From contig JAWKNO010000003.1 in NCBI GenBank assembly GCA_041391665.1, positions 407,987-471,986 on the forward strand: a stretch of 64,000 nt of DNA, given 5' to 3'. Numbering within the stretch: the stretch's first letter is position 1; every line of letters starts with the position of its first letter. Made by a program: the position numbers and the translations under genes. Positions 1-64,000 of this stretch are shown one piece after another. The notes below the pieces were generated by a model that worked only from the letters and a program-made list of their open reading frames with translations, made no database searches and was not told where the DNA came from. This DNA comes from Bacteroidia bacterium (GTDB lineage Bacteria; Bacteroidota; Bacteroidia; J057).

Positions 1-771
1 CCGGCCAACCACGGCCGGTATCGCGAAGACATGCAATACCGCTGCGCTACCCTTGCCAGAATGGGGGCCATCGTATTTGCCTATGACATGATCGGCTATG
101 GGGATTCGGATCAATGTGACCACAAACATCCCAAAGCGCCCAAAATACAGACCTGGAACAGTATACGCGCCATTGATTTTATACTGACACAGGACGGTGT
201 TGATCCCGGGCGAATCGGCATTACCGGTGCTTCCGGCGGCGGAACGCAGGCATTTATCCTTACCGCTTTAGATGACCGTATCGCAGTATCTGCACCGGTT
301 GTGATGGTTTCTGCCCATTTTTTTGGAGGATGTGTCTGCGAAAGCGGAATGCCCATTCACAAAAGCGAACACCACCAGACCTCCAATGTGGAAATAGCCG
401 CCTTAGCCGCCCCCAGACCTTTGCTGTTGGTTTCTGACGGTAAAGACTGGACGAAAAATGTGCCTGAAGTTGAGTATCCTTATATCCGGAATATTTATTC
501 TTACTACAATCAGGAAGGGCGGGTACAATACACCCATTTACCCGACGAAGGACATGACTACGGCCCCAACAAACGGCAGGCTGCCTATCAGTTTCTCGTT
601 CACTACCTCGACCTGATTCCCGGAAGGTGGCAGGCAGAAAAAGGCCTGATTACAGAGGCTGGCATTACCATTTTGCCCAAAGAAGATCTGAAGGTATTTA
701 CAGAGGACTTTCCCAGACCTGCCTATGCAGTTATCGGGAATGAAGCCGTGTCTGCACTTATTGACAGGTAA
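1..771 (+). CDS. alpha/beta hydrolase (dienelactone hydrolase / acetyl-xylan-esterase-like), 5' end cut by window edge
   Basis: Frame 1 is open from base 1, so the ATG at 31 is probably internal. It has a nucleophile elbow TGASGGGT (G-x-S-x-G) and a late EGHDY His typical of the fold. Confidence 0.7.
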   Translation, partial: PANHGRYREDMQYRCATLARMGAIVFAYDMIGYGDSDQCDHKHPKAPKIQTWNSIRAIDFILTQDGVDPGRIGITGASGGGTQAFILTALDDRIAVSAPVVMVSAHFFGGCVCESGMPIHKSEHHQTSNVEIAALAAPRPLLLVSDGKDWTKNVPEVEYPYIRNIYSYYNQEGRVQYTHLPDEGHDYGPNKRQAAYQFLVHYLDLIPGRWQAEKGLITEAGITILPKEDLKVFTEDFPRPAYAVIGNEAVSALIDR

Positions 772-852
772 AAACATTGGGCAAGTGATTTCGATACCTT
801 GTTGTTTCTATTTTTGATTACAAATTGATTACTTTCATCAAAACATCTGATT

Positions 853-2157
853 ATGAGTGACAATATTAACACTACTACCCGCCGCAAGTTTATCTCCTCC
901 ACAGGAAAAGCAGTCGTCGGAAGTACCATCGCCTTAAATGTCGGGCTGGTAAACTCTGCTTTCGCACGAAGCAGCAAAACCCTTAAAGTGGGACTTATAG
1001 GTTGTGGTGGCAGAGGAACGGGCGCTGCCAGCCAGGCACTTTCTGCTGATGAGGATGTCGTTCTCGCCTTTATGGCCGACGTATTCCCTGACAGGATGGA
1101 AAAATCCTATCAGAATCTTCTGGAAGCCCATCCGGACAAAGTAAAAGTAAAAGACAACCACAAATTTTTTGGCTTTGATGCTTACCAGAAGCTGATTGAT
1201 GCCGATGTCGATGTGGTAATTCTCGCTACACCACCTGCTTTCCGTCCCGATCACTTGCTCTATGCTGCGCAGAAGAAAAAACATATTTTCTGCGAAAAAC
1301 CGATGGCAGTGGATATGCCCGGACTGAAAAAAGTATATGAAGCAGCACGCATTGCTAAAGAAAACCAGACCTCCCTGATGTCGGGATTCTGCTGGAGATA
1401 TCATTATCCTAAACGCGCTGCTTTTGGCAAAGTGCAGGAAGGAGCCATTGGCGATGTAACTGCCATCTACAACACCTACTATGCCGATTATCTGTGGTCA
1501 TATCCCCGTGAAACAGGCTGGAGCGATATGGAGTACAAAATGCGCAACTGGATCTACTACAACTGGTTGTCAGGAGATCATATTGCCGAACAGGCGGTAC
1601 ACAGTCTCGATATGATGGTATGGTCTATGGGAAATAAAATGCCGGTAAAAGCCATTGGTACCGGTGGGCGTCAACGCCGGGTAGAAGATATTTATGGAAA
1701 TGTTTTTGACCATTTTGCTGTCGTATATGAATGGGAAAGCGGCGTAAAAGGTTTCCACTTCAGCCGCCAGCAAAAAGATACCCAGAGAAGCTACCATGTA
1801 GAGGTGATGGGTTCTGATGGTCGTCTGAATGTGGATTGTATCCGCCGCAAACATGAAATCATCGGTCACAATGCATGGGCTTACCGCGGTGAGGAAAATG
1901 ATATGTACCAGACCGAACACGACGAACTGTTTGCCGCTATCCGCAAGGGCGAACCTGTCAACGACGGAGAATGGATGGCCAACAGCACCCTGCTCGCGCT
2001 TTGGGGAAGAACCGTTGCCTACACCGGACAGGAAATCACCCTCGAACAAATGATGGCCTCCACGGAGACCCTCGGACCGAAAATCGACGAGTACAACTGG
2101 GATCTGGCATGGAAATCGGCAGATGTAGCTAAACCCGGACTCACCAAGTTCTTCTAA
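853..2157 (+). CDS. Gfo/Idh/MocA family oxidoreductase with Tat-type signal
   Basis: Twin-arginine motif TRRKFISS followed by a hydrophobic stretch. Rossmann motif GLIGCGGRG and the EKP motif (FCEKPMA). Confidence 0.85.
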   Translation: MSDNINTTTRRKFISSTGKAVVGSTIALNVGLVNSAFARSSKTLKVGLIGCGGRGTGAASQALSADEDVVLAFMADVFPDRMEKSYQNLLEAHPDKVKVKDNHKFFGFDAYQKLIDADVDVVILATPPAFRPDHLLYAAQKKKHIFCEKPMAVDMPGLKKVYEAARIAKENQTSLMSGFCWRYHYPKRAAFGKVQEGAIGDVTAIYNTYYADYLWSYPRETGWSDMEYKMRNWIYYNWLSGDHIAEQAVHSLDMMVWSMGNKMPVKAIGTGGRQRRVEDIYGNVFDHFAVVYEWESGVKGFHFSRQQKDTQRSYHVEVMGSDGRLNVDCIRRKHEIIGHNAWAYRGEENDMYQTEHDELFAAIRKGEPVNDGEWMANSTLLALWGRTVAYTGQEITLEQMMASTETLGPKIDEYNWDLAWKSADVAKPGLTKFF

Positions 2158-2160
2158 CGG

Positions 2161-3069
2161 ATGGATCGCAAAACATTTATCAAATATACAGCCGGGGCAG
2201 CAGCAGGAATGTCGCTGATCCCCGGCGCTTTGGCAAATACAGCCCGACTATTTGCCGATGATCAACCGCTGATCAAAAAAAGCCTGAAGTTTGGCATGGT
2301 GGAGGAAAAATTGTCTGTGATGGACAAATTCAAACTCCTCAAAGATTTGGGTTTTCACGGGGTAGAACTAGACAGTCCCAACGATCTGGATCAAAAGGAA
2401 ATCCTCAAAGCCCGCGATAAAACCGGGCTGGAGATTCCGGGAGTGGTCAACTCCATGCACTGGAAAATGCCGCTGGGCGATCCGGACCCAACCGTACGCG
2501 CAAAATGTGTGGACTCGATGAAAACCGCCCTTCGCGACTGCAAATTATATGGCGGCACGACGGTATTGCTGGTTCCGGCGGTGGTGAATGAAAAAGTCTC
2601 TTATGCCGATGCATACCAGCGTTCGCAGGAAGAGATCAGAAAGCTGTTGCCGGTGGCAGAAGAAACAGGGATCAAAATCGCGATCGAAAATGTGTGGAAC
2701 AACTTCCTCATCAGCCCGCTGGAAGCGGCGCGATATATCGACGAATTTGAAAGCCCGATGATCGGATGGTATTTTGATGTAGGCAATATCGTGAGGTATG
2801 GCTGGCCTGAACACTGGATTCAGGCGTTGGGCCACCGGATTATGAAGGTGGACATCAAAGAATACAGCAGGGAAAAACAAAAAAATCAGGGCATCTGGGC
2901 AGGATTTAATGTCGAACTCACCGAAGGCGACTGCAACTGGCCTGCGGTCAACCAGGCACTTCGTGAGGTTGGTTACAAAGGCTGGGGATCAGCCGAAGTA
3001 CCGGGCGGAGACCGCGAAAGACTTCAGCAGATCTCCGAGCTGATGGATAAGATATACGCCAGCGGGTGA
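2161..3069 (+). CDS. sugar phosphate isomerase/epimerase (xylose-isomerase-like TIM barrel), exported
   Basis: Starts 3 nt after the oxidoreductase stop. Has an N-terminal signal (RKTFIK...PGALA), an IAIENV-type metal Glu strand and a typical length. Confidence 0.75.
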   Translation: MDRKTFIKYTAGAAAGMSLIPGALANTARLFADDQPLIKKSLKFGMVEEKLSVMDKFKLLKDLGFHGVELDSPNDLDQKEILKARDKTGLEIPGVVNSMHWKMPLGDPDPTVRAKCVDSMKTALRDCKLYGGTTVLLVPAVVNEKVSYADAYQRSQEEIRKLLPVAEETGIKIAIENVWNNFLISPLEAARYIDEFESPMIGWYFDVGNIVRYGWPEHWIQALGHRIMKVDIKEYSREKQKNQGIWAGFNVELTEGDCNWPAVNQALREVGYKGWGSAEVPGGDRERLQQISELMDKIYASG

Positions 3070-3147
3070 ACGTAACAGGGAGTTTCTGCGCAACTCATAT
3101 GTTTGCAACTTAATGAAACTGGTCTTCGATCTGAGAGGTTAGGGTTC

Positions 3148-3276
3148 ACGCAAAGTCCGCAAAGGAATCGAAAAGTAACGCAAAGGGTATTGTGACTTCC
3201 GCGTGACTTCCAGTCTGCTCTTGCAGATGCGTGGTCCTCTGCGTCCTCTGCGTGGCCTTTGCGGGAATCTGCGTCC
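3148..3276. repeat. inverted arrays of a CGCA(A/G)AGG 8-mer (REP-like element)
   Basis: Forward copies acgcaaagt, ccgcaaagg and acgcaaagg lie at 3148-3187. Reverse-complement copies (cctctgcgt x2, cctttgcgg, atctgcgt) lie at 3228-3276. Direct gtgacttcc x2 sits between them. Confidence 0.6.
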
Positions 3277-3390
3277 CCCACATAATAAGGCTTGTCATAG
3301 ACAAGAAAAATAAAGGGCAAACGCAGAGTGGAGTTTCACATCTGCAAGGGCAGACAGGAAGAAAGCGAAAAGACCTTTTTCAGTTCAACC

Positions 3391-3422
3391 CATTAACAAT
3401 TAACCATTAACAATTAACCATT
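3391..3422. repeat. tandem heptamer array (C/A)ATTAAC x4.5
   Basis: Reads cattaac aattaac cattaac aattaac catt directly from the sequence, 50 nt upstream of pyrR. Confidence 0.8.
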
Positions 3423-3474
3423 TTCCTCCCCTTCACTTGCCCCTGACAGAGATTCTTTGCAATTTCGCAGGTGA

Positions 3475-4017
3475 ATGAAATCAAAGGATAAACTAGACCT
3501 TTTCCCCAGTGGAAAGTTGCAGGTTACGCTGCTGCGCCTGTGCCATCAGCTAATCGAAAATTACGGAGATTTTGATCAGACCGTCATTCTCGGCGCACAG
3601 CCCAGAGGGGTGTATTTGTCCCGGCGAATGCAGCAGATTTTGACAGAGCTGATGCCTGAGGTAAAAATTCCTTACGGCGAACTGGATGTAACATTCTTCC
3701 GGGATGACTTTCGCACCCGGGAAAATCCCCTGCAGCCCAATCGCACCCGTATCGACTTCCTGATTGAAAAAAAACGGGTGATCCTGATCGATGATGTGCT
3801 CTTTACCGGTCGCACAGTACGCGCTGCCATGGATGCCATGCTCGCTTATGGAAGACCGCTTTCGGTAGAACTGCTGGTGTTGGTAGATCGAAAACATGCC
3901 CGCGACCTACCGATTGAACCTTCGTACACAGGAATTAAAGTGGATACCATCGATACCCAGCGGGTGCTGGTTGAGTTGAAAGAAAGTGGAGGGGACGACG
4001 AAGTTTTTCTTATTTGA
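3475..4017 (+). CDS. pyrR: bifunctional pyr operon regulator / uracil phosphoribosyltransferase PyrR
   Basis: PRPP-binding loop VILIDDVLFTGRTVRAA, 180 aa, immediately upstream of pyrB. Confidence 0.85.
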   Translation: MKSKDKLDLFPSGKLQVTLLRLCHQLIENYGDFDQTVILGAQPRGVYLSRRMQQILTELMPEVKIPYGELDVTFFRDDFRTRENPLQPNRTRIDFLIEKKRVILIDDVLFTGRTVRAAMDAMLAYGRPLSVELLVLVDRKHARDLPIEPSYTGIKVDTIDTQRVLVELKESGGDDEVFLI

Positions 4018-4049
4018 CAATTCAGTAAAGACTAAATAACATCTACGGA

Positions 4050-4970
4050 ATGGCCCTCAGCACCCGGCATTTAATCGGCATCAAGTATATCACCAGGGAA
4101 GATATGGAACAAATCTTCCAGACGGCAGATAATTTTAAGGAGGTGATCAACCGGCCGATCAAAAAAGTTCCCTCACTCAGGGATACGACGATTGCCAATC
4201 TTTTTTTTGAAAACTCCACCCGTACCCGTATTTCCTTCGAATTAGCCGAAAAAAGGCTTTCAGCCGATATTATTAATTTTTCGGCATCATCCAGTAGTGT
4301 GAAAAAAGGAGAAACGCTACTCGATACCGTCAATAATATCCTCGCCATGAAGGTGGATATGATCGTCATGCGCCACCCCTTACCCGGTGCCCCGGTTTTT
4401 CTCAGTAAACATATTCCGGCACAGATTATTAATGCCGGTGATGGCACCCACGAACATCCCACCCAGGCGCTGCTTGACTGCTTTTCGCTCAGGGAAAAAT
4501 TTGGCGAATTCAAAGGACTGCGTGTAGCTATTGTAGGAGATATCACCCACAGCCGCGTGGCACTCTCAAATATATTCGCACTGAAAAAACTCGGAGCGGA
4601 AGTAACTGTCTGCGGACCACCGACCCTCATTCCCCGCCATATCGAAAGCCTTGGGGTAAAAGTCAGCTATGATCTGCGCGCCACACTCGAATGGTGTGAT
4701 GCAGCCAATATGCTTCGCATTCAGCTGGAACGGCAGGACATCAAATATTTTCCCAGCCTGAGAGAATATTCACTTCAATATCAGCTGAATATGCCGCTGC
4801 TGGAAAGTATCGGCAAAAAACTCGTCATCATGCACCCCGGACCGATCAACCGCGGAGTGGAAATCACAAGCGAAGTCGCCGATTCTGACCAGGCTATTAT
4901 TCTCGAACAAGTTCAAAATGGTGTGGCCGTTCGCATGGCTGTGCTCTATCTTCTTGCCGATGTCCGATAA
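4050..4970 (+). CDS. pyrB: aspartate carbamoyltransferase catalytic subunit
   Basis: Carbamoyl-phosphate motif NSTRTR, HPTQ motif (THEHPTQALLD) and HPGP near the C-terminus. Confidence 0.92.
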   Translation: MALSTRHLIGIKYITREDMEQIFQTADNFKEVINRPIKKVPSLRDTTIANLFFENSTRTRISFELAEKRLSADIINFSASSSSVKKGETLLDTVNNILAMKVDMIVMRHPLPGAPVFLSKHIPAQIINAGDGTHEHPTQALLDCFSLREKFGEFKGLRVAIVGDITHSRVALSNIFALKKLGAEVTVCGPPTLIPRHIESLGVKVSYDLRATLEWCDAANMLRIQLERQDIKYFPSLREYSLQYQLNMPLLESIGKKLVIMHPGPINRGVEITSEVADSDQAIILEQVQNGVAVRMAVLYLLADVR

Positions 4971-5012
4971 TTGCATACAACCTCCCCTCCCCAAAAAGCC
5001 ACATTCATCAGT

Positions 5013-5045
5013 AATTAACAATTAACCATTGACCATTAACCATTG
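5013..5045. repeat. second tandem heptamer array (C/A)ATT(A/G)AC x4.5
   Basis: Reads aattaac aattaac cattgac cattaac cattg. Overlaps the TTG start proposed for the next gene. Confidence 0.8.
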
Positions 5046-6551
5046 AAAAGAATAGACTGGCTTACATTTCGCTCGCTGGTAGGGCCTTTTATCATGAGTT
5101 TTGCGATCATCCTCTTTATCCTGGTGATCCAGTTTATGTCGCTGTACATGAACGAAATTTTTGGTAAAGGGCTGGGGGGAGAAATATTGCTCAAACTATT
5201 TTACTATGCAGGTGGACGGCTGGCAATTACCGCTATGCCTGTGGCGATTCTGGCAGCTGCCCTGATGACATTTGGAAGCATGGGCGAAAATAATGAACTG
5301 GCAGCCATGAAATCCTGCGGGATCAGTCTGCTTAAGATTATGCGGGCTTCGGTGGTATTTGCTATGTTGCTTACAGGAATCTCACTATGGTTTTCCCTCG
5401 ATACCGTACCCCGCGCCAACCTCAAGTTTTTTAGTCTCCTTTATGATGTACAGCGCAAAAAGCCAAACGTTGCGATCCAGCCCGGATACTTTTACTCAGA
5501 TATTGATGGCTATGTCATCCGCTGTTCCGACAAAAACAATGAGACAGGCACCCTGTATGATGTGCTGATCTATAACCATTCCGCCAACCGGGGCAATGTG
5601 GATGTCATTATTGCCGACTCGGCTATTTCAGGAATGGATGGCAATGTGATGAAGATGGTGCTTTATAAAGGAAGCCGCCATGAAGAATATAAAAACGAGT
5701 CAGGAGAACCCGAATCCTACCCATTGGGGCGAACTTATTTTGATTCACTCTATTACCGGTTTGACCTTTCAGGCTTTGATCTCGACAGAACGGATGAAAG
5801 CCAGTTTCGCCACCAGATCACCCTCCCCTACCGTCAACTCGTATCTGCATTAGACAGCCTTGTGGAAATTGACGAGTCTTATACAAAAAAATCATTCGAA
5901 CAAATTGCCCGCTACAATTTTGTAGATACAGCCTTTCAGGAATACTACCGCGACACCACCCATGAAATCAAATACCAGATTACCGAGTCTATGAGCCTGG
6001 AGCCTGGCGAGGACATGGCATTTTGTTTTCCCCAAAATACCCCCAGCGACCTGTACAACCGCGCATTGGTAAGTATGCGGGCCGTCAAAAGTTATACAGA
6101 GTTTATGGTCAAAAAGAAAGAAGATCAGGATAAAATTGACCGCAACTATAACTACGAATTTCACCTTAGATATGCGCTCCCTTTTAACGGACTGCTGTTT
6201 ATGTTTATCGGCATTGCGTTGGGAGCCATTATCCGGAAAGGAGGTCTGGGTTTTCCTTCGCTGATCTCCATCACGCTTTTTATGATCTTCTATATTCTGA
6301 CAACCTACGGCAAAAAATTTGCAAAAGAGGGCGTACTTGAGCCCTGGGCAGGTGCCTGGTTGTCTGTACTCATTTTTACGCCAGTTGCCATTTACTTTAC
6401 TTATCAGGCGACCACAGACTCCAAATTGCTGGATGAAAGTCTGCGAATGAGAATCCGCGACCAGATTCAGCATCTTTGGTACAGACTCCGCCAGAGTGTA
6501 AATAATTTTCGAAGATCTTCTACCCTGAAACCACCGCATACCGACGACTGA
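5043..6551 (+). CDS. LptF/LptG (YjgP/YjgQ) family permease
   Basis: Three N-terminal TM helices, a large soluble loop and three C-terminal TM helices. The TTG start comes from the ORF track and is uncertain. Confidence 0.7.
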   Translation: MKRIDWLTFRSLVGPFIMSFAIILFILVIQFMSLYMNEIFGKGLGGEILLKLFYYAGGRLAITAMPVAILAAALMTFGSMGENNELAAMKSCGISLLKIMRASVVFAMLLTGISLWFSLDTVPRANLKFFSLLYDVQRKKPNVAIQPGYFYSDIDGYVIRCSDKNNETGTLYDVLIYNHSANRGNVDVIIADSAISGMDGNVMKMVLYKGSRHEEYKNESGEPESYPLGRTYFDSLYYRFDLSGFDLDRTDESQFRHQITLPYRQLVSALDSLVEIDESYTKKSFEQIARYNFVDTAFQEYYRDTTHEIKYQITESMSLEPGEDMAFCFPQNTPSDLYNRALVSMRAVKSYTEFMVKKKEDQDKIDRNYNYEFHLRYALPFNGLLFMFIGIALGAIIRKGGLGFPSLISITLFMIFYILTTYGKKFAKEGVLEPWAGAWLSVLIFTPVAIYFTYQATTDSKLLDESLRMRIRDQIQHLWYRLRQSVNNFRRSSTLKPPHTDD

Positions 6552-6568
6552 GGATCAAAATTTGATGA

Positions 6569-7609
6569 TTGAAACTTTCTGCGGTACAAATTTTACGGGA
6601 ATTTTGCTTATTGCATGCTGTGAAAGTAGCTTTTCCTGAATATTGGATATGGATGCTCGGTCTGCCAGTAACCCTGGGGATCATATACCTTGTGTACCGA
6701 AGGGTAGCTTATATTACCGAGACCTGGTTTAGTACCGAACAGTACGAACGGTCTTTCCCATTGCTGAAACTGGGGATGAGAATGGGCGGTTTTATCCTCC
6801 TTTTTATTGCGCTACTGGGGCCATACACCCATGATGCGGATTCAACGGGAAGTTTTCTCGGAAGGGAAATTTTTATTGTCATGGATGTATCCGCCAGCAT
6901 GAATGCAGAAGATATCAAGCCATCAAGACTTTCATTTGCCAAACGGGAGTTGAAAGAACTGGTAGACCACCTTGAAGGCGATAAGGTAGGACTAATCTTA
7001 TTTGCAGAGTATGCATACGTCCAATGCCCGCTTACACTTGACCGCAGAGCCGTCAATCTTTTTCTGGATATGGCCGAATCCGGTCAGTTTGCCCAAACCG
7101 GGACACAGTTTCGCTCTGCACTGGCAGTAGCGATGGACCGGTTTCAAAATGGTTCCGACCAAAAAGGCAACAAAACCCAGGCGGTTATTCTCGTATCTGA
7201 CGGAGAAGACTTTGGCGACAATTATGTATCGTTGATTGAAAGACTTAAGCAGGCAGGCATTGTTGTCTATACGGTAGGCATTGGCACTTATGAAGGAGCG
7301 CCCGTTCCCAATATGGTGGAAAACAGGAAAGCAGGTTATAAAAGGTATGAAGACGGTGCACTGGCCATTTCGAGATTGGTGGACAACGGTCTGGCTGGCA
7401 TTGCCGAATCATTTGGAACAGATTATGTAAAGATCAACGAACTGGGAAAAGATTTTTATCCACTCGAAAAACAGATAAAAACATTGAGTTCCTCCCCATT
7501 TTTGGCCAATATGAATAAAATACAAAACAATCAGTACCAGGCATTTCTATTTCTGGCGATGCTGCTGCTGATGGGAAGTATGTTTATTATGCCGATTCGA
7601 AAAATATGA
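6569..7609 (+). CDS. VWA domain membrane protein (BatB-like)
   Basis: N-terminal TM pair, MIDAS-type DVSASM plus the ILVSDGED motif, and a C-terminal TM helix. Confidence 0.75.
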   Translation: MKLSAVQILREFCLLHAVKVAFPEYWIWMLGLPVTLGIIYLVYRRVAYITETWFSTEQYERSFPLLKLGMRMGGFILLFIALLGPYTHDADSTGSFLGREIFIVMDVSASMNAEDIKPSRLSFAKRELKELVDHLEGDKVGLILFAEYAYVQCPLTLDRRAVNLFLDMAESGQFAQTGTQFRSALAVAMDRFQNGSDQKGNKTQAVILVSDGEDFGDNYVSLIERLKQAGIVVYTVGIGTYEGAPVPNMVENRKAGYKRYEDGALAISRLVDNGLAGIAESFGTDYVKINELGKDFYPLEKQIKTLSSSPFLANMNKIQNNQYQAFLFLAMLLLMGSMFIMPIRKI

Positions 7610-8340
7610 TGCAAGTACTCTTATATGTAATACTGCTCGCCGGTAATATTAGTGGAAAGGAAAAAAGCCTTTCCCTGGCTGCTGAGGCATTTCACAGCGG
7701 CGATTATCATACCAGCATTTTACATTATGGAGACGCGCTCAAAGCCTATCCGGCACAGGCAGCCAGTATCCACTACAATATCGGGCAGTGTTATCTGGCG
7801 CTCGATTCCACCGAGCGAGCGCTTCAGTTTTTTCATCTGGTACTGGACCGAAACGCCAATGACGTTGCCGCTATGGCGTCCAATGAGATTGGCCTGCTGC
7901 TGATTCGCCGCCAGCGGCCCAAAGAGGCGCTCGAAGCATTCCGGGAAGCGTTGATCTTCGATCCTGAAAACGAAACGGCCCGTTACAATTACGAATTGCT
8001 GCGCAAACGGATGCAAGGCGATAATCCGCCGCAACAACCGCCACCGCCGCGCCCGCCCTCATCCAATGATGAGGAAGATGCGCCTGCCGAAGAGGAAGAT
8101 ACCGCTCCGGATGATAATATCCCCGAAGACTACCGCAGCATGATCCAGCAAATCATTCAACGCCAGCGGCAGTCCAATTCTACCAATGACTTTGCCAGAC
8201 CCGTAGGTGCGGATACGATCTCTTTGTTTCAGGCCCGGCGAATTCTTGAATCTATGCGGCAAAACGAAATCCAGTACCTGCAACAATTGCGAAAATCAGC
8301 TGCCGCCCCGCACAAAAATGATAAAAGTCCTGACTGGTAA
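7606..8340 (+). CDS. TPR protein with Pro/acidic linker (BatC-like)
   Basis: 4-nt ATGA overlap with the upstream VWA gene. TPR-like helices and a PPQQPPPPRPPSS linker. Confidence 0.6.
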   Translation: MMQVLLYVILLAGNISGKEKSLSLAAEAFHSGDYHTSILHYGDALKAYPAQAASIHYNIGQCYLALDSTERALQFFHLVLDRNANDVAAMASNEIGLLLIRRQRPKEALEAFREALIFDPENETARYNYELLRKRMQGDNPPQQPPPPRPPSSNDEEDAPAEEEDTAPDDNIPEDYRSMIQQIIQRQRQSNSTNDFARPVGADTISLFQARRILESMRQNEIQYLQQLRKSAAAPHKNDKSPDW

Positions 8341-8356
8341 CCCCTGGTTTACCTGA

Positions 8357-9511
8357 CTATATTTTTTGCAATTTCTCAGCTGCCTTTTGAAGGGTCTCAT
8401 CTTCTTTGGCAAAACAGAACCTCACCACCTGGTTTTCTGATCCATGCCGGTAAAATACTGATACGGGAATACAGGCAACGCCATATTCTGTCGTGAGTCG
8501 CTTCGAAAATGCCAACTCTGTTTCATCCGAAATCGCCGCATAACTCATCAGCTGAAAGTAAGTCCCGCTCGAAGGAATGGGCCGGAAACGAGATCCTTCC
8601 ATCAATTTCAAAAACAAATCCCGCTTTTGCTGATAAAATGCACTGATACCCTGTATTTTATCCCGATGATTTTGCAGATACCAGGCAATGCCCTGCTGAA
8701 ATGGCGTACTGGTAGAAAAACCTACAAACTGATGTACTTTCCGCAGCTCTGCCGTAAGTTGAGGCGGCGCCAGGCAGTACCCTACCTTCCAGCCGGTAGT
8801 GTGAAGACTTTTACCAAAAGAAGAAACGATAAAACTCCGGCCAACAAGTTCGGGATAACAGGCAATGCTCTGATGAACCTTCCCATCAAAAATAATATGC
8901 TCGTACACCTCATCGCTAATAATAAATAGACCCGTATCACGCACGATGGCAGCAAGCTCGGACAAATCCGATGCTTCCAGAATGGTTCCGGTAGGATTAT
9001 GGGGGGTATTGATGAGAATCGCCCGGGTATTGGGATTGATAAGTTTTTTCAGATGTGCCCAGTTGATCCGGTAATCAGGAGGATTCAAAGCGTACCGAAC
9101 CGGAATTCCGCCAGCAAGCTCGATAGCCGGCAGATAGAGGTCATAGGCAGGCTCCAGCACGATTACCTCATCCCCATCCCTGACGATTGCAGTAATGGCA
9201 CAATACAAAGCTTCAGAAGCCCCGGAGGTCACCGTTATTTCTGTAGCAGGATCATAGGAATATCCGTACATTGCCTTTACTAATTGCGAAATTTCTTCAC
9301 ACAAGGTAGGGAGTCCGGGCATTGGCGCATATTGGTTGAAGCCATCACGCATGGCACGGGCGACATACTCCGTGAGTTGAGGGTCGCAGGGAAAGTCAGG
9401 AAAGCCCTGAGAGAGATTTATGGCCTTATTTTGCCGGGCGAGCGCAGACATAACAGAAAAAATCGTTGTGCCAACCCAGGGGAGTTTAGAAGAGATAGCG
9501 GGAGAAATCAT
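8357..9511 (-). CDS. PLP-dependent (methionine-type, YbdL-like) aminotransferase
   Basis: Class I/II aminotransferase layout. The PLP lysine context is SSFGKSLHTTGWKVGY. Confidence 0.85.
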   Translation of the reverse strand: MISPAISSKLPWVGTTIFSVMSALARQNKAINLSQGFPDFPCDPQLTEYVARAMRDGFNQYAPMPGLPTLCEEISQLVKAMYGYSYDPATEITVTSGASEALYCAITAIVRDGDEVIVLEPAYDLYLPAIELAGGIPVRYALNPPDYRINWAHLKKLINPNTRAILINTPHNPTGTILEASDLSELAAIVRDTGLFIISDEVYEHIIFDGKVHQSIACYPELVGRSFIVSSFGKSLHTTGWKVGYCLAPPQLTAELRKVHQFVGFSTSTPFQQGIAWYLQNHRDKIQGISAFYQQKRDLFLKLMEGSRFRPIPSSGTYFQLMSYAAISDETELAFSKRLTTEYGVACIPVSVFYRHGSENQVVRFCFAKEDETLQKAAEKLQKI

Positions 9512-9618
9512 CGGGGAAATTATGACAGAATATCAAATAAAATCAAATTGAATTGTGTCATTCATTTGAAATTAATCAAAAAAAACCTTACGAGTTACCT
9601 GAAAGTTTATTTTTTTTA

Positions 9619-9626
9619 TAGTTTTG
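9619..9626 (+). promoter_or_regulatory. candidate Bacteroidota -7 box TAGTTTTG
   Basis: Matches TAnnTTTG 29 nt upstream of the ATG at 9655. Motif match only. Confidence 0.3.
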
Positions 9627-9654
9627 TAGAAACCCAACTTCAAATAGCTACTGT

Positions 9655-11628
9655 ATGCGCCCAAAACAAACCAGTAATAACGGCAACTCATTCTTCCGAT
9701 ACACTTACCTTCTGCTTGCAGTAGTAGTACTGTCTGCATGTAAGCCGGAGGGTCTTATTAATAAGGTGAAATACAACGGTGTAAAATATGTCAACACCTG
9801 TGAAACCTTTAATGCTGAGATCAATAAGTTGATCCAGAACAATACCCAGTCCAATATTTTAAAGGTAAGTGAATACGACAACAGCGATTTCACCTACTAT
9901 TATCTCGAACAGGGACAATATGAAATCAAAAAAGATACTTTGTATTTCCGCCTGGCTCAGGACCTGGAATATGCTCAGTATCTCGATAAAGGCGTGGCTG
10001 TCCATGTAAATGCCAGCTATAAGGCGGTAGATCAGATTCAGGATCTGGAAGCCTCAAAAGCCGGAGATCTCGGTACGCTGGTTGTAAGCCGCGAGTATTA
10101 TGTTGCCAACCGGAAACCTTTCTTCCTGTATAAATTTCCGCTCGGAGGAAAAAGCCTGGAAGGCAAACAGCTGATGTTGTCTTTTGCCATTGCCAAATAC
10201 GACAAGACCGGCAATGTCAAACAATATTTCTGTGAAACAGATTCCAAACCCATTGGCACGGCTTTCCCTGCCTGCTGTAGTGCCACGCCATGGCAGGCTG
10301 CTGCCCTGCAATCTTCGGTTTCCATGCCTAAGATCATGGTAAAAGATGAGACTTATCGCTATGAAGGATTTACCGGAACCATTGATGTAATGTTTCAGGA
10401 AAGCTCTTTCAAACTCGCCGATGACACGTCATTCTCCGCGCTGCTTATCCAGGCGTTTGTAGAAAAATACAAAAACTTTGGCTATAAAATCGATGGCGTG
10501 AGCCTCGAAGGATGGGCATCACCCGGTGGTAAGGAGTCTTTCAACATGAAACTTTCGCAAAAGCGGGCCGATGCACTGAAAAAAGCGCTGGAAATCCTCA
10601 ATGGAAATATCTCCTCACTCAATGTAACTGCAGAAGGAAAAGGAGAAGACTGGGAAAGGGTAAGACTTCTCACGCAGGCATCCACGAAACTAACTTCCGA
10701 ACAAAAAGCAGAAGTTCTCGCTATTGCCAATGATGGTTCACTTACCAATGACCAAAAAGAAGCAAAACTCCGGAAAGTTAAGTTCTGGACAACCCTCGTA
10801 GATGATGTTCTGGTAAAAGCCCGGCATACATTCTCAGTCATGGACTTTGGTTATGGAGGTACAGAAAATATTCTCAAACGTTATGAGAAGCCACTTCCGG
10901 TAGCGTCGATGCAACTGGAGGATATTGCCAAGACCGTATTCCGTGTAGGTGGCCATAAAGATGGCAGCGATTTCAGCAAAGATATGGCGGTTATCAATGA
11001 GGTATTGACCAAAGCAGCTACCCCCAACCTTTACGCAATCCGCGCGACTTACTACCTCGCCAACGACGAGTACGAAAAAGCATTTGCTGACCTTGAAAGC
11101 GCCAGCCGCTTCCGCGATGCAAATTCCAATGAATACAGCATGAGCGTGCAGGGCTATAAAGTGTTGTTTGCCGACCAATATGCATTTGACCAGAAAAAAG
11201 AACTGTACAAGGCTTATACAGAGCTCGCCCAGAAAAGCCCTGGCAACCGCCCCATCTACTTTAACCGGGCAGTACTGATGGACAAAATCGGCTATATCAG
11301 TGGTGCCCTGAAAGAATACAAAGATCTGTTGGAAGGAAATACCGCAACTGCTGCAAACCTCAACAACCGCGGGGTAGCACGGATGAAAACCAATATGATC
11401 ACCGAAGCAGAAGCAGATTTTAAAGCTGCCATGCAAATGGATCCCAAAATGTCTGAACCCGTATTCAACCTCGCCATCGTAAGCGCTTATCGCGGACTCA
11501 CCAAAATGACCATGGAATACCTCGATAAAGCAGTAAAAATGGACGCCAAATACAAAACCCTTATATTTAACAACCCTGCATTTTCAGTTATGTCTGAGGA
11601 TCCTAGGTTTGAGAAATACAGGAATTAA
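9655..11628 (+). CDS. lipoprotein with OmpA-like segment and C-terminal TPR repeats
   Basis: Lipobox LSAC after a hydrophobic signal. OmpA-like GWASPGGKESFNMKLSQKRADAL and TPR-like helices in the last ~200 aa. Confidence 0.55.
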   Translation: MRPKQTSNNGNSFFRYTYLLLAVVVLSACKPEGLINKVKYNGVKYVNTCETFNAEINKLIQNNTQSNILKVSEYDNSDFTYYYLEQGQYEIKKDTLYFRLAQDLEYAQYLDKGVAVHVNASYKAVDQIQDLEASKAGDLGTLVVSREYYVANRKPFFLYKFPLGGKSLEGKQLMLSFAIAKYDKTGNVKQYFCETDSKPIGTAFPACCSATPWQAAALQSSVSMPKIMVKDETYRYEGFTGTIDVMFQESSFKLADDTSFSALLIQAFVEKYKNFGYKIDGVSLEGWASPGGKESFNMKLSQKRADALKKALEILNGNISSLNVTAEGKGEDWERVRLLTQASTKLTSEQKAEVLAIANDGSLTNDQKEAKLRKVKFWTTLVDDVLVKARHTFSVMDFGYGGTENILKRYEKPLPVASMQLEDIAKTVFRVGGHKDGSDFSKDMAVINEVLTKAATPNLYAIRATYYLANDEYEKAFADLESASRFRDANSNEYSMSVQGYKVLFADQYAFDQKKELYKAYTELAQKSPGNRPIYFNRAVLMDKIGYISGALKEYKDLLEGNTATAANLNNRGVARMKTNMITEAEADFKAAMQMDPKMSEPVFNLAIVSAYRGLTKMTMEYLDKAVKMDAKYKTLIFNNPAFSVMSEDPRFEKYRN

Positions 11629-11645
11629 GGGAAATGTGATTCTTG

Positions 11646-11677
11646 TTTGTGAAAAAACATAGATTGTACTACATTTG
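11646..11677 (+). promoter_or_regulatory. candidate rpsA promoter (-33 TTTG, -7 TACATTTG)
   Basis: TTTG at 11646-11649 and TAnnTTTG at 11670-11677, 20 nt apart and about 40 nt upstream of the start. Confidence 0.35.
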
Positions 11678-11719
11678 CACCCGTCCGGTAAATCCCGACA
11701 GAAAGGAGAACCTAAATAA

Positions 11720-13867
11720 ATGGTAGACGAAACCAACAAAAAATTTGACAAAGACGAAGAAGTGGTTCCTCAAATGGAGGACGACACAGTAGAGGCTGAT
11801 GATGATTCAGCTTACGACGATGACATTTCCGACGATGATTATGATGGAGATGATGACCTTGACGAGACAGATGATGATGATGATTTTGATGTCTCGGACG
11901 ACGAAAGTTCTACTCCCCTGGTAAAAAAGCTTTACGCTTCAGCCAAAGGAGAGGATGAGGATGATGATGACGATGATTGGTGGAAAGATGGAGGCGATTA
12001 TTCATCCAAACAGCGGGAAGAACTGGAACAATTGTATTCCGGTACGCTGCGTCAGTTTAATGAGAATGAAATTGTTTCCGGTACTGTTGTAAGTATTGGC
12101 GACAAAGAAGTTGTTCTCAATATCGGATTTAAATCCGAAGGTGTAGTTCCCATTTCCGAGTTCAGAAGCCGCGATAATGCGCTGAAAATCGGAGACAAAG
12201 TTGAAGTGTTTATCGAAAGTGTCGAAGACCAGGATGGTCAGTTGATTCTTTCCCGCAAGCGTGCCAAAAATCTGCGCTCATGGGAAATGATTAATGACTC
12301 CATGGACAACGATACCATTATCATGGGCCATGTAATGCGCCGTACCAAAGGTGGATTTGTGGTGGATGTAAATGGTATTGAAGCCTTCCTCCCCGGCTCT
12401 CAGATTGATGTTAAGCCCGTTCGTGATTTTGATGTTTACGTAGGTCGCAGCATGGAGTTTAAGGTTGTAAAAATCAACCATGCTTATGAAAACGTAGTGG
12501 TTTCCCACAAAATTTTGATCGAAGCTAAACTCGAAGAACAGCGGAAAGAAATCCTTGAAAAACTCGAGAAAGGTCAGGTACTCGAAGGTACTGTTAAAAA
12601 TATGACCAACTTCGGGGTGTTCATTGACCTCGGAGGTGTTGATGGTCTTCTGCACATTACTGATATTTCCTGGGGTCGTATCAACCACCCTGAAGAAGTA
12701 TTGGAACTTGACCAGAAAGTCAATGTAGTAGTTCTGGAATTTGATGACGCCAAAAAGCGTATCAGTCTTGGAATGAAACAACTCACTGCTCATCCGTGGG
12801 AGTCTCTGCCTGAAACTCTCGTTGAAGGCTCTGTAGTAAAAGGAAAAATCGTAACCGTTGCCGAATACGGTGTATTCCTCGAAATCCTCCCCGGAGTGGA
12901 AGGGCTGATCCATACCAGCGAAATGTCCTGGTCTCAGCACTCCAAAAATCCAACCGAAATGTTCAGACCTGGTGAAGAACTTGAAGCTGTTGTTCTGAGC
13001 ATTGACCGCGATGATCGTAAAATGTCACTGGGCTTGAAACAACTCCTCAATGACCCATGGGCAGATATCGAAACCCGCTATCCTGTTGGTAGCCAACATA
13101 CCGGCCTGGTTCGCAATATGACCAACTATGGCCTTTTTGTTGAACTTCAGGAAGGTGTTGACGGTTTGGTACATATTTCAGATCTGTCCTGGACCAAAAA
13201 GTTCAGCCACCCTTCTGAATATACCAAAGTGGACGATCAGCTCGAAGTGGTTGTTCTTGACATTGACAAGGAAAACCGCCGCCTGAGCCTCGGCCATAAA
13301 CAACTGACTGAAGATGTATGGGATACTTTCGCAGCCATCTTTACAGTTGGATCCGTACACAGCGGTACGATCAAAAAGATTCAAACCAAAGGTGCTACTG
13401 TTGAACTCGACTACGGTGTTGAAGGAATCGTTCCTCCTAAACATCTTTCCGTAGAAGATGGAAAAGAAGCCCTCAAAGTTGATGATGCAGCAGAATTTGT
13501 GGTAATTGAATTCCACAAAGATGCAAAACGACTGATTCTCTCTCATACCCGTGCCTGGAAAGAAGAAGAAGCGCCTGCAGCCGAGCAACCCAAATCCAAT
13601 GGCAATGCAACCAAAGGCCAGGGCCGTACCAAAGCTACTCCTGCTCAGCAGACAGCGAAAGCCGGTACAACCACCCTTGGAGAGTTGGATGTTCTCGCTA
13701 AGCTGAAAGAGCAGATGGAAGCCGAGGAGCAAAAAGGTACTAAGAAAAAATCTTCCAAGAAAAAGGAAGAAGCTCCTGTGGAAGAAGTTGAAGAGGAAGT
13801 CGATGTAATCATGACTGAAGAACCGGAAATTGATGCTGCTGATTCAGACGACGAAAGCGACGAATAA
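11720..13867 (+). CDS. rpsA: 30S ribosomal protein S1 with acidic N-terminal and charged C-terminal extensions
   Basis: Six S1/OB repeats (e.g. [50 protein letters not shown]). Confidence 0.9.
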   Translation: [715 protein letters not shown]

Positions 13868-13883
13868 GCAATTATCAGTTCAT

Positions 13884-13918
13884 AAAAAAAAACCTTCCCA
13901 ATGGGAAGGTTTTTTTTT
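13884..13918. terminator. bidirectional intrinsic terminator between rpsA and udk
   Basis: A-run, 7-bp stem ccttccc/gggaagg with a 3-nt loop, then a T-run. Confidence 0.8.
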
Positions 13919-14549
13919 ATGCTGGTTTTTTATCTAAAACCTTCGTCAAATGATTTACCACCACCTGCAATGCTTTATACATATGCCGGTTGTTGGGAAT
14001 AATCATATCACACTGCGATTTTAAAGGTGCCACATATCGGTAAAACATGGGGGCCACATATTTCTCGTAATCTCTCAGAATAGACTCCACCGTATATCCG
14101 CGCTCCGTATGATCTCGCTGCAACCTACGGCTCAGCCGTATATGTTCTTCCGCATCTACAAATAATTTCAGGTCAATCAACCGCGCTATTTCCGGTTTGT
14201 GATAAATAAACAATCCCTCCAGAATAATAACCGGTGCAGGTTCAAACCGAAGCAGACGGGGAACCGCTTCCGGATTGTTGAAGGTGTACTCCCAACGGGA
14301 AAACCCTTTTTTCTGAATCAACAACAGAAGCTCCTGATGCAACTCGTCCAGATTTATAGAGTCAGGATGATCGAAGTTGATTAATCCTTCCTCATCCACT
14401 ACCTGATCTTCCTGTTTTTTGTAATAATTGTCCTGGGAGATCAATGTGATCTGTCCCTGGGGAAGCTGCTTCATCAACTGGTTGAGAAGAAACGTTTTTC
14501 CGGAAGCACTTCCACCACAGATTCCTACGATATAGGGTTTTTTATCCAT
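13917..14549 (-). CDS. udk: uridine kinase
   Basis: P-loop GICGGSASGKTF. Length and remainder are typical of Udk. Confidence 0.9.
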   Translation of the reverse strand: MDKKPYIVGICGGSASGKTFLLNQLMKQLPQGQITLISQDNYYKKQEDQVVDEEGLINFDHPDSINLDELHQELLLLIQKKGFSRWEYTFNNPEAVPRLLRFEPAPVIILEGLFIYHKPEIARLIDLKLFVDAEEHIRLSRRLQRDHTERGYTVESILRDYEKYVAPMFYRYVAPLKSQCDMIIPNNRHMYKALQVVVNHLTKVLDKKPA

Positions 14550-14567
14550 TGCGGATGAGTAATCTTG

Positions 14568-15155
14568 TTAGTGTGATTGAAGGATAAACCGGACAAACGA
14601 CCGAACCGCTTTACCCCGATGTGAAATTTTGTTTTTTTCTTCAGCAGTAAGTTCTGCAAATGTTTGTGTATATCCAGCCGGGCGAAAAATCGGATCATAC
14701 CCAAATCCCCCCTGACCATAAGTCTCTTCGGTAATTTCGCCATCGGCAACCCCATCAAAAAAGGAAGGTGCTCCACCATCAAAATAGGCAATTACTGTGC
14801 GGAAGCGCGCTTTCCGGTTTTCTTTCCCAGTCATCTCCGCGAGCATTTTTCTGACATTGTCTTCATAGCTGCACCCCTCCCCTGCATAACGCGCCGAATA
14901 AACGCCAGGACGCCCGTCCAACGCGTCTACCTCAAGACCGGTATCATCTGCGAAGCAGGGGATTCCCGAATGCTCATAAAACGCTTTTGCCTTCAACAGG
15001 GCATTGCCTTCCAGTGTCGGCTCCGTTTCTTCGACATCAATCTCTTTCCCAAGATCTGCCAGACATAACACTTCATAGGAATCGCCGATCATTTGCCGGA
15101 TTTCCTGGAGTTTATTGCGGTTATTTGTACCAAAGAGAAGCTTCTTTTTCTCCAT
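14568..15155 (-). CDS. rdgB: dITP/XTP pyrophosphatase (RdgB/HAM1 family)
   Basis: LLFGTNNRNK N-terminus, GFGYDPIF motif and SHRGKA near the C-terminus. Confidence 0.9.
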   Translation of the reverse strand: MEKKKLLFGTNNRNKLQEIRQMIGDSYEVLCLADLGKEIDVEETEPTLEGNALLKAKAFYEHSGIPCFADDTGLEVDALDGRPGVYSARYAGEGCSYEDNVRKMLAEMTGKENRKARFRTVIAYFDGGAPSFFDGVADGEITEETYGQGGFGYDPIFRPAGYTQTFAELTAEEKNKISHRGKAVRSFVRFILQSH

Positions 15156-15156
15156 A

Positions 15157-15672
15157 TCATTTTTTCGCGAATGCCTGAAGCTGTTGGATCAAGGCCTTCT
15201 TCTTCTCCCCGTCTTCCAGTAAACCTGCCAGTGGCGGATGAATGAAGAGGGTATTATCATTCAAGGTTATTGTCTGGGGAGAAAGGGTCGTACCAAATAC
15301 CCAGGCAAAAGAAACCGGAAGGTCTGAGAAATTCCAGCTTTCTGCAGTTGGATCCAAAATGCCAAATCCTACCTGATCTGTATTGACAGCAGCCTCAATA
15401 ATACATTGTTTCAGGAAACCAGTCAGCGATTTGTCAGTAAATTCTTTCTGCGAAAGGACCAGTACAAGTTGTGAGGTCTGCTTGAGTTTCCAGTCGATTG
15501 CAGAGCCAGATGTTACAATAGAAAAATCCAGAACAGACTGATCATCAGCCGGTTCCGGATAGTTTTCATTTTTTATTTCACTAGCTTGTTCTATTTCGGT
15601 AAGATCATCCTGCGCAACGACAAACAGGTATTGGCCATAGAGGCGGGATATATCTTCCGTCGAAAAATCCAT
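15157..15672 (-). CDS. hypothetical protein
   Basis: Long ORF packed between rdgB and the nuoG-like gene. The ATG at 15672 is preferred over the GTG at 15693, which overlaps the upstream gene. No motif recognised. Confidence 0.5.
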   Translation of the reverse strand: MDFSTEDISRLYGQYLFVVAQDDLTEIEQASEIKNENYPEPADDQSVLDFSIVTSGSAIDWKLKQTSQLVLVLSQKEFTDKSLTGFLKQCIIEAAVNTDQVGFGILDPTAESWNFSDLPVSFAWVFGTTLSPQTITLNDNTLFIHPPLAGLLEDGEKKKALIQQLQAFAKK

Positions 15673-15686
15673 AGAACGACTTGTGT

Positions 15687-17405
15687 TTACCACCTGGGTG
15701 CAAACTCCAACTGAGTAGTTTTGAATGCAGCTTTGGGTGGTTTGTATGATACAGTAATATCTTTCAATATATCAATCTCCGCCTTCATTTTGGGGAAAAT
15801 ATCTTTATGTTCCTGATAGGACATTTCTAAGCCCATTACAGTTGCAACCAGCGTAATTAATCTCCAGCCGGGAAGCACATCAAAGATATTGTCGAGATTG
15901 CGCCAGCGGTCAACGGCGACTGCACCTTTGTCAAGGCGGCTTTTGGGAAGGCGCATCCACATTTCTGGCGTCATCTGGCGGATTTGTTTTGCCAGTGAGC
16001 TTACCTGTGGCATACCTTTTACATTGACAAATGTACCTTCTGCCTCAATGGAGCAAGCTGCAGGAAGCAATACTTCCACAAACTCATGTCCAGGCTGGTG
16101 CTGATGACCATGGGCTACGGTAGGCACACCAGAGATATAGCTGGCCAGATCAGCAAATACATGATCATTTTCCAGCGAGTAAAGGCATTTGATTTCTTTA
16201 GCTTCAAACTTTGCCTTCAGTTCATCCATAGAAAGCGCCTTGAAGCCAAGCAATTCACATGCTGCAGCATTTGGCGTACAATCATCCTGCATCAGCCAGT
16301 TGTCTCCACGTCCGGGAACAATATGGGATACATAGTAAATATCTTTTGCACCGAGGCTGGTGGCGAATTCTTTCAGTGCGTAGTTGCTTTCCATCGAAGC
16401 GAAAGCAGAACCAAGGAAAAATATTTTGCCTTTGTGATCTTGCAGCAACTGTGCAGCGCGTTGAATGCCCGTTTGGAAATCAACCGGAATATCGCCTTTG
16501 ATTTTGGTTCCGGAGACACGCTTTTCATTGTAGTAATCTACATTGAGGCGGTGGTCATCAGGCATCCAGAAACCATTGATATCCTGATTTTCACGTGGAG
16601 TAATGCGCAGTACTTTATTGTCGCGAATCCATACGTGAATATTAGTACCGGTACTATCGTTTACGTCAATTGCGGGGGAATGAGACATTTCCCAAACTCT
16701 GGCTTTAAACCGGTGCTGTTTGCTGGTAAGCGCACCTACCGGACAAATATCTATGACATTCATGGAATAAGGCTCGTCGAAAACTTCGCCGGGAGCAGTA
16801 GCCGGGCGGTTTTTCTCACCTCTTCCTACAATAGACAACTGATTGGAGCCGGAAATTTCTTCAGTGAAACGGGTACAACGGGTACAGTTGATACATCTTT
16901 CTTCATCGAGGACTACCCTTGGGCCCAATTCTACGCGCTTCTGTTTATGACCTTTCTGGTTTTCAAAACGAGAGCCTTCCGGTCCGTATTTGTAGGTCCA
17001 GATTTGCAACGGACATTCACCTGCCTGATCGCAAATCGGGCAATCGAGCGGGTGATTGATCAACATATACTCCAATACACCCTGCTGCGCGGTTTTTACC
17101 ATTTCAGAAGATCGATGGGTTTTGACAAACATCCCATCGGTGAGTGGCGTATTACATGCGGTATTGGGTTTTCTCCCCCAGTTTACCACAGGTTTACCTT
17201 CTTCGTCAAACTGAAACTCACCCGTGGCGCGGTCTCTGGACTGAACACCAACTTCGACCAGACACATCCGGCAGTTGGTCGGGATACTCATTGCAGGATG
17301 GTAACAGAAATAAGGAATTTCAATATCCTGATCCAGGGCAAATTGTAGTAACTTGTGTTGACCTTCAAACGCAATCTCTTTGCCGTCAATCGTAATTTTT
17401 GCCAT
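15687..17405 (-). CDS. NuoG-like 2Fe-2S/4Fe-4S iron-sulfur protein (NADH dehydrogenase subunit G family)
   Basis: MAKITIDGKEI start. 2Fe-2S Cys pattern (CYHP...CRMCLVEV) and HPLDCPICDQAGEC, CINCTRCTRF and CPVGAL cluster motifs. Confidence 0.8.
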   Translation of the reverse strand: MAKITIDGKEIAFEGQHKLLQFALDQDIEIPYFCYHPAMSIPTNCRMCLVEVGVQSRDRATGEFQFDEEGKPVVNWGRKPNTACNTPLTDGMFVKTHRSSEMVKTAQQGVLEYMLINHPLDCPICDQAGECPLQIWTYKYGPEGSRFENQKGHKQKRVELGPRVVLDEERCINCTRCTRFTEEISGSNQLSIVGRGEKNRPATAPGEVFDEPYSMNVIDICPVGALTSKQHRFKARVWEMSHSPAIDVNDSTGTNIHVWIRDNKVLRITPRENQDINGFWMPDDHRLNVDYYNEKRVSGTKIKGDIPVDFQTGIQRAAQLLQDHKGKIFFLGSAFASMESNYALKEFATSLGAKDIYYVSHIVPGRGDNWLMQDDCTPNAAACELLGFKALSMDELKAKFEAKEIKCLYSLENDHVFADLASYISGVPTVAHGHQHQPGHEFVEVLLPAACSIEAEGTFVNVKGMPQVSSLAKQIRQMTPEMWMRLPKSRLDKGAVAVDRWRNLDNIFDVLPGWRLITLVATVMGLEMSYQEHKDIFPKMKAEIDILKDITVSYKPPKAAFKTTQLEFAPRW

Positions 17406-17500
17406 ATTTTGCAGTAACAATAATGGTTTTGCAGGTTCTTTTAAGAGCCGGATAAAGATAGATATAAATTTTAAAAATTCGCTGTTACAATCGAAATTCT

Positions 17501-18349
17501 ATGAAAAAATTGGTTCTTTCCGCGGCACTGACCGGTGCGGTTACCAATCGAAGCCATTGCCCTGCCATTCCATACACACCGGCGGAGATTGGCGCAGAGG
17601 CTCTCCGGGCTGTAGAAGCGGGTGCAAGCATCGTTCATATCCATGCTCGTGAAGACAATGGGATGCCTTCGTGGCGCCCTGAAGTTTTTGCTCAGATTCA
17701 TGAAGAAGTGCGCACCCGCTGCCCGGAAGTCATCATCAACTACTCCACCGGAGCGGTAGGGGTTTCGAGAGAAGACCGAATTCGCCATATCACAGCCCTG
17801 AAACCCGACATGGCCGCTTTCAATATGGGCAGCATGAACTATGGCATATTTTCCAAAAAATCGAAGCAGTTTCACTGGCAAACTGTGTTTGAAAACTCTT
17901 TCGCCGATATGGAATTTTTTGTGCGCGCCATGAAATCGGCTGGTACCATCCCCGAAATGGAGTGTTTTGATACGGGGCATATCCATAATGCGGCGCCGTT
18001 TCGGGAAATGGGGCTGATCGACGAAAGGGCCGTATATAGCCTGGTCATGGGCGTGCTGGGCGGAATTCCGGCGTCAACAGAAAATCTGCTGCACCAGATC
18101 CGGCAGGTGCCCGAAGGCTCACACTGGCAGGTCATCGGCATCAGCCGAAAGCAATGGCAATTGGCTGCTGTTGCCTGTACCATGGGAGGAAGTTTTCGCG
18201 TCGGGCTGGAAGACAATTTTTACCTGCCTTCCGGAGAAATGGCAAAATCCAACGGAGCTTGTGTGGAAGCCGGCGTTTCTCTCGCACGTATGATGGGCAG
18301 GGAAATCGCTACCATCGCTGAAACCCGTGATATGCTGGGGATTACATGA
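17501..18349 (+). CDS. BKACE family enzyme (3-keto-5-aminohexanoate cleavage-like)
   Basis: AALTGAV N-terminus, VHIHARE and NYSTG motifs, length about 280 aa. Confidence 0.75.
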   Translation: MKKLVLSAALTGAVTNRSHCPAIPYTPAEIGAEALRAVEAGASIVHIHAREDNGMPSWRPEVFAQIHEEVRTRCPEVIINYSTGAVGVSREDRIRHITALKPDMAAFNMGSMNYGIFSKKSKQFHWQTVFENSFADMEFFVRAMKSAGTIPEMECFDTGHIHNAAPFREMGLIDERAVYSLVMGVLGGIPASTENLLHQIRQVPEGSHWQVIGISRKQWQLAAVACTMGGSFRVGLEDNFYLPSGEMAKSNGACVEAGVSLARMMGREIATIAETRDMLGIT

Positions 18350-18383
18350 AGCAATCTTTTGTCTTTGATAAATTCTGTTACCA

Positions 18384-19112
18384 ATGGCTTACACTGATAA
18401 TATTTCAAGGCTGTCCCGGCTGACTTCTATTTTACTGAAACTGCAATCCCAATCCTATGTTTCCGTAAACCAGCTTGCTCAACACTTTGAAGTCAGTACA
18501 AGAACCATTTACAGGGATCTACTTTCCCTCGAACATGCGGGGGTACCCATCGTATCCATTGAGGGGAAAGGATATACGCTGATGGATGGATTTAGCCTGC
18601 CTCCGGTCATGTTTACCGAGACGGAAGCCAATGCTATCATCATTGCCGAAAAAATGATCCTGCAAACTACCGATGTCTCCCTCATCGCCGAATTTCAAAA
18701 AGCAACCGAAAAAATAAAGTCCGTTTTACCGCATCCGGAAAGGGAAAAAGCTGATATCCTCGCTGAGCGAATCATTATTGGAAAAAATTGGGCAAACATC
18801 AGGACGAGTGATTATCTGACTGATATTCAACAGGCACTGACGCATTATCATGTACTAAAAATCACGTACAGAAAAGAAAATGCAGAGGAAAATTCAATAC
18901 GGGAAGTTGAGCCTTTTGCCATTTACCACAACCAGTCAGAGCAATGGGTGCTTATCGCCTGGTGCCGGCTAAGAAATGAATTCCGCAATTTCAGGGTTGA
19001 TCGTATTCACAAGCTGGAAAAATTGTCTCAAAAATTCACCCCTCATACCATCACCCTTGATGAATATATTGAAATACAGCGAAAAAAACATTTTGGAGAA
19101 CCACTGACATAG
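18384..19112 (+). CDS. YafY-type transcriptional regulator (HTH + WYL domain)
   Basis: HTH VSVNQLAQHFEVSTRTIYRDLLSLE. WYL-like segment ITYRKEN...VEPFAIYHNQSEQWVLIAWCRLRNEFRNFRVDRI. Confidence 0.8.
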   Translation: MAYTDNISRLSRLTSILLKLQSQSYVSVNQLAQHFEVSTRTIYRDLLSLEHAGVPIVSIEGKGYTLMDGFSLPPVMFTETEANAIIIAEKMILQTTDVSLIAEFQKATEKIKSVLPHPEREKADILAERIIIGKNWANIRTSDYLTDIQQALTHYHVLKITYRKENAEENSIREVEPFAIYHNQSEQWVLIAWCRLRNEFRNFRVDRIHKLEKLSQKFTPHTITLDEYIEIQRKKHFGEPLT

Positions 19113-19155
19113 GGTTGTCACACAACCGATATACATTTGACAAAATTTATCAGTT

Positions 19156-19566
19156 ATGCATTCTACAAATTACTTCAACACGTTTATCGAAATCGCGGAG
19201 GATAGCCCGGTCAAAGAAGGTAACATGCCACCACTGAAAGGTGAAAAAAAATCAGTCGCAAACCTTCAGTTTGATATGCTGTATGAAAACCCTTATCAAT
19301 ACACTTCTGATGATGTATTATTTTCCACCTTCGCACAAAGGAAAGATATACCCCAGGGCGAACTGGAGGAACAAAGGCAACACTTCTTTTCTAAAGGTCA
19401 ACCTTGTTTTCGAGCCTCTCCTCTGACCAAACAATACGGCTGGGGTATTCACAGCGACGAAAACGGAAAAATTGCCATGTATGGTGCAGAAACCACAGAG
19501 TATGAGCAGTTTGTCGCGGATGATTCTGTAAAAAAAGTCAAAGCGATGCGTTCCGGAAGGGCTTAA
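19156..19566 (+). CDS. conserved hypothetical protein
   Basis: Clean 136-aa ORF co-directional with the WYL regulator. No catalytic motif recognised. Confidence 0.5.
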   Translation: MHSTNYFNTFIEIAEDSPVKEGNMPPLKGEKKSVANLQFDMLYENPYQYTSDDVLFSTFAQRKDIPQGELEEQRQHFFSKGQPCFRASPLTKQYGWGIHSDENGKIAMYGAETTEYEQFVADDSVKKVKAMRSGRA

Positions 19567-19601
19567 AACCTGTCATTAGCTGAAATTTGAGCGCATGTCC
19601 C

Positions 19602-21125
19602 CTACTCTGCTTTTTCAAATTTCAAATTGTAAAAATTGAAGTCCGGGTTGGGCAGATCAATCGTAAAACCCGTCACTTTCCCCTGCGAATCCATCTCAAA
19701 TACAATCAATCCAAAAGGCAAAAACGGGTCGGCAATATCCACCCGGAAAGTGTTGTAATGCCAGTGTTTGAGTTCGCCGGTAAATAGGGTAGCTGTTGGC
19801 AAAAGGGTCAGAAACAGTTTCCCATCTCGGATCGTTATCTCTGCCGGACCGTACATTTTGTCTTCATATCTACCCGAATAATCAGCCATTGCCAGTGAAG
19901 GCTGGGTATTGAGAATCTGGGTCTTTTCCCGTTCTGTTTTCTGGCCTGCCACGTAGTTGAGGTAATTTTTCTCAATTTTTAGCATACGCCCGGCCCAGTC
20001 ATTTTCGGGACGGTTGAGAAACAGGTCAAATACTTCGTTGCGTATGGCCATATTCAATACGACGGGCATGCCATTGGTGAGGATCACTACGCCGAGATTT
20101 TCTTCCGGGATAAAAGCCACTTTCGAAATATATCCGGGAAGGCCGCCGTCGTGTTCTACGACTTTTCTGCCGCCATAATCAAACAATCGCCAGCCGAGCG
20201 CATAACTTTCGAAGTGAATCCCCATTTGTTTTTCCAGGTTGCTGGGGTTTTGTGCAGTCTGGGCAGAGAGAATTTCCTGCCACGATTCAGAAGAAAGCAG
20301 TTGTTTATCTCCATATTTACCGCCAGCCAGCCAGAAAGTCAGCCATTTGCTCAAATCTGTAACGGAGGCGTTGATAGAAGCAGCGGGGCCGCTGTTGTCG
20401 TAATTGATATCCCCGACCACTTTTCCCTCCAGATGAGGAAGTGCTCTTTCTGCTTTTTTCTTAAAATCCTGATTGGTGGTGCGTGCATCTTTCATTTCCA
20501 GCGGCTCGAATATCCGCTTCTGCACAAATTCATCCCAGGTCATTCCACTTACCGCTTCAATCACTTCTCCGGCGGTTATAAACATGACATTGGAGTAGCC
20601 AAACTGTGAGCGAAAACTATTTTTTATGGGGAGATAACGGATTCTTCTGACGATTTCCTTACGGTCATAACTGGAACCATACCAAAGAAGGTCTCCGTCA
20701 AATGTATCAAATCCTGTGCGGTGACAAAGCAAATCACGCACGCGCAGCTCCCGGGTGATGTATGAGTCATACAACTGAAAATCAGGCAGATAGTCTATTA
20801 CCCTGTCATCCCATTTGAGTTTTCCCTCATCGACCAACATGCCGATGCACGTTGCAGTAAATGCCTTCGAACAGGAGGCGATACCAAAAATCGAATTGGG
20901 CGTGATGACTTTGTCTGTTCCAGCTTCCCGAAGACCGTAACCGTGCGAAAATACCATTTCCCCATCCTTTACAACTGCAATTGCAAGGCCCGGGACGTTG
21001 TAGTCAGCTACAGCTTTAGCAAGATACGTGTTGAGTTTTTCATAATCGACCTGCCCGAGCACCGGCAAATGAAGCAGCGAGAGATGCAGGAACAGAAACA
21101 GCGAAACAGAAAGAAATTTTTTCAT
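19602..21125 (-). CDS. serine hydrolase, beta-lactamase/PBP4* fold
   Basis: Signal peptide from MKKFLSVSLF. S-x-x-K (SCSKAF) and Y-x-N (GYSNVMF) motifs. Confidence 0.85.
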   Translation of the reverse strand: MKKFLSVSLFLFLHLSLLHLPVLGQVDYEKLNTYLAKAVADYNVPGLAIAVVKDGEMVFSHGYGLREAGTDKVITPNSIFGIASCSKAFTATCIGMLVDEGKLKWDDRVIDYLPDFQLYDSYITRELRVRDLLCHRTGFDTFDGDLLWYGSSYDRKEIVRRIRYLPIKNSFRSQFGYSNVMFITAGEVIEAVSGMTWDEFVQKRIFEPLEMKDARTTNQDFKKKAERALPHLEGKVVGDINYDNSGPAASINASVTDLSKWLTFWLAGGKYGDKQLLSSESWQEILSAQTAQNPSNLEKQMGIHFESYALGWRLFDYGGRKVVEHDGGLPGYISKVAFIPEENLGVVILTNGMPVVLNMAIRNEVFDLFLNRPENDWAGRMLKIEKNYLNYVAGQKTEREKTQILNTQPSLAMADYSGRYEDKMYGPAEITIRDGKLFLTLLPTATLFTGELKHWHYNTFRVDIADPFLPFGLIVFEMDSQGKVTGFTIDLPNPDFNFYNLKFEKAE

Positions 21126-21153
21126 ATCGGGTAAATAATAAGCCGTTGGAAAA

Positions 21154-21801
21154 TTAGGAGATTTTCTCCACAAGCGTAGCCAAAACCTCGCGATTCATCT
21201 CGTGTTTGCCTTCAAAAAGTATAAATTCACAATTTTCAAATACCCCAGAGATGAGTTTTTTCTGCTCTTCCAGCCTTTCCTCGGTTAAATACTCATCCTG
21301 TCGCCCGATAATTGCAAACGTGCGTGCAGAGGATTTGACAAATGACCATTGATCTTTGGTGAGTTCGGGAGGAAAACCACCCGCCCAAAGAGAAAGGCTG
21401 TCAAATAAAATTTTTCGCGAGGCTGCCCACCGCGTAATGGCACTCACCCCCTGAGAGAACCCTAACAAGTGGAGTTTTACCTGAGACCAGTCAACGTCAG
21501 CAGTTTCCGTATCAAATACGCTGTCAAGATAATTCAACTGGTTTTCTATGTGCATTTCCCGGTTTTCGCGGGTAGTCCAGGAAGCACCGATGCGGGTGTA
21601 ATTGTCCATGTAAAAACGATCAGGACCTTGTGGCGCAATCAGGTAATGCTCTTGAAGGTCCAAAAAGTCAAATCGTTTCATAAAATACCGGGCGAGTTGA
21701 CCGTGACCGTGGCAGGCAACCCATATATGACGGGTATTTTCGGTCAGTTCTCCCATAAAAAAATAAGGGGCCTGAATGGTAAAAGAAACCTGTTTTTGCA
21801 T
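21154..21801 (-). CDS. alpha/beta hydrolase (carboxylesterase-like)
   Basis: Nucleophile elbow GFSQG. The start is moved to the internal MQKQ to avoid promoter overlap. Confidence 0.6.
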   Translation of the reverse strand: MQKQVSFTIQAPYFFMGELTENTRHIWVACHGHGQLARYFMKRFDFLDLQEHYLIAPQGPDRFYMDNYTRIGASWTTRENREMHIENQLNYLDSVFDTETADVDWSQVKLHLLGFSQGVSAITRWAASRKILFDSLSLWAGGFPPELTKDQWSFVKSSARTFAIIGRQDEYLTEERLEEQKKLISGVFENCEFILFEGKHEMNREVLATLVEKIS

Positions 21802-21872
21802 GAATGGATATTGATTGAGACAAATGTCGAAAAAAAATTTGGTTTTACTGAACAATGTTCATTTAATTTGCG

Positions 21873-22541
21873 TTGTACACTAAAAATAAAAAAAGCTTGA
21901 GCATCGCAGACAGAAGAGAAAGGGAAAAGCAGGAATTAAGAGACAAAATCCTGAAGGCGGCCGGAAAAATGTTCCGGAAGGAGGGATATGAAAAAACCAG
22001 TGTGCGAAAAATAGCTAAAGCGATCGATTACAGCGTAGGAACGATTTATCTGTATTTCAAAAACAAAGACGATATATTTTTTGCCCTGCACGAAGAGGGT
22101 TTTAATCTGCTCTTTGAGAAAATGTCCCCGGCCCTGGCCATTACCCACCCGGTAGAGCGGCTGCGTGAACTAGGGCGACATTATATGGCATTTGCCTTTG
22201 AATTTCCGGAAACCTATGAGCTGATGTTTATTCAGTCAGCGCCAATGAATATCATCGAAGAGCGATTGGGTTTGCATCCCGCAGAATCAGTTTCCCCGGA
22301 CAAATGGACGGCGGTAATGAAATCTTTTGGCACTTTACACCAGACTGTTCAGGAGTGTATAGAGCAGGGGTATTTTAAAAACCCCGATGTCAATTTAATC
22401 ACATTTGCGATCTGGTCATCTGTACATGGAATGGCAAGCCTGAGTATATGCAAGCGACTGGAAAAACTATTCCCCAGCCATCTTACCGATGCTTTAATAG
22501 CAGAAACCACCAATATGTTGCTGGACCTTTATCAGAAATAA
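21873..22541 (+). CDS. TetR/AcrR family transcriptional regulator
   Basis: TetR HTH TSVRKIAKAIDYSVGTIYLYFKNKDDI. TTG start is uncertain. Lies upstream of the efflux genes. Confidence 0.85.
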   Translation: MYTKNKKSLSIADRREREKQELRDKILKAAGKMFRKEGYEKTSVRKIAKAIDYSVGTIYLYFKNKDDIFFALHEEGFNLLFEKMSPALAITHPVERLRELGRHYMAFAFEFPETYELMFIQSAPMNIIEERLGLHPAESVSPDKWTAVMKSFGTLHQTVQECIEQGYFKNPDVNLITFAIWSSVHGMASLSICKRLEKLFPSHLTDALIAETTNMLLDLYQK

Positions 22542-22634
22542 AAAAAATTTACCCCAAAACTAAACACTGTTCATTTTTAAATATATGTTCATACAGTAAC
22601 CACCATTCACTCCAAAATATAAACCACTAAGGAT

Positions 22635-24002
22635 ATGCGAAAAATATTCTCATCAATCTCAACCCTGCCTCTGTGGCTTTTCTTCCTGCTGACACCTGTT
22701 GCCCAGTACGCGCAGACCGACGTTCTGGACACCTATGTAAAAACCGGTCTGGAGAACAACCGCGCACTCAAAAGCCGGGAACTCTCCTACCAAAAAAGTG
22801 TGCAGGCACTGCGCGAAGCCAAAGGACTGTTTATGCCTCAGGTTACTTTTTCAGCCTCCTACACCCTGGCCAATGGCGGTCGTGCTATTCAGTTTCCTAT
22901 AGGCGATTTACTCAATCCCATATACTCCACACTCAATGCACTGACTGAAACACAGAATTTTCCCACCAACCTCGAAAATGTAAAAGAGCAATTTCTGCCC
23001 AACAACTTCCAGGAGACCAAATTTCGCGTCATTCAGCCATTGTTCAACCCCGATATTTACCTGAACTACAAAGCCAAAAAGTCCCTGATCAGTCTGGCTG
23101 AAGCACAACAAGCCAGCTATGCTGCTGAGCTGGAAAAAGACATTCGCGTCGCCTACTTCAACTACCAGAAAACAGAAGATGCACTGGCTATTTTCCGTGA
23201 AACAGAGACGCTGCTACGTGAGATTATCCGGGTAAATCAACGCCTGCTTGACCACCAAAAGGCTACACCAGATGCAGTTTCCAGAGCCGAAACACAGCTT
23301 GCCCAACTCAAAGAACAGGAAGCGCAAGCCATTCAGCAAAACCAGACTGCCAAGGCATATTTTAATTTCCTGCTCAACCGTCCCCTTGCAGAAAATATTG
23401 TCAGGGACACCCTCCTCAACAACCATAGCCCTGTCATAGGTCTTGAGCAGGCATTAAACCAGAGTATCATGCAGCGCGCCGAACTCACTCAGCTATCCTA
23501 TGCCAAAGAAGCAGGAGCATATGCAACCAGCGTAACCCGTGCAGCCAACCTTCCCCGTGTAGTTGCCGTGGTAGATGCAGGCGCTCAAGGCTTTGGTTAT
23601 ACTTTTGACAAAGATCAGCGGTTTTGGCTGGGACAGATTTCCCTCCAATGGGATTTGTTTAAGGGCTTTCAAAACGATGCGCGAATCCAGCAGGCAGAGA
23701 TCGATCAGGCCATTTTGCACAATCAGGAAAGTGAGTTGCAGCAGCAAATCCAGCTTCAGGTACAGCAGGCATGGTATCAGGTACAAGCAGCAAAAACTGC
23801 AGGCCTTGCAGCCGGGAAAGCAGTCAAATCCTCTACAGAAACATTTGAACACATCCGCAGGCGGTACCAGGAAAATCAGGCCAGTCTGCTGGAACTCATG
23901 GACGCACAAAACCAACTCACTCAGGCTAAACTCAACCACAATATTTACCTATGGGATTACCACAGCAAAGTTGCAGAACTGAACTGGGCATCCGCGATTT
24001 AA
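22635..24002 (+). CDS. TolC family outer membrane efflux protein
   Basis: Signal peptide, two-repeat helical/beta layout, and its position ahead of the MFP and RND genes. Confidence 0.85.
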   Translation: MRKIFSSISTLPLWLFFLLTPVAQYAQTDVLDTYVKTGLENNRALKSRELSYQKSVQALREAKGLFMPQVTFSASYTLANGGRAIQFPIGDLLNPIYSTLNALTETQNFPTNLENVKEQFLPNNFQETKFRVIQPLFNPDIYLNYKAKKSLISLAEAQQASYAAELEKDIRVAYFNYQKTEDALAIFRETETLLREIIRVNQRLLDHQKATPDAVSRAETQLAQLKEQEAQAIQQNQTAKAYFNFLLNRPLAENIVRDTLLNNHSPVIGLEQALNQSIMQRAELTQLSYAKEAGAYATSVTRAANLPRVVAVVDAGAQGFGYTFDKDQRFWLGQISLQWDLFKGFQNDARIQQAEIDQAILHNQESELQQQIQLQVQQAWYQVQAAKTAGLAAGKAVKSSTETFEHIRRRYQENQASLLELMDAQNQLTQAKLNHNIYLWDYHSKVAELNWASAI

Positions 24003-24033
24003 TCACTCCGATCACAATCAAACAAAATAGAAA

Positions 24034-25113
24034 ATGAATACTTTTCAATCCATTCTTATTGCGACTGCTATTGCGATTCTTGCCGCCTGCGGCTCAAAGA
24101 CACAGGTAGCATCTGAATCCGCTCAAACCCCTGCCATCCCCGTGCGGATGGAAACCATTGTACCATTGAAAGAGGCCCCGTCCATACTCACGAGCGGGAT
24201 AGTCGCTGCGCAGGAAGAGATCAAACTTTCGTTTAAAACAGGCGGAGTGATCCGCGCCGTTTATGTAAATGAAGGCAGCACGGTACGCAAAGGACAGTTG
24301 CTGGCAAAGCTCGATCCATCGGAAATCGACGCACAGGTCAATCAGGCAACGAGTGCCGCCGAAAAAGCCCGCCGCGATCTGGAGCGCGCAACCAGGCTGT
24401 ATCAGGATACAGTCGTCACCCTGGAAGTAGTACAGGACCTGACCACAGCAAAAGATGTAGCAGAGGCCAATCTTCGTATTGCCACCTTCAACCAGCAGTA
24501 TTCCGAAATCTACGCACCGGCCAGCGGGCGTATTCTGAAAAAACTAGCCGAAACAGGAGAGATCATCGGTCCGGGCAGCCCGGTATTTTTCCTCGCAGCC
24601 ACAAACTCAGACCAGGTTATCCGCGCCGGGCTTACAGATGCCGACATCGTGAGAGTCAATTATGGCGACCGTGCGCAGGTACATTTTGATGCATGGCCTG
24701 CGGATACGTTTGAAGCGAAAATCGTGGAAATCGCAGCCGGGGCAGATCCAATGACAGGTGCATTTCAGGTGGAATTACAAATAGAAAAACACCCCAAATC
24801 GCTCAAAAACGGTTTCATCGGACAAGTTACGCTCATCCCGCAAAACGAAGGGAAATGGGCAAAAATTCCAATGACAGCCATTGTAGAAGCAGAGCCCGGA
24901 AGAGCCACCATTTATACGACTGAGCCGGGAAGCCAAACCGTGCGCAAGGTCAACTTGCCCCATTACCGGATCGGCAATGATCATATAGCAGTCCCCATGA
25001 ATCAATTAAATGGCCTGACGGAAGTAATCACTGACGGAGCCCGGTATCTCAAACCCGGAGACACGGTTACCATCCCTGAAGCAGGAAAGAAAAACCTCGC
25101 GGAGCAGCGATAA
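24034..25113 (+). CDS. efflux RND periplasmic adaptor (MFP)
   Basis: Lipobox LAAC. Biotinyl-lipoyl-like hairpin motifs (GQLLAKLD, IYAPASGRI). Confidence 0.85.
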   Translation: MNTFQSILIATAIAILAACGSKTQVASESAQTPAIPVRMETIVPLKEAPSILTSGIVAAQEEIKLSFKTGGVIRAVYVNEGSTVRKGQLLAKLDPSEIDAQVNQATSAAEKARRDLERATRLYQDTVVTLEVVQDLTTAKDVAEANLRIATFNQQYSEIYAPASGRILKKLAETGEIIGPGSPVFFLAATNSDQVIRAGLTDADIVRVNYGDRAQVHFDAWPADTFEAKIVEIAAGADPMTGAFQVELQIEKHPKSLKNGFIGQVTLIPQNEGKWAKIPMTAIVEAEPGRATIYTTEPGSQTVRKVNLPHYRIGNDHIAVPMNQLNGLTEVITDGARYLKPGDTVTIPEAGKKNLAEQR

Positions 25114-25157
25114 CATTTACAGGAAACGTCATTTACCTCCATAAACTCACTCCTAAT

Positions 25158-28100
25158 ATGCGTTTACCAAAAATAGCCATAGATAATTATGCCTTTGTCA
25201 CCGTGCTGGTTTTTCTGGCCTTGTGCATGGGTACACTTTCCTTCCTGAATATGCCGCGGTCGGAAGACCCGGCGCTCAACTTCCCCCTTTACACCGTAGT
25301 CGCGGTGTATCCCGGAGCAGACCCCAAAGATATTGAAGAACTTGTAGTCGATCCGATAGAAGAAAAACTCAATGAGCTGGACGATCTCACCGAGATCCGG
25401 ACCTCTATCAAAGACGGGGTCGCAGTGATCAGAATCGAAGGCGAGTTTGGCGTCAATACAGACGACCAGTTTGATGAAGTAAGAGCCAGCGTCAACACCG
25501 TGAGGGATCAACTTCCCAGAGAACTCAACAGTCTGGAAATCAGGCAAATCAGCCCCCTTGATGTGAAAATTCTGCAAATGGCACTCATATCTGATGGTAC
25601 GCCATACAGCGAACTGATTCAATGGGCTTCCCGACTGGAAGACCGGCTCGAAAGTGTGGACGGCGTGCGCAGCGCGACAAAAGAAGGATACCCCGGGCAG
25701 GAAATCCGGATTTCGCTGGATCTCGAAAAAATTGCCCGGTTGGGCATACCCCTCAATCAGGTAACCGGTATCATTCAGGGAAATAATGCCAACATTCCCG
25801 GAGGTGACCTCGAAGCAGGAACCCAAAAATTTACCCTGAAGACCAGCGGAGGGTATCAATCCATTGAAGATTTGAGCAATACAGTGATTTCGGCCAGAAA
25901 TGGCAATATCGTTTATCTCCACGATGTAGCAGATGTATACTTTGGTTACGAAGATCCCCGCTACCTTGCCCGGGTCAACGGCAAACAGGCCATATTTGTC
26001 TCCCTTACACAAAAATCAGGCGAAAATATCCTGAAAATCACCGATGAACTTGATGCCGAAATTGCAGATTTCCAGAAAGAATTGCCGCAGGGAATCACGC
26101 TGACATATGCCTTTAAACAAGGCCCGGCCGTTGCCTCACGGATCAATGATTTTTTTATGAATCTGCTTCAGGGAATTGCGCTGGTGGGGATCGTCATCCT
26201 GCTATTCCTGGGGATACGCAATGCCCTGATCGTGATGACAGTGATTCCAACGTCTATTATCATCGCCATTTACCTGCTCGACATCAGCGGGTTTGGTCTT
26301 CAGCAGATTTCCATTGCCGGACTGGTTCTTGCGCTCGGGTTGCTGGTTGACAATGGAATTGTGGTTGTAGAAAATGTTTACCGGTTTGTAAAAGAAGGCT
26401 ACAGCCCATTGGAAGCCGCTGCGAAAGGTACTTCAGAGGTAGGCTGGGCCATTGTGAGTTCTACGGTCACAACGGTACTGGCATTTTTCCCCATCACCCA
26501 ACTTGGTGGCGGGACGGGAGAATTTATCCAGTCATTACCTCTGATCGTGATATATAGCCTGCTGGCTTCAGTTGTGCTGGCATTGGTCCTGACGCCTATT
26601 CTGGCAAGCAAACTTATGCGTCCGGTAGTGGATGGAAAACTCACCCGTGCAGAGAAGATAATGCAGAAATTCATTGAAACCCGGTACCGAAAAGTCTTGT
26701 CTTTTTCCCTCGACAGACCATGGCTAATCGTCGGCCTGTCTGCAGCATCGCTTGTTGGCAGCATTTTCCTTTTCCCTTATGTAGGGGTGAGTTTTTTTCC
26801 AACGGCAGACAAGCCTATGTTGGTTGTAAACATTGACTTACCTGACGGAAGTAATTTGGAAAAAACCAATCAGGCTGCGCAATTTGTCGAAAGTGTCCTT
26901 GACACATCAACATTTGTAACCAGCCATATCATGAATGTAGGACATGGCAATCCACAGATTTACTACAATATTATTCCCAAAAACTTCTCCGCCAATCATG
27001 CCCAGGCACTGGTACATCTGGAGACCTGGGATCAGGAAAAATTTTATCAGTTGGTAGCCAATCTCCGGCATACCTTTGACCAATATCCTGGCGCAAAGAT
27101 CAGAGTTCTGGAGCTCAAAAATGGCCCTCCGTACGACGCGCCTGTAGCCATAAAAATTATCGGAGACGATCTGGACTCGCTCAAAGTATTTGCGGCATCG
27201 CTGGAAAAAGTGATTTCGGCTCAGGAAGGCACATTTAATGTGGACAATCCGCTGGAACTCAGCAAAACCAATATTCGCACAAAGATCAACCGGGACAAAG
27301 CAGGAATGCTGGGGGTACAGCTGGCCGATATAGACATTGCGGTCAGGACAGCATTTACAGGCAATGAACTGGGAACCATGAATCTTCCTGACGGAAATAA
27401 ATACCCGATGGTAGCCCGCATGGCCCAGGGAGAAAATGCACAGGCCAGCGATTTTAGCCGGATATCTGTAGCAAGTATTGCCGGTGCACAGGTTCCTTTA
27501 GGTCAGGTTGCCCGGCTGGAGTTTGAAGCAGGGGCTTCTGAAATCGATCATTACGGGCTGGAGCGAACGGTTACTGTGACCGCAGATGTGAAAGATGAAT
27601 ATAATGTAACCGAAATTACACAAGCCATTATTGAAGATTTAAAGACTATTCCGTTGCCTACGGGTTACGAGTATTATATTTCGGGGGAATATGAGACGCA
27701 GCAGGAATCATTTGGCGACCTCGGGCAAATGCTGGTAGTAGCATTATTGGGAATATTTGCCGTGCTGGTACTTCAGTTTAAGTCTTTTAGTCAGCCTTTT
27801 GTAGTGTTTTCAGCAATTCCGCTGGCATTTTCGGGCTCTATTGTCGCATTATTCCTTTCCGGATATTCATTCTCATTCCTCGCTTTTGTAGGATTCACAA
27901 GTCTGGTAGGAATTGTCGTGAATACATCTATCATTTTGGTGGACTATACCAACCAGCTTCTGGAACGGGGAATGAGCATAAGAGATGCCCTGATGACAGC
28001 AAGTGAGACGCGATTTACGCCGATTTTGCTGACCACCCTTACCACAATATTCGGCCTTCTTCCCCTGACACTTTCCAACAGCAACCTTTGGTCACCGTTG

Positions 28101-28196
28101 GGATGGACAATTATCGGAGGAATGGTATCTTCAACCCTGTTGACTTTACTGATTGTGCCGATCTTGTATCAGTGGCTGACGAAGAAGCAGGCATAA
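25158..28196 (+). CDS. efflux RND permease (AcrB/HAE1-like)
   Basis: 1012 aa with a 12-TM two-fold repeat and typical LLVDNGIVVVEN and VGIVVNTSIILVD motifs. Confidence 0.92.
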   Translation: MRLPKIAIDNYAFVTVLVFLALCMGTLSFLNMPRSEDPALNFPLYTVVAVYPGADPKDIEELVVDPIEEKLNELDDLTEIRTSIKDGVAVIRIEGEFGVNTDDQFDEVRASVNTVRDQLPRELNSLEIRQISPLDVKILQMALISDGTPYSELIQWASRLEDRLESVDGVRSATKEGYPGQEIRISLDLEKIARLGIPLNQVTGIIQGNNANIPGGDLEAGTQKFTLKTSGGYQSIEDLSNTVISARNGNIVYLHDVADVYFGYEDPRYLARVNGKQAIFVSLTQKSGENILKITDELDAEIADFQKELPQGITLTYAFKQGPAVASRINDFFMNLLQGIALVGIVILLFLGIRNALIVMTVIPTSIIIAIYLLDISGFGLQQISIAGLVLALGLLVDNGIVVVENVYRFVKEGYSPLEAAAKGTSEVGWAIVSSTVTTVLAFFPITQLGGGTGEFIQSLPLIVIYSLLASVVLALVLTPILASKLMRPVVDGKLTRAEKIMQKFIETRYRKVLSFSLDRPWLIVGLSAASLVGSIFLFPYVGVSFFPTADKPMLVVNIDLPDGSNLEKTNQAAQFVESVLDTSTFVTSHIMNVGHGNPQIYYNIIPKNFSANHAQALVHLETWDQEKFYQLVANLRHTFDQYPGAKIRVLELKNGPPYDAPVAIKIIGDDLDSLKVFAASLEKVISAQEGTFNVDNPLELSKTNIRTKINRDKAGMLGVQLADIDIAVRTAFTGNELGTMNLPDGNKYPMVARMAQGENAQASDFSRISVASIAGAQVPLGQVARLEFEAGASEIDHYGLERTVTVTADVKDEYNVTEITQAIIEDLKTIPLPTGYEYYISGEYETQQESFGDLGQMLVVALLGIFAVLVLQFKSFSQPFVVFSAIPLAFSGSIVALFLSGYSFSFLAFVGFTSLVGIVVNTSIILVDYTNQLLERGMSIRDALMTASETRFTPILLTTLTTIFGLLPLTLSNSNLWSPLGWTIIGGMVSSTLLTLLIVPILYQWLTKKQA

Positions 28197-28216
28197 GTTT
28201 TTAGAAAACAATTCAT

Positions 28217-28279
28217 AAAAGAGTGTAATTCAAACTATAGCGACTTATGACACAGCTATATTGGGACTTACACTCTTTT
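28217..28279. terminator. long hairpin between convergent genes
   Basis: aaaagagtgtaa / ttacactctttt outer stem with an inner tatagc/gctata stem, followed by a cttttttat T-run. Confidence 0.5.
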
Positions 28280-28287
28280 CTTTTTTA

Positions 28288-29049
28288 TCAATGATATACC
28301 ATTCCCGGTAACCGCCTCAATGGAGAATGAAGATCGGATAGCACCAAATCAGCTTTTTTCTGGTAAAAATCATCCTTCGGATTTTGGCGCAGGGCTTCAA
28401 AAACTTTTTGAGCCTTTTCACTATCTTCGGTTGCCAGCAGTGAGAGCCCCAGATACCAGCCCACCTGAGGCACAGATACATCTGCATCCTCCAGCACCTG
28501 TTGGGCCTCGCGATATTGTTTTAAGGCCATCAGTGCATTAGCAAGATATAGTTGCGCGTCTTTATAGAAAACACTTTCAGGGGAAATGGTGCGAAGGGCT
28601 TTGATAGAATAGGAATAGTCTCTTTCAGAATAGGCTTTCATCGCCCTGAAAAAATCTGTTGAATCATCGTTGCCCTGGCTTCTCAATGTACCATAAAGGG
28701 AAACATAGGGAGAAAAGTACCGGTCAAAAATCGCTCCATTGCTGTATGAGAAGGCAAATCCATAAGCAGAAAACACCAAAATCAGCAAGCTTGCGGCGAT
28801 ACCGGAATACAACAGCAAAGACTTACGCCAGGCGCGGCGTCTCTCATCTGAATAATTCTGAACTTCTTTCAGCAGATCATTGTGACGAAGCACTTTTAAT
28901 GCAGCATAAGCCTGCCGGTATTGCAACAGTTCTTCCGAGAGGGCAACGTTTTGCTCCAGTTCCTTTTCAAATTCTTTTTTCTCCTCCGGAGATAGTTGGT
29001 TTTCGAGATACGCTTCCAACTGTGGGTTTGTACTGTCTTTTTTGTCCAT
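28288..29049 (-). CDS. putative anti-sigma factor (single TM, C-terminal TPR)
   Basis: Lies 12 nt downstream of the ECF sigma gene. Has a central TM helix LLLYSGIAASLLILVFSAYGFAF and TPR-like helices after it. Confidence 0.55.
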   Translation of the reverse strand: MDKKDSTNPQLEAYLENQLSPEEKKEFEKELEQNVALSEELLQYRQAYAALKVLRHNDLLKEVQNYSDERRRAWRKSLLLYSGIAASLLILVFSAYGFAFSYSNGAIFDRYFSPYVSLYGTLRSQGNDDSTDFFRAMKAYSERDYSYSIKALRTISPESVFYKDAQLYLANALMALKQYREAQQVLEDADVSVPQVGWYLGLSLLATEDSEKAQKVFEALRQNPKDDFYQKKADLVLSDLHSPLRRLPGMVYH

Positions 29050-29061
29050 GTTTAGGAAATC

Positions 29062-29649
29062 CTAATCGTTTTTGTTCAACTCTTCCAGCATCTGGCGCAA
29101 ACCGGGGTCATTGCCGACAAGAGAAGCCAGTTTTTTCAGACAGCGGCTTTTCACATTTCTGGCCACCACAGCATTTTCGTAGCCCAGTTGGGCTGCGATT
29201 TCCTGCATGGAATATTTGCGCATCCACATGCGAAGAATCACGCCACACTGTGCGGGTAACTGATCAAGCACCTGCTCCATCGAACTGCGAAACTGGGTTT
29301 CCATAAAATCCGCTTCGGGATCGTTGGTATGCGTTTCGTTTCCAAAGAAACGATTCACATACCGCTCATCCCTGGCTGAGCGCGCAAAATGCCGGAGACA
29401 CAATTTGTGGGCGATCGATTTGAGGTAGGTTTTGAGTGTACTCTTTTCTGAAAACCGCCCGTCCATCACATTGCCTACCAAAATCACCAGTGCATCGTGA
29501 AAAACATCTTCGGCTTCCGAACCCATGACTTTCCGGAGCTTTCCGATCATTTCCCGTCGATGTTGGTCATAGAGAATCCGCATTGCTTTTGGCAAAGCAT
29601 CTCCTCCCTGGCATATCATGCCCTTGATATCCTCGTCTGAATAGCGCAC
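29062..29649 (-). CDS. ECF-type RNA polymerase sigma-70 factor
   Basis: Region 2 (FHDALVILV...) and region 4 HTH (YSMQEIAAQLGYENAVVARNVKSRCLKKL). Confidence 0.8.
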   Translation of the reverse strand: MRYSDEDIKGMICQGGDALPKAMRILYDQHRREMIGKLRKVMGSEAEDVFHDALVILVGNVMDGRFSEKSTLKTYLKSIAHKLCLRHFARSARDERYVNRFFGNETHTNDPEADFMETQFRSSMEQVLDQLPAQCGVILRMWMRKYSMQEIAAQLGYENAVVARNVKSRCLKKLASLVGNDPGLRQMLEELNKND

Positions 29650-29737
29650 AGTTATACCTTAGTCAACGAGGAGACAAAAACGTAAACAGCAAAAGGCACT
29701 TTTTTTTAAAATATTTTTACAACCTGCCTCTATTCGC

Positions 29738-30889
29738 TCAGAAGGCCGTTTCGTACAACTGCCGAAAATCTGCACGGCTTACGGGTTTGGGGTTATTGGG
29801 ATGTGCAAAATCTGCAATGGCCAGATCGGAAAGCGGTTCCAGATGTTCTCTTTTTACTCCACATTCCGATAGCTTAAGTGGTAAGCCAATCTTCTGATTA
29901 AGGGCAAATAGTCCTTCAATCACGGCTTCGCCATCCGTCTTTTCGAGGTTCATCGCTATGGCTATGCGTTTGAAACGATCTTCCAGGCCAGGCAGATTAA
30001 ACTGCATACCGTAGGGAAGATTGACGGCATTGGCAAGGCCATGATGCATATCGAGCAGGGTCGAAAGCGGGTGTGCCAGAGAATGTACAACCCCCAGGCC
30101 TTTCTGGAAGGCAGTGGCGCCCATCATCGAAGCGATCAGCATTTTGGCACGTGACTCAGGGGTAGGATAGTTTACAGCCGACTCTATCGATTCGGCAATC
30201 AGGCGAATGCCTTCCAGCGCGATGCCATCAGCCATGGGGTGAAACCCTTTTGCCAGAAAGGCCTCGATATTGTGGGTAAATGCATCCATACCCGTAGCCG
30301 CTGTAATATGCGGAGGGAGATCATAGGTGAGAGAAGGATCGGCAAATACCTGTTTTGCCATGAGTTTTGGGGCGAAAAGAATGCGTTTCCGCTTGGTATC
30401 ATCCTCCGAAATAATCGCGCTTCGCCCTACTTCGCTGCCGGTTCCAGATGTAGTAGGCACCGTTACAAAATGAGGGACATCTTCGGTTACATATTGATCT
30501 CCGCCTATCAGGTCGTCATAATCAAACAAATCCCTGTGGTGATTGACACGCAGCACGATGGCCCTTGCGACGTCGAGACCCGCGCCACCACCGATACCGA
30601 CGATGGAATCACGACCGGAAGCATGGTACAACTTTCCGCCATTTAGCACATCGGCTTTTACCGGGTTGGCATGAATGTCAGAAAATACTTCCACACTCAG
30701 GCCCTTAGCCTGAAGGTTTGCGACGATTTTTTTGAAAAAATCCAGCTTCGCCACATTCGGGTCCGTAACCAACAGTGGCCGGAGCAAGCTATGGTGATTG
30801 AGATAGTCCGGCAATTCGGAGATTACCCCTACGCCAAACCTGATCTGTGTAGGATAGTTGAATGATCTGGGTTCTGTTATCACTGACAT
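29738..30889 (-). CDS. iron-containing (group III) alcohol dehydrogenase
   Basis: GIGGGAGLD nucleotide motif and His-rich metal motifs (HNIEAF, HSLAHPL, HHGLANA). Confidence 0.85.
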   Translation of the reverse strand: MSVITEPRSFNYPTQIRFGVGVISELPDYLNHHSLLRPLLVTDPNVAKLDFFKKIVANLQAKGLSVEVFSDIHANPVKADVLNGGKLYHASGRDSIVGIGGGAGLDVARAIVLRVNHHRDLFDYDDLIGGDQYVTEDVPHFVTVPTTSGTGSEVGRSAIISEDDTKRKRILFAPKLMAKQVFADPSLTYDLPPHITAATGMDAFTHNIEAFLAKGFHPMADGIALEGIRLIAESIESAVNYPTPESRAKMLIASMMGATAFQKGLGVVHSLAHPLSTLLDMHHGLANAVNLPYGMQFNLPGLEDRFKRIAIAMNLEKTDGEAVIEGLFALNQKIGLPLKLSECGVKREHLEPLSDLAIADFAHPNNPKPVSRADFRQLYETAF

Positions 30890-30903
30890 ATAGATGCGTT
30901 ATT

Positions 30904-32001
30904 CTATTCTCCAAAACTAATACCTGTACCTTTAGCAGTACTCACCATAAAGGAATCAGGGTTGACAAAATTATACGTGTTGATAGCTTCTGTAAGCGAG
31001 ACATCTATAATAGAATTGTTGCGGTAGGCAGCCATTCGACCAAACTTACCTTCCAATACCATTTCGAACGCTTTTACCCCAAACTGGGTGGCCAGTACCC
31101 GGTCAAAAGCGACAGGCGTGCCGCCACGCTGCACATGTCCCAAAACGGTAACTCTGCAATCCGCGGTCAGGCCGGCTCGCTGAAGTTCTTCGACAAGGCG
31201 ATATCCACACCCCCCCAAACGTACGTGTTTATAGCCGATTTCACCAGAATCAGAAGCAACTACACTACCGCCTTTGGGGTAAGCACCTTCGGCAATGACG
31301 ATATTTACAAATCCTCTTCTTGCATGGTAGCGCGACTTGATTCTTTCCACTACTCTATCAATATCATATGGAATTTCAGGTATCAGACAGATTTCGGCAC
31401 CCCCTGCAATTGCAGTATGGAGGGCAATCCATCCGGCATCGCGGCCCATTACCTCCATGACCATCACCCGGTTGTGACTTTCTGCCGTTGTAACCAGTTT
31501 ATCAAAACTCTCGGTCGCAACCTGCACAGCCGTTTGAAAACCAAAGGTATAATCGGTAGAAGACAGGTCGTTGTCAATGGTTTTGGGTACGCCTACGATA
31601 TTGAGGCCCTGTTCAAAGAGCTTTTGGGAAATCTTTTGAGAGCCATCACCGCCGATACTGATTACTGCATGAAAGCCCATTTCTTTCAACCTGGCAATCA
31701 TCCAGTCAGAGCGGTCCTCCGTAATCCAGGAGCCATCGGCTTGTTGTACCGGCCATTCGAAGGGCCCGGCCTTATTGGTCGTGCCGATAATTGTGCCGCC
31801 GCGAACGTGGATGCCAGCGACTGCATGTTCATCCAGACGAACAAGTTCCATGGGTTCGCGCATAAGTCCGGTATAGGCCTCTATGCTGCCATAGACTTCC
31901 CAATCATTTTCAAGCAAGGATCTTTTCACAATAGCACGAATGACGGCATTGAGCCCAGGGCAATCACCACCACCTGTTGCTACGAGGAGTTTTTTCTTCA
32001 T
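30904..32001 (-). CDS. pfkA: ATP-dependent 6-phosphofructokinase
   Basis: GGDCPGLNAVIR, IGGDGS (ATP-type), PKTIDND and MGRDAGWIAL motifs. Confidence 0.9.
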   Translation of the reverse strand: MKKKLLVATGGGDCPGLNAVIRAIVKRSLLENDWEVYGSIEAYTGLMREPMELVRLDEHAVAGIHVRGGTIIGTTNKAGPFEWPVQQADGSWITEDRSDWMIARLKEMGFHAVISIGGDGSQKISQKLFEQGLNIVGVPKTIDNDLSSTDYTFGFQTAVQVATESFDKLVTTAESHNRVMVMEVMGRDAGWIALHTAIAGGAEICLIPEIPYDIDRVVERIKSRYHARRGFVNIVIAEGAYPKGGSVVASDSGEIGYKHVRLGGCGYRLVEELQRAGLTADCRVTVLGHVQRGGTPVAFDRVLATQFGVKAFEMVLEGKFGRMAAYRNNSIIDVSLTEAINTYNFVNPDSFMVSTAKGTGISFGE

Positions 32002-32758
32002 GTATCAGCTGTTAAAATTCTGGTTGCAAGGTAAGACGATATTGCATGATTCCCCAAAAAAAGCATCAACACAGGAGGCCATTGGTCTCCATATATTTGC
32101 AAAAGAAAAAGTATGAAAGGCGTTCTCCCATTACATATCTTGCCAATGTGCCGGATGTTTGCTCCAAAATTATATTTTCATGTATTTTCCAGGGCAGAAT
32201 TGGCTGACAGAAAACCATTCCCGGAGAAAGTTTCTTTCAATATCCAATACATATAAGCAAAGAAAATGTTACTCTTTATCAGATTGTTCAGGATCGTATA
32301 TTTAATACGATATTTCATAATATATATATAAAATATGATCCATTCATAAATTAAAAGGCTGTTTAACATTCGTAAAAAATGATTTCGGGCACAAAATTGA
32401 TGATTGAAGATGATTTATTTTTTCAAACTGAAATATTTGTTCATGCTTGATCTTTTTTGCCTTAATCGAAATATTAAGCATAGTTGAGATCACGATCCGG
32501 GTTATACCAGACGAGCCAAATTTTCGTTTTCCATATGAAAGAAATTGCGACAATCGAAACAAATGAATTCACTGATTTTAAAGCATTTACAAACACTATT
32601 CGCATAAAGTCAAACATTCCCCGGTAAACCTTACAGTTTTTATCTTGCTGGTCTATGAGCCAATTTTTGATTGAATAAAAAAAATGGGTTATTTCATATT
32701 GTCGATCTTGCCAGACAAAAACAGAGTTACCCGTCCTCTATATCTAACACTAATTATC

Positions 32759-33613
32759 ATGATGAAGCGATTGAATCTTCTCACCTTGCTATTGATGGTA
32801 TGGGGTGCCCTTATGGCAGAAGAACGTACGTCCATTAATTTTTTTCAGGGAACTTTTGAACAATTAAAAGCTCAGGCAAGAGAAGAACACAAACCATTTT
32901 TTATCAGTTTCCACACTTCATGGAGCACTCCCTGCCAGAATATGGAGCTCTACACCTATACCAATCCAGATCTTATTGAGTATGTCAAAAATAACTATCT
33001 GGCATTTGAAGTAGATGCAGAATCTCCGGATCGGGGTAATAGCGACCTTGCGGAAGAATTTAACATCATCTTCTTTCCCACCATTATCATATTTAATGAT
33101 GAGGCCGAAGTTGTCAGCAAATTTTCTGGATTTAAAAATGCAGCCGACCTGAAAGCTCAACTGGTAGAGTTCCACCGGGTTTCAGACAAAGCTCATCTGG
33201 CGGAAAATACCCCTACTTCTGCCCCACCCAAAACTTCCACAACCGCAACTTCTTCAACGAGTCCTGCCAAAATCGTTGAAAAATCAGTTCCAACAACCAA
33301 AACCACCAAAGACCTGATTAATACAGAAGTCGGGCTTTTCCGCATCAGCCTGGAACAAGAAGATTCCAATGGTTATGGTGTACAAATTGGTGTTTTTGGG
33401 GACTATGCAAATGTGCTTCGGGAAGTATCTGCACTGGAAGTTCTCTACAAACAGCAGGTGATGGTAAACATCAGCAAACTGAGCGGCAATACGGTTTTTA
33501 AAGTGGTTGTCGGCCCATTTGACTCAGCAAGTCAGGCAGAAGGATTTCGGAAGTTGTTTCAGGAACGCGAAAAACGAACAGCGATGATTGTAAACCTCGA
33601 CGCTTATAAGTAG
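32759..33613 (+). CDS. exported thioredoxin-fold protein with C-terminal SPOR domain
   Basis: Signal MMKRLNLLTLLLMVWGALMA, a thioredoxin-like fold segment, a low-complexity T/S/P linker, and a SPOR-like end (GYGVQIGVFGDYANV...FKVVVGPFDSASQAE). Confidence 0.65.
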   Translation: MMKRLNLLTLLLMVWGALMAEERTSINFFQGTFEQLKAQAREEHKPFFISFHTSWSTPCQNMELYTYTNPDLIEYVKNNYLAFEVDAESPDRGNSDLAEEFNIIFFPTIIIFNDEAEVVSKFSGFKNAADLKAQLVEFHRVSDKAHLAENTPTSAPPKTSTTATSSTSPAKIVEKSVPTTKTTKDLINTEVGLFRISLEQEDSNGYGVQIGVFGDYANVLREVSALEVLYKQQVMVNISKLSGNTVFKVVVGPFDSASQAEGFRKLFQEREKRTAMIVNLDAYK

Positions 33614-33644
33614 AATTGATGTTTATTTTACCCTTGTAAGGCAT

Positions 33645-33679
33645 AAAATCCATCTCATGACCAGAGTTGGATTTTTTTT
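33645..33679 (+). terminator. intrinsic terminator
   Basis: Stem aaaatcca/tggatttt with a loop, then a T-run. Confidence 0.6.
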
Positions 33680-33726
33680 AAAGGAATACGAACCATTTTG
33701 GTAACAAATTGTATCTTTGAAAGTAT

Positions 33727-34044
33727 ATGAGGATAATAGCAGTTAGTACTCTTCGGAATTTCTGGCAAAATCATACCCATTCAGAAGAATCTTTAAAATC
33801 CTGGTATCAAGAAGCCATACATTCTGAATGGCAGAATTCTCATGAACTTAAATCTAAATACAAAAATGCTTCAATAATATCTTCGAAACGAGTAGTTTTT
33901 AATATAAAGGGAAACGATTACAGACTAGTTGTAGATATTGAGTACAGGCTAAAGATTATCTTTATCGTTTGGATTGGAACCCATAATGAATATGACAAAA
34001 TCAATGTTAAGACAATACAATATGGTAAAGCCCATAAAAAATAA
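33727..34044 (+). CDS. higB: type II toxin HigB (RelE-fold mRNA interferase)
   Basis: MRIIAVSTLRNFW...VVFNIKGNDYRLVVDIEY...WIGTHNEYDKI matches the HigB family pattern. Confidence 0.8.
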   Translation: MRIIAVSTLRNFWQNHTHSEESLKSWYQEAIHSEWQNSHELKSKYKNASIISSKRVVFNIKGNDYRLVVDIEYRLKIIFIVWIGTHNEYDKINVKTIQYGKAHKK

Positions 34045-34381
34045 TGAACAATACGAATTATACCTTGAGCTGGCATATAATCTTATGCAATTGGACTTAG
34101 AGGAAAATTCCAAGGAATCAGATGAGTTGGAAGTTCTGAGCATTATGATAGAACAGTATGAGAAAATACACTATCCTATTGACACCCCAGGGCCGATTGA
34201 AGCTATAAAGTTCCGGATGGATCAGCTAAACATGAAGAAATCAGAACTTGAAAAAGTGTTAGGGTACCGAAGCCGGATCAGTGACATATTCTCTGGAAGA
34301 AGAAAACTTAGCCTTGGAATGATTCGCAGGATCCATGAAAAGTTAGATGTTCCGGCAGAAATTCTTATAAAAGAATACTAA
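34022..34381 (+). CDS. higA: antitoxin HigA (XRE-type HTH)
   Basis: Start MVKPIKNNEQYE overlaps the higB end by 23 nt. C-terminal HTH LGYRSRISDIFSGRRKLSLGMIRRIH. Confidence 0.8.
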   Translation: MVKPIKNNEQYELYLELAYNLMQLDLEENSKESDELEVLSIMIEQYEKIHYPIDTPGPIEAIKFRMDQLNMKKSELEKVLGYRSRISDIFSGRRKLSLGMIRRIHEKLDVPAEILIKEY

Positions 34382-34389
34382 ACGTATTA

Positions 34390-34740
34390 TCATGCCGAAA
34401 ACGAAGTGCCACAGCCGCAACTCGATTTGGCGTTGGGGTTATTGAATATAAAACCCCGGTCATTGAGTCCATACTGATAATCGACTTCCATACCGGCAAG
34501 GTACAAAGCGTGTCTGCGGTCAAGCACTACAGCTATCCCATCAATATCGAGCAGATCGTCAAAATCCTGCTTTTCGTCAAAGTCCAGAATATAGCTCATA
34601 CCTGCACAACCGCCGCCTTTTACTCCCAGGCGAAGATATTTATTAGCAGGGATCTGCTCCTTCTCACGGATAGATTTCAACTCAGTTACCGCACTTTCCG
34701 TCAGCGTAATTACCGGAGATTGTACTTCTGTCATATCCAT
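34390..34740 (-). CDS. Fe-S cluster assembly A-type carrier (IscA/ErpA/HesB)
   Basis: GGGCAGMSY and a C-terminal CGCGTSF cysteine signature. The start is trimmed to the internal MDMTEV. Confidence 0.85.
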   Translation of the reverse strand: MDMTEVQSPVITLTESAVTELKSIREKEQIPANKYLRLGVKGGGCAGMSYILDFDEKQDFDDLLDIDGIAVVLDRRHALYLAGMEVDYQYGLNDRGFIFNNPNAKSSCGCGTSFSA

Positions 34741-34885
34741 ATTTCTGTCCTTATTTTGGAATAACTGCAAATTTACACTTTTTGTTTTATCCCTGAAAAT
34801 ATCATTTACAACTACAAACAAATACGCCAAAAGTGATGACAGGTTTCCCAAATTAGGTTAATTTTACAGCTCAAACCAGCGCTGT

Positions 34886-35527
34886 ATGCATGACGAAAAC
34901 CTATCCGGGCTTGTGAGCAAATATTTCCCCCAGCTTGCCAACCCCGACCTTTTGAAGGAAATTGCCGAAGTAGGGGTACTGAGAAGTTATGAGGCAGGAG
35001 AAGTCATCATGGACTACGGAAGTTACATCCGTATGGTGCCTCTGGTAATTGAAGGATATATTAAAGTCATGCGGGAAGGTGATGACGGGAATGAACTTTT
35101 CCTATACTACCTCAATGCCGGTGATGCCTGCTCGATGTCCTTTACCTGCTGTATGATGGAAAAACAAAGCGTGATCCGCACTACGGCCGAAGATCATTCC
35201 GTCATCATAGGCATTCCCGTCAAATACGCCGAAGAATGGCTCGCCCGCTACCAGATCTGGCGCAATTTCGTCATGCTTTCCTATGACAACCGCATGTTTG
35301 AACTGGTAAAAACCATCGACAATATCGCCTTTCGGAAAATGGACGAGCGCCTCCTCGACTATCTGCACAAAAAAGCCGGCGCAACCGGAAGCAATGAAGT
35401 TCAGGCTACCCACCAAGAAATCGCCAATGACCTCAACGCCTCCCGCGAAGCTGTTTCCCGCCTGCTCAAACAACTCGAAACTCTGGGGCAGGTTCAGCTG
35501 GGCAGAAACCGAATCATTTTAACCTGA
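34886..35527 (+). CDS. Crp/Fnr family transcriptional regulator
   Basis: cNMP-binding beta-roll and a C-terminal HTH HQEIANDLNASREAVSRLLKQLE. Confidence 0.85.
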   Translation: MHDENLSGLVSKYFPQLANPDLLKEIAEVGVLRSYEAGEVIMDYGSYIRMVPLVIEGYIKVMREGDDGNELFLYYLNAGDACSMSFTCCMMEKQSVIRTTAEDHSVIIGIPVKYAEEWLARYQIWRNFVMLSYDNRMFELVKTIDNIAFRKMDERLLDYLHKKAGATGSNEVQATHQEIANDLNASREAVSRLLKQLETLGQVQLGRNRIILT

Positions 35528-35533
35528 AAACTC

Positions 35534-36916
35534 ATGGATGTAGAAATATTAGCCCGAATACAATTTGCCTTCACGGTTGCCTTTCATTATATCTACCCGC
35601 CACTCAGCATTGGGCTGGGGCTAATTATGGTCATCATGGAAGGGATGTACCTGCGCACCGGCGATAAAATGTACGAGCAAATGACCCGGTTTTGGGCGAG
35701 GATTTTTGCCCTCACCTTCGGAATCGGGGTCGCGACAGGTATTGTGATGGAGTTTGAATTTGGGACCAACTGGGCGACCTACTCCCGATATGTGGGCGAT
35801 GTATTTGGCAGTGCGCTGGCAGCCGAAGGGATTTTTGCCTTTGCATTGGAAAGCGGCTTTCTCGGAATATTAATATTTGGCTGGAATAAGGTAAGTCCAC
35901 GGGTGCATTTTATTGCAACTTTGGGCGTATGGCTGGGTTCAATGTTTTCAGCGGTATGGATCGTAGTGGCAAACAGCTGGCAGCAGACACCGGCAGGGTT
36001 TCACGTAGTAGGCGAAGGAATGAATGCCCGGGCAGAAATCACGGATTTTTGGGCCATGGTATTTAATCCCTCCAGCGTGGAGCGGCTGCTCCACGTCTGG
36101 ATCGGCGCATTCCTCGCCGGGGCATTTCTGGTGATGAGTGTGCACGCCTGGTATATACTCAAAAACCGCTATGTACCCCTTTCGAAACGCGCATTTTCCA
36201 TTGCACTGGTTGTTGCGGTCATTGCCTCGCTTTCCCAGCTCGTCACCGGGCACGAATCAGCTTCGGGCGTAGCCCGCAACCAGCCCGCCAAACTCGCCGC
36301 GCTGGAAGGCCACTTCGACAGCCTCGCTGTCGCAGATCTCTACCTGCTGGGCTGGGTGGATAAGGAGTCGCAGACAGTTACCGGATTGAAAATCCCGGGG
36401 GGACTTACGTTCCTTATCAACTTCGATTTTGAAACACCTGTCCCCGGCCTTAACAGTTTCCCTCCGGAAAACCGCCCTCCGGCAATCAATGCCGTATTCC
36501 AGTTTTATCATTTGATGGTCATGATTGGCATGGCGCTTATCGGACTATCGCTGCTGGGAGTATTTATGCTCTGGCGGGGTAAATTGTTTGAAACCCCCTG
36601 GTTGATGCGGGCATTTGTATTTGCCGTATTTTTGCCTCAACTAGCCAATCAGTTTGGCTGGTACACTGCCGAGATGGGGCGCCAGCCCTGGGTGGTGTAC
36701 GGTTTGCTGCGCACGTCTGAGGCATTTTCGCAGGTTGTGACCGCAGGGCAAATTGTATTTTCACTGATCCTATTTACCCTGATTTACGCCTTGTTGCTGG
36801 TGCTGTTTCTCTATCTGCTCAACAAAAAAATTGTTCATGGTCCTTACGAAGAGGATCATACATCCCATAGTCCGACCCTGGAGGGGATGGCAGAAGCATT
36901 CGAACAAAAAAATTAA
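35534..36916 (+). CDS. cydA: cytochrome bd ubiquinol oxidase subunit I
   Basis: [22 protein letters not shown]-terminus, a Q-loop and [13 protein letters not shown]. Confidence 0.92.
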
Positions 36917-36924
36917 AAGGTAAA

Positions 36925-37959
36925 ATGGAAACATTTCTCGGTATAGATTATCCTACGTTATGGTTTCTGGTTATCGGAGGCCTGTTTTCGGGTTATGGCA
37001 TTCTCGACGGATTTGACCTTGGCGCCGGAGCCTGGCATTTATTTCTTCGCAAGGAAGAAAGCCGGCGAATTGCCCTCAATGCAGTCGGCCCGGTATGGGA
37101 TGGCAATGAGGTTTGGCTGGTGATTGGTGGCGGGGCATTGTTTGCCGGTTTTCCTATCGTGTATGCCTCAGTATTGTCGGCGATGTATATTCCGTTTATC
37201 CTTTTTCTGGTTTTCCTGATTTTCAGGGCGGTTTCGATTGAGTTTCGGAGCAAGGAGCCGATGTTGTGGTGGCGAAAAATGTGGGACATCAGTTACAGCG
37301 TTTCGAGTATCATGTTGGCGGTATTGCTGGGAGTGGTTTTGGGAAATGTATTGCAGGGAATGCCCATTGGCAAAAACACAGAACTGGAAGGGAGCTGGCT
37401 GGCGTTTCTGAATCCGTATGCGTTTATGGTAGGAATCACGACCCTGGCGCTGTTTATGATGCACGGAGCGATTTACCTGACCATGAAGACGGAGGGCAGG
37501 CTGTTCGCCAAGTTTACCATTCTGTTGCGGAATTCGATCATATTTTTTGTCGTGAGTTTTGCGATCACGACCATTTACACATTGATTTATTTCCCCCATT
37601 TGTCAGACCGGCTGAAGGAAACGCCGTTGTTGTTTATCATACCACTGGCAGCTTTTCTGAGCATCGCGAATATCCCGAGGCTTGCCACGAAGCGGAAGTA
37701 TATGGCAGCATTTTTATTTTCCTGCCTGACATTGAGCCTGATGCTGATCGTTGTTGCGATAGAATTGTACCCCAATCTTATCCTGTCCACGATCGACCCG
37801 GCGTACAGCCTGACGGTTTACAATGCTGCGGCATCACAAAAGTCCCTGTCCATCATGCTGATCATCGCCGCGATTGGCGCGCCATTGGTGCTTTCCTATA
37901 CAGCGTTTGTGTTTTGGACTTTCCGTGGAAAAGTGAAGCTGGATGAGAGTAGTTATTGA
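36925..37959 (+). CDS. cydB: cytochrome bd ubiquinol oxidase subunit II
   Basis: Polytopic membrane protein 8 nt after cydA. Has YGILDGFDLGAG and WDGNEVWL motifs. Confidence 0.9.
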   Translation: METFLGIDYPTLWFLVIGGLFSGYGILDGFDLGAGAWHLFLRKEESRRIALNAVGPVWDGNEVWLVIGGGALFAGFPIVYASVLSAMYIPFILFLVFLIFRAVSIEFRSKEPMLWWRKMWDISYSVSSIMLAVLLGVVLGNVLQGMPIGKNTELEGSWLAFLNPYAFMVGITTLALFMMHGAIYLTMKTEGRLFAKFTILLRNSIIFFVVSFAITTIYTLIYFPHLSDRLKETPLLFIIPLAAFLSIANIPRLATKRKYMAAFLFSCLTLSLMLIVVAIELYPNLILSTIDPAYSLTVYNAAASQKSLSIMLIIAAIGAPLVLSYTAFVFWTFRGKVKLDESSY

Positions 37960-38121
37960 GGGGGGAGGCTTTAAAAACCATCGGCCACCATACTGACTTT
38001 TGGTCATAATTCAATTGAGGAAACAACCCCACGAACAACAATAAATAGCTTCGATCCGTTTACAGAAATGATTATCTTTACCTGGTCTAATTGTTGACTG
38101 TTGTAATATAAATAGGTGGAA

Positions 38122-39006
38122 ATGAGTGCGCTAAAAGAGAGGTATGTTAATCCGCTAACTGATTTTGGGTTCAAGAAATTATTTGGCACTGAACCCAATA
38201 AGAGTTTATTAATTGACTTTCTCAACCAAATATTGCCGGCACGACATCAGATTAAGGACCTTAGCTATGCAAATTCCGAACAATTGGGATCTCATGATCT
38301 GGATCGAAAAGCTATATTTGATTTGTATTGTTTAGGGGAATCGGGAGAGCGATTTATCGTAGAGATTCAGAAAGCGAAGCAGAATTTTTTTAAAGACCGT
38401 AGTATTTACTATTCATCCTTTCCGATTCAGGAACAGGCGAAGAAAGGCGATTGGGATTACCGCTTAGATCCGGTTTATACAGTAGGCATTCTTGATTTCA
38501 TTTTTGAGGATCATAAAAAGGAGGAAGAATTACTGCATATAGTAGAATTAAAGAACCAACGCTGTGAGGTTTTTTATGACAAATTGAAGTTTATCTATAT
38601 TGAATTACCCAAATTCACCAAGCAGGAGGATGAGTTATCCTCTCATTTTGATAAATGGCTATATGTATTCCGCCACTTAGCGAAGTTAAATAACAGGCCA
38701 AAAGCTTTGCAAGAAAAAGTCTTTGGAAAATTATTTGAAGCCGCTGAGATCGCCCGTTTTACGCCTGAAGAAAAAGAGGCGTATGAGGAAAGTTTGAAAT
38801 ATTATCGGGACTTAAAAAATGTAGTGGATACTTCTAAAGAAGAGGGCAAGATTGAGGGCAAGATCGAAGGCAAGATCGAAGGCAAGATTGAGGGCAAGAT
38901 CGAAGGCAAGATCGAAGTTGCTATAGAATTAAAAAGAAATAATGTAGCTATTGATATTATCATTAAGTCGACAGGGTTATCTAAAGAAGAAATTGAGAAT
39001 TTGTAG
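38122..39006 (+). CDS. Rpn-family PD-(D/E)XK nuclease / putative transposase
   Basis: YVNPLTDFGFKKLFG N-terminus and the D...EIQ core (FDLYC...RFIVEIQKAKQ). Has a C-terminal EGKI repeat. Confidence 0.8.
   Translation: MSALKERYVNPLTDFGFKKLFGTEPNKSLLIDFLNQILPARHQIKDLSYANSEQLGSHDLDRKAIFDLYCLGESGERFIVEIQKAKQNFFKDRSIYYSSFPIQEQAKKGDWDYRLDPVYTVGILDFIFEDHKKEEELLHIVELKNQRCEVFYDKLKFIYIELPKFTKQEDELSSHFDKWLYVFRHLAKLNNRPKALQEKVFGKLFEAAEIARFTPEEKEAYEESLKYYRDLKNVVDTSKEEGKIEGKIEGKIEGKIEGKIEGKIEVAIELKRNNVAIDIIIKSTGLSKEEIENL
38842..38913 (+). repeat. 12-bp tandem repeat x6 encoding (EGKI)6
   Basis: gagggcaagatt/gaaggcaagatc units read directly from the sequence. Confidence 0.9.
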
Positions 39007-39085
39007 AAAACAAAATACCCTGTTGGTCAAAGTCTGTTCATCAAACTAAGCCTGGTACTTTTAAAAAAGTGAAACTTACTGATAT

Positions 39086-39895
39086 TTAATTGATATCCCG
39101 AAAGTCAAAAGTGCTCACACTACTGATTTTCATCCGTGCTGGATTGGCAGTTGAAAAATAAGTAAACAGGCCCAGATCTTTTTCCGAAGAACTGAATTTT
39201 AGATTTTCCATCGGAATTTTTTCATTGGTTCCTTCATTCATATCAGAAAGACGCGTTTTGACCAGCAATCCCTTTCCGCCAATGGGGTCGCCACCTGAAG
39301 AAACACCAGAGAAAATATATTGGATAATTTCAGGTGAACGACTGTTTCCTACTTTACACACCCAATGGAGTTGTTTGTCCTGGTCAGAACGAAGCAGTAC
39401 AAACAAACACCCCTGCCTGATTTCAGGTACCCCTTCAAATTTCCTCACTTTTCCCCGCATTTCTACCACATAATGTTTTCCATTGTGGTGAATCTTCACA
39501 GGTGATTTTAGCAGGTCTGGCTGCCCTGAGTTACACATTACATAGCAGTAATACATTCCCTTAAGGCTTTCCAACTGGTCATCGGGCTTGGGTTTTTGAT
39601 TTTCCCTGCTGGCAAGCCAATCCTGAACGCCCTCATAACCAGCAAATCGAACCAATTTTTCCACATATTCAACATTGAGCCCATAAGTGGTTTCATCTGC
39701 CTTTAATGCCCGATTAATTCTAAGATGCAGGTACTCATAGAGGTAACGTTGAGATATTTCGGGTGTACCGGGGACTGTGTTTTCAATAACCTGACTGAGC
39801 AGGCCACATTTGGAATACGTGAGCGGGAGACTGACTTCCGCTTCTTCGGAAAGGGTAAACCTCAATTCAAGAATATCTTTCAAAGAAAACTGCAT
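39086..39895 (-). CDS. hypothetical protein
   Basis: 269-aa ORF with no recognisable motif. Lies in the accessory stretch. Confidence 0.5.
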   Translation of the reverse strand: MQFSLKDILELRFTLSEEAEVSLPLTYSKCGLLSQVIENTVPGTPEISQRYLYEYLHLRINRALKADETTYGLNVEYVEKLVRFAGYEGVQDWLASRENQKPKPDDQLESLKGMYYCYVMCNSGQPDLLKSPVKIHHNGKHYVVEMRGKVRKFEGVPEIRQGCLFVLLRSDQDKQLHWVCKVGNSRSPEIIQYIFSGVSSGGDPIGGKGLLVKTRLSDMNEGTNEKIPMENLKFSSSEKDLGLFTYFSTANPARMKISSVSTFDFRDIN

Positions 39896-40091
39896 AGATA
39901 AAGAAGTCGGAGAAAGTATAAATAATTATTTCTAATGAAAATAACGCAAAACTGTGTCAAAGTAATGAATATCTAAGTATGAACGGCCCCCTTTGTGAGC
40001 GAAGTTTGTAAGGTTCTTGTGTTGCGCATACACATTTGATTAGTGGTTACCGATCCCGGGCAGGTAGCCCATAACCCTAAATCATTAAATC

Positions 40092-40523
40092 ATGACTTAC
40101 AACTTTGCCACTACCTGGCCAGGGTCGGGTAATTATTTCCCCAATTTGGGACGGTATCTGATTTGTGCATGTATATGCCTTATGTTGTTTCCGGGTTCGG
40201 CCCGGGCGGATGGGGTAATCATTATTATTGAAGATTTGATTGGATATGCAAATAGTAGCGGACTAACAATTTGCGAAGGTAGTTCGTTTCCTGATGCGGG
40301 TTTTTCGCTTTCTCCCAACCCGGGGACGACTCAGGTAAGAGTGGCAGTGCCTTCTGTTGATAGTCTGGTATCGGTTAGCATTCTTAATTTGTCTGGAGAG
40401 ACATTATATGAGATCACCAGCTTCCAATCATCTACTACTGTAAGCCTTGAACCTGGTACTTATATTTTTCGGGTGATTTTGGAAGATGGTTGTGCTACGA
40501 GACTCTGGGTAATGCAGGCCTGA
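40092..40523 (+). CDS. small secreted protein consisting of signal peptide plus T9SS-like C-terminal sorting domain
   Basis: Signal ...CICLMLFPGSARA. CTD-like FSLSPNPGTTQVRV...ILNLSGETLYE...LEPGTYIFRV. Confidence 0.45.
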   Translation: MTYNFATTWPGSGNYFPNLGRYLICACICLMLFPGSARADGVIIIIEDLIGYANSSGLTICEGSSFPDAGFSLSPNPGTTQVRVAVPSVDSLVSVSILNLSGETLYEITSFQSSTTVSLEPGTYIFRVILEDGCATRLWVMQA

Positions 40524-40556
40524 TGTATGTTTAAGTGAAGACTTTGTGCCGCCCGG

Positions 40557-42035
40557 CTATGAATGTTGCAGGGCGGCTATTTTATTTTGTATTTCACCAA
40601 TCAGCCAGGAGTGGGCGTAAAAGGGTTTCTGCGTATTTGCCTTAATCAGCAACGCTTCAAGTTTTTTGACTCTGACCCCTAAGTTCACATCGCTCTCTGC
40701 TTCTGCCAGTTTTCGGAGAAGGTTATAAAATACCAGGTAGGCATGTCTGCGGCCCTCGCTGATATCTTTTTTTCGCTTCAGAGATCGAATATTTGCGTCA
40801 ACCTTGCTTTGGAAAAATTCAAACTCTTTATAGTTATGAACATCCGTAGTCAGGTATCTCGCTCTTATTTCAAGTGCTTTAGCAGCTACATCTATATTGG
40901 GGGAACGAAATTTTTTGTTGTGAAGAACTTTTTGGGCTTCCAGTGCGTTTCCCTGGGCTAAAAGGAGATCCGCCTGGCTGTAGTGAATCACATCTTCCGG
41001 TTGCTCCTTTTCCGGATCGAGAAACTTCGAAAAGTTTTCTATATGTTTTTCTGCTTCGTCATAAAGCCCCAATATGATACAGGTTTTCTGTAAATTTCTG
41101 TAATGGGAAGCGGGAAGCTTCTGGTCTATAAATAGCAGTTTCGTTTCTAATCCCCAAAGGTACAGTTGGTAGAGCATATTTAATTTCCCGTGACTTTCTT
41201 CCTGATTGAGATAGCGGATATAATGATTGGTAATCAGATTATAAAGGTTGGTCATGGGGATATGATGAATATGATTATATCCCTGCTTCAGTAAGGAGAT
41301 CAGTGCCTGCTGCCCGGTGTCATTGAGTTTTTCCCCGATGAGGAGGTAGGTCTGGTAAAGCAGTTTCAATAACAGGCTGCTATGATTTTCTTTTGAGAGA
41401 ACAAATCCGAGAAAAGTATCTGCCAGATCATCGGTTAATAATTCTCCGGAAACACGTTCATAGTTGATTTTCATCAGTATAAGCTGAAGTTTTTCCTCGG
41501 CTATCCATTGATTAAAGGAGTCGATAATATCCTGTTCGCTTTGGTTATCAGGAATAGCACCTCTTTTGACGAGCAATTGTTTTTTTAATTGGTAGATTTC
41601 ATAGAGGTATCCTTGAATGCGAACATGCGTTCCGACATCCTTTTTCAGTGCTTTTTCTACCTTTTTAAACTCTTTCAAAAAAAGATCGTGCAGGTTCCGA
41701 TCCAGTAGGGCCTTCAGATAAGCTACGGATAAAGCATATTTTTCAGGCTTCAGTTGGGAAATAGCGAGAAATGTGCTGAGTTTTTCCAGCATCAGATTGC
41801 GGATTTCCCGCACTTTATTATCGTTGTAGGGCTGGTTGGGGAAAAGATAGTGGAAGTGTTCACGGACATTACCTCCTTTTTCCAGAATCAGCTCCAGGTA
41901 AACAATGAGTTTATGGGGATTTTGTTTTTGGGCCAGGGTTTCGGAGGAATTTTCCCTAAGCTCATAAAAAAGCCAGAGGCGGAAATCTTCCCTCTCTGAG
42001 TCCGAAAGCGAATGGTACAATGTAAGAACCTTCAA
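40557..42035 (-). CDS. hypothetical all-alpha (TPR-like) protein
   Basis: 492-aa ORF that appears helical throughout. No catalytic motif. Confidence 0.55.
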   Translation of the reverse strand: MKVLTLYHSLSDSEREDFRLWLFYELRENSSETLAQKQNPHKLIVYLELILEKGGNVREHFHYLFPNQPYNDNKVREIRNLMLEKLSTFLAISQLKPEKYALSVAYLKALLDRNLHDLFLKEFKKVEKALKKDVGTHVRIQGYLYEIYQLKKQLLVKRGAIPDNQSEQDIIDSFNQWIAEEKLQLILMKINYERVSGELLTDDLADTFLGFVLSKENHSSLLLKLLYQTYLLIGEKLNDTGQQALISLLKQGYNHIHHIPMTNLYNLITNHYIRYLNQEESHGKLNMLYQLYLWGLETKLLFIDQKLPASHYRNLQKTCIILGLYDEAEKHIENFSKFLDPEKEQPEDVIHYSQADLLLAQGNALEAQKVLHNKKFRSPNIDVAAKALEIRARYLTTDVHNYKEFEFFQSKVDANIRSLKRKKDISEGRRHAYLVFYNLLRKLAEAESDVNLGVRVKKLEALLIKANTQKPFYAHSWLIGEIQNKIAALQHS

Positions 42036-42377
42036 AACAATTGTGCTTTAATTTTTATCAGCAGACAATTTTGCAGGCAGATCAACAATTCAAATGTTTT
42101 ATGCACTCAAAATAGCGCTTTATGCCTCAATTTCCAAGATAATGGAGATTTTCGGGGGAGAAATTTTTCCAACAATTACAAAAATGTGGTGCTAAATGCA
42201 TGTTGATTTATTGCGATTTTGTCTTGAGAGAAAAAAGAAGATAGAGAGTAATCATATACCATGCTGTGGCCGGTTCTCGGACAGGGATGGAAGTGGACCG
42301 GCCTGGTGTGGTGAGTGGCGCACCCGAATTAATGCCACAAAACCGTCAATAAGACAAAATGCCAAAATTAAACACCT

Positions 42378-42479
42378 ATGAATATTAAAAGTCTTGTCGC
42401 CATAGTTGTGTTGGGTTTTTCCATACTAGGCTGGTCGGCCTGGTTAATATTTGCTCTGATAGCTCTTAGTGGATATTGA
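42378..42479 (+). CDS. possible 33-aa hydrophobic peptide (MNIKSLVAIVVLGFSILGWSAWLIFALIALSGY)
   Basis: Hand-translated ATG...TGA ORF below the ORF-track cut-off, with a single predicted TM helix. It could be a chance ORF. Confidence 0.2.
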   Translation: MNIKSLVAIVVLGFSILGWSAWLIFALIALSGY

Positions 42480-42572
42480 ATCTATTAAAAGGATAGTATT
42501 TATTTTTCTTCGCATTGAAAAAAGTATTAATGGGAAAACAGAGATTGGTTATTCTACCTATGCAAGCGTCAA

Positions 42573-42580
42573 TAAATTTG
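42573..42580 (+). promoter_or_regulatory. candidate -7 box TAAATTTG upstream of the four-gene operon
   Basis: Matches TAnnTTTG about 113 nt upstream of the ATG at 42693. Motif match only. Confidence 0.3.
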
Positions 42581-42692
42581 CAATAAAATCAAAATAGAAA
42601 AGTCCCAAGCATGAGCTACGCGCGCCATAAATTCGCCCACTGCTCGTCATGGTGTGCAGCTCGGGTGTTGGGCCACATAAAAAAAGAAAACA

Positions 42693-42881
42693 ATGGAAAA
42701 AGTCAAAAAACCGAAAAAGAAAGTGCCAAAAATTGTCAACGGCAATTACAATTGTATGTCTTGCACATGTAGTGACTTTAATGAAAGTTTGACAAGTAAT
42801 GTTTGTACATGTGGGCATTCATTTTATGACCATAGATTTTATCAAAATCAAAGTGAAGAAAAAAATAAAATTCAATTATAA
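42693..42881 (+). CDS. 62-aa lysine-rich protein with SWIM-like zinc finger (operon gene 1)
   Basis: C21-x2-C24-x-C26-x11-C38-x-C40-x-H42-x4-H47. The C-x-C-x13-C-x-H subset fits the SWIM signature, and CTCSDF...CTCGH resembles CxCPxF...CKH. Confidence 0.55.
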   Translation: MEKVKKPKKKVPKIVNGNYNCMSCTCSDFNESLTSNVCTCGHSFYDHRFYQNQSEEKNKIQL

Positions 42882-42886
42882 TTATT

Positions 42887-42991
42887 ATGAATGATGACTT
42901 AGATAGCATGAATGGTGATTTAGCTAACATGAATAGTGATTTAGTTAGCATGAATGGTGATTTTGTTGGCATGAATGACAACTTAGTTGAC
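42887..42991 (+). repeat. 21-bp tandem repeat x5
   Basis: Reads atgaatgatgacttagatagc / atgaatggtgatttagctaac / atgaatagtgatttagttagc / atgaatggtgattttgttggc / atgaatgacaacttagttgac. Confidence 0.9.
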
Positions 42992-43969
42992 ATGTTGATT
43001 ACTAGGCTTGTTTCAAATGAACAGGTTAGAAGAGGACAACTGATAAACCAGCAAGCCCAATGGGAATTTGAGCAATACATGGAGTATTGGAGGTTTCTTA
43101 CCCAAGATGAACTTAGACAAAGGGAATATGAAAGAAGAATCACAGAACACATCCTTAGAAATCAATTGCAAAAAGATTTACAAACCGAATTAGATATCAA
43201 AAGATTAAGATTTCAGAAATATGGGTCCTCATACTCATCTACAGAATGGCTCAAGGCACAAGGATACAGCAGAAGTAGCCGACATTTGTTTGTTGTCTTT
43301 AGTGTTCATTTTAATGATTCGACCATACCTAATCCAATGTATTTCTTGAAAGATAGGTTAAAAGAGCAGAACAAAGACTTTGAACAGAAAAAATCACTAT
43401 TAATTCTTGATACGGCTGAAGGGTTTGGTACGAGCTCTGAAGCTGCAATGTTTTATAATAGAGAATTTATTTTTAAACCCGCTATTATTGTTTACGGACT
43501 TCTCTCTGGAAACTACCTCAGATTTTATGCAACGTTTGGCGGTGTTCTTGAAAATCAGGTCAAAATAGAATACGTTAATGATGATGATATTCAAATAAGT
43601 ATAGAACCTGAAAATATTACCTTAGGAGAAATTCCGATAAGCATAATAGAGAAGATATCCTCAGCTTCAAACGAGTTGCAAAAGGGGAAAGAAAAAACCG
43701 ACAGTGTTGTTGACTACGTCATTAACTCTCAACTCCAGTTACTAATTGATTATGCATTAATTTGGATTACCAATAAAGAAAACAAAATTTGGGATAATGT
43801 AAGGAGCAAGAAAAAAAATCGAATAAAAGAAATATCAGATGAAGTGCCAGAACTTGGAGAAAAATTAAAAGAATTTGACGAATTAATAAATCGTCGAAGC
43901 ATTGAAATTGAAAAAATAAGTCGCTCTCGTACATACAAGGATGACAAAAACAGTAATCCTTTCTTATAA
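42887..43969 (+). CDS. hypothetical protein with N-terminal heptad repeats and coiled-coil segments (operon gene 2)
   Basis: Starts 5 nt after gene 1. Has an (MNxDLxx)5 N-terminus and charged helical stretches at both ends. Confidence 0.65.
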   Translation: MNDDLDSMNGDLANMNSDLVSMNGDFVGMNDNLVDMLITRLVSNEQVRRGQLINQQAQWEFEQYMEYWRFLTQDELRQREYERRITEHILRNQLQKDLQTELDIKRLRFQKYGSSYSSTEWLKAQGYSRSSRHLFVVFSVHFNDSTIPNPMYFLKDRLKEQNKDFEQKKSLLILDTAEGFGTSSEAAMFYNREFIFKPAIIVYGLLSGNYLRFYATFGGVLENQVKIEYVNDDDIQISIEPENITLGEIPISIIEKISSASNELQKGKEKTDSVVDYVINSQLQLLIDYALIWITNKENKIWDNVRSKKKNRIKEISDEVPELGEKLKEFDELINRRSIEIEKISRSRTYKDDKNSNPFL

Positions 43970-43989
43970 ACTCAAGAAAAACAAAATCA

Positions 43990-45030
43990 ATGAATTCATT
44001 TAAAATAACAATACTTGGTGCTCAAAACTCTGGAAAAACTTGTTACATGTATGCGATGTATAAAATAATGAGTGAAGGCAGAGACGGATTCACTTTTACA
44101 GCATGTCAGCCATATTCATTAGAACTGGATAAAGATGCTCATAATGAGCTACTTAAAGGATGGCAAATAATTTCTCAAAAAAAAGAATGGGTGCCAGGTA
44201 CAATTGGCTCGGGCAAGAACTATAATTTTTCATTTAATTATGCTGGGAAAAGTTTAATTAGTTTTGAGTACTTAGATTACAGAGGATCTGCCTTAAAAGA
44301 CGGAAAAGATTCAAAAGATTACCAAACTTTGTTATCAAATCTTTCTAATTCGCAAGTAATAATGTGGTGTGTTCCAGGTCAGTATTGGAAAGACCAGGAT
44401 GAGGACGAATACTCTAATATTGATTTGGAAATTTCAAATATCAATGCACTTCTTGCAGATTTAAAAAGTAAGAGAGACAAAGATAAGAAGCCTGTTCCTC
44501 CCGTAATTCTTCTTATTACAAAATATGACCAATGCAAGAATGTACCAAGTGATAATCTGCAAAGATTAATAAAGTCAAAACTGAACATCTTATTTACCAA
44601 AGAAGGGGATTGGCTTGTTACTATTATGAAATCTACTCTCGGTTTTGATTTGTCGGAATTTGATAATGATTTAGAAAAAGCCACAATTAAGCCAAAATGG
44701 ATTATGGAACCAATAGCCTTTGCCATTTACTTTGTATTTGAACAACTGAAAAAAGCGTTTTCTGAAGATATTAGTTATCATAGTAGGGAGGCAGATCGTT
44801 ACAAAGGCAGTTTTCTTGGCATAAAAGATTGGTGGTTTTCAGAAGAAATAGAACACCATGAATTAAGAGAGAAAAAAGCATCAGATGAAATTGATTTCAT
44901 CAAAAAATACGCACCCCTTGTAAAAGAAACTTTTTTCCCCAAAGATTCTGCGTATTTCTACTTCAAAGGCAAAAAATTAAAATTAGAACAATTGGAGTCT
45001 TTAATTTCTGGCAATAAAACAGATATGTGA
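43990..45030 (+). CDS. orphan P-loop GTPase-like NTPase (operon gene 3)
   Basis: G1 G10AQNSGKT17, G3 D96YRG99 and G4 T177KYD180 preceded by a hydrophobic strand VILLI. Candidate switch-I Thr in WVPGT71. Confidence 0.7.
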   Translation: MNSFKITILGAQNSGKTCYMYAMYKIMSEGRDGFTFTACQPYSLELDKDAHNELLKGWQIISQKKEWVPGTIGSGKNYNFSFNYAGKSLISFEYLDYRGSALKDGKDSKDYQTLLSNLSNSQVIMWCVPGQYWKDQDEDEYSNIDLEISNINALLADLKSKRDKDKKPVPPVILLITKYDQCKNVPSDNLQRLIKSKLNILFTKEGDWLVTIMKSTLGFDLSEFDNDLEKATIKPKWIMEPIAFAIYFVFEQLKKAFSEDISYHSREADRYKGSFLGIKDWWFSEEIEHHELREKKASDEIDFIKKYAPLVKETFFPKDSAYFYFKGKKLKLEQLESLISGNKTDM

Positions 45031-45058
45031 AAAATTTGTTAATCTAAAAAATATAACA

Positions 45059-46105
45059 ATGTCGCAGCCCAAAAAAATTAACGCAGCTCCATTCGTGTTG
45101 AGTAGAACAAACTCAATCGATTATAGAATTTTATCAATGCCAAATTCATTGAAGTCAACCGCCAATGATATCAGGCAATTAATTGAAATAAATTTTTTAA
45201 GCTCTCCAAACAGCCTTTACGATGAAGAGACTCAATTTCGTTGGACTATTTTTCAATTCAATAAAGTTTTATTTATTGGGTTAGTTGGACTTGCTCATAA
45301 TATCTCAGATGTTAACAACCGGTGTAACGAGGGGACAAGACCCTTCTATGTTTATTTGGGGTATGTTATCGAGAATGTGTCAAATGAAAGCGTAATCGAA
45401 TATTTTCCATTTTCTGTTGACACATTCAGGAATTTATACTTGTATATTAATTCGAAGTGGGACGAAGTAGTTGAATCAGAACCTTATTCGTCAGAAACCA
45501 TAATTTTAGAATCTAAACCAATTAGTACCATTGAACAAATAAAAATTAGGATTGAAGAAGACTGGACTCTCATATATCCCGACAGTAAAATGGAGGCTAT
45601 TTGGCAAAATATATTGAGTAATCCCCCTGAAAATAATTTTATTGTATGTTTGGGAATGGCTACGGAAGAGGATGCGCTTCAATCTACTATGGCTACGAAA
45701 GAGGATGTGCTTCAATCTACTATAAATATTGCTACTATTCCCGCGAAAAACTATCATTACGAAGAAATACCATATGCCTTTAAAAAAATAAAAAAAGAAG
45801 AACTGCCAGAAGAAGCTAAACCTATTATTGAGGAGAAATTAGATAAATTTCCAGAAAAAAGAGTGTTTGAAAAAGCAAAAGAAAAGACTGTAGCTTTTTT
45901 AGGTTTCGGAACTGTAATAACTCTCGCTGGTGCTATATTGAAATCAGTTTACATAGTTGTCATCGGAGGCTCAATTATAGTAATAGGAGGTTCTTTAACT
46001 GCAATAGATAACTTCCTAAAAAAAGATAAAGAAGAAGAAAAACACCGCCCCAAAAAGCGCCCAAATCATAAAGATAAGCCTCCTCCTCCTGATTTAGGTG
46101 AATAG
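45059..46105 (+). CDS. membrane-anchored protein with C-terminal Gly-rich TM hairpin and basic Pro-rich tail (operon gene 4)
   Basis: VAFLGFGTVITLAGAIL-KS-VYIVVIGGSIIVIGGSLTAI followed by KKDKEEEKHRPKKRPNHKDKPPPP. The ~270-aa N-terminal soluble region has no recognised fold. Confidence 0.65.
   Translation: MSQPKKINAAPFVLSRTNSIDYRILSMPNSLKSTANDIRQLIEINFLSSPNSLYDEETQFRWTIFQFNKVLFIGLVGLAHNISDVNNRCNEGTRPFYVYLGYVIENVSNESVIEYFPFSVDTFRNLYLYINSKWDEVVESEPYSSETIILESKPISTIEQIKIRIEEDWTLIYPDSKMEAIWQNILSNPPENNFIVCLGMATEEDALQSTMATKEDVLQSTINIATIPAKNYHYEEIPYAFKKIKKEELPEEAKPIIEEKLDKFPEKRVFEKAKEKTVAFLGFGTVITLAGAILKSVYIVVIGGSIIVIGGSLTAIDNFLKKDKEEEKHRPKKRPNHKDKPPPPDLGE
45656..45721 (+). repeat. 33-bp tandem duplication (MATEEDALQST / MATKEDVLQST)
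   Basis: Two adjacent 33-nt copies with three mismatches, read directly. Confidence 0.9.
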
Positions 46106-46115
46106 CAAATAGGAC

Positions 46116-46314
46116 GCAATTCAAATTGTCGCGGTGAACGGAAAGGTTCCTCCTCCTTAGGTCGTCGAGTCTGAAAGGACTCCTTCGGAGATGACGGTTT
46201 GTCATGAGAAAAACCGCTTCTCCGGCCGGAGAAGAGCGTTTCTGGTAGGATGCCACCTCACCCTGACGACCAACGGAAGGAAGGGTCTATTGCTTTTGCG
46301 ACAATTTGGTTTGC
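46116..46314. other. GC-rich structured element bounded by 17-nt imperfect inverted repeats (candidate ncRNA or MITE)
   Basis: gcaattcaaattgtcgc (46116-46132) against gcgacaatttggtttgc (46298-46314), with an 11-bp perfect core. Internal hairpins are gtcgtc/gatgac (46161-46195) and the perfect palindrome cttctccggccggagaag (46217-46234). Confidence 0.4.
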
Positions 46315-46389
46315 TCCCAATTATACCTTAACATGAAATTCTCCAAAGAGTTCAGGTCATTTCGGAGAACAGGAAAATGCCTTTCATGT

Positions 46390-46569
46390 AAAAAATTCCA
46401 TCTGATCCTTTCTTCCACTTTTCTACTGAGCGGGAAGTGGTTTGCGGAAAAGCGAAAAAAGGTAATCTCCTATTTCTATTACAAGCACTATGTGGAATTC
46501 CGACAGACAGTGCTGGATTTTTTCCGCATTCCTCTTTCCAGCAAGTATAACTGCTCCGCAATCTGCTAA
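46390..46569 (+). pseudogene. decayed C-terminal fragment of an IS630/Tc1-like transposase
   Basis: Translated ...LLSGKWFAEKRKKVISYFYYKHYVEFRQTVLDFF resembles the ...LIERLWKFxKKKVxxxxYYxxxxEFxxxxxxFF tail of IS630-family transposases as I remember it. No DDE core is present. Confidence 0.35.
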
Positions 46570-46653
46570 TACTCATACCTGTAACCGTTATAAGCAACAA
46601 ATAAAACCATGCCTCTTGTTGAGGAGAGTATAAATGAAATCAAATTTATCCTA

Positions 46654-48648
46654 ATGAAACAGTTTACACCAAGCTTCATACGAGCACTCTTACTATTAAC
46701 GCTAACTGCCCTGCTATGCCGACACTCTGCTCAGGCACAAAACTGGAGCGAAATCATCAAAGTCACCGCTTCCGACCGGGAAAGTGAGGATCGGTTCGGC
46801 TACTCGGTAGCCATCTCCGGGGACTACGCCATAGTAGGGGCTTATGAAGAAGATGAAGACGCCTTGGGCGGGAACACCCTTGACGGTGCCGGTTCGGCCT
46901 ACCTCTTTCACAACCAGGCCGGAACCTGGACCCAGGTGCAAAAGATTGTCGCCTCCGATCGGGATGCTGGGGATCGGTTCGGCTACTCGGTAGCTATCTC
47001 CGGTGACTATGCTGTGGTAGGGGCTTATAATGAAGATGAAGACGCCTTGGGCGGGAATTCCCAAACCAGTGCCGGTTCGGCCTATATCTTTCACAACCAG
47101 GCCGGTACCTGGACCCAGATGCAAAAGATTGTCGCCCCCGACCGAAAGGCTTTTGATTGGTTCGGCTACTCGGTAGCCATCTCGGGGGACTATGCCGTGG
47201 TGGGGGCTCAAAGAGAAGGTGATGACATCTTGAGTGGTAGTGCTATACTCAGTTCCGGTTCGGCCTACATCTTCTATAACCAGGCCGGAACCTGGACCCA
47301 GGTGCAAAAAATTGTCGCATCCGATCGGGCACCTTCAGATTTCTTCGGCTACTCGGTAGCCATCTCCGGGGACTATGTTGTGGTAGGGGCTGATAGCGAA
47401 GATGAAGATGCTTCTGGCGGGAATACCCTTGACCGTGCCGGTTCGGCATACCTCTTTTACAACCAGGCCGGGACCTGGACCCAGGTGCAAAAGATTGTCG
47501 CCTCCGATCGGGAAACTACAGATTTTTTCGGATCCTCGGTAGCCATCTCCGGGGACTATGTCTTGGTAGGGGCTTATAACGAAGATCAAGATGCCTTGGG
47601 CGGGAACACCCTTGACGGTGCCGGTTCGGCCTACCTCTTTCACAACCAGGCCGGAACCTGGACCCAGGTGCAAAAGATTGTCGCCTCCGATCGGGATGCT
47701 TTTGATTCTTTCGGATCCTCGGTAGCCATCTCCGGAGACTATGCCCTGGTAGGGGCTCCCCGGAAAGATGAATACACCTCGGGCGGGAATTCTCTCCCCA
47801 GTGCTGGATCAGCCTACATCTTTCACAACCAGGTCGGGATATGGACCCAGGTGCAAAAGATTAATGCCTCCGACCTAAACACTGAGGATCGGTTCGGCAT
47901 CTCAGTAGCTATCTCCGGGGACTATGCCTTGGTGGGAGCTCATCGGGAAGATGAAGACGCCTCGGGCGGGAATTCCTTATCCAATTCCGGTTCGGCTTAT
48001 TTTTGGGGGAAGTCCTGTACCAATACTGCCGGAACAGACCTCCAAACTGCTTGCGACAGCTACACCTGGATTGATGGTAATACCTATACGGCATCCAATA
48101 ACACAGCTACACATACACTAATCAATGCCGCAGGATGCGACAGTCTGGTAACGTTAGATTTGACAATAAACACAATAGATGTAAATGTAACCGACAGTAG
48201 CCCTACTCTGACAGCCAATGCTTTGGGAGCTACTTATCAGTGGCTGGATTGCGACAACGGCTATGCTGCTATTGCAGGAGCAACTAACCAATCCTTCCTC
48301 GCTACGGCTGATGGGAATTACGCTGTGGCGGTAACAGCCAATAATTGTACAGATACTTCGGCTTGTTACTCAGTAGTAATCACGGGCATTGTCGAAAATG
48401 GAAATACTGCTTTTGCCTCAGTTTATCCGAATCCAACCTCAGGCATACTAACCATTGACCTTGGCAACACGCCTCTCACGGGAGGCATCACCATAGAGTT
48501 GACCGATATGCTTGGCAGGGTGGTTATCCGAGATCAGGTATCTGTGCCTCATATTGAGGTGGACTTACGTAAGGAGGAAAATGGGGTGTATGTCATTCGC
48601 ATTATAACTGAAGCAGGCGCACATGCCTTACGCGTGATTAAGCAGTAA
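46654..48648 (+). CDS. seven-bladed FG-GAP (integrin-alpha-like) repeat protein with T9SS C-terminal sorting domain
   Basis: Signal MKQFTPSFIRALLLLTLTALLC. Seven copies of FG(Y/S)SVAISGDYAxVGA...GSAY(L/I)F.NQAGTWTQVQKI. CTD is ASVYPNPTSGILTIDL...GVYVIRI. Confidence 0.8.
   Translation: MKQFTPSFIRALLLLTLTALLCRHSAQAQNWSEIIKVTASDRESEDRFGYSVAISGDYAIVGAYEEDEDALGGNTLDGAGSAYLFHNQAGTWTQVQKIVASDRDAGDRFGYSVAISGDYAVVGAYNEDEDALGGNSQTSAGSAYIFHNQAGTWTQMQKIVAPDRKAFDWFGYSVAISGDYAVVGAQREGDDILSGSAILSSGSAYIFYNQAGTWTQVQKIVASDRAPSDFFGYSVAISGDYVVVGADSEDEDASGGNTLDRAGSAYLFYNQAGTWTQVQKIVASDRETTDFFGSSVAISGDYVLVGAYNEDQDALGGNTLDGAGSAYLFHNQAGTWTQVQKIVASDRDAFDSFGSSVAISGDYALVGAPRKDEYTSGGNSLPSAGSAYIFHNQVGIWTQVQKINASDLNTEDRFGISVAISGDYALVGAHREDEDASGGNSLSNSGSAYFWGKSCTNTAGTDLQTACDSYTWIDGNTYTASNNTATHTLINAAGCDSLVTLDLTINTIDVNVTDSSPTLTANALGATYQWLDCDNGYAAIAGATNQSFLATADGNYAVAVTANNCTDTSACYSVVITGIVENGNTAFASVYPNPTSGILTIDLGNTPLTGGITIELTDMLGRVVIRDQVSVPHIEVDLRKEENGVYVIRIITEAGAHALRVIKQ
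46744..48005 (+). repeat. intragenic tandem repeats, period ~183 nt, x7
   Basis: One 108-nt stretch is identical at 46861-46968 and 47593-47700 by hand comparison. Confidence 0.85.
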
Positions 48649-48767
48649 ACAATCACCATTAAAACCAAATTAAGTAGAGAACCAGATGGGATTCATGCAT
48701 AAAAACCTGCGAGTTATAAACTGAGTTTTTTTAACCACGAAAGGGGAATCAAAAAAGTAAAGTCTGG

Positions 48768-50591
48768 TTAACCCCTCACCACATTCAATACCACCATCTG
48801 CGTCAGCAGCCCTCCCGCTGATTGCCTGCCCGATATGGGAAATCGCATGGATTTTCCTTCCCTGATAACGTCCAGTACAACCTGGGCCTTGTCTGATTTG
48901 CCAAGGATAGATGAAATTTCGGAAGGCTCATTTACCCTGATGCCATCCAGAGCAACGATGACATCCCCGACTTTTATGCCTGATTTTTCGAGGTTTCCAC
49001 CTTCGTCTGTACCCAATACCATAATCCCCAGACTGCCCTGATAGGTTGCCGGGTTTTCAATCCTGTAGATGGAAACACGGGCATATAACTGCTGAAGCGG
49101 GCTCAATTCTGTGTTTTTCAACGCCTGTCGAAAATAATAAGCCGATGCCTGTCCATCACATTCGATAAACGAAAAGGCCGCTCTCTCAAACAACTCCGCC
49201 GGATCTGTAATGCTGTTGTCTAAAGTCTGTTTTTTCAGGTTTTCATACTCTCCCTCCGTAAGGCTGTCAGGTAGTCCGGTAAGTTTGCGCAGGTAAACCA
49301 GGTAGGGATCGGTGATCTGTCGTTTGATTTCGCGTTTTTGGGCATCTTCCATTATTCCGGTTTCTCTACTTAGCAATTCTGTTTTCTGCTGGTAAAGGGT
49401 AGAGAGAACCTGATTCCATTCCTGAAACGTAAGTTTACCCTCTGGAAGTGGCAGGTCGAGCTGAAGTGCGCGGAACTGATCTTCAGGGAAACCGGGATCC
49501 GCTTCGGGCAACTGGATGTACTTCAGGGTAGCTTCAACCAATGCCCGTTTACCTTCCACGATTTTCATGTCCCGGAAATATTTTGCCCTCGCGGCTCTTT
49601 CTGTGTCGCTGATATGATCCAATCGCTGGAGATACAGCAATTGGTCCTGATACTCCGAGATTTGCATGTCAATGTCCTCGAAAAACCGATAGACAAAATC
49701 AACGCCTTCCTTGACTTTAGGCTGAAAAACCAGATCTTTATTCAGCACTTCGTACTGTCGGCGGTTGATAGGCCACTTTCTTCGGTACATTTGGATATTT
49801 TCCTCGTACTGGCGAAAGCTATGAAGTGCACGCTGCTGAAAGCCTTCTTCAATTTCATTGATTTTTTTGGTGCCCCAATATGGCGCTGGATTATCTTCTT
49901 CCAACATCCAAAGCAGGGAACTATAGTTAGAGAAGAGATTCTTCATTTCTTCATGGATAGAGTTCCATGCACCCTGAAAATGCTCATCGGCTCCTGGATT
50001 AATAATAAGATCTCTACCAGAATTATATTGGTTTCCAATATAAGTGCTCCCCCCCACAAACAACCCGATTACCAGCCCTATCAGACCTGTTCTCTTTTGA
50101 TTTGAAGCAAATCGCCGAACGCTGGACCATAAAGTTCCTGACCTCCTGGAAACCGGATTTCCACGGACAATGGACACGATTTTTTCTACAATTTCTTCTG
50201 TTGGTAGTTCCGAGGAAATGGCAAACCGGTCTGCCATCATGGGTGAAGATTTTCTTACTTCACTTTCTGTTACGCCATGCCAGATAGGAATAATTCTGGA
50301 CTGACCTACCGTTTCAACTCCGTAAAATGCCGCATATTCATCTCTCGTCCATTTATGCTCTAAATAGGCTAGACTGATAATCGCCACACAATATGCTGAC
50401 CGAGAAATAGCTGCATCAATCTCCCCCATTAGCTTATTCCCAGGTTTTAGTTTATATCCTGAATACCAAACCTTTAGGTCAGTTTGTGATAATGCCTCTA
50501 CAAATGCTTCTGTAAAATGCTGCTTATCTTCTACTGCGTGAGAGATAAATACATCGAACTCAAATTTCTCTTCCCGAAACGGATTTTTCAT
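48768..50591 (-). CDS. TIR domain - TM helix - long helical region - PDZ domain protein
   Basis: TIR is FDVFISHAVEDK...KVWY...CVAIIS...KWTRDEY (a W-x3-E catalytic-type Glu is present). TM helix is GLIGLVIGLFVGGSTYI after RR/KR. C-terminal PDZ-like segment is GIMVLG...GIKVGDVIVALDGIRV. The start is set at the internal MKNPF. Confidence 0.75.
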   Translation of the reverse strand: MKNPFREEKFEFDVFISHAVEDKQHFTEAFVEALSQTDLKVWYSGYKLKPGNKLMGEIDAAISRSAYCVAIISLAYLEHKWTRDEYAAFYGVETVGQSRIIPIWHGVTESEVRKSSPMMADRFAISSELPTEEIVEKIVSIVRGNPVSRRSGTLWSSVRRFASNQKRTGLIGLVIGLFVGGSTYIGNQYNSGRDLIINPGADEHFQGAWNSIHEEMKNLFSNYSSLLWMLEEDNPAPYWGTKKINEIEEGFQQRALHSFRQYEENIQMYRRKWPINRRQYEVLNKDLVFQPKVKEGVDFVYRFFEDIDMQISEYQDQLLYLQRLDHISDTERAARAKYFRDMKIVEGKRALVEATLKYIQLPEADPGFPEDQFRALQLDLPLPEGKLTFQEWNQVLSTLYQQKTELLSRETGIMEDAQKREIKRQITDPYLVYLRKLTGLPDSLTEGEYENLKKQTLDNSITDPAELFERAAFSFIECDGQASAYYFRQALKNTELSPLQQLYARVSIYRIENPATYQGSLGIMVLGTDEGGNLEKSGIKVGDVIVALDGIRVNEPSEISSILGKSDKAQVVLDVIREGKSMRFPISGRQSAGGLLTQMVVLNVVRG

Positions 50592-50800
50592 ATTAATAAA
50601 GACTTTCTCAAAGCAGAAGATGCTTCTAAAAATAGTTTTTTTTGAGAAAACAGCCAAAGCCCAACCAGCTACCTACAACAAAAAATGCGATCCCGCTAAC
50701 AGAATTGATTATCTTTACCTGATACGGTTGAACAACAGGCTCTGATAACCGTTAACTATTTCCTGTCTCATTCCTATTACTTATCGCTTAAAAATACAAA

Positions 50801-53800
50801 ATGATCATCCACCCATTTTTTAAAGTAGGTTTACTTTCTCTGCTGCTGTGTATTACAGCAACAACCTTTGGGCAAATCGTCAATGTCGGCAGTGGGAGTT
50901 ATACCCAAACTTTCCCCGGAACCGATGCCGCCGGAAGAAATACCTTTCCTTCCGGTACGCCTTTTACCATAGGGGTTGCTGCTACGAAACCTACACCAAC
51001 CAATGACTGGTGGTCTCATAAAGTAAAAAATAGCCATTCCGACAATTTATTCAACTATCCCTTTACGATGAAAACGGTCAATTCGGGTCTCGTCGTATCG
51101 TATATTCCCTGGGGTGTGATCGATAATATTGAGCCTGTGATTGTGGGGGTTACCGGGTTAAACGCTTCGGCAGCAAATGTTTCCGACTTCACAGATTGGA
51201 CCGTTTCCATAGACTGGAGTAGTGGAGCCAACAATTTCCAGGCGAAATCGGGCATCGGAATGCCTTTTATCTATTTTTCAAAAGGTACCAATGACGTAGC
51301 ACGGGTTACCGTCAACCAGGGAACAGTAACGATTTCAAATGAAATGCTGATCATCGTCGATGCGCGAAATGGGGCAGACTTCGCTGTTTACGCGCCAATG
51401 GGAAGTGTTTGGTCGCAAAATGGCAATACGTACACTTCTACTTTAAATGGTCAAAATTACTGGTCATTAGGGTTTATCCCGCTAAACGCCTCAAACGTTA
51501 CTTCCACCGCAAATGCCTATAAAAAATACGCTTACGTTTTCCCGGCAAACACAAAGACTGACTGGTCTTATGATGAAACATCTTCCGTAGTCACCACCAA
51601 TTTTACGGTTGAAACAGAGGTAAAAGAAGGGACAGATAGTACGATGCTTTTGGGTTTGCTCCCACACCAATGGGCAAACTTAGCGCCTGGTGCTCCAGGA
51701 CTAACCCCATACACTTACAATACAGTCAGAGGCCAGATGAAAATGCTGGACGGCAATAGCTTTACCGTCGAAAATACTTTTTACGGTATTTTACCCACCC
51801 TCCCTTATCTCGATTATTACAGCCCGGGTTTTAGTCCGGCGCAATTAAATGAAAAAGTAAAACTGCTGCAAAATGACGGCCTGAACAGCTGGACAGACTC
51901 CTACAACGAAGGGCAGGAAATGAATCGACTGATTCAGACTGCCAGAGTAGCCCAGCTTTCCGGCGACACCGTTGCTTTACAAAAGCTACTGACCACCGTC
52001 AAAGCGCGGCTGGAAGACTGGCTGAAAGTCAACGGTGGCGAAGTCGCTTTTTTATTCTATTACAATCAAACCTGGTCTGCCATGATCGGCTATCCCGCAG
52101 GCCACGGACAGGACGGCAATATCAACGACCACCACTTTCACTGGGGGTATTTTATTCATGCTGCTTCCTTTATAGAGCAATTTGAGCCCGGTTGGGCAGC
52201 CCAGTGGGGGGATATGATCAATCTATTGGTGAGGGATGCTGCCAGCCCAAACCGACAGGATAATCTGTTTCCTTTCCTGCGAAACTTCAGCCCTTACGCA
52301 GGTCACTGCTGGGCAAATGGTTTTGCTTCTTTCCCGCAGGGCAACGATCAGGAATCAACCTCTGAAAGTATGCAATTTAATTCCTCGCTCATCCATTGGG
52401 GAGAAATTACCGGCAACGATTCCATCAGAGATTTGGGCATTTACCTATATACCACCGAGCAATCCGCCGTTGAAGAATATTGGTTTGATAAATACAACCG
52501 CAACTTTGCCCCCCCCCATCCCTACAGTCTGGTGTCCAGAGTCTGGGGCAACAGCTATGATAATGGTACGTTTTGGACCAACGACATTGCCGCATCTTAT
52601 GGCATCGAATTATACCCGATACATGGGGGGTCGCTGTATTTGGGCCATGACACAACCTATGTCAACCAGCTCTGGAACGAAATTGCGCAAAATACCGGCA
52701 TTTTGACCAACGCACCCAACGTCAACCTATGGCATGATATCATGTGGGAATACCTGGCGTTTGTCAACCCTGAGAAAGCCATTGAGTTGTACGACTCATA
52801 TCCCGAGCGTTCGCTGAAATTTGGTGTCTCTGATGCGCAAACCTATCACTGGCTGCATAGTATGAATGTTTTAGGGAATGTTGATGTTTCCCTTACAGCC
52901 AACCATCCGCTGGCAGTAGCTTTTAATAAAAACGGCGCAAAAACTTATGTTGGCCAAAACTATGGCATGGATACGATCAGCGTAACTTTCTCTGATGGAT
53001 ATATATTGAAAGTACCGCCGCGAACCCTGGCCACAAGCAGAGATATCGCCATAAAAGGTGTTTTGACTTCCAGTTTCCCGGAAGCTTATCCGGGCGGAAG
53101 TGTAGATTTGACAACCGTAGTCAGCGGCGGAACAGCAACAAAGGTTGAATTTTATGATGGGAATGTTTTAGTAGGGCAAACAGCATCGGCGCCTTTTGTG
53201 GTTACCGCAGCAAATTTGAGCGTAGGAAGGCACAATTTTTATGCGAAGGTATATAACGATACGCTGTTTAATCTCACCAATATCGTAACGGTGATCGTCG
53301 GTGAGCAGCGCCCTTATTCCGGATCACCCATTACCATCCCCGGTACATTTCAGGCAGCGCACTATGATATCTTTGAGGGCGGTGTGGGGAATGGAATCGC
53401 TTATCAGGATGCTTCAATTATCAATGAAGGTAATTTCAGGTTAAATGAATATGTAGATGCAGAAACCAAGGCTTCCGAAGGTGACATTGTCGGCTGGATC
53501 GTTGCCGGCGAATGGCTGGAATATACAGTTGATGTCCAACAGGCAGGAAATTACAATCTGACATTCCGGTATGCCTGTGGCAATAGTGCCGGCGGCGGGC
53601 CCCTACGTATTGAATCAGATGGACTGGTCGTAAAATCGGGGATTACGGTTACCTCTTCAGGCGGATGGAACAACTGGTCAAATAAATCCGTTACAGGAAT
53701 CCCGCTCAAAAGCGGTAAACAAGTTCTGAGAATATATTTTGAAAATGGCGAGTTGAATGTGGGAAAATTCACCTTTACCTATGCTTCGCCATTGACCTAT

Positions 53801-54910
53801 AGCCAGCCGGTTGCAGACGCCGGGGCAAATCAAATCATTGTTCTGCCACAAAGTACGGCAACCCTCGACGGTAGCGCAAGTACCGACCCCAATGGCGGAA
53901 CACTCAACTACAACTGGACGCAGGTATATGGCCCCTCAACCCTGTCATTTTCAAATTCCCAGACGGCTCAGTCCACGATTTCATCATTAGTTGAAGGTGT
54001 TTACCTGATGAAACTGAAAGTGGATAACGGTAGTTATACCGATGAGGATGAAGTATATATTATTTCAAGCCTTACGCCGAATGTTGCGCCTACGGTGGCA
54101 CTGCTTTCTCCATTGGACAACTCGGTATACATCGAAGGGGAAATGATTGATATTACTGCATTGGCTGCTGATTTGAATGATAGCATTCAAATGGTCAAAT
54201 TCTATTCTGACGGAACAGAGCTGGCAACCATTACCCAGGCACCTTATACGCTTTCGTGGACTTCAATCCCCGGGATTTACAGTTTGACGGCTGTTGCATT
54301 TGATCATAATAATGATTCGACGATTTCCAATGTCGTACAGGTAGAATTTACCCCCGCACCCTCTTGCAACGGCGTGTCATGGAATGGCGATTTTGCTTAT
54401 GAATTTTCAGATGCAGACAATAATCCCACCATTACATTTATTTCCAACCAGCCAGGAGTAGGCACACCCACCTGCATTTTGTACTATGGCACTGACCCCG
54501 GCAATATGCCCGGTTATGGCGTAACGAGGAATGTTCCGTTTCAGATCAATGCAACAAAAGGCACGAAAATTTATTTCTATTATACCTACTCTTTCCCTGG
54601 CGCAGTAGAAAAAAATAACGCCGACCACAAAGATACCTATGTCATAGGAAGCTGTAAAACGGTTTCGATCCGCGACTTTGAAACGATGAATTTGAAATAT
54701 TACCCTAACCCGGTTACCGATATTTTGAATATTGAATTGCCTAATGGCGTAAATGAAATCTCCGTTCATGACCTTACAGGCCGGTTGATTTATACCACCA
54801 CCGTTGCCGAAAATCATTTTAAATACGATATGCGGGAATGTGCCTCTTCTGTTTATTTTATTACGGTGATTAATGATCACAAAAAAGCAGTGTTGAAAGT
54901 GGTGAAGTAA
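50801..54910 (+). CDS. multidomain GH81 endo-beta-1,3-glucanase with CBM-like, PKD/Ig-like modules and T9SS CTD
   Basis: GH81 signatures NDHHFHWGYF and the ESTSES catalytic region. CBM6-like GEWLEYTVDV...YNLTFRYA and a PKD-like ADAGANQ... segment. CTD is LKYYPNPVTDILNIEL. Confidence 0.85.
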   Translation: MIIHPFFKVGLLSLLLCITATTFGQIVNVGSGSYTQTFPGTDAAGRNTFPSGTPFTIGVAATKPTPTNDWWSHKVKNSHSDNLFNYPFTMKTVNSGLVVSYIPWGVIDNIEPVIVGVTGLNASAANVSDFTDWTVSIDWSSGANNFQAKSGIGMPFIYFSKGTNDVARVTVNQGTVTISNEMLIIVDARNGADFAVYAPMGSVWSQNGNTYTSTLNGQNYWSLGFIPLNASNVTSTANAYKKYAYVFPANTKTDWSYDETSSVVTTNFTVETEVKEGTDSTMLLGLLPHQWANLAPGAPGLTPYTYNTVRGQMKMLDGNSFTVENTFYGILPTLPYLDYYSPGFSPAQLNEKVKLLQNDGLNSWTDSYNEGQEMNRLIQTARVAQLSGDTVALQKLLTTVKARLEDWLKVNGGEVAFLFYYNQTWSAMIGYPAGHGQDGNINDHHFHWGYFIHAASFIEQFEPGWAAQWGDMINLLVRDAASPNRQDNLFPFLRNFSPYAGHCWANGFASFPQGNDQESTSESMQFNSSLIHWGEITGNDSIRDLGIYLYTTEQSAVEEYWFDKYNRNFAPPHPYSLVSRVWGNSYDNGTFWTNDIAASYGIELYPIHGGSLYLGHDTTYVNQLWNEIAQNTGILTNAPNVNLWHDIMWEYLAFVNPEKAIELYDSYPERSLKFGVSDAQTYHWLHSMNVLGNVDVSLTANHPLAVAFNKNGAKTYVGQNYGMDTISVTFSDGYILKVPPRTLATSRDIAIKGVLTSSFPEAYPGGSVDLTTVVSGGTATKVEFYDGNVLVGQTASAPFVVTAANLSVGRHNFYAKVYNDTLFNLTNIVTVIVGEQRPYSGSPITIPGTFQAAHYDIFEGGVGNGIAYQDASIINEGNFRLNEYVDAETKASEGDIVGWIVAGEWLEYTVDVQQAGNYNLTFRYACGNSAGGGPLRIESDGLVVKSGITVTSSGGWNNWSNKSVTGIPLKSGKQVLRIYFENGELNVGKFTFTYASPLTYSQPVADAGANQIIVLPQSTATLDGSASTDPNGGTLNYNWTQVYGPSTLSFSNSQTAQSTISSLVEGVYLMKLKVDNGSYTDEDEVYIISSLTPNVAPTVALLSPLDNSVYIEGEMIDITALAADLNDSIQMVKFYSDGTELATITQAPYTLSWTSIPGIYSLTAVAFDHNNDSTISNVVQVEFTPAPSCNGVSWNGDFAYEFSDADNNPTITFISNQPGVGTPTCILYYGTDPGNMPGYGVTRNVPFQINATKGTKIYFYYTYSFPGAVEKNNADHKDTYVIGSCKTVSIRDFETMNLKYYPNPVTDILNIELPNGVNEISVHDLTGRLIYTTTVAENHFKYDMRECASSVYFITVINDHKKAVLKVVK

Positions 54911-54966
54911 TTGGACCCCGATTTTACCAGCTATAAAATTTTCCATTTTCACGCTATCTTTGCGTC

Positions 54967-56838
54967 ATGAAAAAGAAGGTCGAAATTTTAGCTCCTGCTA
55001 AGAACCTTTACCAGGGTATGGCAGCGATCAATGCCGGTGCTGATGCCGTTTATATCGGTGCGCCTCAATTCGGTGCCCGCACCAATGCCGCCAATTCGGT
55101 AGAGGACATTGCCGAATTGGTCCGGTACGCACACCTATTCAAGGCTCAGGTCTTTGTGGTGCTGAATACCATTCTTTATCAGAATGAACTCGAAATCTGT
55201 GAAAAACTCATTCACGAGTTATACGACATTGGTGTGGATGCACTTATCGTGCAGGACATGGGCATTCTGGAAATGAACCTGCCGCCTATCGTCATTCATG
55301 CGAGTACGCAGGCCAACAATCGCGATCCTAAGCACATCAAATTCCTCCACGACGCTGGAATGAAACGAGTAGTGCTGGCGCGGGAGCTAAACCTCGATCA
55401 GATCAGGGAAATCCGCGAAGCGACCGATGTGGAGTTGGAGTTTTTTGTTTCAGGCGCGCTCTGTGTTTCGTTTAGCGGCAATTGTTATATGAGTGTGGCA
55501 AATGGCGAACGCAGTGCCAACCGGGGTTCCTGCGCACAAAATTGCCGGCTGCCCTACAACCTGATCGATGGCACGGGAAAAACCCTGTTGACAGAAACGC
55601 ATTTGCTCTCGATCAAGGATTTGAATCTGAGCGACCGGCTGCCGGAGTTGATTGAAGCGGGGGTAACTTCTTTCAAAATAGAAGGGAGATTGAAAGACAT
55701 CGTCTATGTCAAAAACAATGTCTCTTACCTGAGAAAGCGGCTGGATACTTTTCTCGCAGGTAGCGATACCTATGAAAAAGCCTCTTCCGGGCGCACTTTT
55801 TACAATTTCGATGCAGAAATGGACAAAAGTTTTAACCGGGGCTATACCGACTATTTTGTCAATAAAAGGGTGAAAAAAATTGGCTCCTGGGAAACCCCCA
55901 AATCACAGGGCCAGTTTATCGGCAAACTGCTGGAAGTAAAAGCCAATGGCTATGTCATTGAAAATCAGGAATTGTTGAATAATGGCGACGGGCTCTACTT
56001 TGTAAATGAAGAAGGAAAGGCTGATGGCGATCGCGTCAATGTCATTGCGAATGGCCTGGTCATTCCCAACACATTCCGGCCACTTCCTGTGGGAACTTTG
56101 ATTTACCGAAACGCTGATGCAGCTTTTAATAAGCTCGTAGAAAGAGAAGACAGCGCCATTCGCAAAATCGGCGTAGCCCTGAACTTCTCAGAAAGCGCCA
56201 CTGGTTTTATCCTGACAGCCACAGATGAAGACGGTCATGTGAGCACAGCGGCCCTCGAAGGGGAAAAAGATCTGACCAAAAACGGAGAATCCATTATCCC
56301 CAATATCAAAAAGAACCTTTCCAAAGCAGGGAATACGCCTTTTATTGTCGATGATATTCAAATCCATTTTTCCAACAATTGGTTTCTGCCCATTTCCAAA
56401 ATCAACGATATCAGGCGGACGGTATTGGAGCAATTGGTGGACATCAGGATCAAAGAATACCATCGGGAAGAATTTCAAATCACGAAAACAGACCACCCCT
56501 ACCCCATTTCCGAGCTGGACTTCACCCACAACGTATCAAACAAACTGGCGCGGCAATTTTACGAAAGACATGGCGTCACCCAGATTGAGAAAGCCTTTGA
56601 ATTGCAATGGGACCCAGGCAAGTCGCGGGTGATGACAACCAAGTACTGCGTCAAATATGAGTTGGGCAAATGCCCGCGTTTTCAACGGGCCACCATGGGC
56701 GAGAAGGTCGTGGAGCCATTGGTGCTCAAGCATGGAGAAGTGGAGTACAAGCTGAAGTTTAACTGCAAGCCCTGTGAGATGGAGATTTGGGAGAAAGATG
56801 CAGAGTTTGAGATTGAGGAGGAAGGGATTTGGGATTGA
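54967..56838 (+). CDS. U32 family peptidase (long form)
   Basis: ILAPAKN start and U32 signature E-x-F-x2-G-A-L-C-x-S-x-S-G-x-C (EFFVSGALCVSFSGNC). Confidence 0.85.
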   Translation: MKKKVEILAPAKNLYQGMAAINAGADAVYIGAPQFGARTNAANSVEDIAELVRYAHLFKAQVFVVLNTILYQNELEICEKLIHELYDIGVDALIVQDMGILEMNLPPIVIHASTQANNRDPKHIKFLHDAGMKRVVLARELNLDQIREIREATDVELEFFVSGALCVSFSGNCYMSVANGERSANRGSCAQNCRLPYNLIDGTGKTLLTETHLLSIKDLNLSDRLPELIEAGVTSFKIEGRLKDIVYVKNNVSYLRKRLDTFLAGSDTYEKASSGRTFYNFDAEMDKSFNRGYTDYFVNKRVKKIGSWETPKSQGQFIGKLLEVKANGYVIENQELLNNGDGLYFVNEEGKADGDRVNVIANGLVIPNTFRPLPVGTLIYRNADAAFNKLVEREDSAIRKIGVALNFSESATGFILTATDEDGHVSTAALEGEKDLTKNGESIIPNIKKNLSKAGNTPFIVDDIQIHFSNNWFLPISKINDIRRTVLEQLVDIRIKEYHREEFQITKTDHPYPISELDFTHNVSNKLARQFYERHGVTQIEKAFELQWDPGKSRVMTTKYCVKYELGKCPRFQRATMGEKVVEPLVLKHGEVEYKLKFNCKPCEMEIWEKDAEFEIEEEGIWD

Positions 56839-56854
56839 GACAAGCAGTGAAAAG

Positions 56855-57655
56855 ATGGATAGACCTTTTATTCAAAGGATTCGTATTTATCCCATAAAAT
56901 CTCTTGATCCCGTGGAGGTGCAGCAAGCAGAGGTTGGGATTCATTCACTAAAATATGATCGAAGCTTTGCCCTTTTAGGTGAAGATGGCCGCTTTATCAA
57001 TGGTAAACGAACAGGCCTGGTCAATCAGCTCAAGGCCTCCTACGATTTGGAAAATCAATTTGTTTTTCTATCCAGAAGGGGGGAAGAGACTGTCCATAAA
57101 TTCGAATTAAAGCCAGAAAATTCGGAACTCGTCGGGTATTTGGAAGATTTTTTTGGAATAAAACTAGTTTTGTTGCAAAACTCCAATGGGAAACTAATGG
57201 ATATACCCACACAAAGTAGTGTAACTGTAATCAGCACCGCTACTTTACAATCTCTACAAAATGATCTGAAAGATCATACGCTTGAAGACCTTAGGCTGAG
57301 ATTCAGGGCCAATATTGAAATTGAAGGGGTTGAGGCTTTTTGGGAGGAAAAACTATTTCAAGTGCCGGGGGTTGGGGTGCGATTCACAGTGGGTGAAGTT
57401 GAAATGATCGGGGTGAGTCCAAGAGCCCGTTGCAATGTTCCGCCTCGTAACCCGATGAATGGAGAAACTGATAAGTCTTTTATAAAAAAGATGATGCGAA
57501 GCAGGCTAAGTTCCTTGCCAAAGGACAGCACGTTGCTGCATTATGGCAATACCTATCAATTGACCGTCAATACTTACCTGAGTCCGGATCAAAAAGGAAA
57601 AATCATGAAGGTTGGCGATCCCGTTGAAATCAAAGAAACTGTGACTTTCAAATAG
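56855..57655 (+). CDS. MOSC domain protein
   Basis: MOSC N-terminal beta-barrel IRIYPIKSLD, RFRANIEIEG and the conserved Cys in SPRARCNVP. The start is set at MDRPF. Confidence 0.75.
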   Translation: MDRPFIQRIRIYPIKSLDPVEVQQAEVGIHSLKYDRSFALLGEDGRFINGKRTGLVNQLKASYDLENQFVFLSRRGEETVHKFELKPENSELVGYLEDFFGIKLVLLQNSNGKLMDIPTQSSVTVISTATLQSLQNDLKDHTLEDLRLRFRANIEIEGVEAFWEEKLFQVPGVGVRFTVGEVEMIGVSPRARCNVPPRNPMNGETDKSFIKKMMRSRLSSLPKDSTLLHYGNTYQLTVNTYLSPDQKGKIMKVGDPVEIKETVTFK

Positions 57656-57738
57656 ATTGTTTTGACCAATGTGATACTCATCACTGAAATCGACTTTGAC
57701 CGTATCATACCTTTGGGTAGATTTTGGAAAAAGCATTA

Positions 57739-59466
57739 ATGGAAATCAGCAAATTTATTCCCAACATTCCCTGGATCAGGCAGTACCGCAGAGAAAATCT
57801 CCCTGGAGATTTTGGTGCTGGGCTGACTGTAGCCGCCATGCTAATCCCTCAGGGAATGGCTTACGCCATGATCGCCGGCCTTCCTCCGGTTACAGGATTG
57901 TATGCTGCGGCTATTCCGGCTATTCTTTACAGTATCTTTGGCACTTCCCGCCAACTCTCAGTAGGGCCGGTAGCCATGGAATCACTGCTCGTAGCCGCAG
58001 GCATCGGGGCAATAGCCGAACCGGGGAGCATCAACTATATTACCCTCGCATTTACCCTCGCTTTTATGGTCGGGGCTATGCAGTTACTATTTGGCTTATT
58101 GCGGCTGGGTTTTATCGTCAATTTCCTGTCCAACCCTGTCATCAGTGGTTTTACTTCTGCTGCAGCCCTGATTATAGTGGGAAACCAATTTAAATACCTG
58201 CTGGGGGTCAATATCGGGCGGAGCCAGTATTTCTTCAATATCATTATCGATACGGTAGCCAATATCAACCAGACGCATCTGCTTACCCTGGGAATGGGAA
58301 CTTTAGGAATTGTGCTCATAAAGCTGGGGAAAAAATATTTTCCCTCCATGCCAGGCTCTCTCACACTGGTAATCATAGGTACACTTGCCTCATGGGGGCT
58401 GGGACTCAATCAGGCAGGAGTGAAAATATTAGGAGATATCCCCAGCGGTTTGCCGGCATTTACCCTGCCTGCACTTACACCTAAAAATATCGGAGACCTT
58501 TTCCCCATAGCACTTGCACTGGTTCTTATCGGTTTTACCGAAACGATTGCCATCGGTAAGGCCATTGCAGCCAAACATACCGGGCAGCGAATTATCCCCA
58601 ACCGGGAACTGATCGCCCTTGGAATGGCCAATTTGGGAAGTGGGGTTTTTCAAGGTTATCCGGTAACAGGCGGACTTGCGCGTTCGGCAGTCAACGATCA
58701 GGCCGGGGCAAAAACGAATCTCGCTTCGATCATCAGTGCGGTGGTAGTAATGATTACCCTGATGTTTTTTACGCCTGCATTTTATTACCTCCCGTTGGTT
58801 GTTCTTGCATCCATCATTATGGTAGCTGCATTGGGTCTGGTAAATATAAAAGAAGCGCGGACACTCTGGAATGCCAATCGCACAGACTTCTGGATGCTGG
58901 CGGCAACGTTTTTTGCCACGCTTTTTTTGGGTATACAGACAGGGATTATTTCTGGGGTAGTATTGTCTTTGGTAGTGGTCATTTACCGCACTTCAAGGCC
59001 TCATACAGCTGTATTGGCCAAAGTACCCGGCAGTACACATTACAGGAATGAAAAGCGGTTTACGAATCTGGAAGTGCGAAAAGATTTACTCATATACCGA
59101 TTTGATGCACAGATCTACTTTGCCAATATCGAATACTTCAGAGAAAATCTCAACGACTGTGTTGAGGAGCGGGGAGAAGAACTTCGGGCGATTATTATTC
59201 ATGCAGAGAGTATCAACTACATCGACAGCAGCGGGATACGAGGCCTAACAGAGATTATCGAAAACTATCACCGCATAGGCCTTAAAATCTACTTCGCAGC
59301 AGTAAAAGGCCCGGTGAGGGATGCCTTCTTCCGGGCAGGGCTGATTGAAAAAATAGGAAAAGAAAACTGCTTTATGGATGTGCAGGAAGCAGTGGATTTC
59401 CATGACGGAATTGACAAAACAAACTATAATTCGAAGTTTAAACCATATACACTTCAATCTAATTAA
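57739..59466 (+). CDS. SulP family anion transporter with C-terminal STAS domain
   Basis: DFGAGLTVAAMLIPQGMAYAMIAGLPP motif, about 10-12 TM helices and a STAS tail (IYFANIEYF...YIDSSGIRGL). Confidence 0.9.
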   Translation: MEISKFIPNIPWIRQYRRENLPGDFGAGLTVAAMLIPQGMAYAMIAGLPPVTGLYAAAIPAILYSIFGTSRQLSVGPVAMESLLVAAGIGAIAEPGSINYITLAFTLAFMVGAMQLLFGLLRLGFIVNFLSNPVISGFTSAAALIIVGNQFKYLLGVNIGRSQYFFNIIIDTVANINQTHLLTLGMGTLGIVLIKLGKKYFPSMPGSLTLVIIGTLASWGLGLNQAGVKILGDIPSGLPAFTLPALTPKNIGDLFPIALALVLIGFTETIAIGKAIAAKHTGQRIIPNRELIALGMANLGSGVFQGYPVTGGLARSAVNDQAGAKTNLASIISAVVVMITLMFFTPAFYYLPLVVLASIIMVAALGLVNIKEARTLWNANRTDFWMLAATFFATLFLGIQTGIISGVVLSLVVVIYRTSRPHTAVLAKVPGSTHYRNEKRFTNLEVRKDLLIYRFDAQIYFANIEYFRENLNDCVEERGEELRAIIIHAESINYIDSSGIRGLTEIIENYHRIGLKIYFAAVKGPVRDAFFRAGLIEKIGKENCFMDVQEAVDFHDGIDKTNYNSKFKPYTLQSN

Positions 59467-59489
59467 TCAATTATTTAATCATTAAAACA

Positions 59490-59732
59490 ATGGAAAAAGC
59501 AACTGTTATCGACGTTCGTGAACCCTGGGAGTTTATGCTTGGACATGTAGAAAACTCAGTGAATATCCCTATGGGAAAAATCGCTCAGAAAGTGGACGAG
59601 ATTAAAAAAATGCAGGAGCCGTTGATTTTTTGCTGTGCTTCAGGAAACAGAAGCGGACAGGTAGTAAGCTGGCTCAAAGAGCAGGGTTTGAAAAATATTA
59701 CCAACGGCGGTTCATGGAGAAGTGTAAAATAA
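59490..59732 (+). CDS. single-domain rhodanese-like sulfurtransferase
   Basis: VIDVREPWEF and the active-site loop CASGNRS. Confidence 0.8.
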   Translation: MEKATVIDVREPWEFMLGHVENSVNIPMGKIAQKVDEIKKMQEPLIFCCASGNRSGQVVSWLKEQGLKNITNGGSWRSVK

Positions 59733-59813
59733 CTCCGCAACTTCGTATATTTGCAAAATTTCCCTGTAACAACAACCCCTAAACGTGCCCGTGGCAAGCC
59801 AAATATTAATATC

Positions 59814-61271
59814 ATGAAAGTAGAACAGATTTATACAGGATGTCTCGCTGAGGCCGCTTACTATATTGAAAGTGAAGGCGAAGCTGTGATCATTGATCCG
59901 CTCCGCGAGACACAGCCATATATCAGAAAACTCAACGCCGAAGGCGTAACCCTGAAATATATCTTCGAAACGCATTTCCATGCGGACTTTGTTTCCGGTC
60001 ATGTTGACCTTGCAAAGGCAACCGGTGCGGAGATTGTGTTTGGTCCCACTGCCAGAACCAATTTTCCAATCATTGAAGCTACTGATGGACAAGAGCTAAA
60101 AGTCGGAAAAGTTACGTTTAAAGTCCTCCATACCCCCGGCCATACACCTGAAAGTGCCACCTATCTCTTGTACGATGAATCAGGAAAAGAACATTCGATA
60201 TTCACCGGTGACACCTTGTTTATCGGCGATGTCGGAAGACCTGACCTCGCACAGAAATCCGGGGAAATCACCAAAGAAGACCTTGCCGGCTGGTTATTTG
60301 ACAGCCTCCGCAACAAAATCATGGTTTTGCCTGATGAGGTGATTGTATACCCTGCCCACGGCGCGGGTTCTGCCTGCGGCAAAAATATGTCCAGCGAAAC
60401 CTGGGATACCCTCGGCAACCAGAAACGCACCAACTACGCCCTCCGCGCAGATATGACCCGTGAGGAGTTTATCGTCGAAGTAAGTTCAGGCCTTCTGCCT
60501 CCGCCGCAGTATTTCGCCAAAAATGCCCGCCTCAATAAAGATGGCTACGGCAGCTTTGACGATGTACTCGCCAAAGGCGCAATCCCGCTTTCGCCTGCAC
60601 ACTTTGAAGAAATCGCCGAAAATATGGGTGCGTTGGTTCTGGACACCCGCAATAAAAGTGATTTTGCTGCGGCACACATCCCCAACTCGATATTCATAGG
60701 GCTGGATGGAAGTTTTGCTCCCTGGGTAGGTGCACTCATCCCCGACCTCAATCAGCCGATTCTGCTTGTTACTACCGAAGGCAGAGAGGAAGAAACCGTT
60801 ACCCGCCTGGCCCGCGTAGGCTACGACAATACCCTGGGGTATCTCGAAGGTGGATTGGAAACCTGGGTAAGAGCAGGTAAAGAGGTCGATCAGGTAAAAG
60901 GAATGCCGGCAGAGAAGGTGGCAGAAATGTTTGTTCACGGTGAAGTAGATACCCTGTTTGACGTGCGCAAACCTTCCGAATTCCTGTCTCAGCATGTAGA
61001 TGGTGCAGAAAATCTCCCATTGGACTTTATCAACCAGAATATGCACCGCATCGAAAAAGGAAAAACGCTTTTCCTCCACTGCAAAAGCGGTTATCGCTCC
61101 ATGATTGCAGCGTCTATCCTCAAAGCCAGAGGCATCGCCAGCATTGTTGACGTCGAAGGCGGATGGGATGCTTTGCTCAAAACATCAATTCCCACCACCG
61201 ACTATATCTGCCCCACCGAACTTCCCCAGGAAGTCATCGACCGGCAGGTAGAAGAAGTAGTGGGAGGATAA
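59814..61271 (+). CDS. MBL-fold hydrolase (persulfide-dioxygenase-like) fused to two rhodanese-like domains
   Basis: H-x-H-x-D motif THFHADF and HTPGHT. Second rhodanese has the active loop HCKSGYRS. The start is set at MKVEQIY. Confidence 0.85.
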   Translation: MKVEQIYTGCLAEAAYYIESEGEAVIIDPLRETQPYIRKLNAEGVTLKYIFETHFHADFVSGHVDLAKATGAEIVFGPTARTNFPIIEATDGQELKVGKVTFKVLHTPGHTPESATYLLYDESGKEHSIFTGDTLFIGDVGRPDLAQKSGEITKEDLAGWLFDSLRNKIMVLPDEVIVYPAHGAGSACGKNMSSETWDTLGNQKRTNYALRADMTREEFIVEVSSGLLPPPQYFAKNARLNKDGYGSFDDVLAKGAIPLSPAHFEEIAENMGALVLDTRNKSDFAAAHIPNSIFIGLDGSFAPWVGALIPDLNQPILLVTTEGREEETVTRLARVGYDNTLGYLEGGLETWVRAGKEVDQVKGMPAEKVAEMFVHGEVDTLFDVRKPSEFLSQHVDGAENLPLDFINQNMHRIEKGKTLFLHCKSGYRSMIAASILKARGIASIVDVEGGWDALLKTSIPTTDYICPTELPQEVIDRQVEEVVGG

Positions 61272-61300
61272 GATATCTTCTTTTTTAAGTATATTGGGGA

Positions 61301-61340
61301 CAAGGGTTACGGCACCTGGTGTAGTAGCCCTTGTTTTTTT
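61301..61340 (+). terminator. intrinsic terminator
   Basis: 11-bp stem acaagggttac/gtagcccttgt (one G-U pair) followed by a T7 run. Confidence 0.7.
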
Positions 61341-61341
61341 C

Positions 61342-61377
61342 AAAAAAAAATACGCTACCCCAAACAGGATAGCGTAT
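61342..61377 (-). terminator. intrinsic terminator for the minus-strand MAM/PKD gene
   Basis: 8-bp stem atacgcta/tagcgtat. On the minus strand it is followed by a T-run, the complement of the A-run at 61342-61349. Confidence 0.7.
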
Positions 61378-61403
61378 TTTGATTTTTATGAACAGGACTC
61401 GCC

Positions 61404-64000
61404 CTATTCCTTCATCAACTTGATCAATCGAACCTGACTGCCGCTGAGTACCCGTAGAAAATAGATTCCCTGCGTTTGGCCAGTGAGACTAAAGCCTGTG
61501 GTGGTTTCTGCTGAATATTTTTCCACCTCAAACTTCACGATCTCTCTTCCGGTCATATCCACCACCACACAATCAAATGTCCCTGTTTTTCCTCCGGCCA
61601 GTTCAAGGTAAAATAAGTCCTGACCTGGATTCGGATAAACGGAAATTTGCGTTCCACCCAAATCATCTTCCAGCCCTACGGTAGTAACATCAATCGTCTG
61701 GAATGTGGTATCCGGGCCGCAATCGTTCCACGCCACCAGCATGACCTGGTAGGAGTTGTTGAGGGTATATAAATGCTGCGGATCGGCCAGCGTACTGGTA
61801 ACGCCGTCGCCAAAATCCCAAAACCAGCTATTTCCGTTTACAGTGGTATTGGTAAATTTATATACCGCTCCTACAGTCGTATAGGTAAAGTCGGGGTCGG
61901 GCAGCGGGCTTACCACCAGTGCTTGTGAAGAAATGGTCGTGCCACTGGCATCGCCTACGCTCAGGGATACAATCTGGGTGCCGGGAGCATTGAAGACCAC
62001 GGCATGTGGCCCGGCAGTACCTGCTGAGGAGGGCGTTGCATCAGGTCCAAAATTCCAGTTGTAGCTGATATTGGTTCCTCCTGTCGTCTGATCGGCAAAA
62101 ATAATGGTTTCTCCTTCGCAAATAGCTTCGGGCGTAAGGGAGAAAGCTGCGTTGGGCCCCGGATCCCCGGTCTCAATCACCTGGATATTGTCAAGTGAAA
62201 TATTGTTATTGTTGCCAGAACCATTTACGCTGCGGAATAAAAGTGTAATCACGCTTCCATTATAAGGACTGAGATCAACGGTGTCTCGCCGCCAGTCTGA
62301 GCCCTGGGCAGGGAAAAACGGGTCGTCAGTAGGAGGAGCAGTTGCCAGTATCTGGCCTGGTTTCGAATAAATGGTTGTGGTGAAATTTTCAGCGCAGTTT
62401 TGCGCAACAGATACCTGTAACTGGTCGTTAGAAAATTCATTAAACTGGGCATAAGCCACATCAAAAACCAGTATAGGCTGATCTGCCACAGATAGATCCA
62501 CTTTCCAGCTTATCAGGTTATCAGGATCCCCGACGATTGAATTGTTGAAATGATCGATATACACCGCCCGGGAAGGGTTACCGTCTATTCCGATGACTGT
62601 CAGTGTATCCCAGGTGGTACCGCCGTTTGGGTTTAAAACCCACCAGTTCTGAGGCGGGAAATCGCCTCCTTCAAATGTTTCAACAAGGTCAGGAACCAGG
62701 CCCTCGGTAATTGTAATATAATCAGTTTTAACCTGCATGGCACTGCCATTGGGATTGGTCGCCGTAAGGCTTACTTCATACACTCCTGCTGCTGAAAACT
62801 GCACGACAGGGTTCCGTGAAGTCTGGTTGGTTCCGCCAATATATGTAACTGCATTAGGGGTGAAAGACCATGCCCATGACTGCGGATTGTTTGCAGACAT
62901 ATCAGTAAGCTGAACAGACTGTCCCGGGCAGGTGTATTTTACGGAGGCGTCAAAATCTGCCAGCGGAGGCCCTGCGAGGTCATAAACCGCTATATCGTCA
63001 ATCGCTATATCGCTTTGAAATCCGGTTCCGGTAATACCCCTGATTCTGATGTTGACCGTCAGACCGGAAAAGGGCATGAGGTTTACTTTGACATTTTGCC
63101 ATGTGTTACCCTTATTGCCAGCTATGGGTGGTATATAATCATTTATCCATGCATTCCCGATAAGTAAATCCACATGTAACTCGCCCATATTATTACCAAA
63201 CATGTGATACCAGAACGAAAATTCACCTGCGGTTACTCCGGTCAGGTCAATACAGGGACTCAGCAAAATCGCCTCCTGCAGATTACATGCCCCCGAGGAT
63301 TCGAGATAAAGATATTTTCCAGATGCTGTTCCTGGTTTATGGTCTGCGGTGGGGCCGGTACTACCTGTTGGGGTGGTGCCATTATTTACCCTCCAGTCTA
63401 TATCATCTTCCGTACCATTGGCTGCATTTAACCATCCGTTGGACAGGCTGCACACTTCTTCCCCGCAATTAGGGGTAGTAGCACAGTTTTGTAAAGTTTC
63501 AAAATCTTCCTGATAGGGAAGGCTTACGAGATTACCGGGCAGTACATTTACCAACTGAACCGTAGTGTCATTATAATGAACAGAATCCGCAGCGTATTCA
63601 GTCCAGATCGTCAAAGGTTGAATGCCCGGTTGTGATAACGTGAGAAGCGTAGGAAATGTGAATAATATAGTTCCGTTTGGAGCAATCGTTCCTGAATAGG
63701 TTCCGGAAACAGGAGGATTGTTTCCCAATTGATAAAACACCGGAATATTGGCGATTCCGTTATTACCTTCGTTTTTCAAAACCACCTTCACCGGAATCGA
63801 ATATGCCCGGCAATCCAGAAAAGGGCCTTCAACTCCCGAACTGCCTTCCACAAGCCCCACGTCATTGCTGATGGGGCAGTTTTGCCTGATTCCACTCTCC
63901 CTGAGTATGGCAACAGACCTTCTTCCTTTTTCTCCATTGGCACCTCTGGCGCGCACGGCAATCCAGTGCAATTCCTGAATCGGTACAAAATAGGTAAATG
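61404..64000 (-). CDS. large secreted MAM / PKD multidomain protein with T9SS CTD, N-terminus outside window
   Basis: The frame stays open to base 64000. MAM-like DFE...DIDW...TGPTADH...YLYLESS...FWYHMFG...DIAIDDIAV, PKD-like modules, and CTD ISVYPNPGQDLFYLEL...GIYFLRV. Confidence 0.8.
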   Translation of the reverse strand, partial: FTYFVPIQELHWIAVRARGANGEKGRRSVAILRESGIRQNCPISNDVGLVEGSSGVEGPFLDCRAYSIPVKVVLKNEGNNGIANIPVFYQLGNNPPVSGTYSGTIAPNGTILFTFPTLLTLSQPGIQPLTIWTEYAADSVHYNDTTVQLVNVLPGNLVSLPYQEDFETLQNCATTPNCGEEVCSLSNGWLNAANGTEDDIDWRVNNGTTPTGSTGPTADHKPGTASGKYLYLESSGACNLQEAILLSPCIDLTGVTAGEFSFWYHMFGNNMGELHVDLLIGNAWINDYIPPIAGNKGNTWQNVKVNLMPFSGLTVNIRIRGITGTGFQSDIAIDDIAVYDLAGPPLADFDASVKYTCPGQSVQLTDMSANNPQSWAWSFTPNAVTYIGGTNQTSRNPVVQFSAAGVYEVSLTATNPNGSAMQVKTDYITITEGLVPDLVETFEGGDFPPQNWWVLNPNGGTTWDTLTVIGIDGNPSRAVYIDHFNNSIVGDPDNLISWKVDLSVADQPILVFDVAYAQFNEFSNDQLQVSVAQNCAENFTTTIYSKPGQILATAPPTDDPFFPAQGSDWRRDTVDLSPYNGSVITLLFRSVNGSGNNNNISLDNIQVIETGDPGPNAAFSLTPEAICEGETIIFADQTTGGTNISYNWNFGPDATPSSAGTAGPHAVVFNAPGTQIVSLSVGDASGTTISSQALVVSPLPDPDFTYTTVGAVYKFTNTTVNGNSWFWDFGDGVTSTLADPQHLYTLNNSYQVMLVAWNDCGPDTTFQTIDVTTVGLEDDLGGTQISVYPNPGQDLFYLELAGGKTGTFDCVVVDMTGREIVKFEVEKYSAETTTGFSLTGQTQGIYFLRVLSGSQVRLIKLMKE

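Follow-up and report, generated by a model that had tools for sequence, protein, structure and literature searches.

The closest described counterparts of the locus analysed here are the DO-GTPase 'GTPase-centric' conflict systems, which were predicted computationally by Kaur, Burroughs, Iyer & Aravind (2020, eLife 9:e52696; PMC7159879). A GAP1 protein, comprising GAP1-N1 or GAP1-N2, GAP1-M and GAP1-C, is encoded beside the GTPase, and the third constant component is a GASH-domain protein in the N1 type or an FNIII-repeat protein in the N2 type (PMC7159879). Two paralogous GTPases are present in 38% of the systems, the GTPase Walker B motif has a conserved glutamate, and the constant core sits in a mobile neighbourhood with highly variable accessory and effector genes; the systems are almost absent from cyanobacteria (PMC7159879). 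Among the papers accessible to searching, none gave functional data on a DO-GTPase system.

Other membrane-associated defences also bear comparison. Eleos is based on the dynamin-like GTPases LeoA/LeoBC. In Zorya systems, effectors are encoded after ZorA/ZorB. SLATT domains, in turn, are predicted pore-forming effectors fused to GAP1.

Here we describe a cassette of four genes in a 64 000-nt stretch (the window) of contig JAWKNO010000003.1 from a Bacteroidia bacterium (assembly GCA_041391665.1). An initial annotation, made from the sequence, proposed it as an undescribed conflict or anti-phage system. We consider it about an even chance that genes 2–4 arrived by horizontal transfer and represent a rare three-gene form of the conflict systems centred on DO-GTPases, probably directed against phages or mobile elements.

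Layout, composition and neighbourhood of the cassette

The four genes (42693-46105, all on the + strand; Table 1) are co-directional and tightly packed, as first described, with intergenic gaps of 5, 20 and 28 nt. The cassette GC content is 32.9%, compared with 45.7 ± 2.1% (sd; minimum 39.1%) for 537 non-overlapping 3.4-kb background windows, and thus lies ∼6 sd low. GC3 is 24–31% in genes 1–4 against 39–56% in neighbour genes, and at 300-nt resolution the AT-rich block (∼42.7–46.0 kb) has sharp edges and is coextensive with the four ORFs. The compositional shift first suggested by spot counts is therefore upheld, and all four counts (16/60, 19/60, 36/60 and 38/60 G+C) were reproduced exactly. 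Judged by these measures, the cassette is a compact, compositionally foreign unit that was horizontally acquired.

Table 1. Positions in the window of the cassette genes, associated elements and neighbouring genes
Feature	Position	Strand	Length	Description
HigB/HigA-type pair	33727-34381			split ORFs
Rpn-like gene	38116-39006			PD-(D/E)XK (PDDEXK_2)
Candidate Bacteroidota-type −7 promoter motif	42573..42580	+		TAAATTTG; weak; 113 nt upstream of gene 1 ATG
Gene 1	42693-42881	+	62 aa	ORF list
Gene 2	42887-43969	+	360 aa	ORF list
Five tandem 21-nt units, gene 2 N-terminus	42887-42991	+		MN(D/G/S)DLxx heptads; repeat family D2
Gene 3	43990-45030	+	346 aa	ORF list
Gene 4	45059-46105	+	348 aa	ORF list
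33-nt tandem duplication, gene 4 linker	45656..45721	+		MATEEDALQST / MATKEDVLQST; repeat family D5; 94% identity
Glycine-rich TM hairpin, gene 4	45887..46006	+		about aa 277-316; AFLGFGTVITLAGAILKSVYIVVIGGSIIVIGGSLTAIDNF
Multi-branched structured element	46112..46318	.		GC-richer; directly after gene 4 stop; 3' compositional boundary
TIR-PDZ gene	48768-50657	−		PADLOC PDC-S66, 1e-43

The candidate promoter motif was the single occurrence of TAnnTTTG within 42000–43000, and since the density of this motif across the window is 0.44/kb, its position could be due to chance; a sigma-70 scan gave no enrichment. The structured element downstream folds with a minimum free energy of −89 kcal/mol on the + strand (z −5.0) and −87.5 kcal/mol on the − strand (z −5.4), a stability that none of 200 shuffles reached. 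A 25-nt inverted repeat closes the structure, which also has an internal palindrome. The element is single-copy within the window and matched nothing in Rfam at E < 0.1. A terminator complex, an ncRNA and an insertion-site remnant are candidate roles.

The surroundings had been likened to a defence island with an Rpn nuclease, a TIR protein and an IS630-like remnant. The first two genes are present; the IS630-like remnant was not located, and the split ORFs at 33727-34381 are the HigB/HigA-type pair. The TIR-PDZ, Rpn-like and HigBA genes fit the island description, but genes for T9SS-secreted FG-GAP and GH81 proteins are interleaved with them, so that it holds only in part. The HigBA pair and the Rpn-like gene nearby, the sharply bounded foreign block and the presence of relatives on mobilizable plasmids are also what one would expect of a mobile-element addiction or exclusion module (toxin-antitoxin-like stabilisation or inter-element competition) left after integration. 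We give little credence to this explanation, as neither an integrase, transposase or tRNA nor flanking direct repeats turned up near the cassette, which includes no small antitoxin-like partner except the doubtful gene 1.

Gene 3 belongs to the DO-GTPase family by profile and motifs

Gene 3 had been read as an orphan P-loop GTPase. The P-loop GTPase assignment is confirmed by intact G1 (GAQNSGKT, G10–T17), G3 (DYRG, D96–G99) and G4 (TKYD, T177–D180) motifs, all invariant or nearly so in two alignments (A1 and A2). The protein is no orphan, however: it scored 29.0 bits against Pfam DO-GTPase2 (PF19993), above the gathering score of 27. The subfamily consensus reached 43.2 bits on the same model and 28.9 bits on DO-GTPase1 (PF19975), passing both, and the precomputed Pfam annotation of gene 3 homologues agrees with the assignment. 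Thus, profile scores and motifs identify gene 3 as a TRAFAC GTPase of the DO-GTPase family with intact nucleotide-binding motifs, and as a predicted molecular switch. As a DO-GTPase2 member, it falls in the published, computationally predicted class of conflict systems (PMC7159879).

Some features may set it apart within that class. The Walker B acidic residue of gene 3 is Asp96 (in DYRG), where the published family is described with a conserved Glu, although the alignment column meant there may be a different one; Glu93, three residues upstream, varies within the subfamily. Only one GTPase, with no N-terminal zinc ribbon, is encoded in the window, while many relatives have two to four GTPases. 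In a phylogenetic tree gene 3 lies in clade B of its subfamily, and its clade, in contrast to the published systems, is centred on cyanobacteria. Comparison with Eleos gives a similarly mixed picture. Both are GTPase-based and membrane-associated, and LeoA/LeoBC-like dynamins are encoded in two full-size relatives of the cassette (L003 and L012), whereas the window has no dynamin-like gene and gene 3 is a small DO-GTPase that matches no LeoA/LeoBC model.

The gene 4 family accompanies the GTPase

In gene 4, a conserved N-terminal domain of ∼230 aa is joined by a variable linker to a C-terminal TM hairpin, and the protein ends in a basic tail rich in Pro. In phmmer searches it matched genes flanking the GTPase relatives (2e-10 to 2e-5), and jackhmmer gave a family of 51 members. 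R16, T17, D21, R23, P28 and G101 are invariant in alignment A3 of the family; gene 4 retains all of these residues. Relatives of gene 3 were found in 39 loci. A member of the gene 4 family lies beside the GTPase in all related loci where the room on each side exceeds 1.1 kb, and at every locus with family members at least one adjoins the GTPase gene directly. The loci that have a GTPase and no partner gene (L007, L008, L018, L033, L034 and L038) are all truncated on at least one side. Gene 3 and gene 4 both fall beside L037 in two NJ trees. These patterns show, at the level of gene neighbourhoods, that the gene 4 family accompanies the GTPase clade wherever room allows and is co-duplicated with it in larger systems.

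A conserved partner immediately downstream of the GTPase is also a feature of the published systems, and the C-terminal TM segments of gene 4 recall those of many GAP1 proteins of the GAP1-N2 type. The gene 4 family differs in having no match to the GAP1-N1, N2, M or C models, provided that the Pfam library holds them. When 23 members and the consensus were searched, no Pfam model matched at E ≤ 0.1–1, so that the parallel with GAP1 is one of position only; remote homology to GAP1 is possible. The family likewise had no NCBIfam, PADLOC or PDB match, and its RefSeq members are annotated as 'hypothetical protein'. Structure prediction gave two unusable models (pLDDT 34 and 40), which thus lend no fold-level support to the reading of the cassette.

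The glycine-rich hairpin predicted at the end of gene 4 is seen in the Kyte-Doolittle profile as two adjacent hydrophobic segments (about aa 276–309; peaks 1.72 and 2.18). A small-residue-rich two-helix hairpin on a regulatory domain resembles the two-TM and glycine-zipper effectors of abortive infection, but neither SLATT nor Gly-zipper models of Pfam match gene 4. Of 44 family members, 19 (∼40%) have an equivalent hydrophobic region at the C-terminus, in many cases Gly-rich, and where a locus encodes two paralogues, usually only one of them has the hairpin. With the TM region missing in the other 25, more than half of the family, the conserved function would lie in the N-terminal domain and the hairpin could be just an anchor. 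The same observation suits a different wiring of the conflict system, in which the hairpin would only tether the GTPase to the membrane and the effector would be gene 2, which the GTPase releases or activates. We regard this arrangement as unlikely, on evidence that comes mainly from gene 2.

Gene 2 recurs with GTPases and stator genes

Gene 2 belongs to an uncharacterised family; its product begins with a long helix or coiled coil, followed by a central globular domain and a helical region at the C-terminus. The proposed heptad repeat is real, formed by the five tandem units at the N-terminus; the closest homologue, P0008, does not have it, and by this comparison the repeat is lineage-specific. 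An exhaustive phmmer search gave 21 matches, of which P0008 was the best (39% identity, E 4e-46), and the family shares the motifs NPM and GF.S...A..FYN.EF...PAIIVYG in its central domain (alignment A4). The domain is fused to GTPases in P0011 (LeoA-like, a further link with Eleos) and P0017 (septin/MMR_HSR1-like), and to TPR in P0010. Distant relatives (∼23–24% identity) directly follow ZorA-like and ZorB-like genes in L043 and L041, and another lies near EAD11 and EcoRV-like genes (L046). As judged by these arrangements, the gene 2 family recurs beside or fused to GTPases and beside ZorAB-like stator genes.

The placement after ZorA/ZorB-like genes suggests that a sensor embedded in the membrane acts upstream of the gene 2 domain, although the window has no ZorA/ZorB and the link with Zorya runs through these remote homologues only. 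An effector role for gene 2 draws on the same data, since in L043 its relatives hold the Zorya effector position, and on the occurrence of the domain and a GTPase in single polypeptides. However, no enzymatic motif could be recognised in the family, Pfam and PDB gave no match, and even a profile search found no gene 2 homologue in any of the 39 other GTPase loci, so that gene 2 cannot be the general effector of the clade. Profiles of the GTPase and of gene 4 showed no relation to gene 2. We treat gene 2 as a candidate adaptor or sensor of the conflict-system variant.

The gene 2 family is not described in the DO-GTPase paper, and no GASH or FNIII domain was found in genes 1–2 or in the scanned accessory genes of relatives. 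A bolder and more tentative reading is that genes 2–4 are a third, undescribed type of DO-GTPase system, with a non-GAP1 partner and, as third component, a new 'GTPase-associated' domain common to Zorya-like stator modules and dynamin/septin-like GTPases. In such a type the partner would bring in a ∼230-aa domain not described before, in which Arg, Thr and Asp residues are invariant and which often carries a glycine-rich membrane hairpin at its end.

Gene 1 is an uncertain member

Gene 1 is Lys-rich and Cys/His-rich (C21, C24, C26, C38, C40, H42 and H47). The CxCx13CxH pattern behind its description as a SWIM mini-protein is present (C24-x-C26-x13-C40-x-H42), but the Pfam SWIM model (PF04434) failed to match, as did the rest of Pfam (at E ≤ 1), PADLOC, NCBIfam and PHROGs. 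It is a singleton cluster called only in a Logan assembly, is missing from the NCBI annotation, and has no homologue among the ORFs of the 39 related loci. Its GC3 of 0.24 is in line with the cassette. From these data its status as a real gene is uncertain, and it may or may not belong to the system of genes 2–4.

Relatives, synteny and rarity

The order of genes 2, 3 and 4 is repeated in one metagenome contig (L040), where P0008 lies directly upstream of homologues of gene 3 (47% identity) and gene 4 (HMM E-value 1.5e-13 on the fragment). The 307 nt preceding P0008 contain no ORF equivalent to gene 1. The proposed four-gene unit thus stands for genes 2–4, whereas gene 1 is without homologue. 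The triad is known from two loci only, one of them this 2.5-kb fragment. Such extreme rarity, the recent in-frame tandem duplications in genes 2 and 4 and the singleton status of gene 1 could mark a decaying, non-functional remnant of transfer, with ORFs intact by chance and gene 1 spurious. This we find hardly credible. Three ORFs of ∼350 aa are uninterrupted in stop-rich 33% GC DNA, the catalytic motifs and all the family-invariant residues of gene 4 are kept, and the order is conserved in L040 at 39–47% identity, which implies purifying selection.

The GTPase and its partner form a core that is constant over ∼30 loci, while the accessory genes vary and include a CHAT-GTPase fusion, kinases, vWA, C39 peptidase, HSP70 NBD, LeoA/LeoBC-like dynamins, AAA and AbiEii-like ATPases. 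Membrane proximity, mobility and variable accessory genes are shared with the published systems, as are specific components of the relatives (an HSP70 NBD-only protein, ZnR-kinase with vWA, and peptidases). Homologues are syntenic elsewhere, in contexts resembling conflict systems. PADLOC-DB v2.0.0, NCBIfam and PHROGs gave no significant match for genes 1–4 (best PADLOC E-values 0.0084 and 0.067, over short stretches), in agreement with the initial annotation, which recognised no named defence system; PADLOC also gave no significant match for the gene-4-like or GTPase relatives of the core pair, or among gene 2 relatives.

The distribution of relatives is patchy (Cyanobacteriota, Bacteroidota, Thiotrichaceae and Ktedonobacterales); three cyanobacterial plasmids carry them, and none was found on viral contigs. 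Most occur in filamentous cyanobacteria, and full-size relatives carry genes for HSP70/MreB-like ATPases and for bacterial dynamin-like proteins in pairs, as might a housekeeping or stress module that remodels membranes or the cytoskeleton, kin to the HSP70/dynamin operons of filamentous cyanobacteria and unconnected with immunity. Against this explanation, which we think improbable, stand the cross-phylum patchiness, the plasmid-borne relatives, the strongly foreign composition of the cassette and the variation of accessory genes between loci (CHAT, kinases and AbiEii-like ATPases among them); the version in the window also has no HSP70 or dynamin. The cassette is thus not wholly unprecedented, and from its sequence relationships looks like a rare variant of a predicted bacterial immune system.

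Proposed mechanism and significance

The logic of an NTPase switch with a membrane effector, put forward in the initial annotation, is plausible as a hypothesis. In the variant conflict system that we favour, gene 3 would switch between GTP- and GDP-bound states and bind the conserved N-terminal domain of gene 4, and gene 2, through its coiled coil and globular domain, would connect this switch to a cue from infection or from the envelope. The switch would then alter the state of the membrane-inserted hairpin of gene 4, through oligomerisation or permeabilisation, and the infected cell would stop growing or die. More speculatively, the invariant arginines of the gene 4 N-terminal domain may aid GTP hydrolysis.

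Should genes 2–4, read as a third type of DO-GTPase system, turn out to protect against phages, they would provide the first minimal DO-GTPase immune module open to experiment, and GTPase-switch and stator-type sensing systems would be linked via a shared adaptor domain.

Composition and layout of the cassette

The four ORFs of the AT-rich cassette (genes 1–4) lie on a common strand exactly where the initial annotation had placed them, and its intergenic gaps of 5, 20 and 28 nt were reproduced, as were all four of its spot G+C counts, to the base. The GC content of the cassette is 32.9%, against a mean of 45.7% (sd 2.1, minimum 39.1%) in 537 other 3.4-kb windows, and GC3 is 24–31% in all four genes versus 39–56% in neighbouring genes, so that the proposed compositional shift is seen at both the GC and the codon level. 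At 300-nt resolution the AT-rich block runs from ∼42.7 to ∼46.0 kb and is therefore coextensive with the four ORFs. The observation of an AT-rich four-ORF unit is confirmed as far exceeding chance. Genes 2–4 together span ∼3.2 kb. No tRNA gene was found in the window and no integrase around the cassette, and a repeat search found no flanking direct repeats bounding the cassette.

Features of the cassette and its neighbourhood, in window coordinates
Feature	Coordinates	Strand	Description
HigB/HigA-type pair	33727-34381		Overlapping ORFs, 105 + 135 aa, in a low-GC patch
PDDEXK_2 (Rpn-like) gene	38116-39006		
Tandem repeat in PDDEXK_2 gene	38830-38925		12-nt repeat, ∼8 units, encoding (E-G-K-I)n near the C-terminus
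Upstream ORF	39086-39895	-	269 aa, immediately upstream of the cassette
Upstream ORF	40557-42035	-	492 aa, immediately upstream of the cassette
Gene 1	42693-42881	+	62-aa ORF, Cys/His mini-ORF
Gene 2	42887-43969	+	360-aa ORF, heptad-repeat protein
Gene 2 heptads	42887-42991	+	Five MNxDLxx heptads (21-nt repeats) at the N-terminus
Gene 3	43990-45030	+	346-aa ORF, GTPase
Gene 4	45059-46105	+	348-aa ORF, TM-hairpin partner
Gene 4 linker duplication	45656-45721	+	33-nt in-frame tandem duplication, copies 94% identical
Structured element	46112-46318		Multi-branched, ∼210 nt, immediately past the stop codon of gene 4, at the 3' GC boundary
Palindrome in structured element	46210-46241		Internal
TIR-PDZ protein gene	48768-50657	-	629 aa, N-terminal TIR, C-terminal PDZ

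Gene 3 is a predicted DO-GTPase

Gene 3 had been described as an orphan P-loop GTPase. The P-loop assignment holds, with intact G1 (GAQNSGKT), G3 (DYRG) and G4 (TKYD) motifs; the orphan label does not, as gene 3 scores 29 bits against the Pfam DO-GTPase2 family (PF19993), above the gathering threshold of 27. The consensus of the gene 3 subfamily reached 43 bits with the DO-GTPase2 model and 29 bits with that for DO-GTPase1. Motifs and profile scores together show gene 3 to be a DO-GTPase that is predicted to be nucleotide-competent. A word-seeded homology search with gene 3 returned only four other clusters. Scans with GTPase alignments added 14 loci from reference genomes and 17 from metagenomes, giving 39 loci in total.

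A partner family linked to the GTPase

The word-seeded search with gene 4 returned only the query itself. However, unannotated genes flanking the GTPase homologues matched gene 4 (phmmer E 2e-10 to 2e-5), and iterative profile searches of all ORFs of the 39 loci yielded 80 GTPase ORFs and 51 ORFs of the gene 4 family. Wherever a locus leaves more than 1.1 kb on each side of the GTPase genes, a gene-4-family gene adjoins them; L007, L008, L018, L033, L034 and L038, which have a GTPase hit but lack a partner gene, are all cut off at one end or both.

The family shares an N-terminal domain of ∼230 aa, in which R16, T17, D21, R23, P28 and G101 are invariant (23 sequences), and has a variable C-terminus. 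The glycine-rich TM hairpin that the initial annotation saw at the end of gene 4 was recovered as a hydrophobic C-terminal hairpin, and a hairpin at the same position, often glycine-rich, occurs in 19 of 44 family members. Systems with two paralogues mostly have one member with the hairpin and one without. Taken together, the linkage and the alignment show gene 4 to be the predicted cognate, obligately linked partner of the gene 3 GTPase clade, with a conserved, putatively soluble domain and, here, a membrane hairpin. In neighbour-joining trees, gene 3 and gene 4 each fall on long branches beside the single-pair locus L037, positions that are compatible with co-diversification, although only suggestive of it.

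Neither the family members nor their consensus matched Pfam, a result that covers GAP1 only if the library includes GAP1 models; nor did the family match PDB sequences or PADLOC, and RefSeq labels its genes ‘hypothetical protein’. It may be very remotely homologous to GAP1. AlphaFold2 single-sequence models were unusable for gene 4 and gene 2 alike (mean pLDDT 33.8 and 40.2, respectively).

Gene 2 as a conserved third component

A word-seeded search with gene 2 again returned the query only, and no relative was present among the 39 GTPase loci (hmmsearch with the profile of the gene 2 family alignment, E at least 0.04). An exhaustive HMMER search found 21 relatives. The closest, P0008 (E 4e-46), aligns at 39% identity over almost the entire length and is encoded on a 2.5-kb metagenome contig, L040, where it is followed after 12 nt by a 349-aa protein 47% identical to gene 3 (E 2e-119). 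The gene for the latter overlaps the start of the next gene, and RTNDVDYRI, a motif of the gene 4 family, lies within the first 50 residues encoded there; the family HMM matched this fragment with an E-value of 1.5e-13. L040 thus repeats the gene 2-3-4 order. The conservation of this putative operon despite considerable divergence speaks for selection on all three genes. That the cassette is a decaying remnant is highly improbable. The triad is known from two loci only, the cassette and L040.

Remoter family members place the gene 2 domain in other settings. It is fused N-terminally to a LeoA-like dynamin GTPase (P0011) and to a septin/MMR_HSR1-like GTPase (P0017), and in P0010 it is fused to TPR repeats. 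In L043 (3771-7008), ZorA-like (503 aa) and ZorB-like (230 aa) genes are directly followed by a gene-2-family protein, an arrangement resembling that of a Zorya-like stator module whose third component is undescribed; in L041, too, a family member comes directly after a ZorB-like gene. The neighbourhood of the family member in L046 contains EAD11-domain proteins and an EcoRV-like endonuclease. These contexts show gene 2 to be a predicted conserved third protein with a domain that recurs in association with GTPases and with stator-like sensors. The gene 2 family has no Pfam and no PDB match, and two of the three conserved putative components belong to families named by no curated resource.

Three other origins for gene 2 were rejected. 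Its ‘GTPase A’ position, and an LLILDTAEG stretch that recalls the Ras G3 motif, had suggested a degenerate GTPase paralogue; the hhalign probability was 0.2% for the gene 2 sequence alone and 0.06% when its family profile was used. No profile relationship with gene 4 was seen, and comparison with the recurrent accessory families of the 39 GTPase loci, of which gene 2 might have been a diverged member, gave hhalign probabilities all below 9%.

The heptad repeat noted in the initial annotation is present, is absent from P0008, and is a lineage-specific expansion. The 21-nt repeats of gene 2 and the linker duplication of gene 4 indicate recent slippage-type expansion in the AT-rich cassette.

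Gene 1

Gene 1 had been called a SWIM mini-protein. It does carry a CxCx13CxH pattern, but it has no family match, Pfam SWIM included. Its GC3 of 0.24 matches the composition of the cassette. Gene 1 is a singleton, called in a Logan assembly only and absent from the NCBI annotation; no homologue was present in any related locus retrieved, and in L040 the 307 nt preceding the gene for P0008 contain no counterpart. Conservation of gene order elsewhere thus extends to genes 2-3-4 but not to gene 1. Zinc ribbons are fused to 60% of DO-GTPases (Kaur et al., PMC7159879). The odds seem to us about level between a lineage-specific zinc-binding accessory that echoes these ribbons and a spurious ORF.

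Relatives of the GTPase and partner pair

The fullest relatives are the cyanobacterial loci L002, L010, L012, L015, L029 and L031. Their gene order is an HSP70 protein consisting of the NBD only, a TM-bearing gene-4-like protein, GTPases A and B, a second gene-4-like protein that lacks TM, a C39-like peptidase, a 185-aa protein and two dynamin-like GTPases, the last two of which match the PADLOC LeoA/LeoBC models. This large, conserved operon joins DO-GTPase and Eleos-like parts. In L001 (1429-3654) and L009 (2446-4716), from Planktothrix and Floridaenema, a CHAT (caspase-like) peptidase and a clade-B DO-GTPase domain form a single protein (741–756 aa), and the fusions adjoin ZnR-kinase and TPR-kinase genes. 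L034 adds a vWA protein and a ZnR-kinase, and the accessories at further loci include AAA and AbiEii-like ATPases and coiled-coil proteins. One GTPase homologue, P0005 (L007:866-1861), combines a degenerate P-loop (GSGLT) with loss of the DxxG motif and adjoins an intact paralogue, with which it may form a pseudo-GTPase/GTPase pair.

The distribution of the clade is patchy: most members are from filamentous cyanobacteria, with some from Bacteroidales/Prevotellaceae, a Thiotrichaceae and a Ktedonobacterales. A housekeeping role in membrane remodelling is quite unlikely in our estimation. Multi-GTPase versions are present on plasmids of Geminocystis, Calothrix PCC 6303 and Anabaena sp. 90 (NZ_AP014816.1, NC_019728.1 (L048) and NC_019428.1), and all partner genes on these three cyanobacterial plasmids are annotated as hypothetical. 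A tblastn search of plasmids found no canonical annotated GAP1 system, just further unnamed relatives of the clade, and a scan of viral contigs found no relatives.

Genomic neighbourhood

The description of the surroundings as a defence island holds in part: TIR-PDZ, Rpn-like and HigB/HigA-type genes are present, but T9SS-secreted FG-GAP and GH81 genes lie immediately downstream. The TIR protein and the Rpn PD-(D/E)XK nuclease gene (PDDEXK_2) were both found. The TIR domain of the former matches the PADLOC candidate PDC-S66 (1e-43) and ThsB TIR models, and the gene may be an independent single-gene defence candidate. The IS630-like remnant of the initial annotation was not located. The two ORFs of the low-GC patch at 33727-34381 are no IS remnant; they resemble a HigB-family toxin and an HTH antitoxin/regulator, with 53% identity to Chryseobacterium (tblastn, annotated plasmids).

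The 269-aa and 492-aa ORFs upstream of the cassette have a GC content of 41–42%, between cassette and bulk, and match nothing in Pfam or PADLOC. A family of ∼470-aa proteins (family 9) sits divergently upstream of single-pair GTPase systems; the 492-aa ORF was rejected as a member, with nothing at E≤1 by hmmsearch.

The structured element is stable on either strand, with MFE values of −89 and −87.5 kcal/mol (z −5.0 and −5.4). It is closed by a 25-nt inverted repeat and is single-copy in the window. Rfam gave no match to it or to anything else in the 38–50 kb interval.

Comparison with known systems and proposed mechanism

Kaur, Burroughs, Iyer and Aravind (eLife 2020, PMC7159879) defined the DO-GTPases and described them as the switch that stays constant across mobile ‘GTPase-centric’ systems, which are predicted to be regulated conflict systems. 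Downstream of the DO-GTPase there is usually a gene for a GAP1 protein, in many cases with C-terminal TM segments or a 2-TM SLATT domain fused to it; effectors, which vary, and a protein of the GASH or FNIII kind complete the systems (PMC7159879). The relatives found here share themes with the GAP1-N2 type, namely HSP70 without a substrate-binding domain, ZnR-kinase with vWA, and peptidases (PMC7159879). Since Kaur et al. reported their systems to be nearly absent from cyanobacteria (PMC7159879), the present clade is probably outside their description. A full-text literature search found no later experimental work on DO-GTPase systems. The initial annotation had named no defence system that fitted, and genes 1–4 had no significant match in PADLOC, NCBIfam or PHROGs. 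The cassette is a genuine operon, compact and foreign, and is best regarded as a variant of the DO-GTPase conflict systems, which are themselves computational predictions only.

In the mechanism we propose, gene 3 would act as a GTP/GDP switch bound to the gene 4 N-domain, gene 2 would couple a cue to this switch, and the hairpin of gene 4 would provide a membrane output, by oligomerisation or permeabilisation, so that the infected cell arrests growth or dies. The invariant arginines of gene 4 might, speculatively, aid hydrolysis. We judge this model as likely to be right as wrong; the foreign composition and the mobile, variable contexts were taken as shown beside it. The main alternative retains the system and reverses two roles, with gene 4 as an anchor and gene 2 as the effector, and appears rather unlikely. 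We regard a role in mobile-element addiction or exclusion as improbable.

Significance

Known DO-GTPase loci are large, multi-gene and difficult to dissect. The cassette is about the smallest version seen here, made up of a single GTPase, its membrane-hairpin partner and an accessory protein, and is therefore a practical entry point into these systems. It lets one ask whether DO-GTPases are immune switches and what the always-linked partner family does. Because the gene 2 domain also follows ZorAB-like genes, one can further ask whether it is a general adaptor from membrane sensors to GTPases. Filamentous cyanobacteria and their plasmids commonly carry members of the GTPase clade and of its unnamed partner family. 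The cassette is not categorically new, yet it is a small, tractable entry to a predicted class of immune systems.

Follow-up and report, generated by a model that had tools for sequence, protein, structure and literature searches.

A predicted TRAFAC GTPase of the DO-GTPase superfamily and its co-inherited partner protein in a probably horizontally acquired cassette of a Bacteroidia chromosome

The 346-aa protein encoded at 43990..45030 (plus strand, ATG start) of the window, by which we mean the whole 64-kb stretch of DNA that was analysed, is an intact, predicted guanine-specific TRAFAC P-loop GTPase of the DO-GTPase ("double-GTPase") superfamily. Within this superfamily it belongs to a separate clade, called "B-type" here, which is characterised by a conserved C-terminal helical hairpin. 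The gene is the second of a three-gene cassette, U-GTPase-P, that was probably acquired horizontally into the Bacteroidia chromosome, and the B-type GTPase and P are inherited as one unit in which P is usually membrane-anchored. The cassette most likely serves bacterial defence. As a fuller description, we consider it moderately probable that this DO-GTPase with its co-inherited, anchored P, carried in a horizontally acquired cassette, constitutes a membrane-proximal, GTP-gated conflict (anti-invader) module.

The open reading frame and its G1, G3 and G4 motifs were found exactly where the first-pass annotation had placed them, with the strings ILGAQNSGKT at residues 8-17, LDYRGS at residues 95-100 and LLITKYD at residues 174-180, which is far above chance. 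The G1 motif or P-loop, GAQNSGKT (residues 10-17; 44017..44040, plus strand), was nearly invariant among 154 relatives; among the 147 that could be aligned over it, G10 was kept in 142, G15 in 146, K16 in 143 and T17 in 141. Alignment and the structural model placed the G3 motif DYRG (residues 96-99; 44275..44286, plus strand) at the end of β3 as part of the Walker B sequence FEYLDYRG, and in the 154-representative family alignment D96 was present in 148 and G99 in 149 of the sequences. The guanine-specificity motif G4, TKYD (residues 177-180; 44518..44529, plus strand), followed directly after β5, with T177 conserved in 148, K178 in 150 and D180 in all 154 representatives. The annotation had named a lack of conservation of TKYD or DYRG among homologues as one of two observations that would speak against it, the other being a confident match to a housekeeping GTPase family; both motifs were kept across the 154 relatives, and no such match was obtained. 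According to Leipe et al. (2002), TRAFAC proteins are recognised by GxxxxGK[ST], hhhhDxxG and [NT]KxD motifs, an antiparallel β2-β3 hairpin and a switch-I Thr or Ser. The GTPase has the Walker A, Walker B and [NT]KxD motifs and the modelled hairpin, and the candidate switch-I threonine is T71, a position occupied by Thr, Ser or Asn in 145 of 154 relatives. The assignment of T71 to G2 is tentative because the alignment shifts by one or two residues in switch I, where the family consensus is R-W-P-P-P-T. Residue 66 of this region, where the alignment register is unstable, is Glu in the window GTPase versus Arg, a conceivable cis arginine finger, in 123 of 154 relatives, and the mechanism of GTP hydrolysis may therefore differ. 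Together with this R66E replacement, the window GTPase departed from the family consensus at P68V, C213M, P214K, V215S, N237W and H239M.

The AlphaFold2 model of the GTPase, built from a 72-sequence alignment, had a mean pLDDT of 94.7 and a pTM of 0.91 and showed a G-domain of the Ras-like TRAFAC type with a helical hairpin C-terminal to it. In the model, β2 (residues 76-84) and β3 (residues 87-96) were connected by a two-residue turn to form the hairpin that is a hallmark of TRAFAC proteins. The ~75-aa charged insert that had been proposed between G3 and G4 turned out to be the ordinary α2 (109-119), β4 (123-129), α3 (143-164) and β5 (172-177) with a lengthened α3; this segment was about 20 residues longer than its Ras counterpart. 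The true insertion was found between G1 and β2, in the switch-I region (residues ~30-75; 44077..44214, plus strand), where the modelled secondary structure contained a strand (34-39) and a helix (48-62) and which ends at the candidate G2 residue T71. The ~130-aa helical tail that had been described was borne out as residues 219-346, and most relatives matched it over its full length. Its C-terminal extension (residues 240-346; 44707..45027, plus strand; pLDDT mostly above 90) comprised the helical hairpin 240-271/284-315, a β-hairpin at 322-330 and a helix at 332-340; it was matched full-length by most of the 353 sequence clusters related at E<=1e-30 and was also present in the A-type paralogues that accompany many of the relatives. 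Foldseek searches with the model returned the G-domains of Arl2, Rab32, Ras, G-alpha, EngB, mitofusin, Fzo1 and Sey1, with TM scores of about 0.6 to small GTPases versus 0.25-0.3 to mitofusins.

The Pfam DO-GTPase2 profile (PF19993) matched residues 6-196 of the GTPase with an E-value of 1.1e-6 and 29.0 bits, a marginal score against the cut-off of 27. Among 72 clade members examined at E<=1e-3, 60 matched PF19993 (best E-value 2.9e-13) and 27 matched PF19975, and the A-type neighbours matched both profiles strongly. A word-indexed search of 5.8 billion proteins found only five relatives sharing 5-residue words with the GTPase. In NCBIfam the single match was to the P-loop of TIGR00231 (small_GTP), at 14 bits versus a cut-off of 42.5. 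A sequence-profile search of the PDB gave no significant match, the best being heterotrimeric G-alpha over residues 5-83 at E 0.012, which is below significance. HMM searches and a structure prediction with Foldseek had been suggested as checks by the first-pass annotation, and both supported its description of a TRAFAC-like GTPase outside the standard housekeeping families. The link that it suggested to the GTPase switches of NTP-dependent conflict systems also agreed with the PF19993 match, a family defined in PMC7159879, with the defence role itself being inferred from context. The label "orphan" was wrong, because the protein belongs to a named Pfam family, stands in a conserved cassette with a co-evolving P and, in its sub-clade, is accompanied by the third gene U.

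The partner protein P (348 aa; 45059..46105, plus strand) starts 28 nt past the stop codon of the GTPase gene and is homologous to the genes flanking the GTPase in related loci. Its conserved N-domain (residues ~1-250) is followed by a membrane hairpin near the C-terminus and then by a tail rich in Lys and Pro. The hydropathy calculation identified a hydrophobic stretch at residues 278-316 (45890..46006, plus strand) that is split by K295 and Lys-rich on both sides; judged from its sequence, it is probably a two-helix membrane hairpin with both ends cytoplasmic, as predicted by the positive-inside rule. The residues R16, T17, D21, P28, R61, G74, R94, G101 and W134 were nearly invariant in the P family, and all of them were retained in the window P. 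A Pfam search with 53 P-family members at E<=0.1 gave only scattered noise and no GAP1 model, which is compatible with very remote homology; a PDB sequence-profile search gave no significant match, and the word-indexed protein search found P itself alone. The AlphaFold2 model of P, built from a 5-sequence alignment, had a pLDDT of only 37.9. In this low-confidence model the order of elements was β-β-α-β-β-β-α, and the weak Foldseek matches were enriched for longin/roadblock folds, the best at a non-significant E-value of 4e-3. P represents a previously undescribed family, which has no counterpart in Pfam, PADLOC or the PDB and takes the place of GAP1.

Comparison of related loci showed how closely the two genes are associated. 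Of the 47 evaluable loci, 43 had P directly beside the B-type GTPase. The GTPase and P distances were correlated (Mantel r = 0.90; 0 of 2000 permutations). At least one membrane-anchored P was encoded in 37 of 51 loci; where a locus had two P genes, one was anchored and the other soluble in 12 of 16 cases. An A-type paralogue was present in 21 of the 47 evaluable loci, and the layouts included BP, the commonest (14 loci), ABP (7 loci) and PABP (6 loci). A six-frame HMM search found no second GTPase or second P in the 64-kb window; the window module is the minimal single-GTPase form, GTPase plus P, without the A-type paralogue. In relatives the GTPase carried N-terminal fusions to CHAT (four cases), SIR2_2, TIR_2, HSP70 or TPR domains, and to PTS-EIIA in Selenomonadaceae. 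The defence genes near relatives, given as raw counts with no background rate for comparison, included LeoA (five) and LeoBC (three) of the Eleos system, as well as genes matching MADS, type IIG RM, MzaA, DrmD, Csx1 and a PLD-helicase. HSP70-like genes occurred in eight related loci and dynamin pairs in six (cyanobacteria and a Saprospiraceae genome), and kinases and a C39 peptidase were also among the neighbours. In the window cassette no enzymatic effector was recognisable, and no PADLOC model matched the GTPase, P or U.

Gene U (360 aa; 42887..43969, plus strand) is the first conserved gene of the cassette and ends 20 nt before the start of the GTPase gene. It was conserved at the same position in the locus of the closest GTPase relative (L063), with 27% identity over 214 aa (E 2e-12), and no counterpart was found in the other 60 loci, nor did scans of metagenomes reveal a further U-GTPase-P cassette. 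U had no match in Pfam, PADLOC, PHROG or the PDB and is predicted to have helical N- and C-terminal parts flanking a central α/β region. The possibility that U is a degenerate A-type GTPase or a second P paralogue was rejected on hhalign probabilities of 0.1-0.8%, and a match of the P-profile HMM to U (E 0.037) was attributed to the low-complexity similarity of Lys-rich tails. The annotated N-terminus of U contains about five copies of a 21-nt tandem repeat encoding heptads of the form MNxDLxx (42887..42994, plus strand). This repeat is missing from the L063 orthologue; it is therefore an extension that varies between orthologues, or else the true start of U lies further downstream. A small Cys/His-rich ORF of 62 aa (42693..42881, plus strand) lies 5 nt 5' of U, and its membership in the cassette is uncertain; the pattern C-x2-C-x-C-x11-C-x-C-x-H-x4-H was read from its sequence, and it had no homologue in any related locus and no family match.

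Composition and distribution pointed to mobility of the cassette. The three genes are transcribed in the same direction with gaps of 20-28 nt and span about 3.2 kb at 33% GC versus 46%, and the composition profile showed a low-GC island around them (42000..46100; 33-36% GC versus ~46% in the rest of the window). Transposases adjoin the cassette; the orthologous cassette of L063, with 31-36% GC, adjoins a DDE transposase. The order U-GTPase-P was kept in L063 at 27-41% identity between the cassettes, which argues for purifying selection. At the ends of the island there was no tRNA, Rfam family or flanking direct repeat. Sites resembling sigma-70 promoters were not more frequent than in shuffled sequence, and no bipartite Bacteroidetes-type promoter (TTTG...TAnnTTTG) was present near the cassette. 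The clade is distributed patchily across phyla, in a pattern resembling horizontal transfer, and is concentrated in cyanobacteria; a plasmid copy in Geminocystis is flanked by an anti-phage dCTP deaminase, a dGTPase, HigBA and a recombinase. A phage origin was rejected since no relatives were found in IMG/VR contigs, phage genomes or PHROGs, and the matches in BFVD were only to giant-virus Ras, Ran and dynamin-like folds.

The closest known systems are the DO-GTPase systems of Kaur, Burroughs, Iyer and Aravind (2020; PF19975 DO-GTPase1 and PF19993 DO-GTPase2), which use the same GTPase superfamily. They share with the present clade the TRAFAC-type GTPase, often as two adjacent paralogues, membrane-proximal components, a co-evolving non-GTPase partner encoded alongside, and variable effectors common to other conflict systems (TIR, caspase-like, HSP70 and kinases), and the function of both is so far a prediction. 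In contrast to the DO-GTPase-GAP1 systems, whose defining partner is GAP1 (GAP1-N, -M and -C), P is not detectably a GAP1 protein, and the window cassette has no GASH, GAAD or FNIII component; no Pfam match to GASH (N1) or FNIII repeats (N2) was found in U, the 492-aa upstream ORF or the other neighbours. Two adjacent paralogues occur in 38% of the described systems, N-terminal zinc ribbons in 60% of the members and transmembrane segments in 13% (PMC7159879), whereas the window has one GTPase, and this has no zinc ribbon because its P-loop starts at residue 10, which leaves no room for one. A conserved Walker B glutamate has been ascribed to DO-GTPases without specifying its position (PMC7159879). 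The clade has the Walker B sequence D-Y-[RP]-G-G; given that the canonical position is unspecified, we note that Glu replaced the Asp in 4 and followed the Gly in 10 of 154 sequences, the window residues being D96 and S100. The clade differs in its host range, being common in cyanobacteria, a group said to lack the described systems almost completely, and in the extra component U of the window cassette. Variable effectors on a constant core were seen for the clade as a whole (CHAT, TIR, SIR2, HSP70, TPR and EIIA), although none is recognisable in the window.

Other GTPase systems offer partial parallels. Eleos (formerly "Dynamins"; LeoA/LeoBC) is a GTPase-based membrane defence, and dynamin pairs are linked to the A-B-P module in six loci; the G-domain with a helical hairpin also gives the window protein a loose resemblance to the dynamin superfamily. 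Unlike Eleos, the window cassette has no dynamin genes, Dynamin_N being found in some related loci only, and the window GTPase is much smaller, with a G-domain no nearer to dynamin than to Ras, Arf and Rab; the PADLOC LeoA/LeoBC models did not match the window proteins. The logic of a Ras-like switch with a dedicated, co-evolving regulator is shared with MglA-MglB, Rag-Ragulator and Rab with Mon1-Ccz1 or TRAPP. MglA/MglB differs in that it governs polarity, is chromosomal and has no membrane anchor. The resemblance of P to longin/roadblock regulators is non-significant, comes from the pLDDT-38 model and serves as a lead only. Heterotrimeric G-alpha has an insertion at the same place, from G1 to switch I, but the insertion of the GTPase is about 45 residues versus the ~120-residue helical domain, and the window protein has neither a Gln after DxxG nor the RxxT arginine.

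In the proposed mechanism, the hairpin of P would hold the GTPase at the cytoplasmic side of the membrane, and P would probably regulate its nucleotide cycle. GTP binding would turn the GTPase-P complex on, and hydrolysis would return it to the off state. The G-domain or the helical stalk could conceivably mediate dimerisation, as hinted by the paired A/B paralogues elsewhere. The output in relatives would be delivered by the fused CHAT protease, TIR, SIR2 or HSP70, or by linked Eleos-type dynamin pairs. Since no effector is recognisable in the window, the output there would have to come from U, from P itself or from both, and one could speculate that it acts, for example, by perturbing the membrane and thereby causes abortive infection. 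The family has been predicted to act as a conflict-system switch (PMC7159879, Kaur et al. 2020), and anti-phage activity of Eleos dynamins has been shown by experiment (10.1101/2022.05.11.491447). Against the defence reading stands the reported connection of one DO-GTPase with Psp membrane-stress operons. Our literature search found no experimental work on any member of the DO-GTPase superfamily; the Juk jumbo-phage paper, in which Ras-like GTPase fusions are mentioned, proved unrelated.

The predicted membrane anchor of P would also suit a membrane-dynamics or envelope-stress module, which remodels or repairs membranes with, or in the manner of, dynamins and HSP70, or which signals the metabolic or membrane state. 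The mitofusin, Fzo1 and Sey1 matches of Foldseek, all combining a G-domain with a helical bundle, point the same way, as do the cyanobacterial and Saprospiraceae modules beside dynamin-like pairs and HSP70-like genes, since dynamin/HSP70 clusters have been discussed as membrane-remodelling machinery (PMC5827413), and the PTS-EIIA fusions of Selenomonadaceae. We nevertheless judge this explanation rather unlikely, given that the clade is patchily distributed in an HGT-like manner and the cassette lies in a low-GC island, that relatives fuse the GTPase to effectors typical of suicide or immunity (CHAT, TIR and SIR2), which fits housekeeping poorly, and that the linked dynamins match Eleos with its demonstrated anti-phage activity. 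The defence and membrane-dynamics readings are also partly compatible, because DynA defends by protecting the membrane (cited in 10.1101/2022.05.11.491447). A plain housekeeping role, as a translation factor, an Era/Obg/Eng-type protein, or a cell-division or septin-like GTPase, is effectively refuted: EngB was among the many TRAFAC matches of Foldseek and one clade member matched Septin weakly in Pfam, but neither NCBIfam nor Pfam matched the GTPase to such families (Era, Obg, EngA/B, translation factors, FtsY/Ffh), and the handful of word-sharing relatives, the low-GC island, the patchy distribution and the occurrence on a plasmid are at odds with it.

The cassette could instead be an ordinary DO-GTPase-GAP1 system, with P as a GAP1 that has diverged strongly (for example its N domain plus a transmembrane segment) and U as a diverged helical protein resembling GASH. 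Bacteroidetes are among the hosts of GAP1-N1 systems, whose components include a GASH protein made up entirely of helices (PMC7159879), and P lies downstream, is anchored by a transmembrane segment and co-evolves with the GTPase. This is distinctly improbable in view of the 53 P-family members that gave nothing but noise in Pfam and the lack of any match for U; moreover, P has one globular domain of ~250 aa versus three domains in GAP1, the clade is concentrated in cyanobacteria, where GAP1 systems are "nearly completely absent" (PMC7159879), and its sub-clade carries a single GTPase that lacks a zinc ribbon, compared with two GTPases, one of them with a zinc ribbon, in GAP1-N1 systems. That the window carries a decayed, non-functional remnant of a larger two-GTPase system, from which the A-type paralogue and the effectors have been lost, would be consistent with the missing A-type GTPase, with the absence of any second GTPase or P in the 64 kb and with the seven departures from the family consensus at conserved positions. 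Such decay is very improbable, since the three ORFs are intact with all nucleotide-binding residues kept, P has lost none of the residues that are nearly invariant in its family, no layout is commoner than the single-GTPase BP form, and the U-GTPase-P arrangement is kept in the L063 genome, implying purifying selection.

Among the families predicted to act as a "thresholding switch" in bacterial conflict systems, the DO-GTPases are one of the large ones. The present results add filamentous cyanobacteria, from which the described systems had been reported as nearly absent, to the range of the superfamily, and they show the module in physical linkage with Eleos-type dynamins and HSP70-like proteins. 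Because the cassette is minimal, with three small genes and one GTPase, it is tractable for studying a Ras-like switch in prokaryotic defence. A bolder proposal, which we regard as doubtful at present, is that the B-type GTPase and P, with or without the A-type paralogue or U, represent a third, previously undescribed class of GTPase-centred immune module beyond GAP1-N1 and GAP1-N2, in which a Ras-like switch is under the control of a membrane-anchored regulator resembling longin/roadblock proteins, and which would gate CHAT/TIR/SIR2 suicide effectors or Eleos-type dynamins on infection. If this were true, the module would mirror in prokaryotes the way in which eukaryotic small GTPases work on a longin/roadblock platform (Rag-Ragulator, Rab-GEF), and if P should prove to be a longin/roadblock-type regulator, this would be relevant to how the regulation of eukaryotic small GTPases arose. 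These findings do not overturn the current understanding of the family; they fill in, and slightly redraw, the picture that had been predicted.

The GTPase is encoded at 43990..45030 on the forward strand (346 aa), with coordinates identical to those of the first-pass annotation, and the strings quoted there were located at residues 8-17 (ILGAQNSGKT, G1), 95-100 (LDYRGS, G3), and 174-180 (LLITKYD, G4). Alignment of 154 relatives showed that the nucleotide-binding residues G10, G15, K16, T17, D96, Y97, G99, T177, and K178 were nearly invariant, as were L217, G218, and P241, and that D180 was present in all 154. Lack of conservation of TKYD and DYRG, which had been named as a ground for rejecting the assignment, was therefore not found. 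Our results showed that the window GTPase is an intact, guanine-specific TRAFAC switch. A word-indexed search of 5.8 billion proteins returned only four relatives plus the protein itself, which public records list as a hypothetical protein from a Bacteroidia MAG, with PF19993 already annotated. Exhaustive profile searching of 1.84 billion cluster representatives gave 1892 clusters at E<=1e-3, 353 of them at E<=1e-30; most aligned over the full length, including the C-terminal part.

Pfam assigned the GTPase to DO-GTPase2 (PF19993; residues 6-196, E 1.1e-6), where its 29.0 bits passed the gathering score of 27 marginally. Since 60 of the 72 members of its clade (B-type) matched PF19993 and 27 matched PF19975 at E<=1e-3, membership of the clade in the DO-GTPase superfamily is, judged from these profiles, sound, with the window protein itself just above threshold. 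Both Pfam families originate from the work of Kaur, Burroughs, Iyer and Aravind (2020; PMC7159879), who defined the "double-GTPases". In their description these are TRAFAC proteins that share a Walker-B glutamate, frequently occur as two paralogues, in many cases bear N-terminal zinc ribbons, and are always paired with GAP1 (N, M, and C domains) and GASH or FNIII proteins plus variable effectors; they were predicted to be GTP-dependent switches of conflict systems. The resemblance to conflict-system GTPases noted in the first-pass annotation was thereby borne out. The Walker B of the clade reads D-Y-[RP]-G-G; Glu occupied the Asp position in 4 and the post-Gly position in 10 of 154 sequences, the canonical glutamate being known by description.

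The AlphaFold2 model of the GTPase (72-sequence alignment; mean pLDDT 94.7, pTM 0.91) opens with beta1, the P-loop, and alpha1, followed by an insertion (strand 34-39, helix 48-62) and a beta2-beta3 hairpin terminating at D96, which is a TRAFAC hallmark. Alpha2, beta4, a lengthened alpha3 (143-164), and beta5 precede TKYD, and a helix, beta6, and x-T-L-G follow it. According to the model, the supposed insert of about 75 aa between G3 and G4 is the normal stretch from alpha2 to beta5, some 20 residues longer than its Ras counterpart, and the true insertion is in the switch-I region. The long C-terminal tail is real, a family feature of about 128 aa modelled as a helical hairpin (240-271, 284-315) with a small beta-hairpin and a final helix after it. 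Foldseek against PDB matched Arl2, Rab32, Ras, G-alpha, EngB, and Sar1 (target-normalised TM about 0.5-0.65), as well as mitofusin, Fzo1, and Sey1 (about 370-390 columns aligned, TM just 0.25-0.3), all with E-values of about 1e-5 to 1e-4; no close structural relative was among these matches, and no sequence homologue was found in PDB.

The GTPase gene is part of a low-GC region (about 42.0-46.1 kb, 33-36% GC vs about 46% elsewhere) between two genes on the same strand, U (42887..43969, +, 360 aa) and the partner P (45059..46105, +, 348 aa), with intergenic gaps of 20 and 28 nt, respectively. In the contigs of relatives, a paralogous A-type GTPase is often encoded upstream of the B-type gene (A-type vs B-type by hhalign: 99.9% probability, E 5e-35), and unannotated genes of 370-430 aa also flank the GTPases; window P is homologous to these flanking genes (E 1e-7 to 1e-10, all-against-all BLAST). 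A one-genome-per-species scan yielded 54 further loci, and layouts were assigned by profile searches of all loci. Among the 47 loci in which each flank of the GTPase extended for at least 1 kb, a P gene was within 400 nt of the B-type gene in 43 and an A-type paralogue was present in 21. B-P alone was the most frequent layout, seen in 14 loci, ahead of A-B-P in 7 and P-A-B-P in 6. The GTPases and their adjacent P proteins had strongly correlated pairwise distances (Mantel r = 0.90; 0 of 2000 permutations as high). The GTPase is thus no orphan, as it had been called, and was shown to co-evolve with an adjacent, usually membrane-anchored partner. Since profile searches found neither another GTPase nor another P in the whole 64-kb window, its cassette is the recurrent single-GTPase form. 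The compact three-gene cassette is probably mobile.

P-family proteins begin with a conserved domain of about 250 aa, in which nine residues are nearly invariant (R16, T17, D21, P28, R61, G74, R94, G101, and W134), all of which are kept in window P; a variable linker comes next and, in most cases, a hydrophobic C-terminal segment. Of 51 loci, 37 encoded one or more anchored P proteins. Sixteen loci had two P genes, and in 12 of these an anchored copy was paired with a soluble one. The hydrophobic stretch of window P (residues 278-316) is split by K295 and flanked on both sides by Lys-rich sequence, a pattern suggestive of a hairpin whose two ends lie in the cytoplasm. The P profile had no match in PDB. 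The structure model of P (5-sequence alignment) reached a pLDDT of 38; its N-terminal beta-beta-alpha-beta-beta-beta-alpha order and its non-significant Foldseek matches (SEA/GATOR1 Npr proteins, TagF, Mon1-Ccz1, TRAPP, MglB, LAMTOR, LC7, and PAS domains) hint, as a lead only, at a longin/roadblock-type GTPase regulator. A 33-nt direct duplication in the P gene (45656-45721, 94% identical) encodes MATEEDALQST/MATKEDVLQST in the variable linker that joins the conserved domain to the membrane hairpin. Directly after the stop codon (46108-46322), 25-nt inverted-repeat arms, 80% complementary and 165 nt apart, enclose a near-perfect GC-rich palindrome (46210-46241); this region is GC-rich, in contrast to the cassette, and had no Rfam match.

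No match to U was found among family models, PDB, or PHROG, and no counterpart in 60 of the related loci; hhalign comparisons ruled out a degenerate GTPase or P paralogue. The closest relative of the window GTPase, P0051 (41% identity; next best 33%), is encoded on a Bacteroidota contig (L063) in the same U-GTPase-P order, with homologues of U (27% identity over 214 aa, E 2e-12) and P (30% identity, E 7e-33). Because this order and homology are shared, U is, by sequence comparison, a conserved third component of a rare sub-clade, of which two metagenome scans gave no further members. The L063 cassette is likewise low-GC, with a DDE transposase immediately upstream. A 21-nt tandem repeat at the annotated start of U (42887-42994, about 5 copies, 75-85% matches) encodes heptads MNxDLxx; since the L063 orthologue has no such repeat, it either encodes a variable extension of the N-terminus or precedes the true start codon. 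A 62-aa ORF (42693-42881), Lys-rich and then Cys/His-rich (C-x2-C-x-C-x11-C-x-C-x-H-x4-H), ends 5 nt before U and may encode a small zinc-binding protein; it had no family match and no homologue in any related locus. In canonical DO-GTPases, zinc ribbons are often fused to the GTPase.

Farther upstream, a PD-(D/E)XK transposase-family gene (38116-39006; PDDEXK_2, Rpn/YhgA-like, Pfam E 1e-76) with a C-terminal (EGKI)n repeat lies in a separate low-GC patch, and L063 also has a PDDEXK_2 gene. Between the transposase-family gene of the window and the cassette (39086-42035) are three unannotated genes, for a 269-aa product (-), a 143-aa product (+) with a weak Por_Secre_tail match, and a helical 492-aa product (-) whose Abi_2 match is non-significant (E 0.02); they may be part of the same variable region. 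A HigA/antitoxin-like 135-aa ORF (33974-34381) in another low-GC patch (32000-35000, 34-41% GC) points to more accessory or mobile DNA upstream. Shortly after the island, a 679-aa FG-GAP-repeat protein (46609-48648) carries a T9SS C-terminal sorting domain (Por_Secre_tail), which confirms a Bacteroidota host.

Longer B-type members carry N-terminal CHAT/caspase (four cases), SIR2_2, TIR_2, HSP70, or TPR domains. In five Selenomonadaceae loci, N-terminal PTS EIIA (Glc-type) domains, unexpected as sensor or adaptor on a conflict-type GTPase, are fused in frame through linkers of 25-35 residues (L053 6729-9107, with two EIIA domains and an EIIB motif; L041 192-2042; L047 695-2200; L037 7536-9032 and L052 7482-8789, both having lost both conserved catalytic histidines). 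In Planktothrix and Floridaenema, a CHAT-protease-B-type-GTPase fusion (L001 1462-3654, L009 1446-3713) lies upstream of an A-P-A-B-P array with interleaved ZnR-kinase and kinase-TPR genes, giving three to four GTPase copies per locus. A five-gene operon variant is conserved in 13-15 rumen/gut Firmicutes and Bacteroidota loci (L032, L035-L053; e.g. L036 5411-7076), where the B-P pair is followed in the same order by three small proteins (about 128, 151, and 220-275 aa) with no Pfam matches. HSP70-like genes recurred as neighbours in 8 loci and tandem dynamin-like genes in 6; Ser/Thr kinases, a C39-like peptidase, and several uncharacterised families recurred as well. When 149 flanking ORFs, drawn at random from 47 loci, were scanned with PADLOC, the dynamins matched LeoA and LeoBC of Eleos, whose dynamins give P-loop-dependent protection of Bacillus against jumbo phages (10.1101/2022.05.11.491447), and other neighbours matched MADS components, type IIG RM, MzaA, DrmD, Csx1, PLD-helicase, and PDC-S10; these matches, taken without a background control, are only suggestive of a defence context. 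The six large loci with tandem LeoA/LeoBC-like dynamins (L004, L011, L015, L018, L025, and L027; e.g. L025 3814-12007, with HSP70-like, P, A-type, B-type, P, C39-like peptidase, and dynamin genes) may represent an Eleos-type system extended by accessory GTPase genes. The module was also found on three cyanobacterial plasmids, being flanked on Geminocystis pGM01 by anti-phage dCTP deaminase, dGTPase, HigB/HigA, an AAA ATPase, and a recombinase; no relatives were found in viral contigs or phage genomes.

On balance, we favor a GTP switch that serves a conflict system together with a membrane partner other than GAP1. P would tether the GTPase to the membrane and probably regulate it, and the complex would be switched on by GTP binding and reset by hydrolysis. 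Dimerisation is likely to be important, because A/B pairs are frequent and no catalytic Gln follows DxxG. The output would come from fused or linked effectors in relatives and from U and/or P in the window, and the last step might, speculatively, be membrane perturbation or abortive infection.

A non-immune role in the membrane or in stress is unlikely by comparison, although the EIIA fusions are indicative of signalling in metabolism or at the membrane, a DO-GTPase has been noted in Psp operons in the literature, and dynamin/DnaK clusters of cyanobacteria have been discussed as machinery that remodels membranes (PMC5827413). Canonical DO-GTPase systems always include GAP1, whereas none of the 53 P-family members searched, window P among them, gave a meaningful Pfam match, GAP1 domains included, which makes a cryptic GAP1 quite improbable. 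A housekeeping GTPase has little probability: NCBIfam, like PADLOC and PHROGs, gave nothing meaningful, and the Pfam match was to DO-GTPase2. Little weight is likewise given to a decayed cassette.

The GTPase family is already known. The partner family P, the B-P core and its U-B-P variant, and the Eleos linkage appear undescribed in the searchable literature, as does the abundance of the module in cyanobacteria, from which DO-GTPase systems were reported to be "nearly completely absent" (PMC7159879). The conflict-system switch proposed here would be no surprise to specialists in such systems, and the cassette is a useful, tractable minimal system that defines a new partner family.

Follow-up and report, generated by a model that had tools for sequence, protein, structure and literature searches.

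A TIR domain joined through a predicted transmembrane helix to a previously undescribed helical and PDZ module in an uncultured Bacteroidia bacterium

The gene, its surroundings and its TIR domain

The locus described here raises the question of whether a bacterial TIR enzyme may be controlled by a domain lying on the other side of the inner membrane. In the window, by which we mean the whole stretch of 64,000 nucleotides that was analysed, one gene encodes a TIR domain, a hydrophobic segment and a long C-terminal part of helical and PDZ character, with the following features:

48768..50591, minus strand: whole gene, 607 codons plus stop, ATG start
50157..50564, minus strand: TIR domain, residues ~10-145, of the PdTIR/TcpB/AbTir type (Pfam, phmmer against the PDB, Foldseek, PADLOC)
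50337..50339, minus strand: codon of E85, putative catalytic Glu in W81-x3-E85 (alignment with TcpB/BtpA and PdTIR)
50091..50156, minus strand: basic juxtamembrane linker, residues 146-167, RR...RR...KR (K/R count)
50034..50090, minus strand: predicted transmembrane (TM) helix, residues 168-186 (hydropathy, glycine zipper)
49032..50006, minus strand: all-alpha domain of ~320 aa, residues ~196-520 (AF2 model, family motifs)
48771..49031, minus strand: PDZ and conserved hydrophobic C-terminal tail, residues ~521-607 (Pfam, family profile, Foldseek)
49300..49380, minus strand: approximate recombination breakpoint, codons ~405-430, relative to the orthologue in JAWKNL010000001 (nucleotide identity)

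A longer open reading frame with a TTG start extends to 50657, and this upstream TTG was ruled out as the start since the ATG is where the NCBI protein and the homologues start or where their alignment sets in. In fact, the NCBI protein of this metagenome-assembled genome (MAG), 'TIR domain-containing protein [Bacteroidia bacterium]', is identical to the 607-aa product. Homologue identity is 49% over the full length and 76% over the C-terminal module, and the existence of homologues marks a real conserved gene and excludes a chance reading frame. The gene is monocistronic, convergent with an FG-GAP/T9SS gene (46609-48648) and divergent from a GH81/T9SS gene (50801-54910). A preliminary description of the locus had stated that no ThsA, CBASS or other partner is adjacent, and this holds, both immediate neighbours being the T9SS proteins (FG-GAP and GH81). 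No PADLOC, Pfam or NCBIfam match to ThsA-like proteins was found within 40.5-56.8 kb. Likewise, in searches with these three resources, SAVED, STING and CNB nucleotide-sensor domains were absent from the protein and its neighbours, as was an adjacent cyclase, and no receptor for a TIR-made messenger was found encoded nearby. The term 'solitary' is appropriate as far as the immediate neighbours go; at a distance of 2.7 kb, however, there is a variable low-GC cassette that includes a DO-GTPase2 gene, and this cassette is missing in a related genome (MAG JAWKNL010000001) which keeps the TIR gene in synteny. A paralogue check of 42887-43969 against the DO-GTPase2 gene revealed no similarity, and a scan for sigma-70 promoters and terminators gave nothing above shuffled sequences, the sigma-70 model being unsuited to Bacteroidota.

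Profile searches bear out the TIR assignment, with Pfam TIR_2 (PF13676) matching at E 5e-17 (63 bits, cut-off 28) and Pfam TIR (PF01582) at E 1.5e-13 (51.3 bits, cut-off 21.3), and the motifs that had been cited for it are all in place (FDVFISHA 12-19, KVWY 40-43, CVAIIS 68-73 and W81-T-R-D-E85, the last encoded by 50351-50337). In phmmer searches against the PDB the TIR part matched 3h16 (E 1.5e-27), 4lqc (5e-27) and 7uwg (5e-25), all solved members of the PdTIR/TcpB/AbTir subgroup being found at E 1.5e-27 to 1.7e-24; identity to PdTIR, TcpB (BtpA), AbTir and BtTir is 34-39% over ~135 residues. The AF2 model, of only moderate confidence over this domain, has the flavodoxin-like TIR fold, and Foldseek matched it to 3h16 (E 4e-9, TMt 0.77), 7uxr, 4c7m and 7uxu (overall E 4e-9 to 1e-6, TMt 0.70-0.78). 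Following the second strand is the VWY bulge motif (K40-V-W-Y43), a signature of the subgroup, the VWY(D) bulge having been described for 'group 35' TIRs by Toshchakov and Neuwald (2020, PMC7075850). With residues 1-200 as the query, a word-index search gave three short TIR proteins only.

The residue proposed as the catalytic Glu, E85, indeed falls in the same alignment column as the Glu of 'WPARE' (TcpB/BtpA) and of 'WPQKE' (PdTIR), and would correspond to E217 of BtpA in the chain numbering of 4lzp. Every family member that bears a TIR keeps it, as do the closest TIR-TM relatives. Judged by sequence, the window TIR is likely to be an NAD+-cleaving enzyme of the PdTIR/TcpB/AbTir type, of the enzymatic bacterial kind as opposed to the scaffold TIR of animal receptors. 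With the NADases PdTIR, TcpB (BtpA), AbTir and BtTir it shares the TIR sequence and fold, the VWY bulge and the WxxxE motif with the catalytic Glu; however, the PdTIR, TcpB and AbTir proteins are soluble, with an N-terminal coiled coil and a C-terminal TIR, whereas the window protein has an N-terminal TIR, a TM segment and a 420-aa module, and its glycine-zipper helix may stand in place of a coiled-coil dimeriser. The likeness to TcpB/BtpA (35-37% identity, E ~1e-26) could also be read as the mark of a virulence factor of the TcpB/BtpA/TcpC kind, directed at the host and interfering with eukaryotic TLR signalling. We regard such a role as highly improbable, since this TIR is predicted to be TM-anchored and lacks both a secretion signal and a T9SS C-terminal domain, in contrast to the products of both neighbouring genes, since the protein comes from the MAG of an uncultured Bacteroidia bacterium and the relatives are all from environmental MAGs, and since two NADases of the same subgroup, PdTIR and AbTir, occur in non-invasive contexts.

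A TIR with a catalytic Glu is also what the window protein shares with the single-protein and two-gene TIR anti-phage systems (Thoeris ThsB, E. coli TIR-I to TIR-IX, SpbK, PDC-S66 and retron-TIR). Some of the TIR systems of E. coli include TM components, and TIR-dependent phage defence has been shown for such systems (PMC11350192). Among the PADLOC profiles, PDC-S66 (E 2.5e-43), ThsB1 (1e-19) and RT-TIR (1.7e-11) matched the protein, each over its TIR part only. Membership of Thoeris, CBASS/Pycsar, retron-TIR and PDC-S66 was rejected because the match is confined to the TIR part and the partners are absent: no ThsA gene of the SIR2/SLOG or Macro/TM kind adjoins the TIR gene, whose neighbours are both T9SS genes; neither a nucleotide-sensor domain nor an adjacent cyclase is present; there is no retron RT; and of the 282-position PDC-S66 profile only positions 144-280, the TIR part, are matched. 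The window gene is a single-gene unit, as in the single-protein TIR systems.

The hydrophobic segment and the predicted topology

The single hydrophobic segment described at residues 168-186, with basic residues before it, was recovered, with four K/R in the preceding 15 residues and one after it. This charge bias predicts a single-pass protein of type II, the N-terminal TIR in the cytoplasm and the C-terminus outside. The segment also carries a glycine zipper (G169-x2-G172-x3-G176-x3-G180-G181), of which all five Gly are invariant in P0002, one of the family members that we refer to by number, and the pattern recurs in P0010, P0011 and the L007 orthologue.

An alternative is that this glycine-rich segment is a flexible or peripheral linker which does not span the membrane, leaving the whole protein in the cytoplasm, where the PDZ and helical module would sense a cytoplasmic peptide such as the C-terminus of a phage protein. 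Its 19-residue Kyte-Doolittle (KD) mean is borderline (1.59) and falls below 1.4 in P0010, a close relative with EAD11; AF2 pLDDT is below 50 over the segment; and some family members are devoid of any TM, including P0030, in which a TIR is fused directly to the module. Nevertheless, the uncharged run beside the RR/KR cluster is 25 residues long (168-192), and the conserved zipper GxxGxxxGxxxG is typical of packed TM helices. Moreover, the orthologous segment is clearly hydrophobic in P0002, P0011 and P0025 (KD 1.9-2.15), the TM segments of other TIR-module proteins are stronger (KD 2.15, 2.12, 1.89 and 2.37), and the closest TIR relatives (P0003-7 and P0009) all have a strong TM at the same position (residues 160-190), preceded by 4-6 K/R and followed by a different C-terminal domain. 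A wholly cytoplasmic protein seems to us improbable.

The claim that some 420 residues are periplasmic thus stands in part: the charge bias predicts this orientation, but the minority of the family without any TM indicates that the module is not obligatorily periplasmic. The expression 'TLR-like topology' likewise has to be restricted to receptor logic. Toll-like and IL-1 receptors are single-pass proteins with a ligand-binding domain outside, a TIR inside and an activity dependent on clustering, and it is in this logic that the likeness lies. These receptors, however, are of type I, with a C-terminal TIR and an LRR or Ig ectodomain, whereas the window protein is predicted to be of type II, with an N-terminal TIR and neither ectodomain. 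Given this mirror-image topology and the lack of any LRR match, the resemblance is not one of homology, and no evidence was found for common descent of the architecture with animal TLRs.

A helical and PDZ module with exchangeable N-terminal partners

Beyond the membrane segment lies the all-alpha domain, with five long helices followed by short TPR-like hairpins (AF2 pLDDT ~95) and the conserved motifs PxPFWDxRRxNETExxYQxRA, REIxRxIxDPYLxxLRK and SFxE(S/C)DG. No Pfam or NCBIfam model matched it, and no Foldseek match to its fold was found in the PDB or BFVD, the matches of the module being to PDZ only; a family profile run against PDB sequences also found PDZ domains and nothing over the helical domain. 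By Foldseek and this profile the module has no enzymatic or pore-forming features. The PDZ-like stretch pointed out earlier, GIKVGDVIVALDGIRV, is located at residues 538-553, and Pfam PDZ_6 and PDZ_2 support the assignment at 27.2 bits, just over the cut-off of 27. This weak single-sequence score becomes unambiguous once the family profile is used, which matches the DegQ/DegP PDZ domains (DegQ at E 2.6e-17) and an RseP homologue (E 3.6e-11); PDZ_2 is matched by 30 of 43 family members, and in Foldseek the domain resembles MucP/RseP PDZ2 (TMt 0.69, rmsd 2.5). The equivalent of the carboxylate-binding loop is predicted to be S520-L-G-I523 (Φ-G-Φ). No trypsin-like or M50 protease domain was matched by Pfam or NCBIfam models, only the PDZ parts of such models being hit. 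The helical region and the PDZ are one conserved, previously undescribed module; it does not appear in the Aravind-lab papers, and a literature search on EAD11 gave nothing relevant.

The architecture survey proposed for this locus revealed a rare family, with 62 representatives at E<1e-10 among 1.84 billion proteins (37 at E<1e-30), in clusters of 1-2 members. Membership was defined as a full-length match of ~400 aa, including the PFWDxRRxNETE, DPYLxxLRK and E(S/C)DG motifs and the terminal PDZ, and the window protein has all of these. A word-index search with the full protein returned itself and one full-length relative only; a profile search with a narrow alignment found three genome loci only, the same alignment gave nothing in viral contigs, and tblastn searches with the module found no match among PLSDB plasmids or INPHARED phages.

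At its N-terminus the module is joined to three TIR types, a Ser/Thr kinase, EAD11, a signal peptide with CarboxypepD_reg or a bare 2-TM hairpin, and the swaps between TIR, EAD11, kinase and no partner are scattered across the module tree. The three TIR types, namely that of the window, that of P0034 (22% identity) and that of P0030 (E 0.015), are unrelated, which argues for repeated independent fusion. P0017 is a Ser/Thr kinase-TM-module protein whose gene lies just downstream of an ECF sigma gene, and in this protein the module must be outside the cytoplasm. A classical signal peptide and CarboxypepD_reg precede the module in P0037, P0048 and P0065, and in ~15 members a 2-TM hairpin does, with 3-4 K/R in the inter-helix loop, from which an N-out/C-out arrangement is predicted. 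Several members (P0030, P0022, P0026, P0029, P0020 and P0055) have neither TM nor signal peptide, and the module is evidently able to work in the cytoplasm too. From these N-terminal combinations the module is predicted to lie outside the cytoplasm in most members, and they point to an input module common to different outputs, of which the window protein, given the kinase and EAD11 versions, would be one output variant. The same module stands behind the kinase of a receptor Ser/Thr kinase and ECF sigma pair (P0017) and behind EAD11, as in the EAD-coupled conflict systems (Kaur et al. 2020, PMC7159879), but in the window protein the output is a TIR, with no kinase and no EAD.

A possible receptor-enzyme and its alternatives

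In order to account for this architecture we hypothesize, with about even confidence, a type II inner-membrane receptor-enzyme in which the periplasmic helical and PDZ module controls a cytoplasmic TIR NADase. The module would be the input, its PDZ, probably aided by the helical domain, binding a peptide ligand present only upon envelope disturbance, for which exposed protein C-termini are candidates. Binding would alter how the ectodomains and the glycine-zipper helices pack or oligomerise, and the cytoplasmic TIR domains would thereby be drawn into the head-to-tail assemblies required for TIR NADase activity. Cleavage of NAD+ would lead to its depletion or to a cyclic-ADPR isomer, and the outcome could be growth arrest or abortive infection, or else a second-messenger signal. 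The link from envelope perturbation to NAD+ depletion that was put forward at the outset is plausible in these terms. Consistent with such a receptor are the kinase, signal-peptide and hairpin members, which appear to put the module outside, and a set of probable conflict-gene signatures, namely an apparent allele exchange, an integrase and toxin-antitoxin context and the strong PDC-S66 match; the borderline TM segment, the TM-less members and the non-defence loci count against it.

The first of these signatures comes from the comparison with JAWKNL010000001, in which 100-bp blocks are 43-76% identical at the nucleotide level upstream of the breakpoint and 91-100% identical downstream, and protein identity is 51% in the TIR, 48% in the linker and TM, 66% in helical A and 94% in both helical B and the PDZ. 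The TIR-TM half seems to have been exchanged for a ~50%-identical allele between the related genomes, as would suit a conflict gene. The Pseudomonadota TIR version adjoins an integrase, transposases and a PIN/Phd toxin-antitoxin pair, and in three of the four TIR-module loci with context (window, P0002 and P0025) the surrounding genes are housekeeping or secreted-enzyme genes, with no recognisable defence islands.

Another explanation reverses the direction of the signal: the TM-helical-PDZ module would be the output or targeting part, an envelope-acting effector or a membrane-localisation device which, for example, sequesters envelope-protein C-termini or recruits a periplasmic protease, and TIR and EAD11 would be cytoplasmic homotypic adaptors or triggers linked to soluble conflict systems elsewhere in the genome. 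In fact, six family representatives have EAD11 exactly where the TIR sits, and EADs are described as adaptors which, through homotypic interaction, attach effector or signalling domains to core NTPase systems, their partner being often encoded elsewhere (PMC7159879). The domains fused to EADs are usually effectors or signalling enzymes (PMC7159879), which counts for the module as output and against the receptor. The gene for P0028 (EAD11-TM-module), moreover, closes an operon of FHA / 2x kinase / PP2C / FHA-trypsin genes, a position usual for effectors, and many members consist of a 2-TM anchor and the module, with no cytoplasmic output domain. [quoted passage not shown] In contrast, the catalytic Glu and the NADase-type sequence of all TIR versions point to an enzyme and not to a mere adaptor, and the kinase beside an ECF sigma gene that occupies the TIR position in P0017 is the classic receptor-kinase arrangement, with its sensor outside. 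Further, no EAD11 partner was found adjoining P0010 or P0028, and an effector sits poorly with a module devoid of enzymatic or pore-forming features. On balance we consider an output role unlikely.

Also to be weighed is a receptor of similar build serving in housekeeping, either in envelope stress or in cell-cell signalling, and not as an immune or suicide device. In that case the PDZ module would monitor envelope protein quality like DegS and RseP, and the TIR would make a small ADPR-derived messenger or mildly tune NAD+ as a physiological signal. The PDZ is closest to the envelope-stress PDZs of HtrA/DegS and RseP, belonging to the same PDZ subfamily as those of DegS, RseP and HtrA, with a predicted periplasmic location and the Φ-G-Φ loop (SLGI) kept; the output of these proteins is, however, the proteolysis of an anti-sigma factor, while the window protein has no protease and a TIR across the membrane. 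The pairing of the kinase paralogue with an ECF sigma factor points the same way as the PDZ, as do the synteny in the related genome and the chromosomal position of the window, P0002, P0010 and P0025 loci, with their housekeeping or secreted-enzyme flanks. Nevertheless, the extreme rarity and the patchy occurrence of the family are not those of a housekeeping pathway, the TIR half is apparently swapped between related genomes, no messenger receptor is encoded nearby, and EAD11, the integrase and toxin-antitoxin contexts and the PADLOC TIR candidates all point to conflict systems. We consider this alternative, too, unlikely.

To our knowledge, the characterised bacterial TIR systems all sense infection inside the cytoplasm. 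Their known triggers are capsid or portal proteins, nucleotide messengers and retron perturbation, and no precedent was found in the literature for a TIR+TM+PDZ protein or for a TIR with a periplasmic or extracytoplasmic sensor. The TIR type itself is already known, and what appears to be new here is its joining, with the TM segment, to the undescribed helical and PDZ module. Returning to the receptor-enzyme, a more far-reaching and still tentative possibility is that of a bacterial transmembrane innate-immune receptor, in which the periplasmic module would detect phage attack or envelope breach and switch on the TIR NADase via the glycine-zipper helix, the same sensor having been independently wired to at least three TIR lineages, a Ser/Thr kinase and the Death-like EAD11 adaptors. 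If true, TLR signalling would have a functional analogue in a prokaryote, and this receptor would be the first among TIR systems to sense infection before genome entry. It would also offer a simple one-protein model for the activation of a TIR enzyme by clustering across a membrane, clustering-driven TIR activation being the central unsolved step common to TLRs and to plant and animal TIR receptors. As the module is confidently folded, lacks both a Pfam model and a PDB match to its fold, and is common to kinase, EAD11 and TIR outputs, this 400-aa unit is worth defining, independently of the TIR, as what may be a new class of extracytoplasmic sensor domain in bacteria. A TIR NADase with such a PDZ module outside the cytoplasm would, if confirmed, extend TIR immunity to the envelope, with a response at the stage of adsorption or injection.

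TIR domain and predicted membrane segment

The TIR gene is solitary, as the preliminary description had proposed, and lies between two genes for T9SS proteins:

46609-48648, convergent with the TIR gene: FG-GAP/T9SS gene, seven FG-GAP repeats and a T9SS sorting domain
48768..50591, minus strand: TIR gene, open reading frame from ATG, 607 aa
50801-54910, divergent from the TIR gene: GH81/CBM6/PKD T9SS gene, 1369 aa

The 679-aa product of the convergent gene has its seven FG-GAP_2 repeats in tandem (E 4.5e-122) and the sorting domain at its C-terminus. The window protein is identical to an NCBI protein of 'MAG: Bacteroidia bacterium' from a 2.18-Mb contig, annotated as 'TIR domain-containing protein' and nothing more, and all motifs quoted for it earlier were found at their residues. 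Its TIR domain, previously proposed from these motifs, was confirmed by Pfam (TIR_2, E 5e-17; TIR, E 1.5e-13; both far above threshold). When residues 1-150 were compared with PDB sequences, the best match was PdTIR (3h16, E 1.5e-27), accompanied by TcpB/BtpA (4lqc, 4lzp, 4c7m), AbTir (7uwg, 8g83) and BtTir (7uxr), all in the range 1e-27 to 1e-24, and Foldseek returned the same structures with the AF2 model (TM 0.70-0.78, 34-39% identity). The window protein shares the sequence subgroup of PdTIR, TcpB and AbTir but not their architecture. Its K-V-W-Y motif fits the 'VWYD' bulge, the defining feature of the bacterial TIRs of 'group 35' (PMC7075850). The W81-x3-E85 motif aligned residue for residue to 'W-P-A-R-E' of TcpB/BtpA and 'W-P-Q-K-E' of PdTIR, as expected for a glutamate at the NADase catalytic position. 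If chain 4lzp is numbered backwards from its end, E85 would be equivalent to BtpA E217, the published catalytic residue. This glutamate is kept in the orthologue from the related genome L007 (Bacteroidia MAG JAWKNL010000001), in P0002, P0011, P0025, P0034 and P0030, relatives among representative proteins, and in the closest TIR-TM relatives. Among the TIR-bearing defence candidates of PADLOC, strong matches were obtained with PDC-S66 (2.5e-43), ThsB1 (1e-19) and RT-TIR (1.7e-11), confined to the TIR parts of the profiles, and membership in Thoeris, CBASS, Pycsar, retron-TIR or PDC-S66 was rejected.

The single hydrophobic stretch of the protein, residues 168-186 (TGLIGLVIGLFVGGSTYIG), has a borderline Kyte-Doolittle mean (1.59) and poor AF2 confidence; it lies inside 25 uncharged residues, with four K/R before and one after, and contains a glycine zipper (G169, G172, G176, G180, G181). 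P0002 retains all five of these glycines, and the pattern recurs in P0010, in P0011 and in the orthologue of L007. The predicted assignment of the stretch as a transmembrane segment (TM) draws on its hydropathy, on the charge bias and on the features of its relatives, and the most economical reading places the TIR inside and the helical and PDZ module outside. The likeness to Toll-like receptors put forward in the preliminary description holds as a functional analogy, but the topology is inverted.

A helical and PDZ module with exchangeable partners

The C-terminal 410 residues form a single module that is conserved and undescribed. When residues 143-607 were searched exhaustively with phmmer in 1.84 billion representative proteins, 37 matches had E<1e-30 and 62 had E<1e-10. 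Most of these span the whole 400 residues, and the remainder of the 997 matches are PDZ-only. With a 54-sequence alignment, AF2 modelled residues 196-607 (mean pLDDT 94.8) as five long helices followed by short TPR-like hairpins and the PDZ. The proposed C-terminal PDZ barely passes Pfam in the window protein (27.2 against a threshold of 27), and its identity is unambiguous at the family level: PDZ_2 is matched by 30 of 43 members, the family profile finds DegQ/DegP (E 2.6e-17) and RseP homologues (3.6e-11) in the PDB, and Foldseek matches this part to MucP/RseP PDZ2. It is of the HtrA/RseP type, but without a protease. The helical part has no model in Pfam or NCBIfam, no PDB match by sequence and no PDB or BFVD match by fold. 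Its conserved motifs are PxPFWDxRRxNETExxYQxRA, REIxRxIxDPYLxxLRK and SFxE(S/C)DG, and G-D-V-I is conserved in the PDZ.

N-terminal partners of the module, assigned by Pfam scans and hydropathy

TIR and one TM: window protein, L007 orthologue, P0002, P0011, P0025, P0034/P0162
TIR without TM: P0030
EAD11 and one TM: P0010, P0028, P0032, P0038, P0053, P0057
Ser/Thr kinase and one TM: P0017
Signal peptide and CarboxypepD_reg: P0037, P0048, P0065
About 140 aa of unassigned sequence and three TM: P0046, P0047, P0049
Bare 2-TM hairpin: about 15 representatives
Without TM or signal peptide: P0020, P0022, P0026, P0029, P0055

In the kinase-TM-module and signal-peptide versions the module can only be located outside the cytoplasm. 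The same location is predicted for the 2-TM hairpins, since K/R residues are concentrated in the inter-helix loop (3-4, against 0-1 in the N-tail and in the stretch after TM2). The TM-less minority shows that the periplasm is not the only location of the module.

In a crude neighbour-joining tree of the module, TIR fusions fall in at least four places and EAD11 fusions are likewise scattered. Furthermore, the fused TIRs are of three unrelated types, that of the window protein showing 22% identity to P0034 (E 3e-6) and E 0.015 to P0030, and therefore the module has been joined to TIRs repeatedly and independently. The closest TIR relatives, the metagenomic P0003-7 and P0009 (370-391 aa), share the TIR type of the window protein, have a single strong TM at about residues 160-190 preceded by 4-6 K/R, and end in an unrelated C-terminal domain of about 190 aa with no Pfam match. 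They indicate that type-II single-pass TIR proteins whose outside domains vary make up a broader class. The gene of P0007 (contig L003) comes after genes for a TPR-histidine kinase and a LytTR response regulator.

Family loci and local variation

No partner gene is conserved across the family loci. The P0002 gene follows rpmI and rplT, that of P0010 is flanked by ferredoxin and sulfatase genes, that of P0025 follows leuS and an oxidoreductase gene, and P0162, the Pseudomonadota TIR version, adjoins a phage integrase, transposases, DprA and a PIN/Phd toxin-antitoxin pair. The gene of the kinase version P0017 directly follows an ECF sigma gene (L006 5174-8531); a further ECF sigma and kinase pair just upstream makes these tandem sigma/kinase modules with differing outside domains. 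An operon on contig L012 (1-9671) ends with the EAD11 version P0028; its other genes are those of FHA, two Ser/Thr kinases, PP2C, FHA-Trypsin_2, two TSP_3-repeat proteins and DUF8428/8429, and a second EAD11 was not found there. The 90% clusters hold one or two members each, all metagenomic and mostly Bacteroidota, and the family was absent from the phage, plasmid and viral-contig collections searched.

In L007 the orthologue occupies the same position relative to the FG-GAP gene. The flanking DNA is 76-98% identical, and the last third of the gene with the downstream DNA 91-100%, against merely 43-76% per 100-bp block in the first two thirds, the identity changing sharply near codons 405-430. 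At the protein level it amounts to 51% in the TIR, 48% in linker and TM, 66% in helical A, and 94% in both helical B and the PDZ, and the distant P0002 has a TIR closer to that of the window protein (62%). The best explanation is a putative recombination event that exchanged the 5' part for a divergent allele, a common pattern in conflict genes. One-base indels break the frame of the L007 copy in its PDZ-coding part (L007 7060-7240), within sequence nearly identical to the window; they could be long-read assembly errors or decay into a pseudogene. The L007 region homologous to 46609-48648 is split into several ORFs, which suggests assembly indel errors or repeat-driven variation. About 7 kb of the window (~50400-57660), including the GH81/CBM6/PKD T9SS gene and a U32 peptidase gene, has no counterpart at the corresponding place:

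54967-56838: U32 peptidase gene

There, DNA matching the window from 57666 onward abuts the upstream region of the TIR gene, reflecting either an insertion/deletion or a rearrangement or misassembly in one MAG.

The window also carries a low-GC cassette:

42483-46319: cassette of GC 0.33-0.34
42887-43969: first gene
43990-45030: second gene, matching Pfam DO-GTPase2 (29 bits, cut-off 27)
45059-46105: third gene, with a long hydrophobic glycine-rich segment at its end

One possibility is a GTPase-centric conflict system such as those of Kaur et al. 2020; neither GAP1 nor a second GTPase was recognised in the cassette. At this position L007 has unrelated DNA with three small unannotated ORFs, and the cassette is thus a variable island not obligatorily linked to the TIR gene. 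A PD-(D/E)XK family transposase-like gene (38116-39006; PDDEXK_2, E 1e-76) sits in a low-GC patch at 38-40 kb (GC 0.39), and unannotated ORFs extend from there to 42 kb.

Proposed mode of action

The architecture, a TIR and a helical-PDZ module joined by a predicted TM, is solidly supported, and from it we infer every function attributed to the window protein. We hypothesize a receptor-enzyme, with a predicted TIR NADase inside and the module, taken to be the input, outside, because every output exchanged on this module (TIR, kinase or EAD11 adaptor) is a signalling or effector domain of the cytoplasm and the kinase version fits the receptor-kinase/ECF pattern. The polarity might be reversed, the module being a membrane-acting output and TIR and EAD11 cytoplasmic adaptors, in accordance with the published EAD concept, the place of P0028 in its operon and how strongly the module is conserved; nevertheless, the conserved catalytic glutamate and the kinase/ECF arrangement make this less likely. 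TIR NADase activity needs ordered self-association, as in SARM1, plant TIRs, AbTir and TIR-STING (cf. PMC9402430). In the receptor-enzyme, an ectodomain that oligomerises would, together with the conserved glycine zipper, provide a simple coupling of an outside event to TIR assembly, and the PDZ, by analogy with DegS, may read exposed C-terminal peptides. Phage adsorption or injection could act as the trigger, as could general envelope damage or a self-made signal, and the output could be NAD+ depletion or messenger synthesis.

TIR systems with TM components defend E. coli (PMC11350192), and in the searchable literature no account was found of a TIR-TM-PDZ protein or of the helical module. We rate the window protein as a putative single-protein TIR sensor-effector with a new module family, whose architecture yields a clear, testable prediction.
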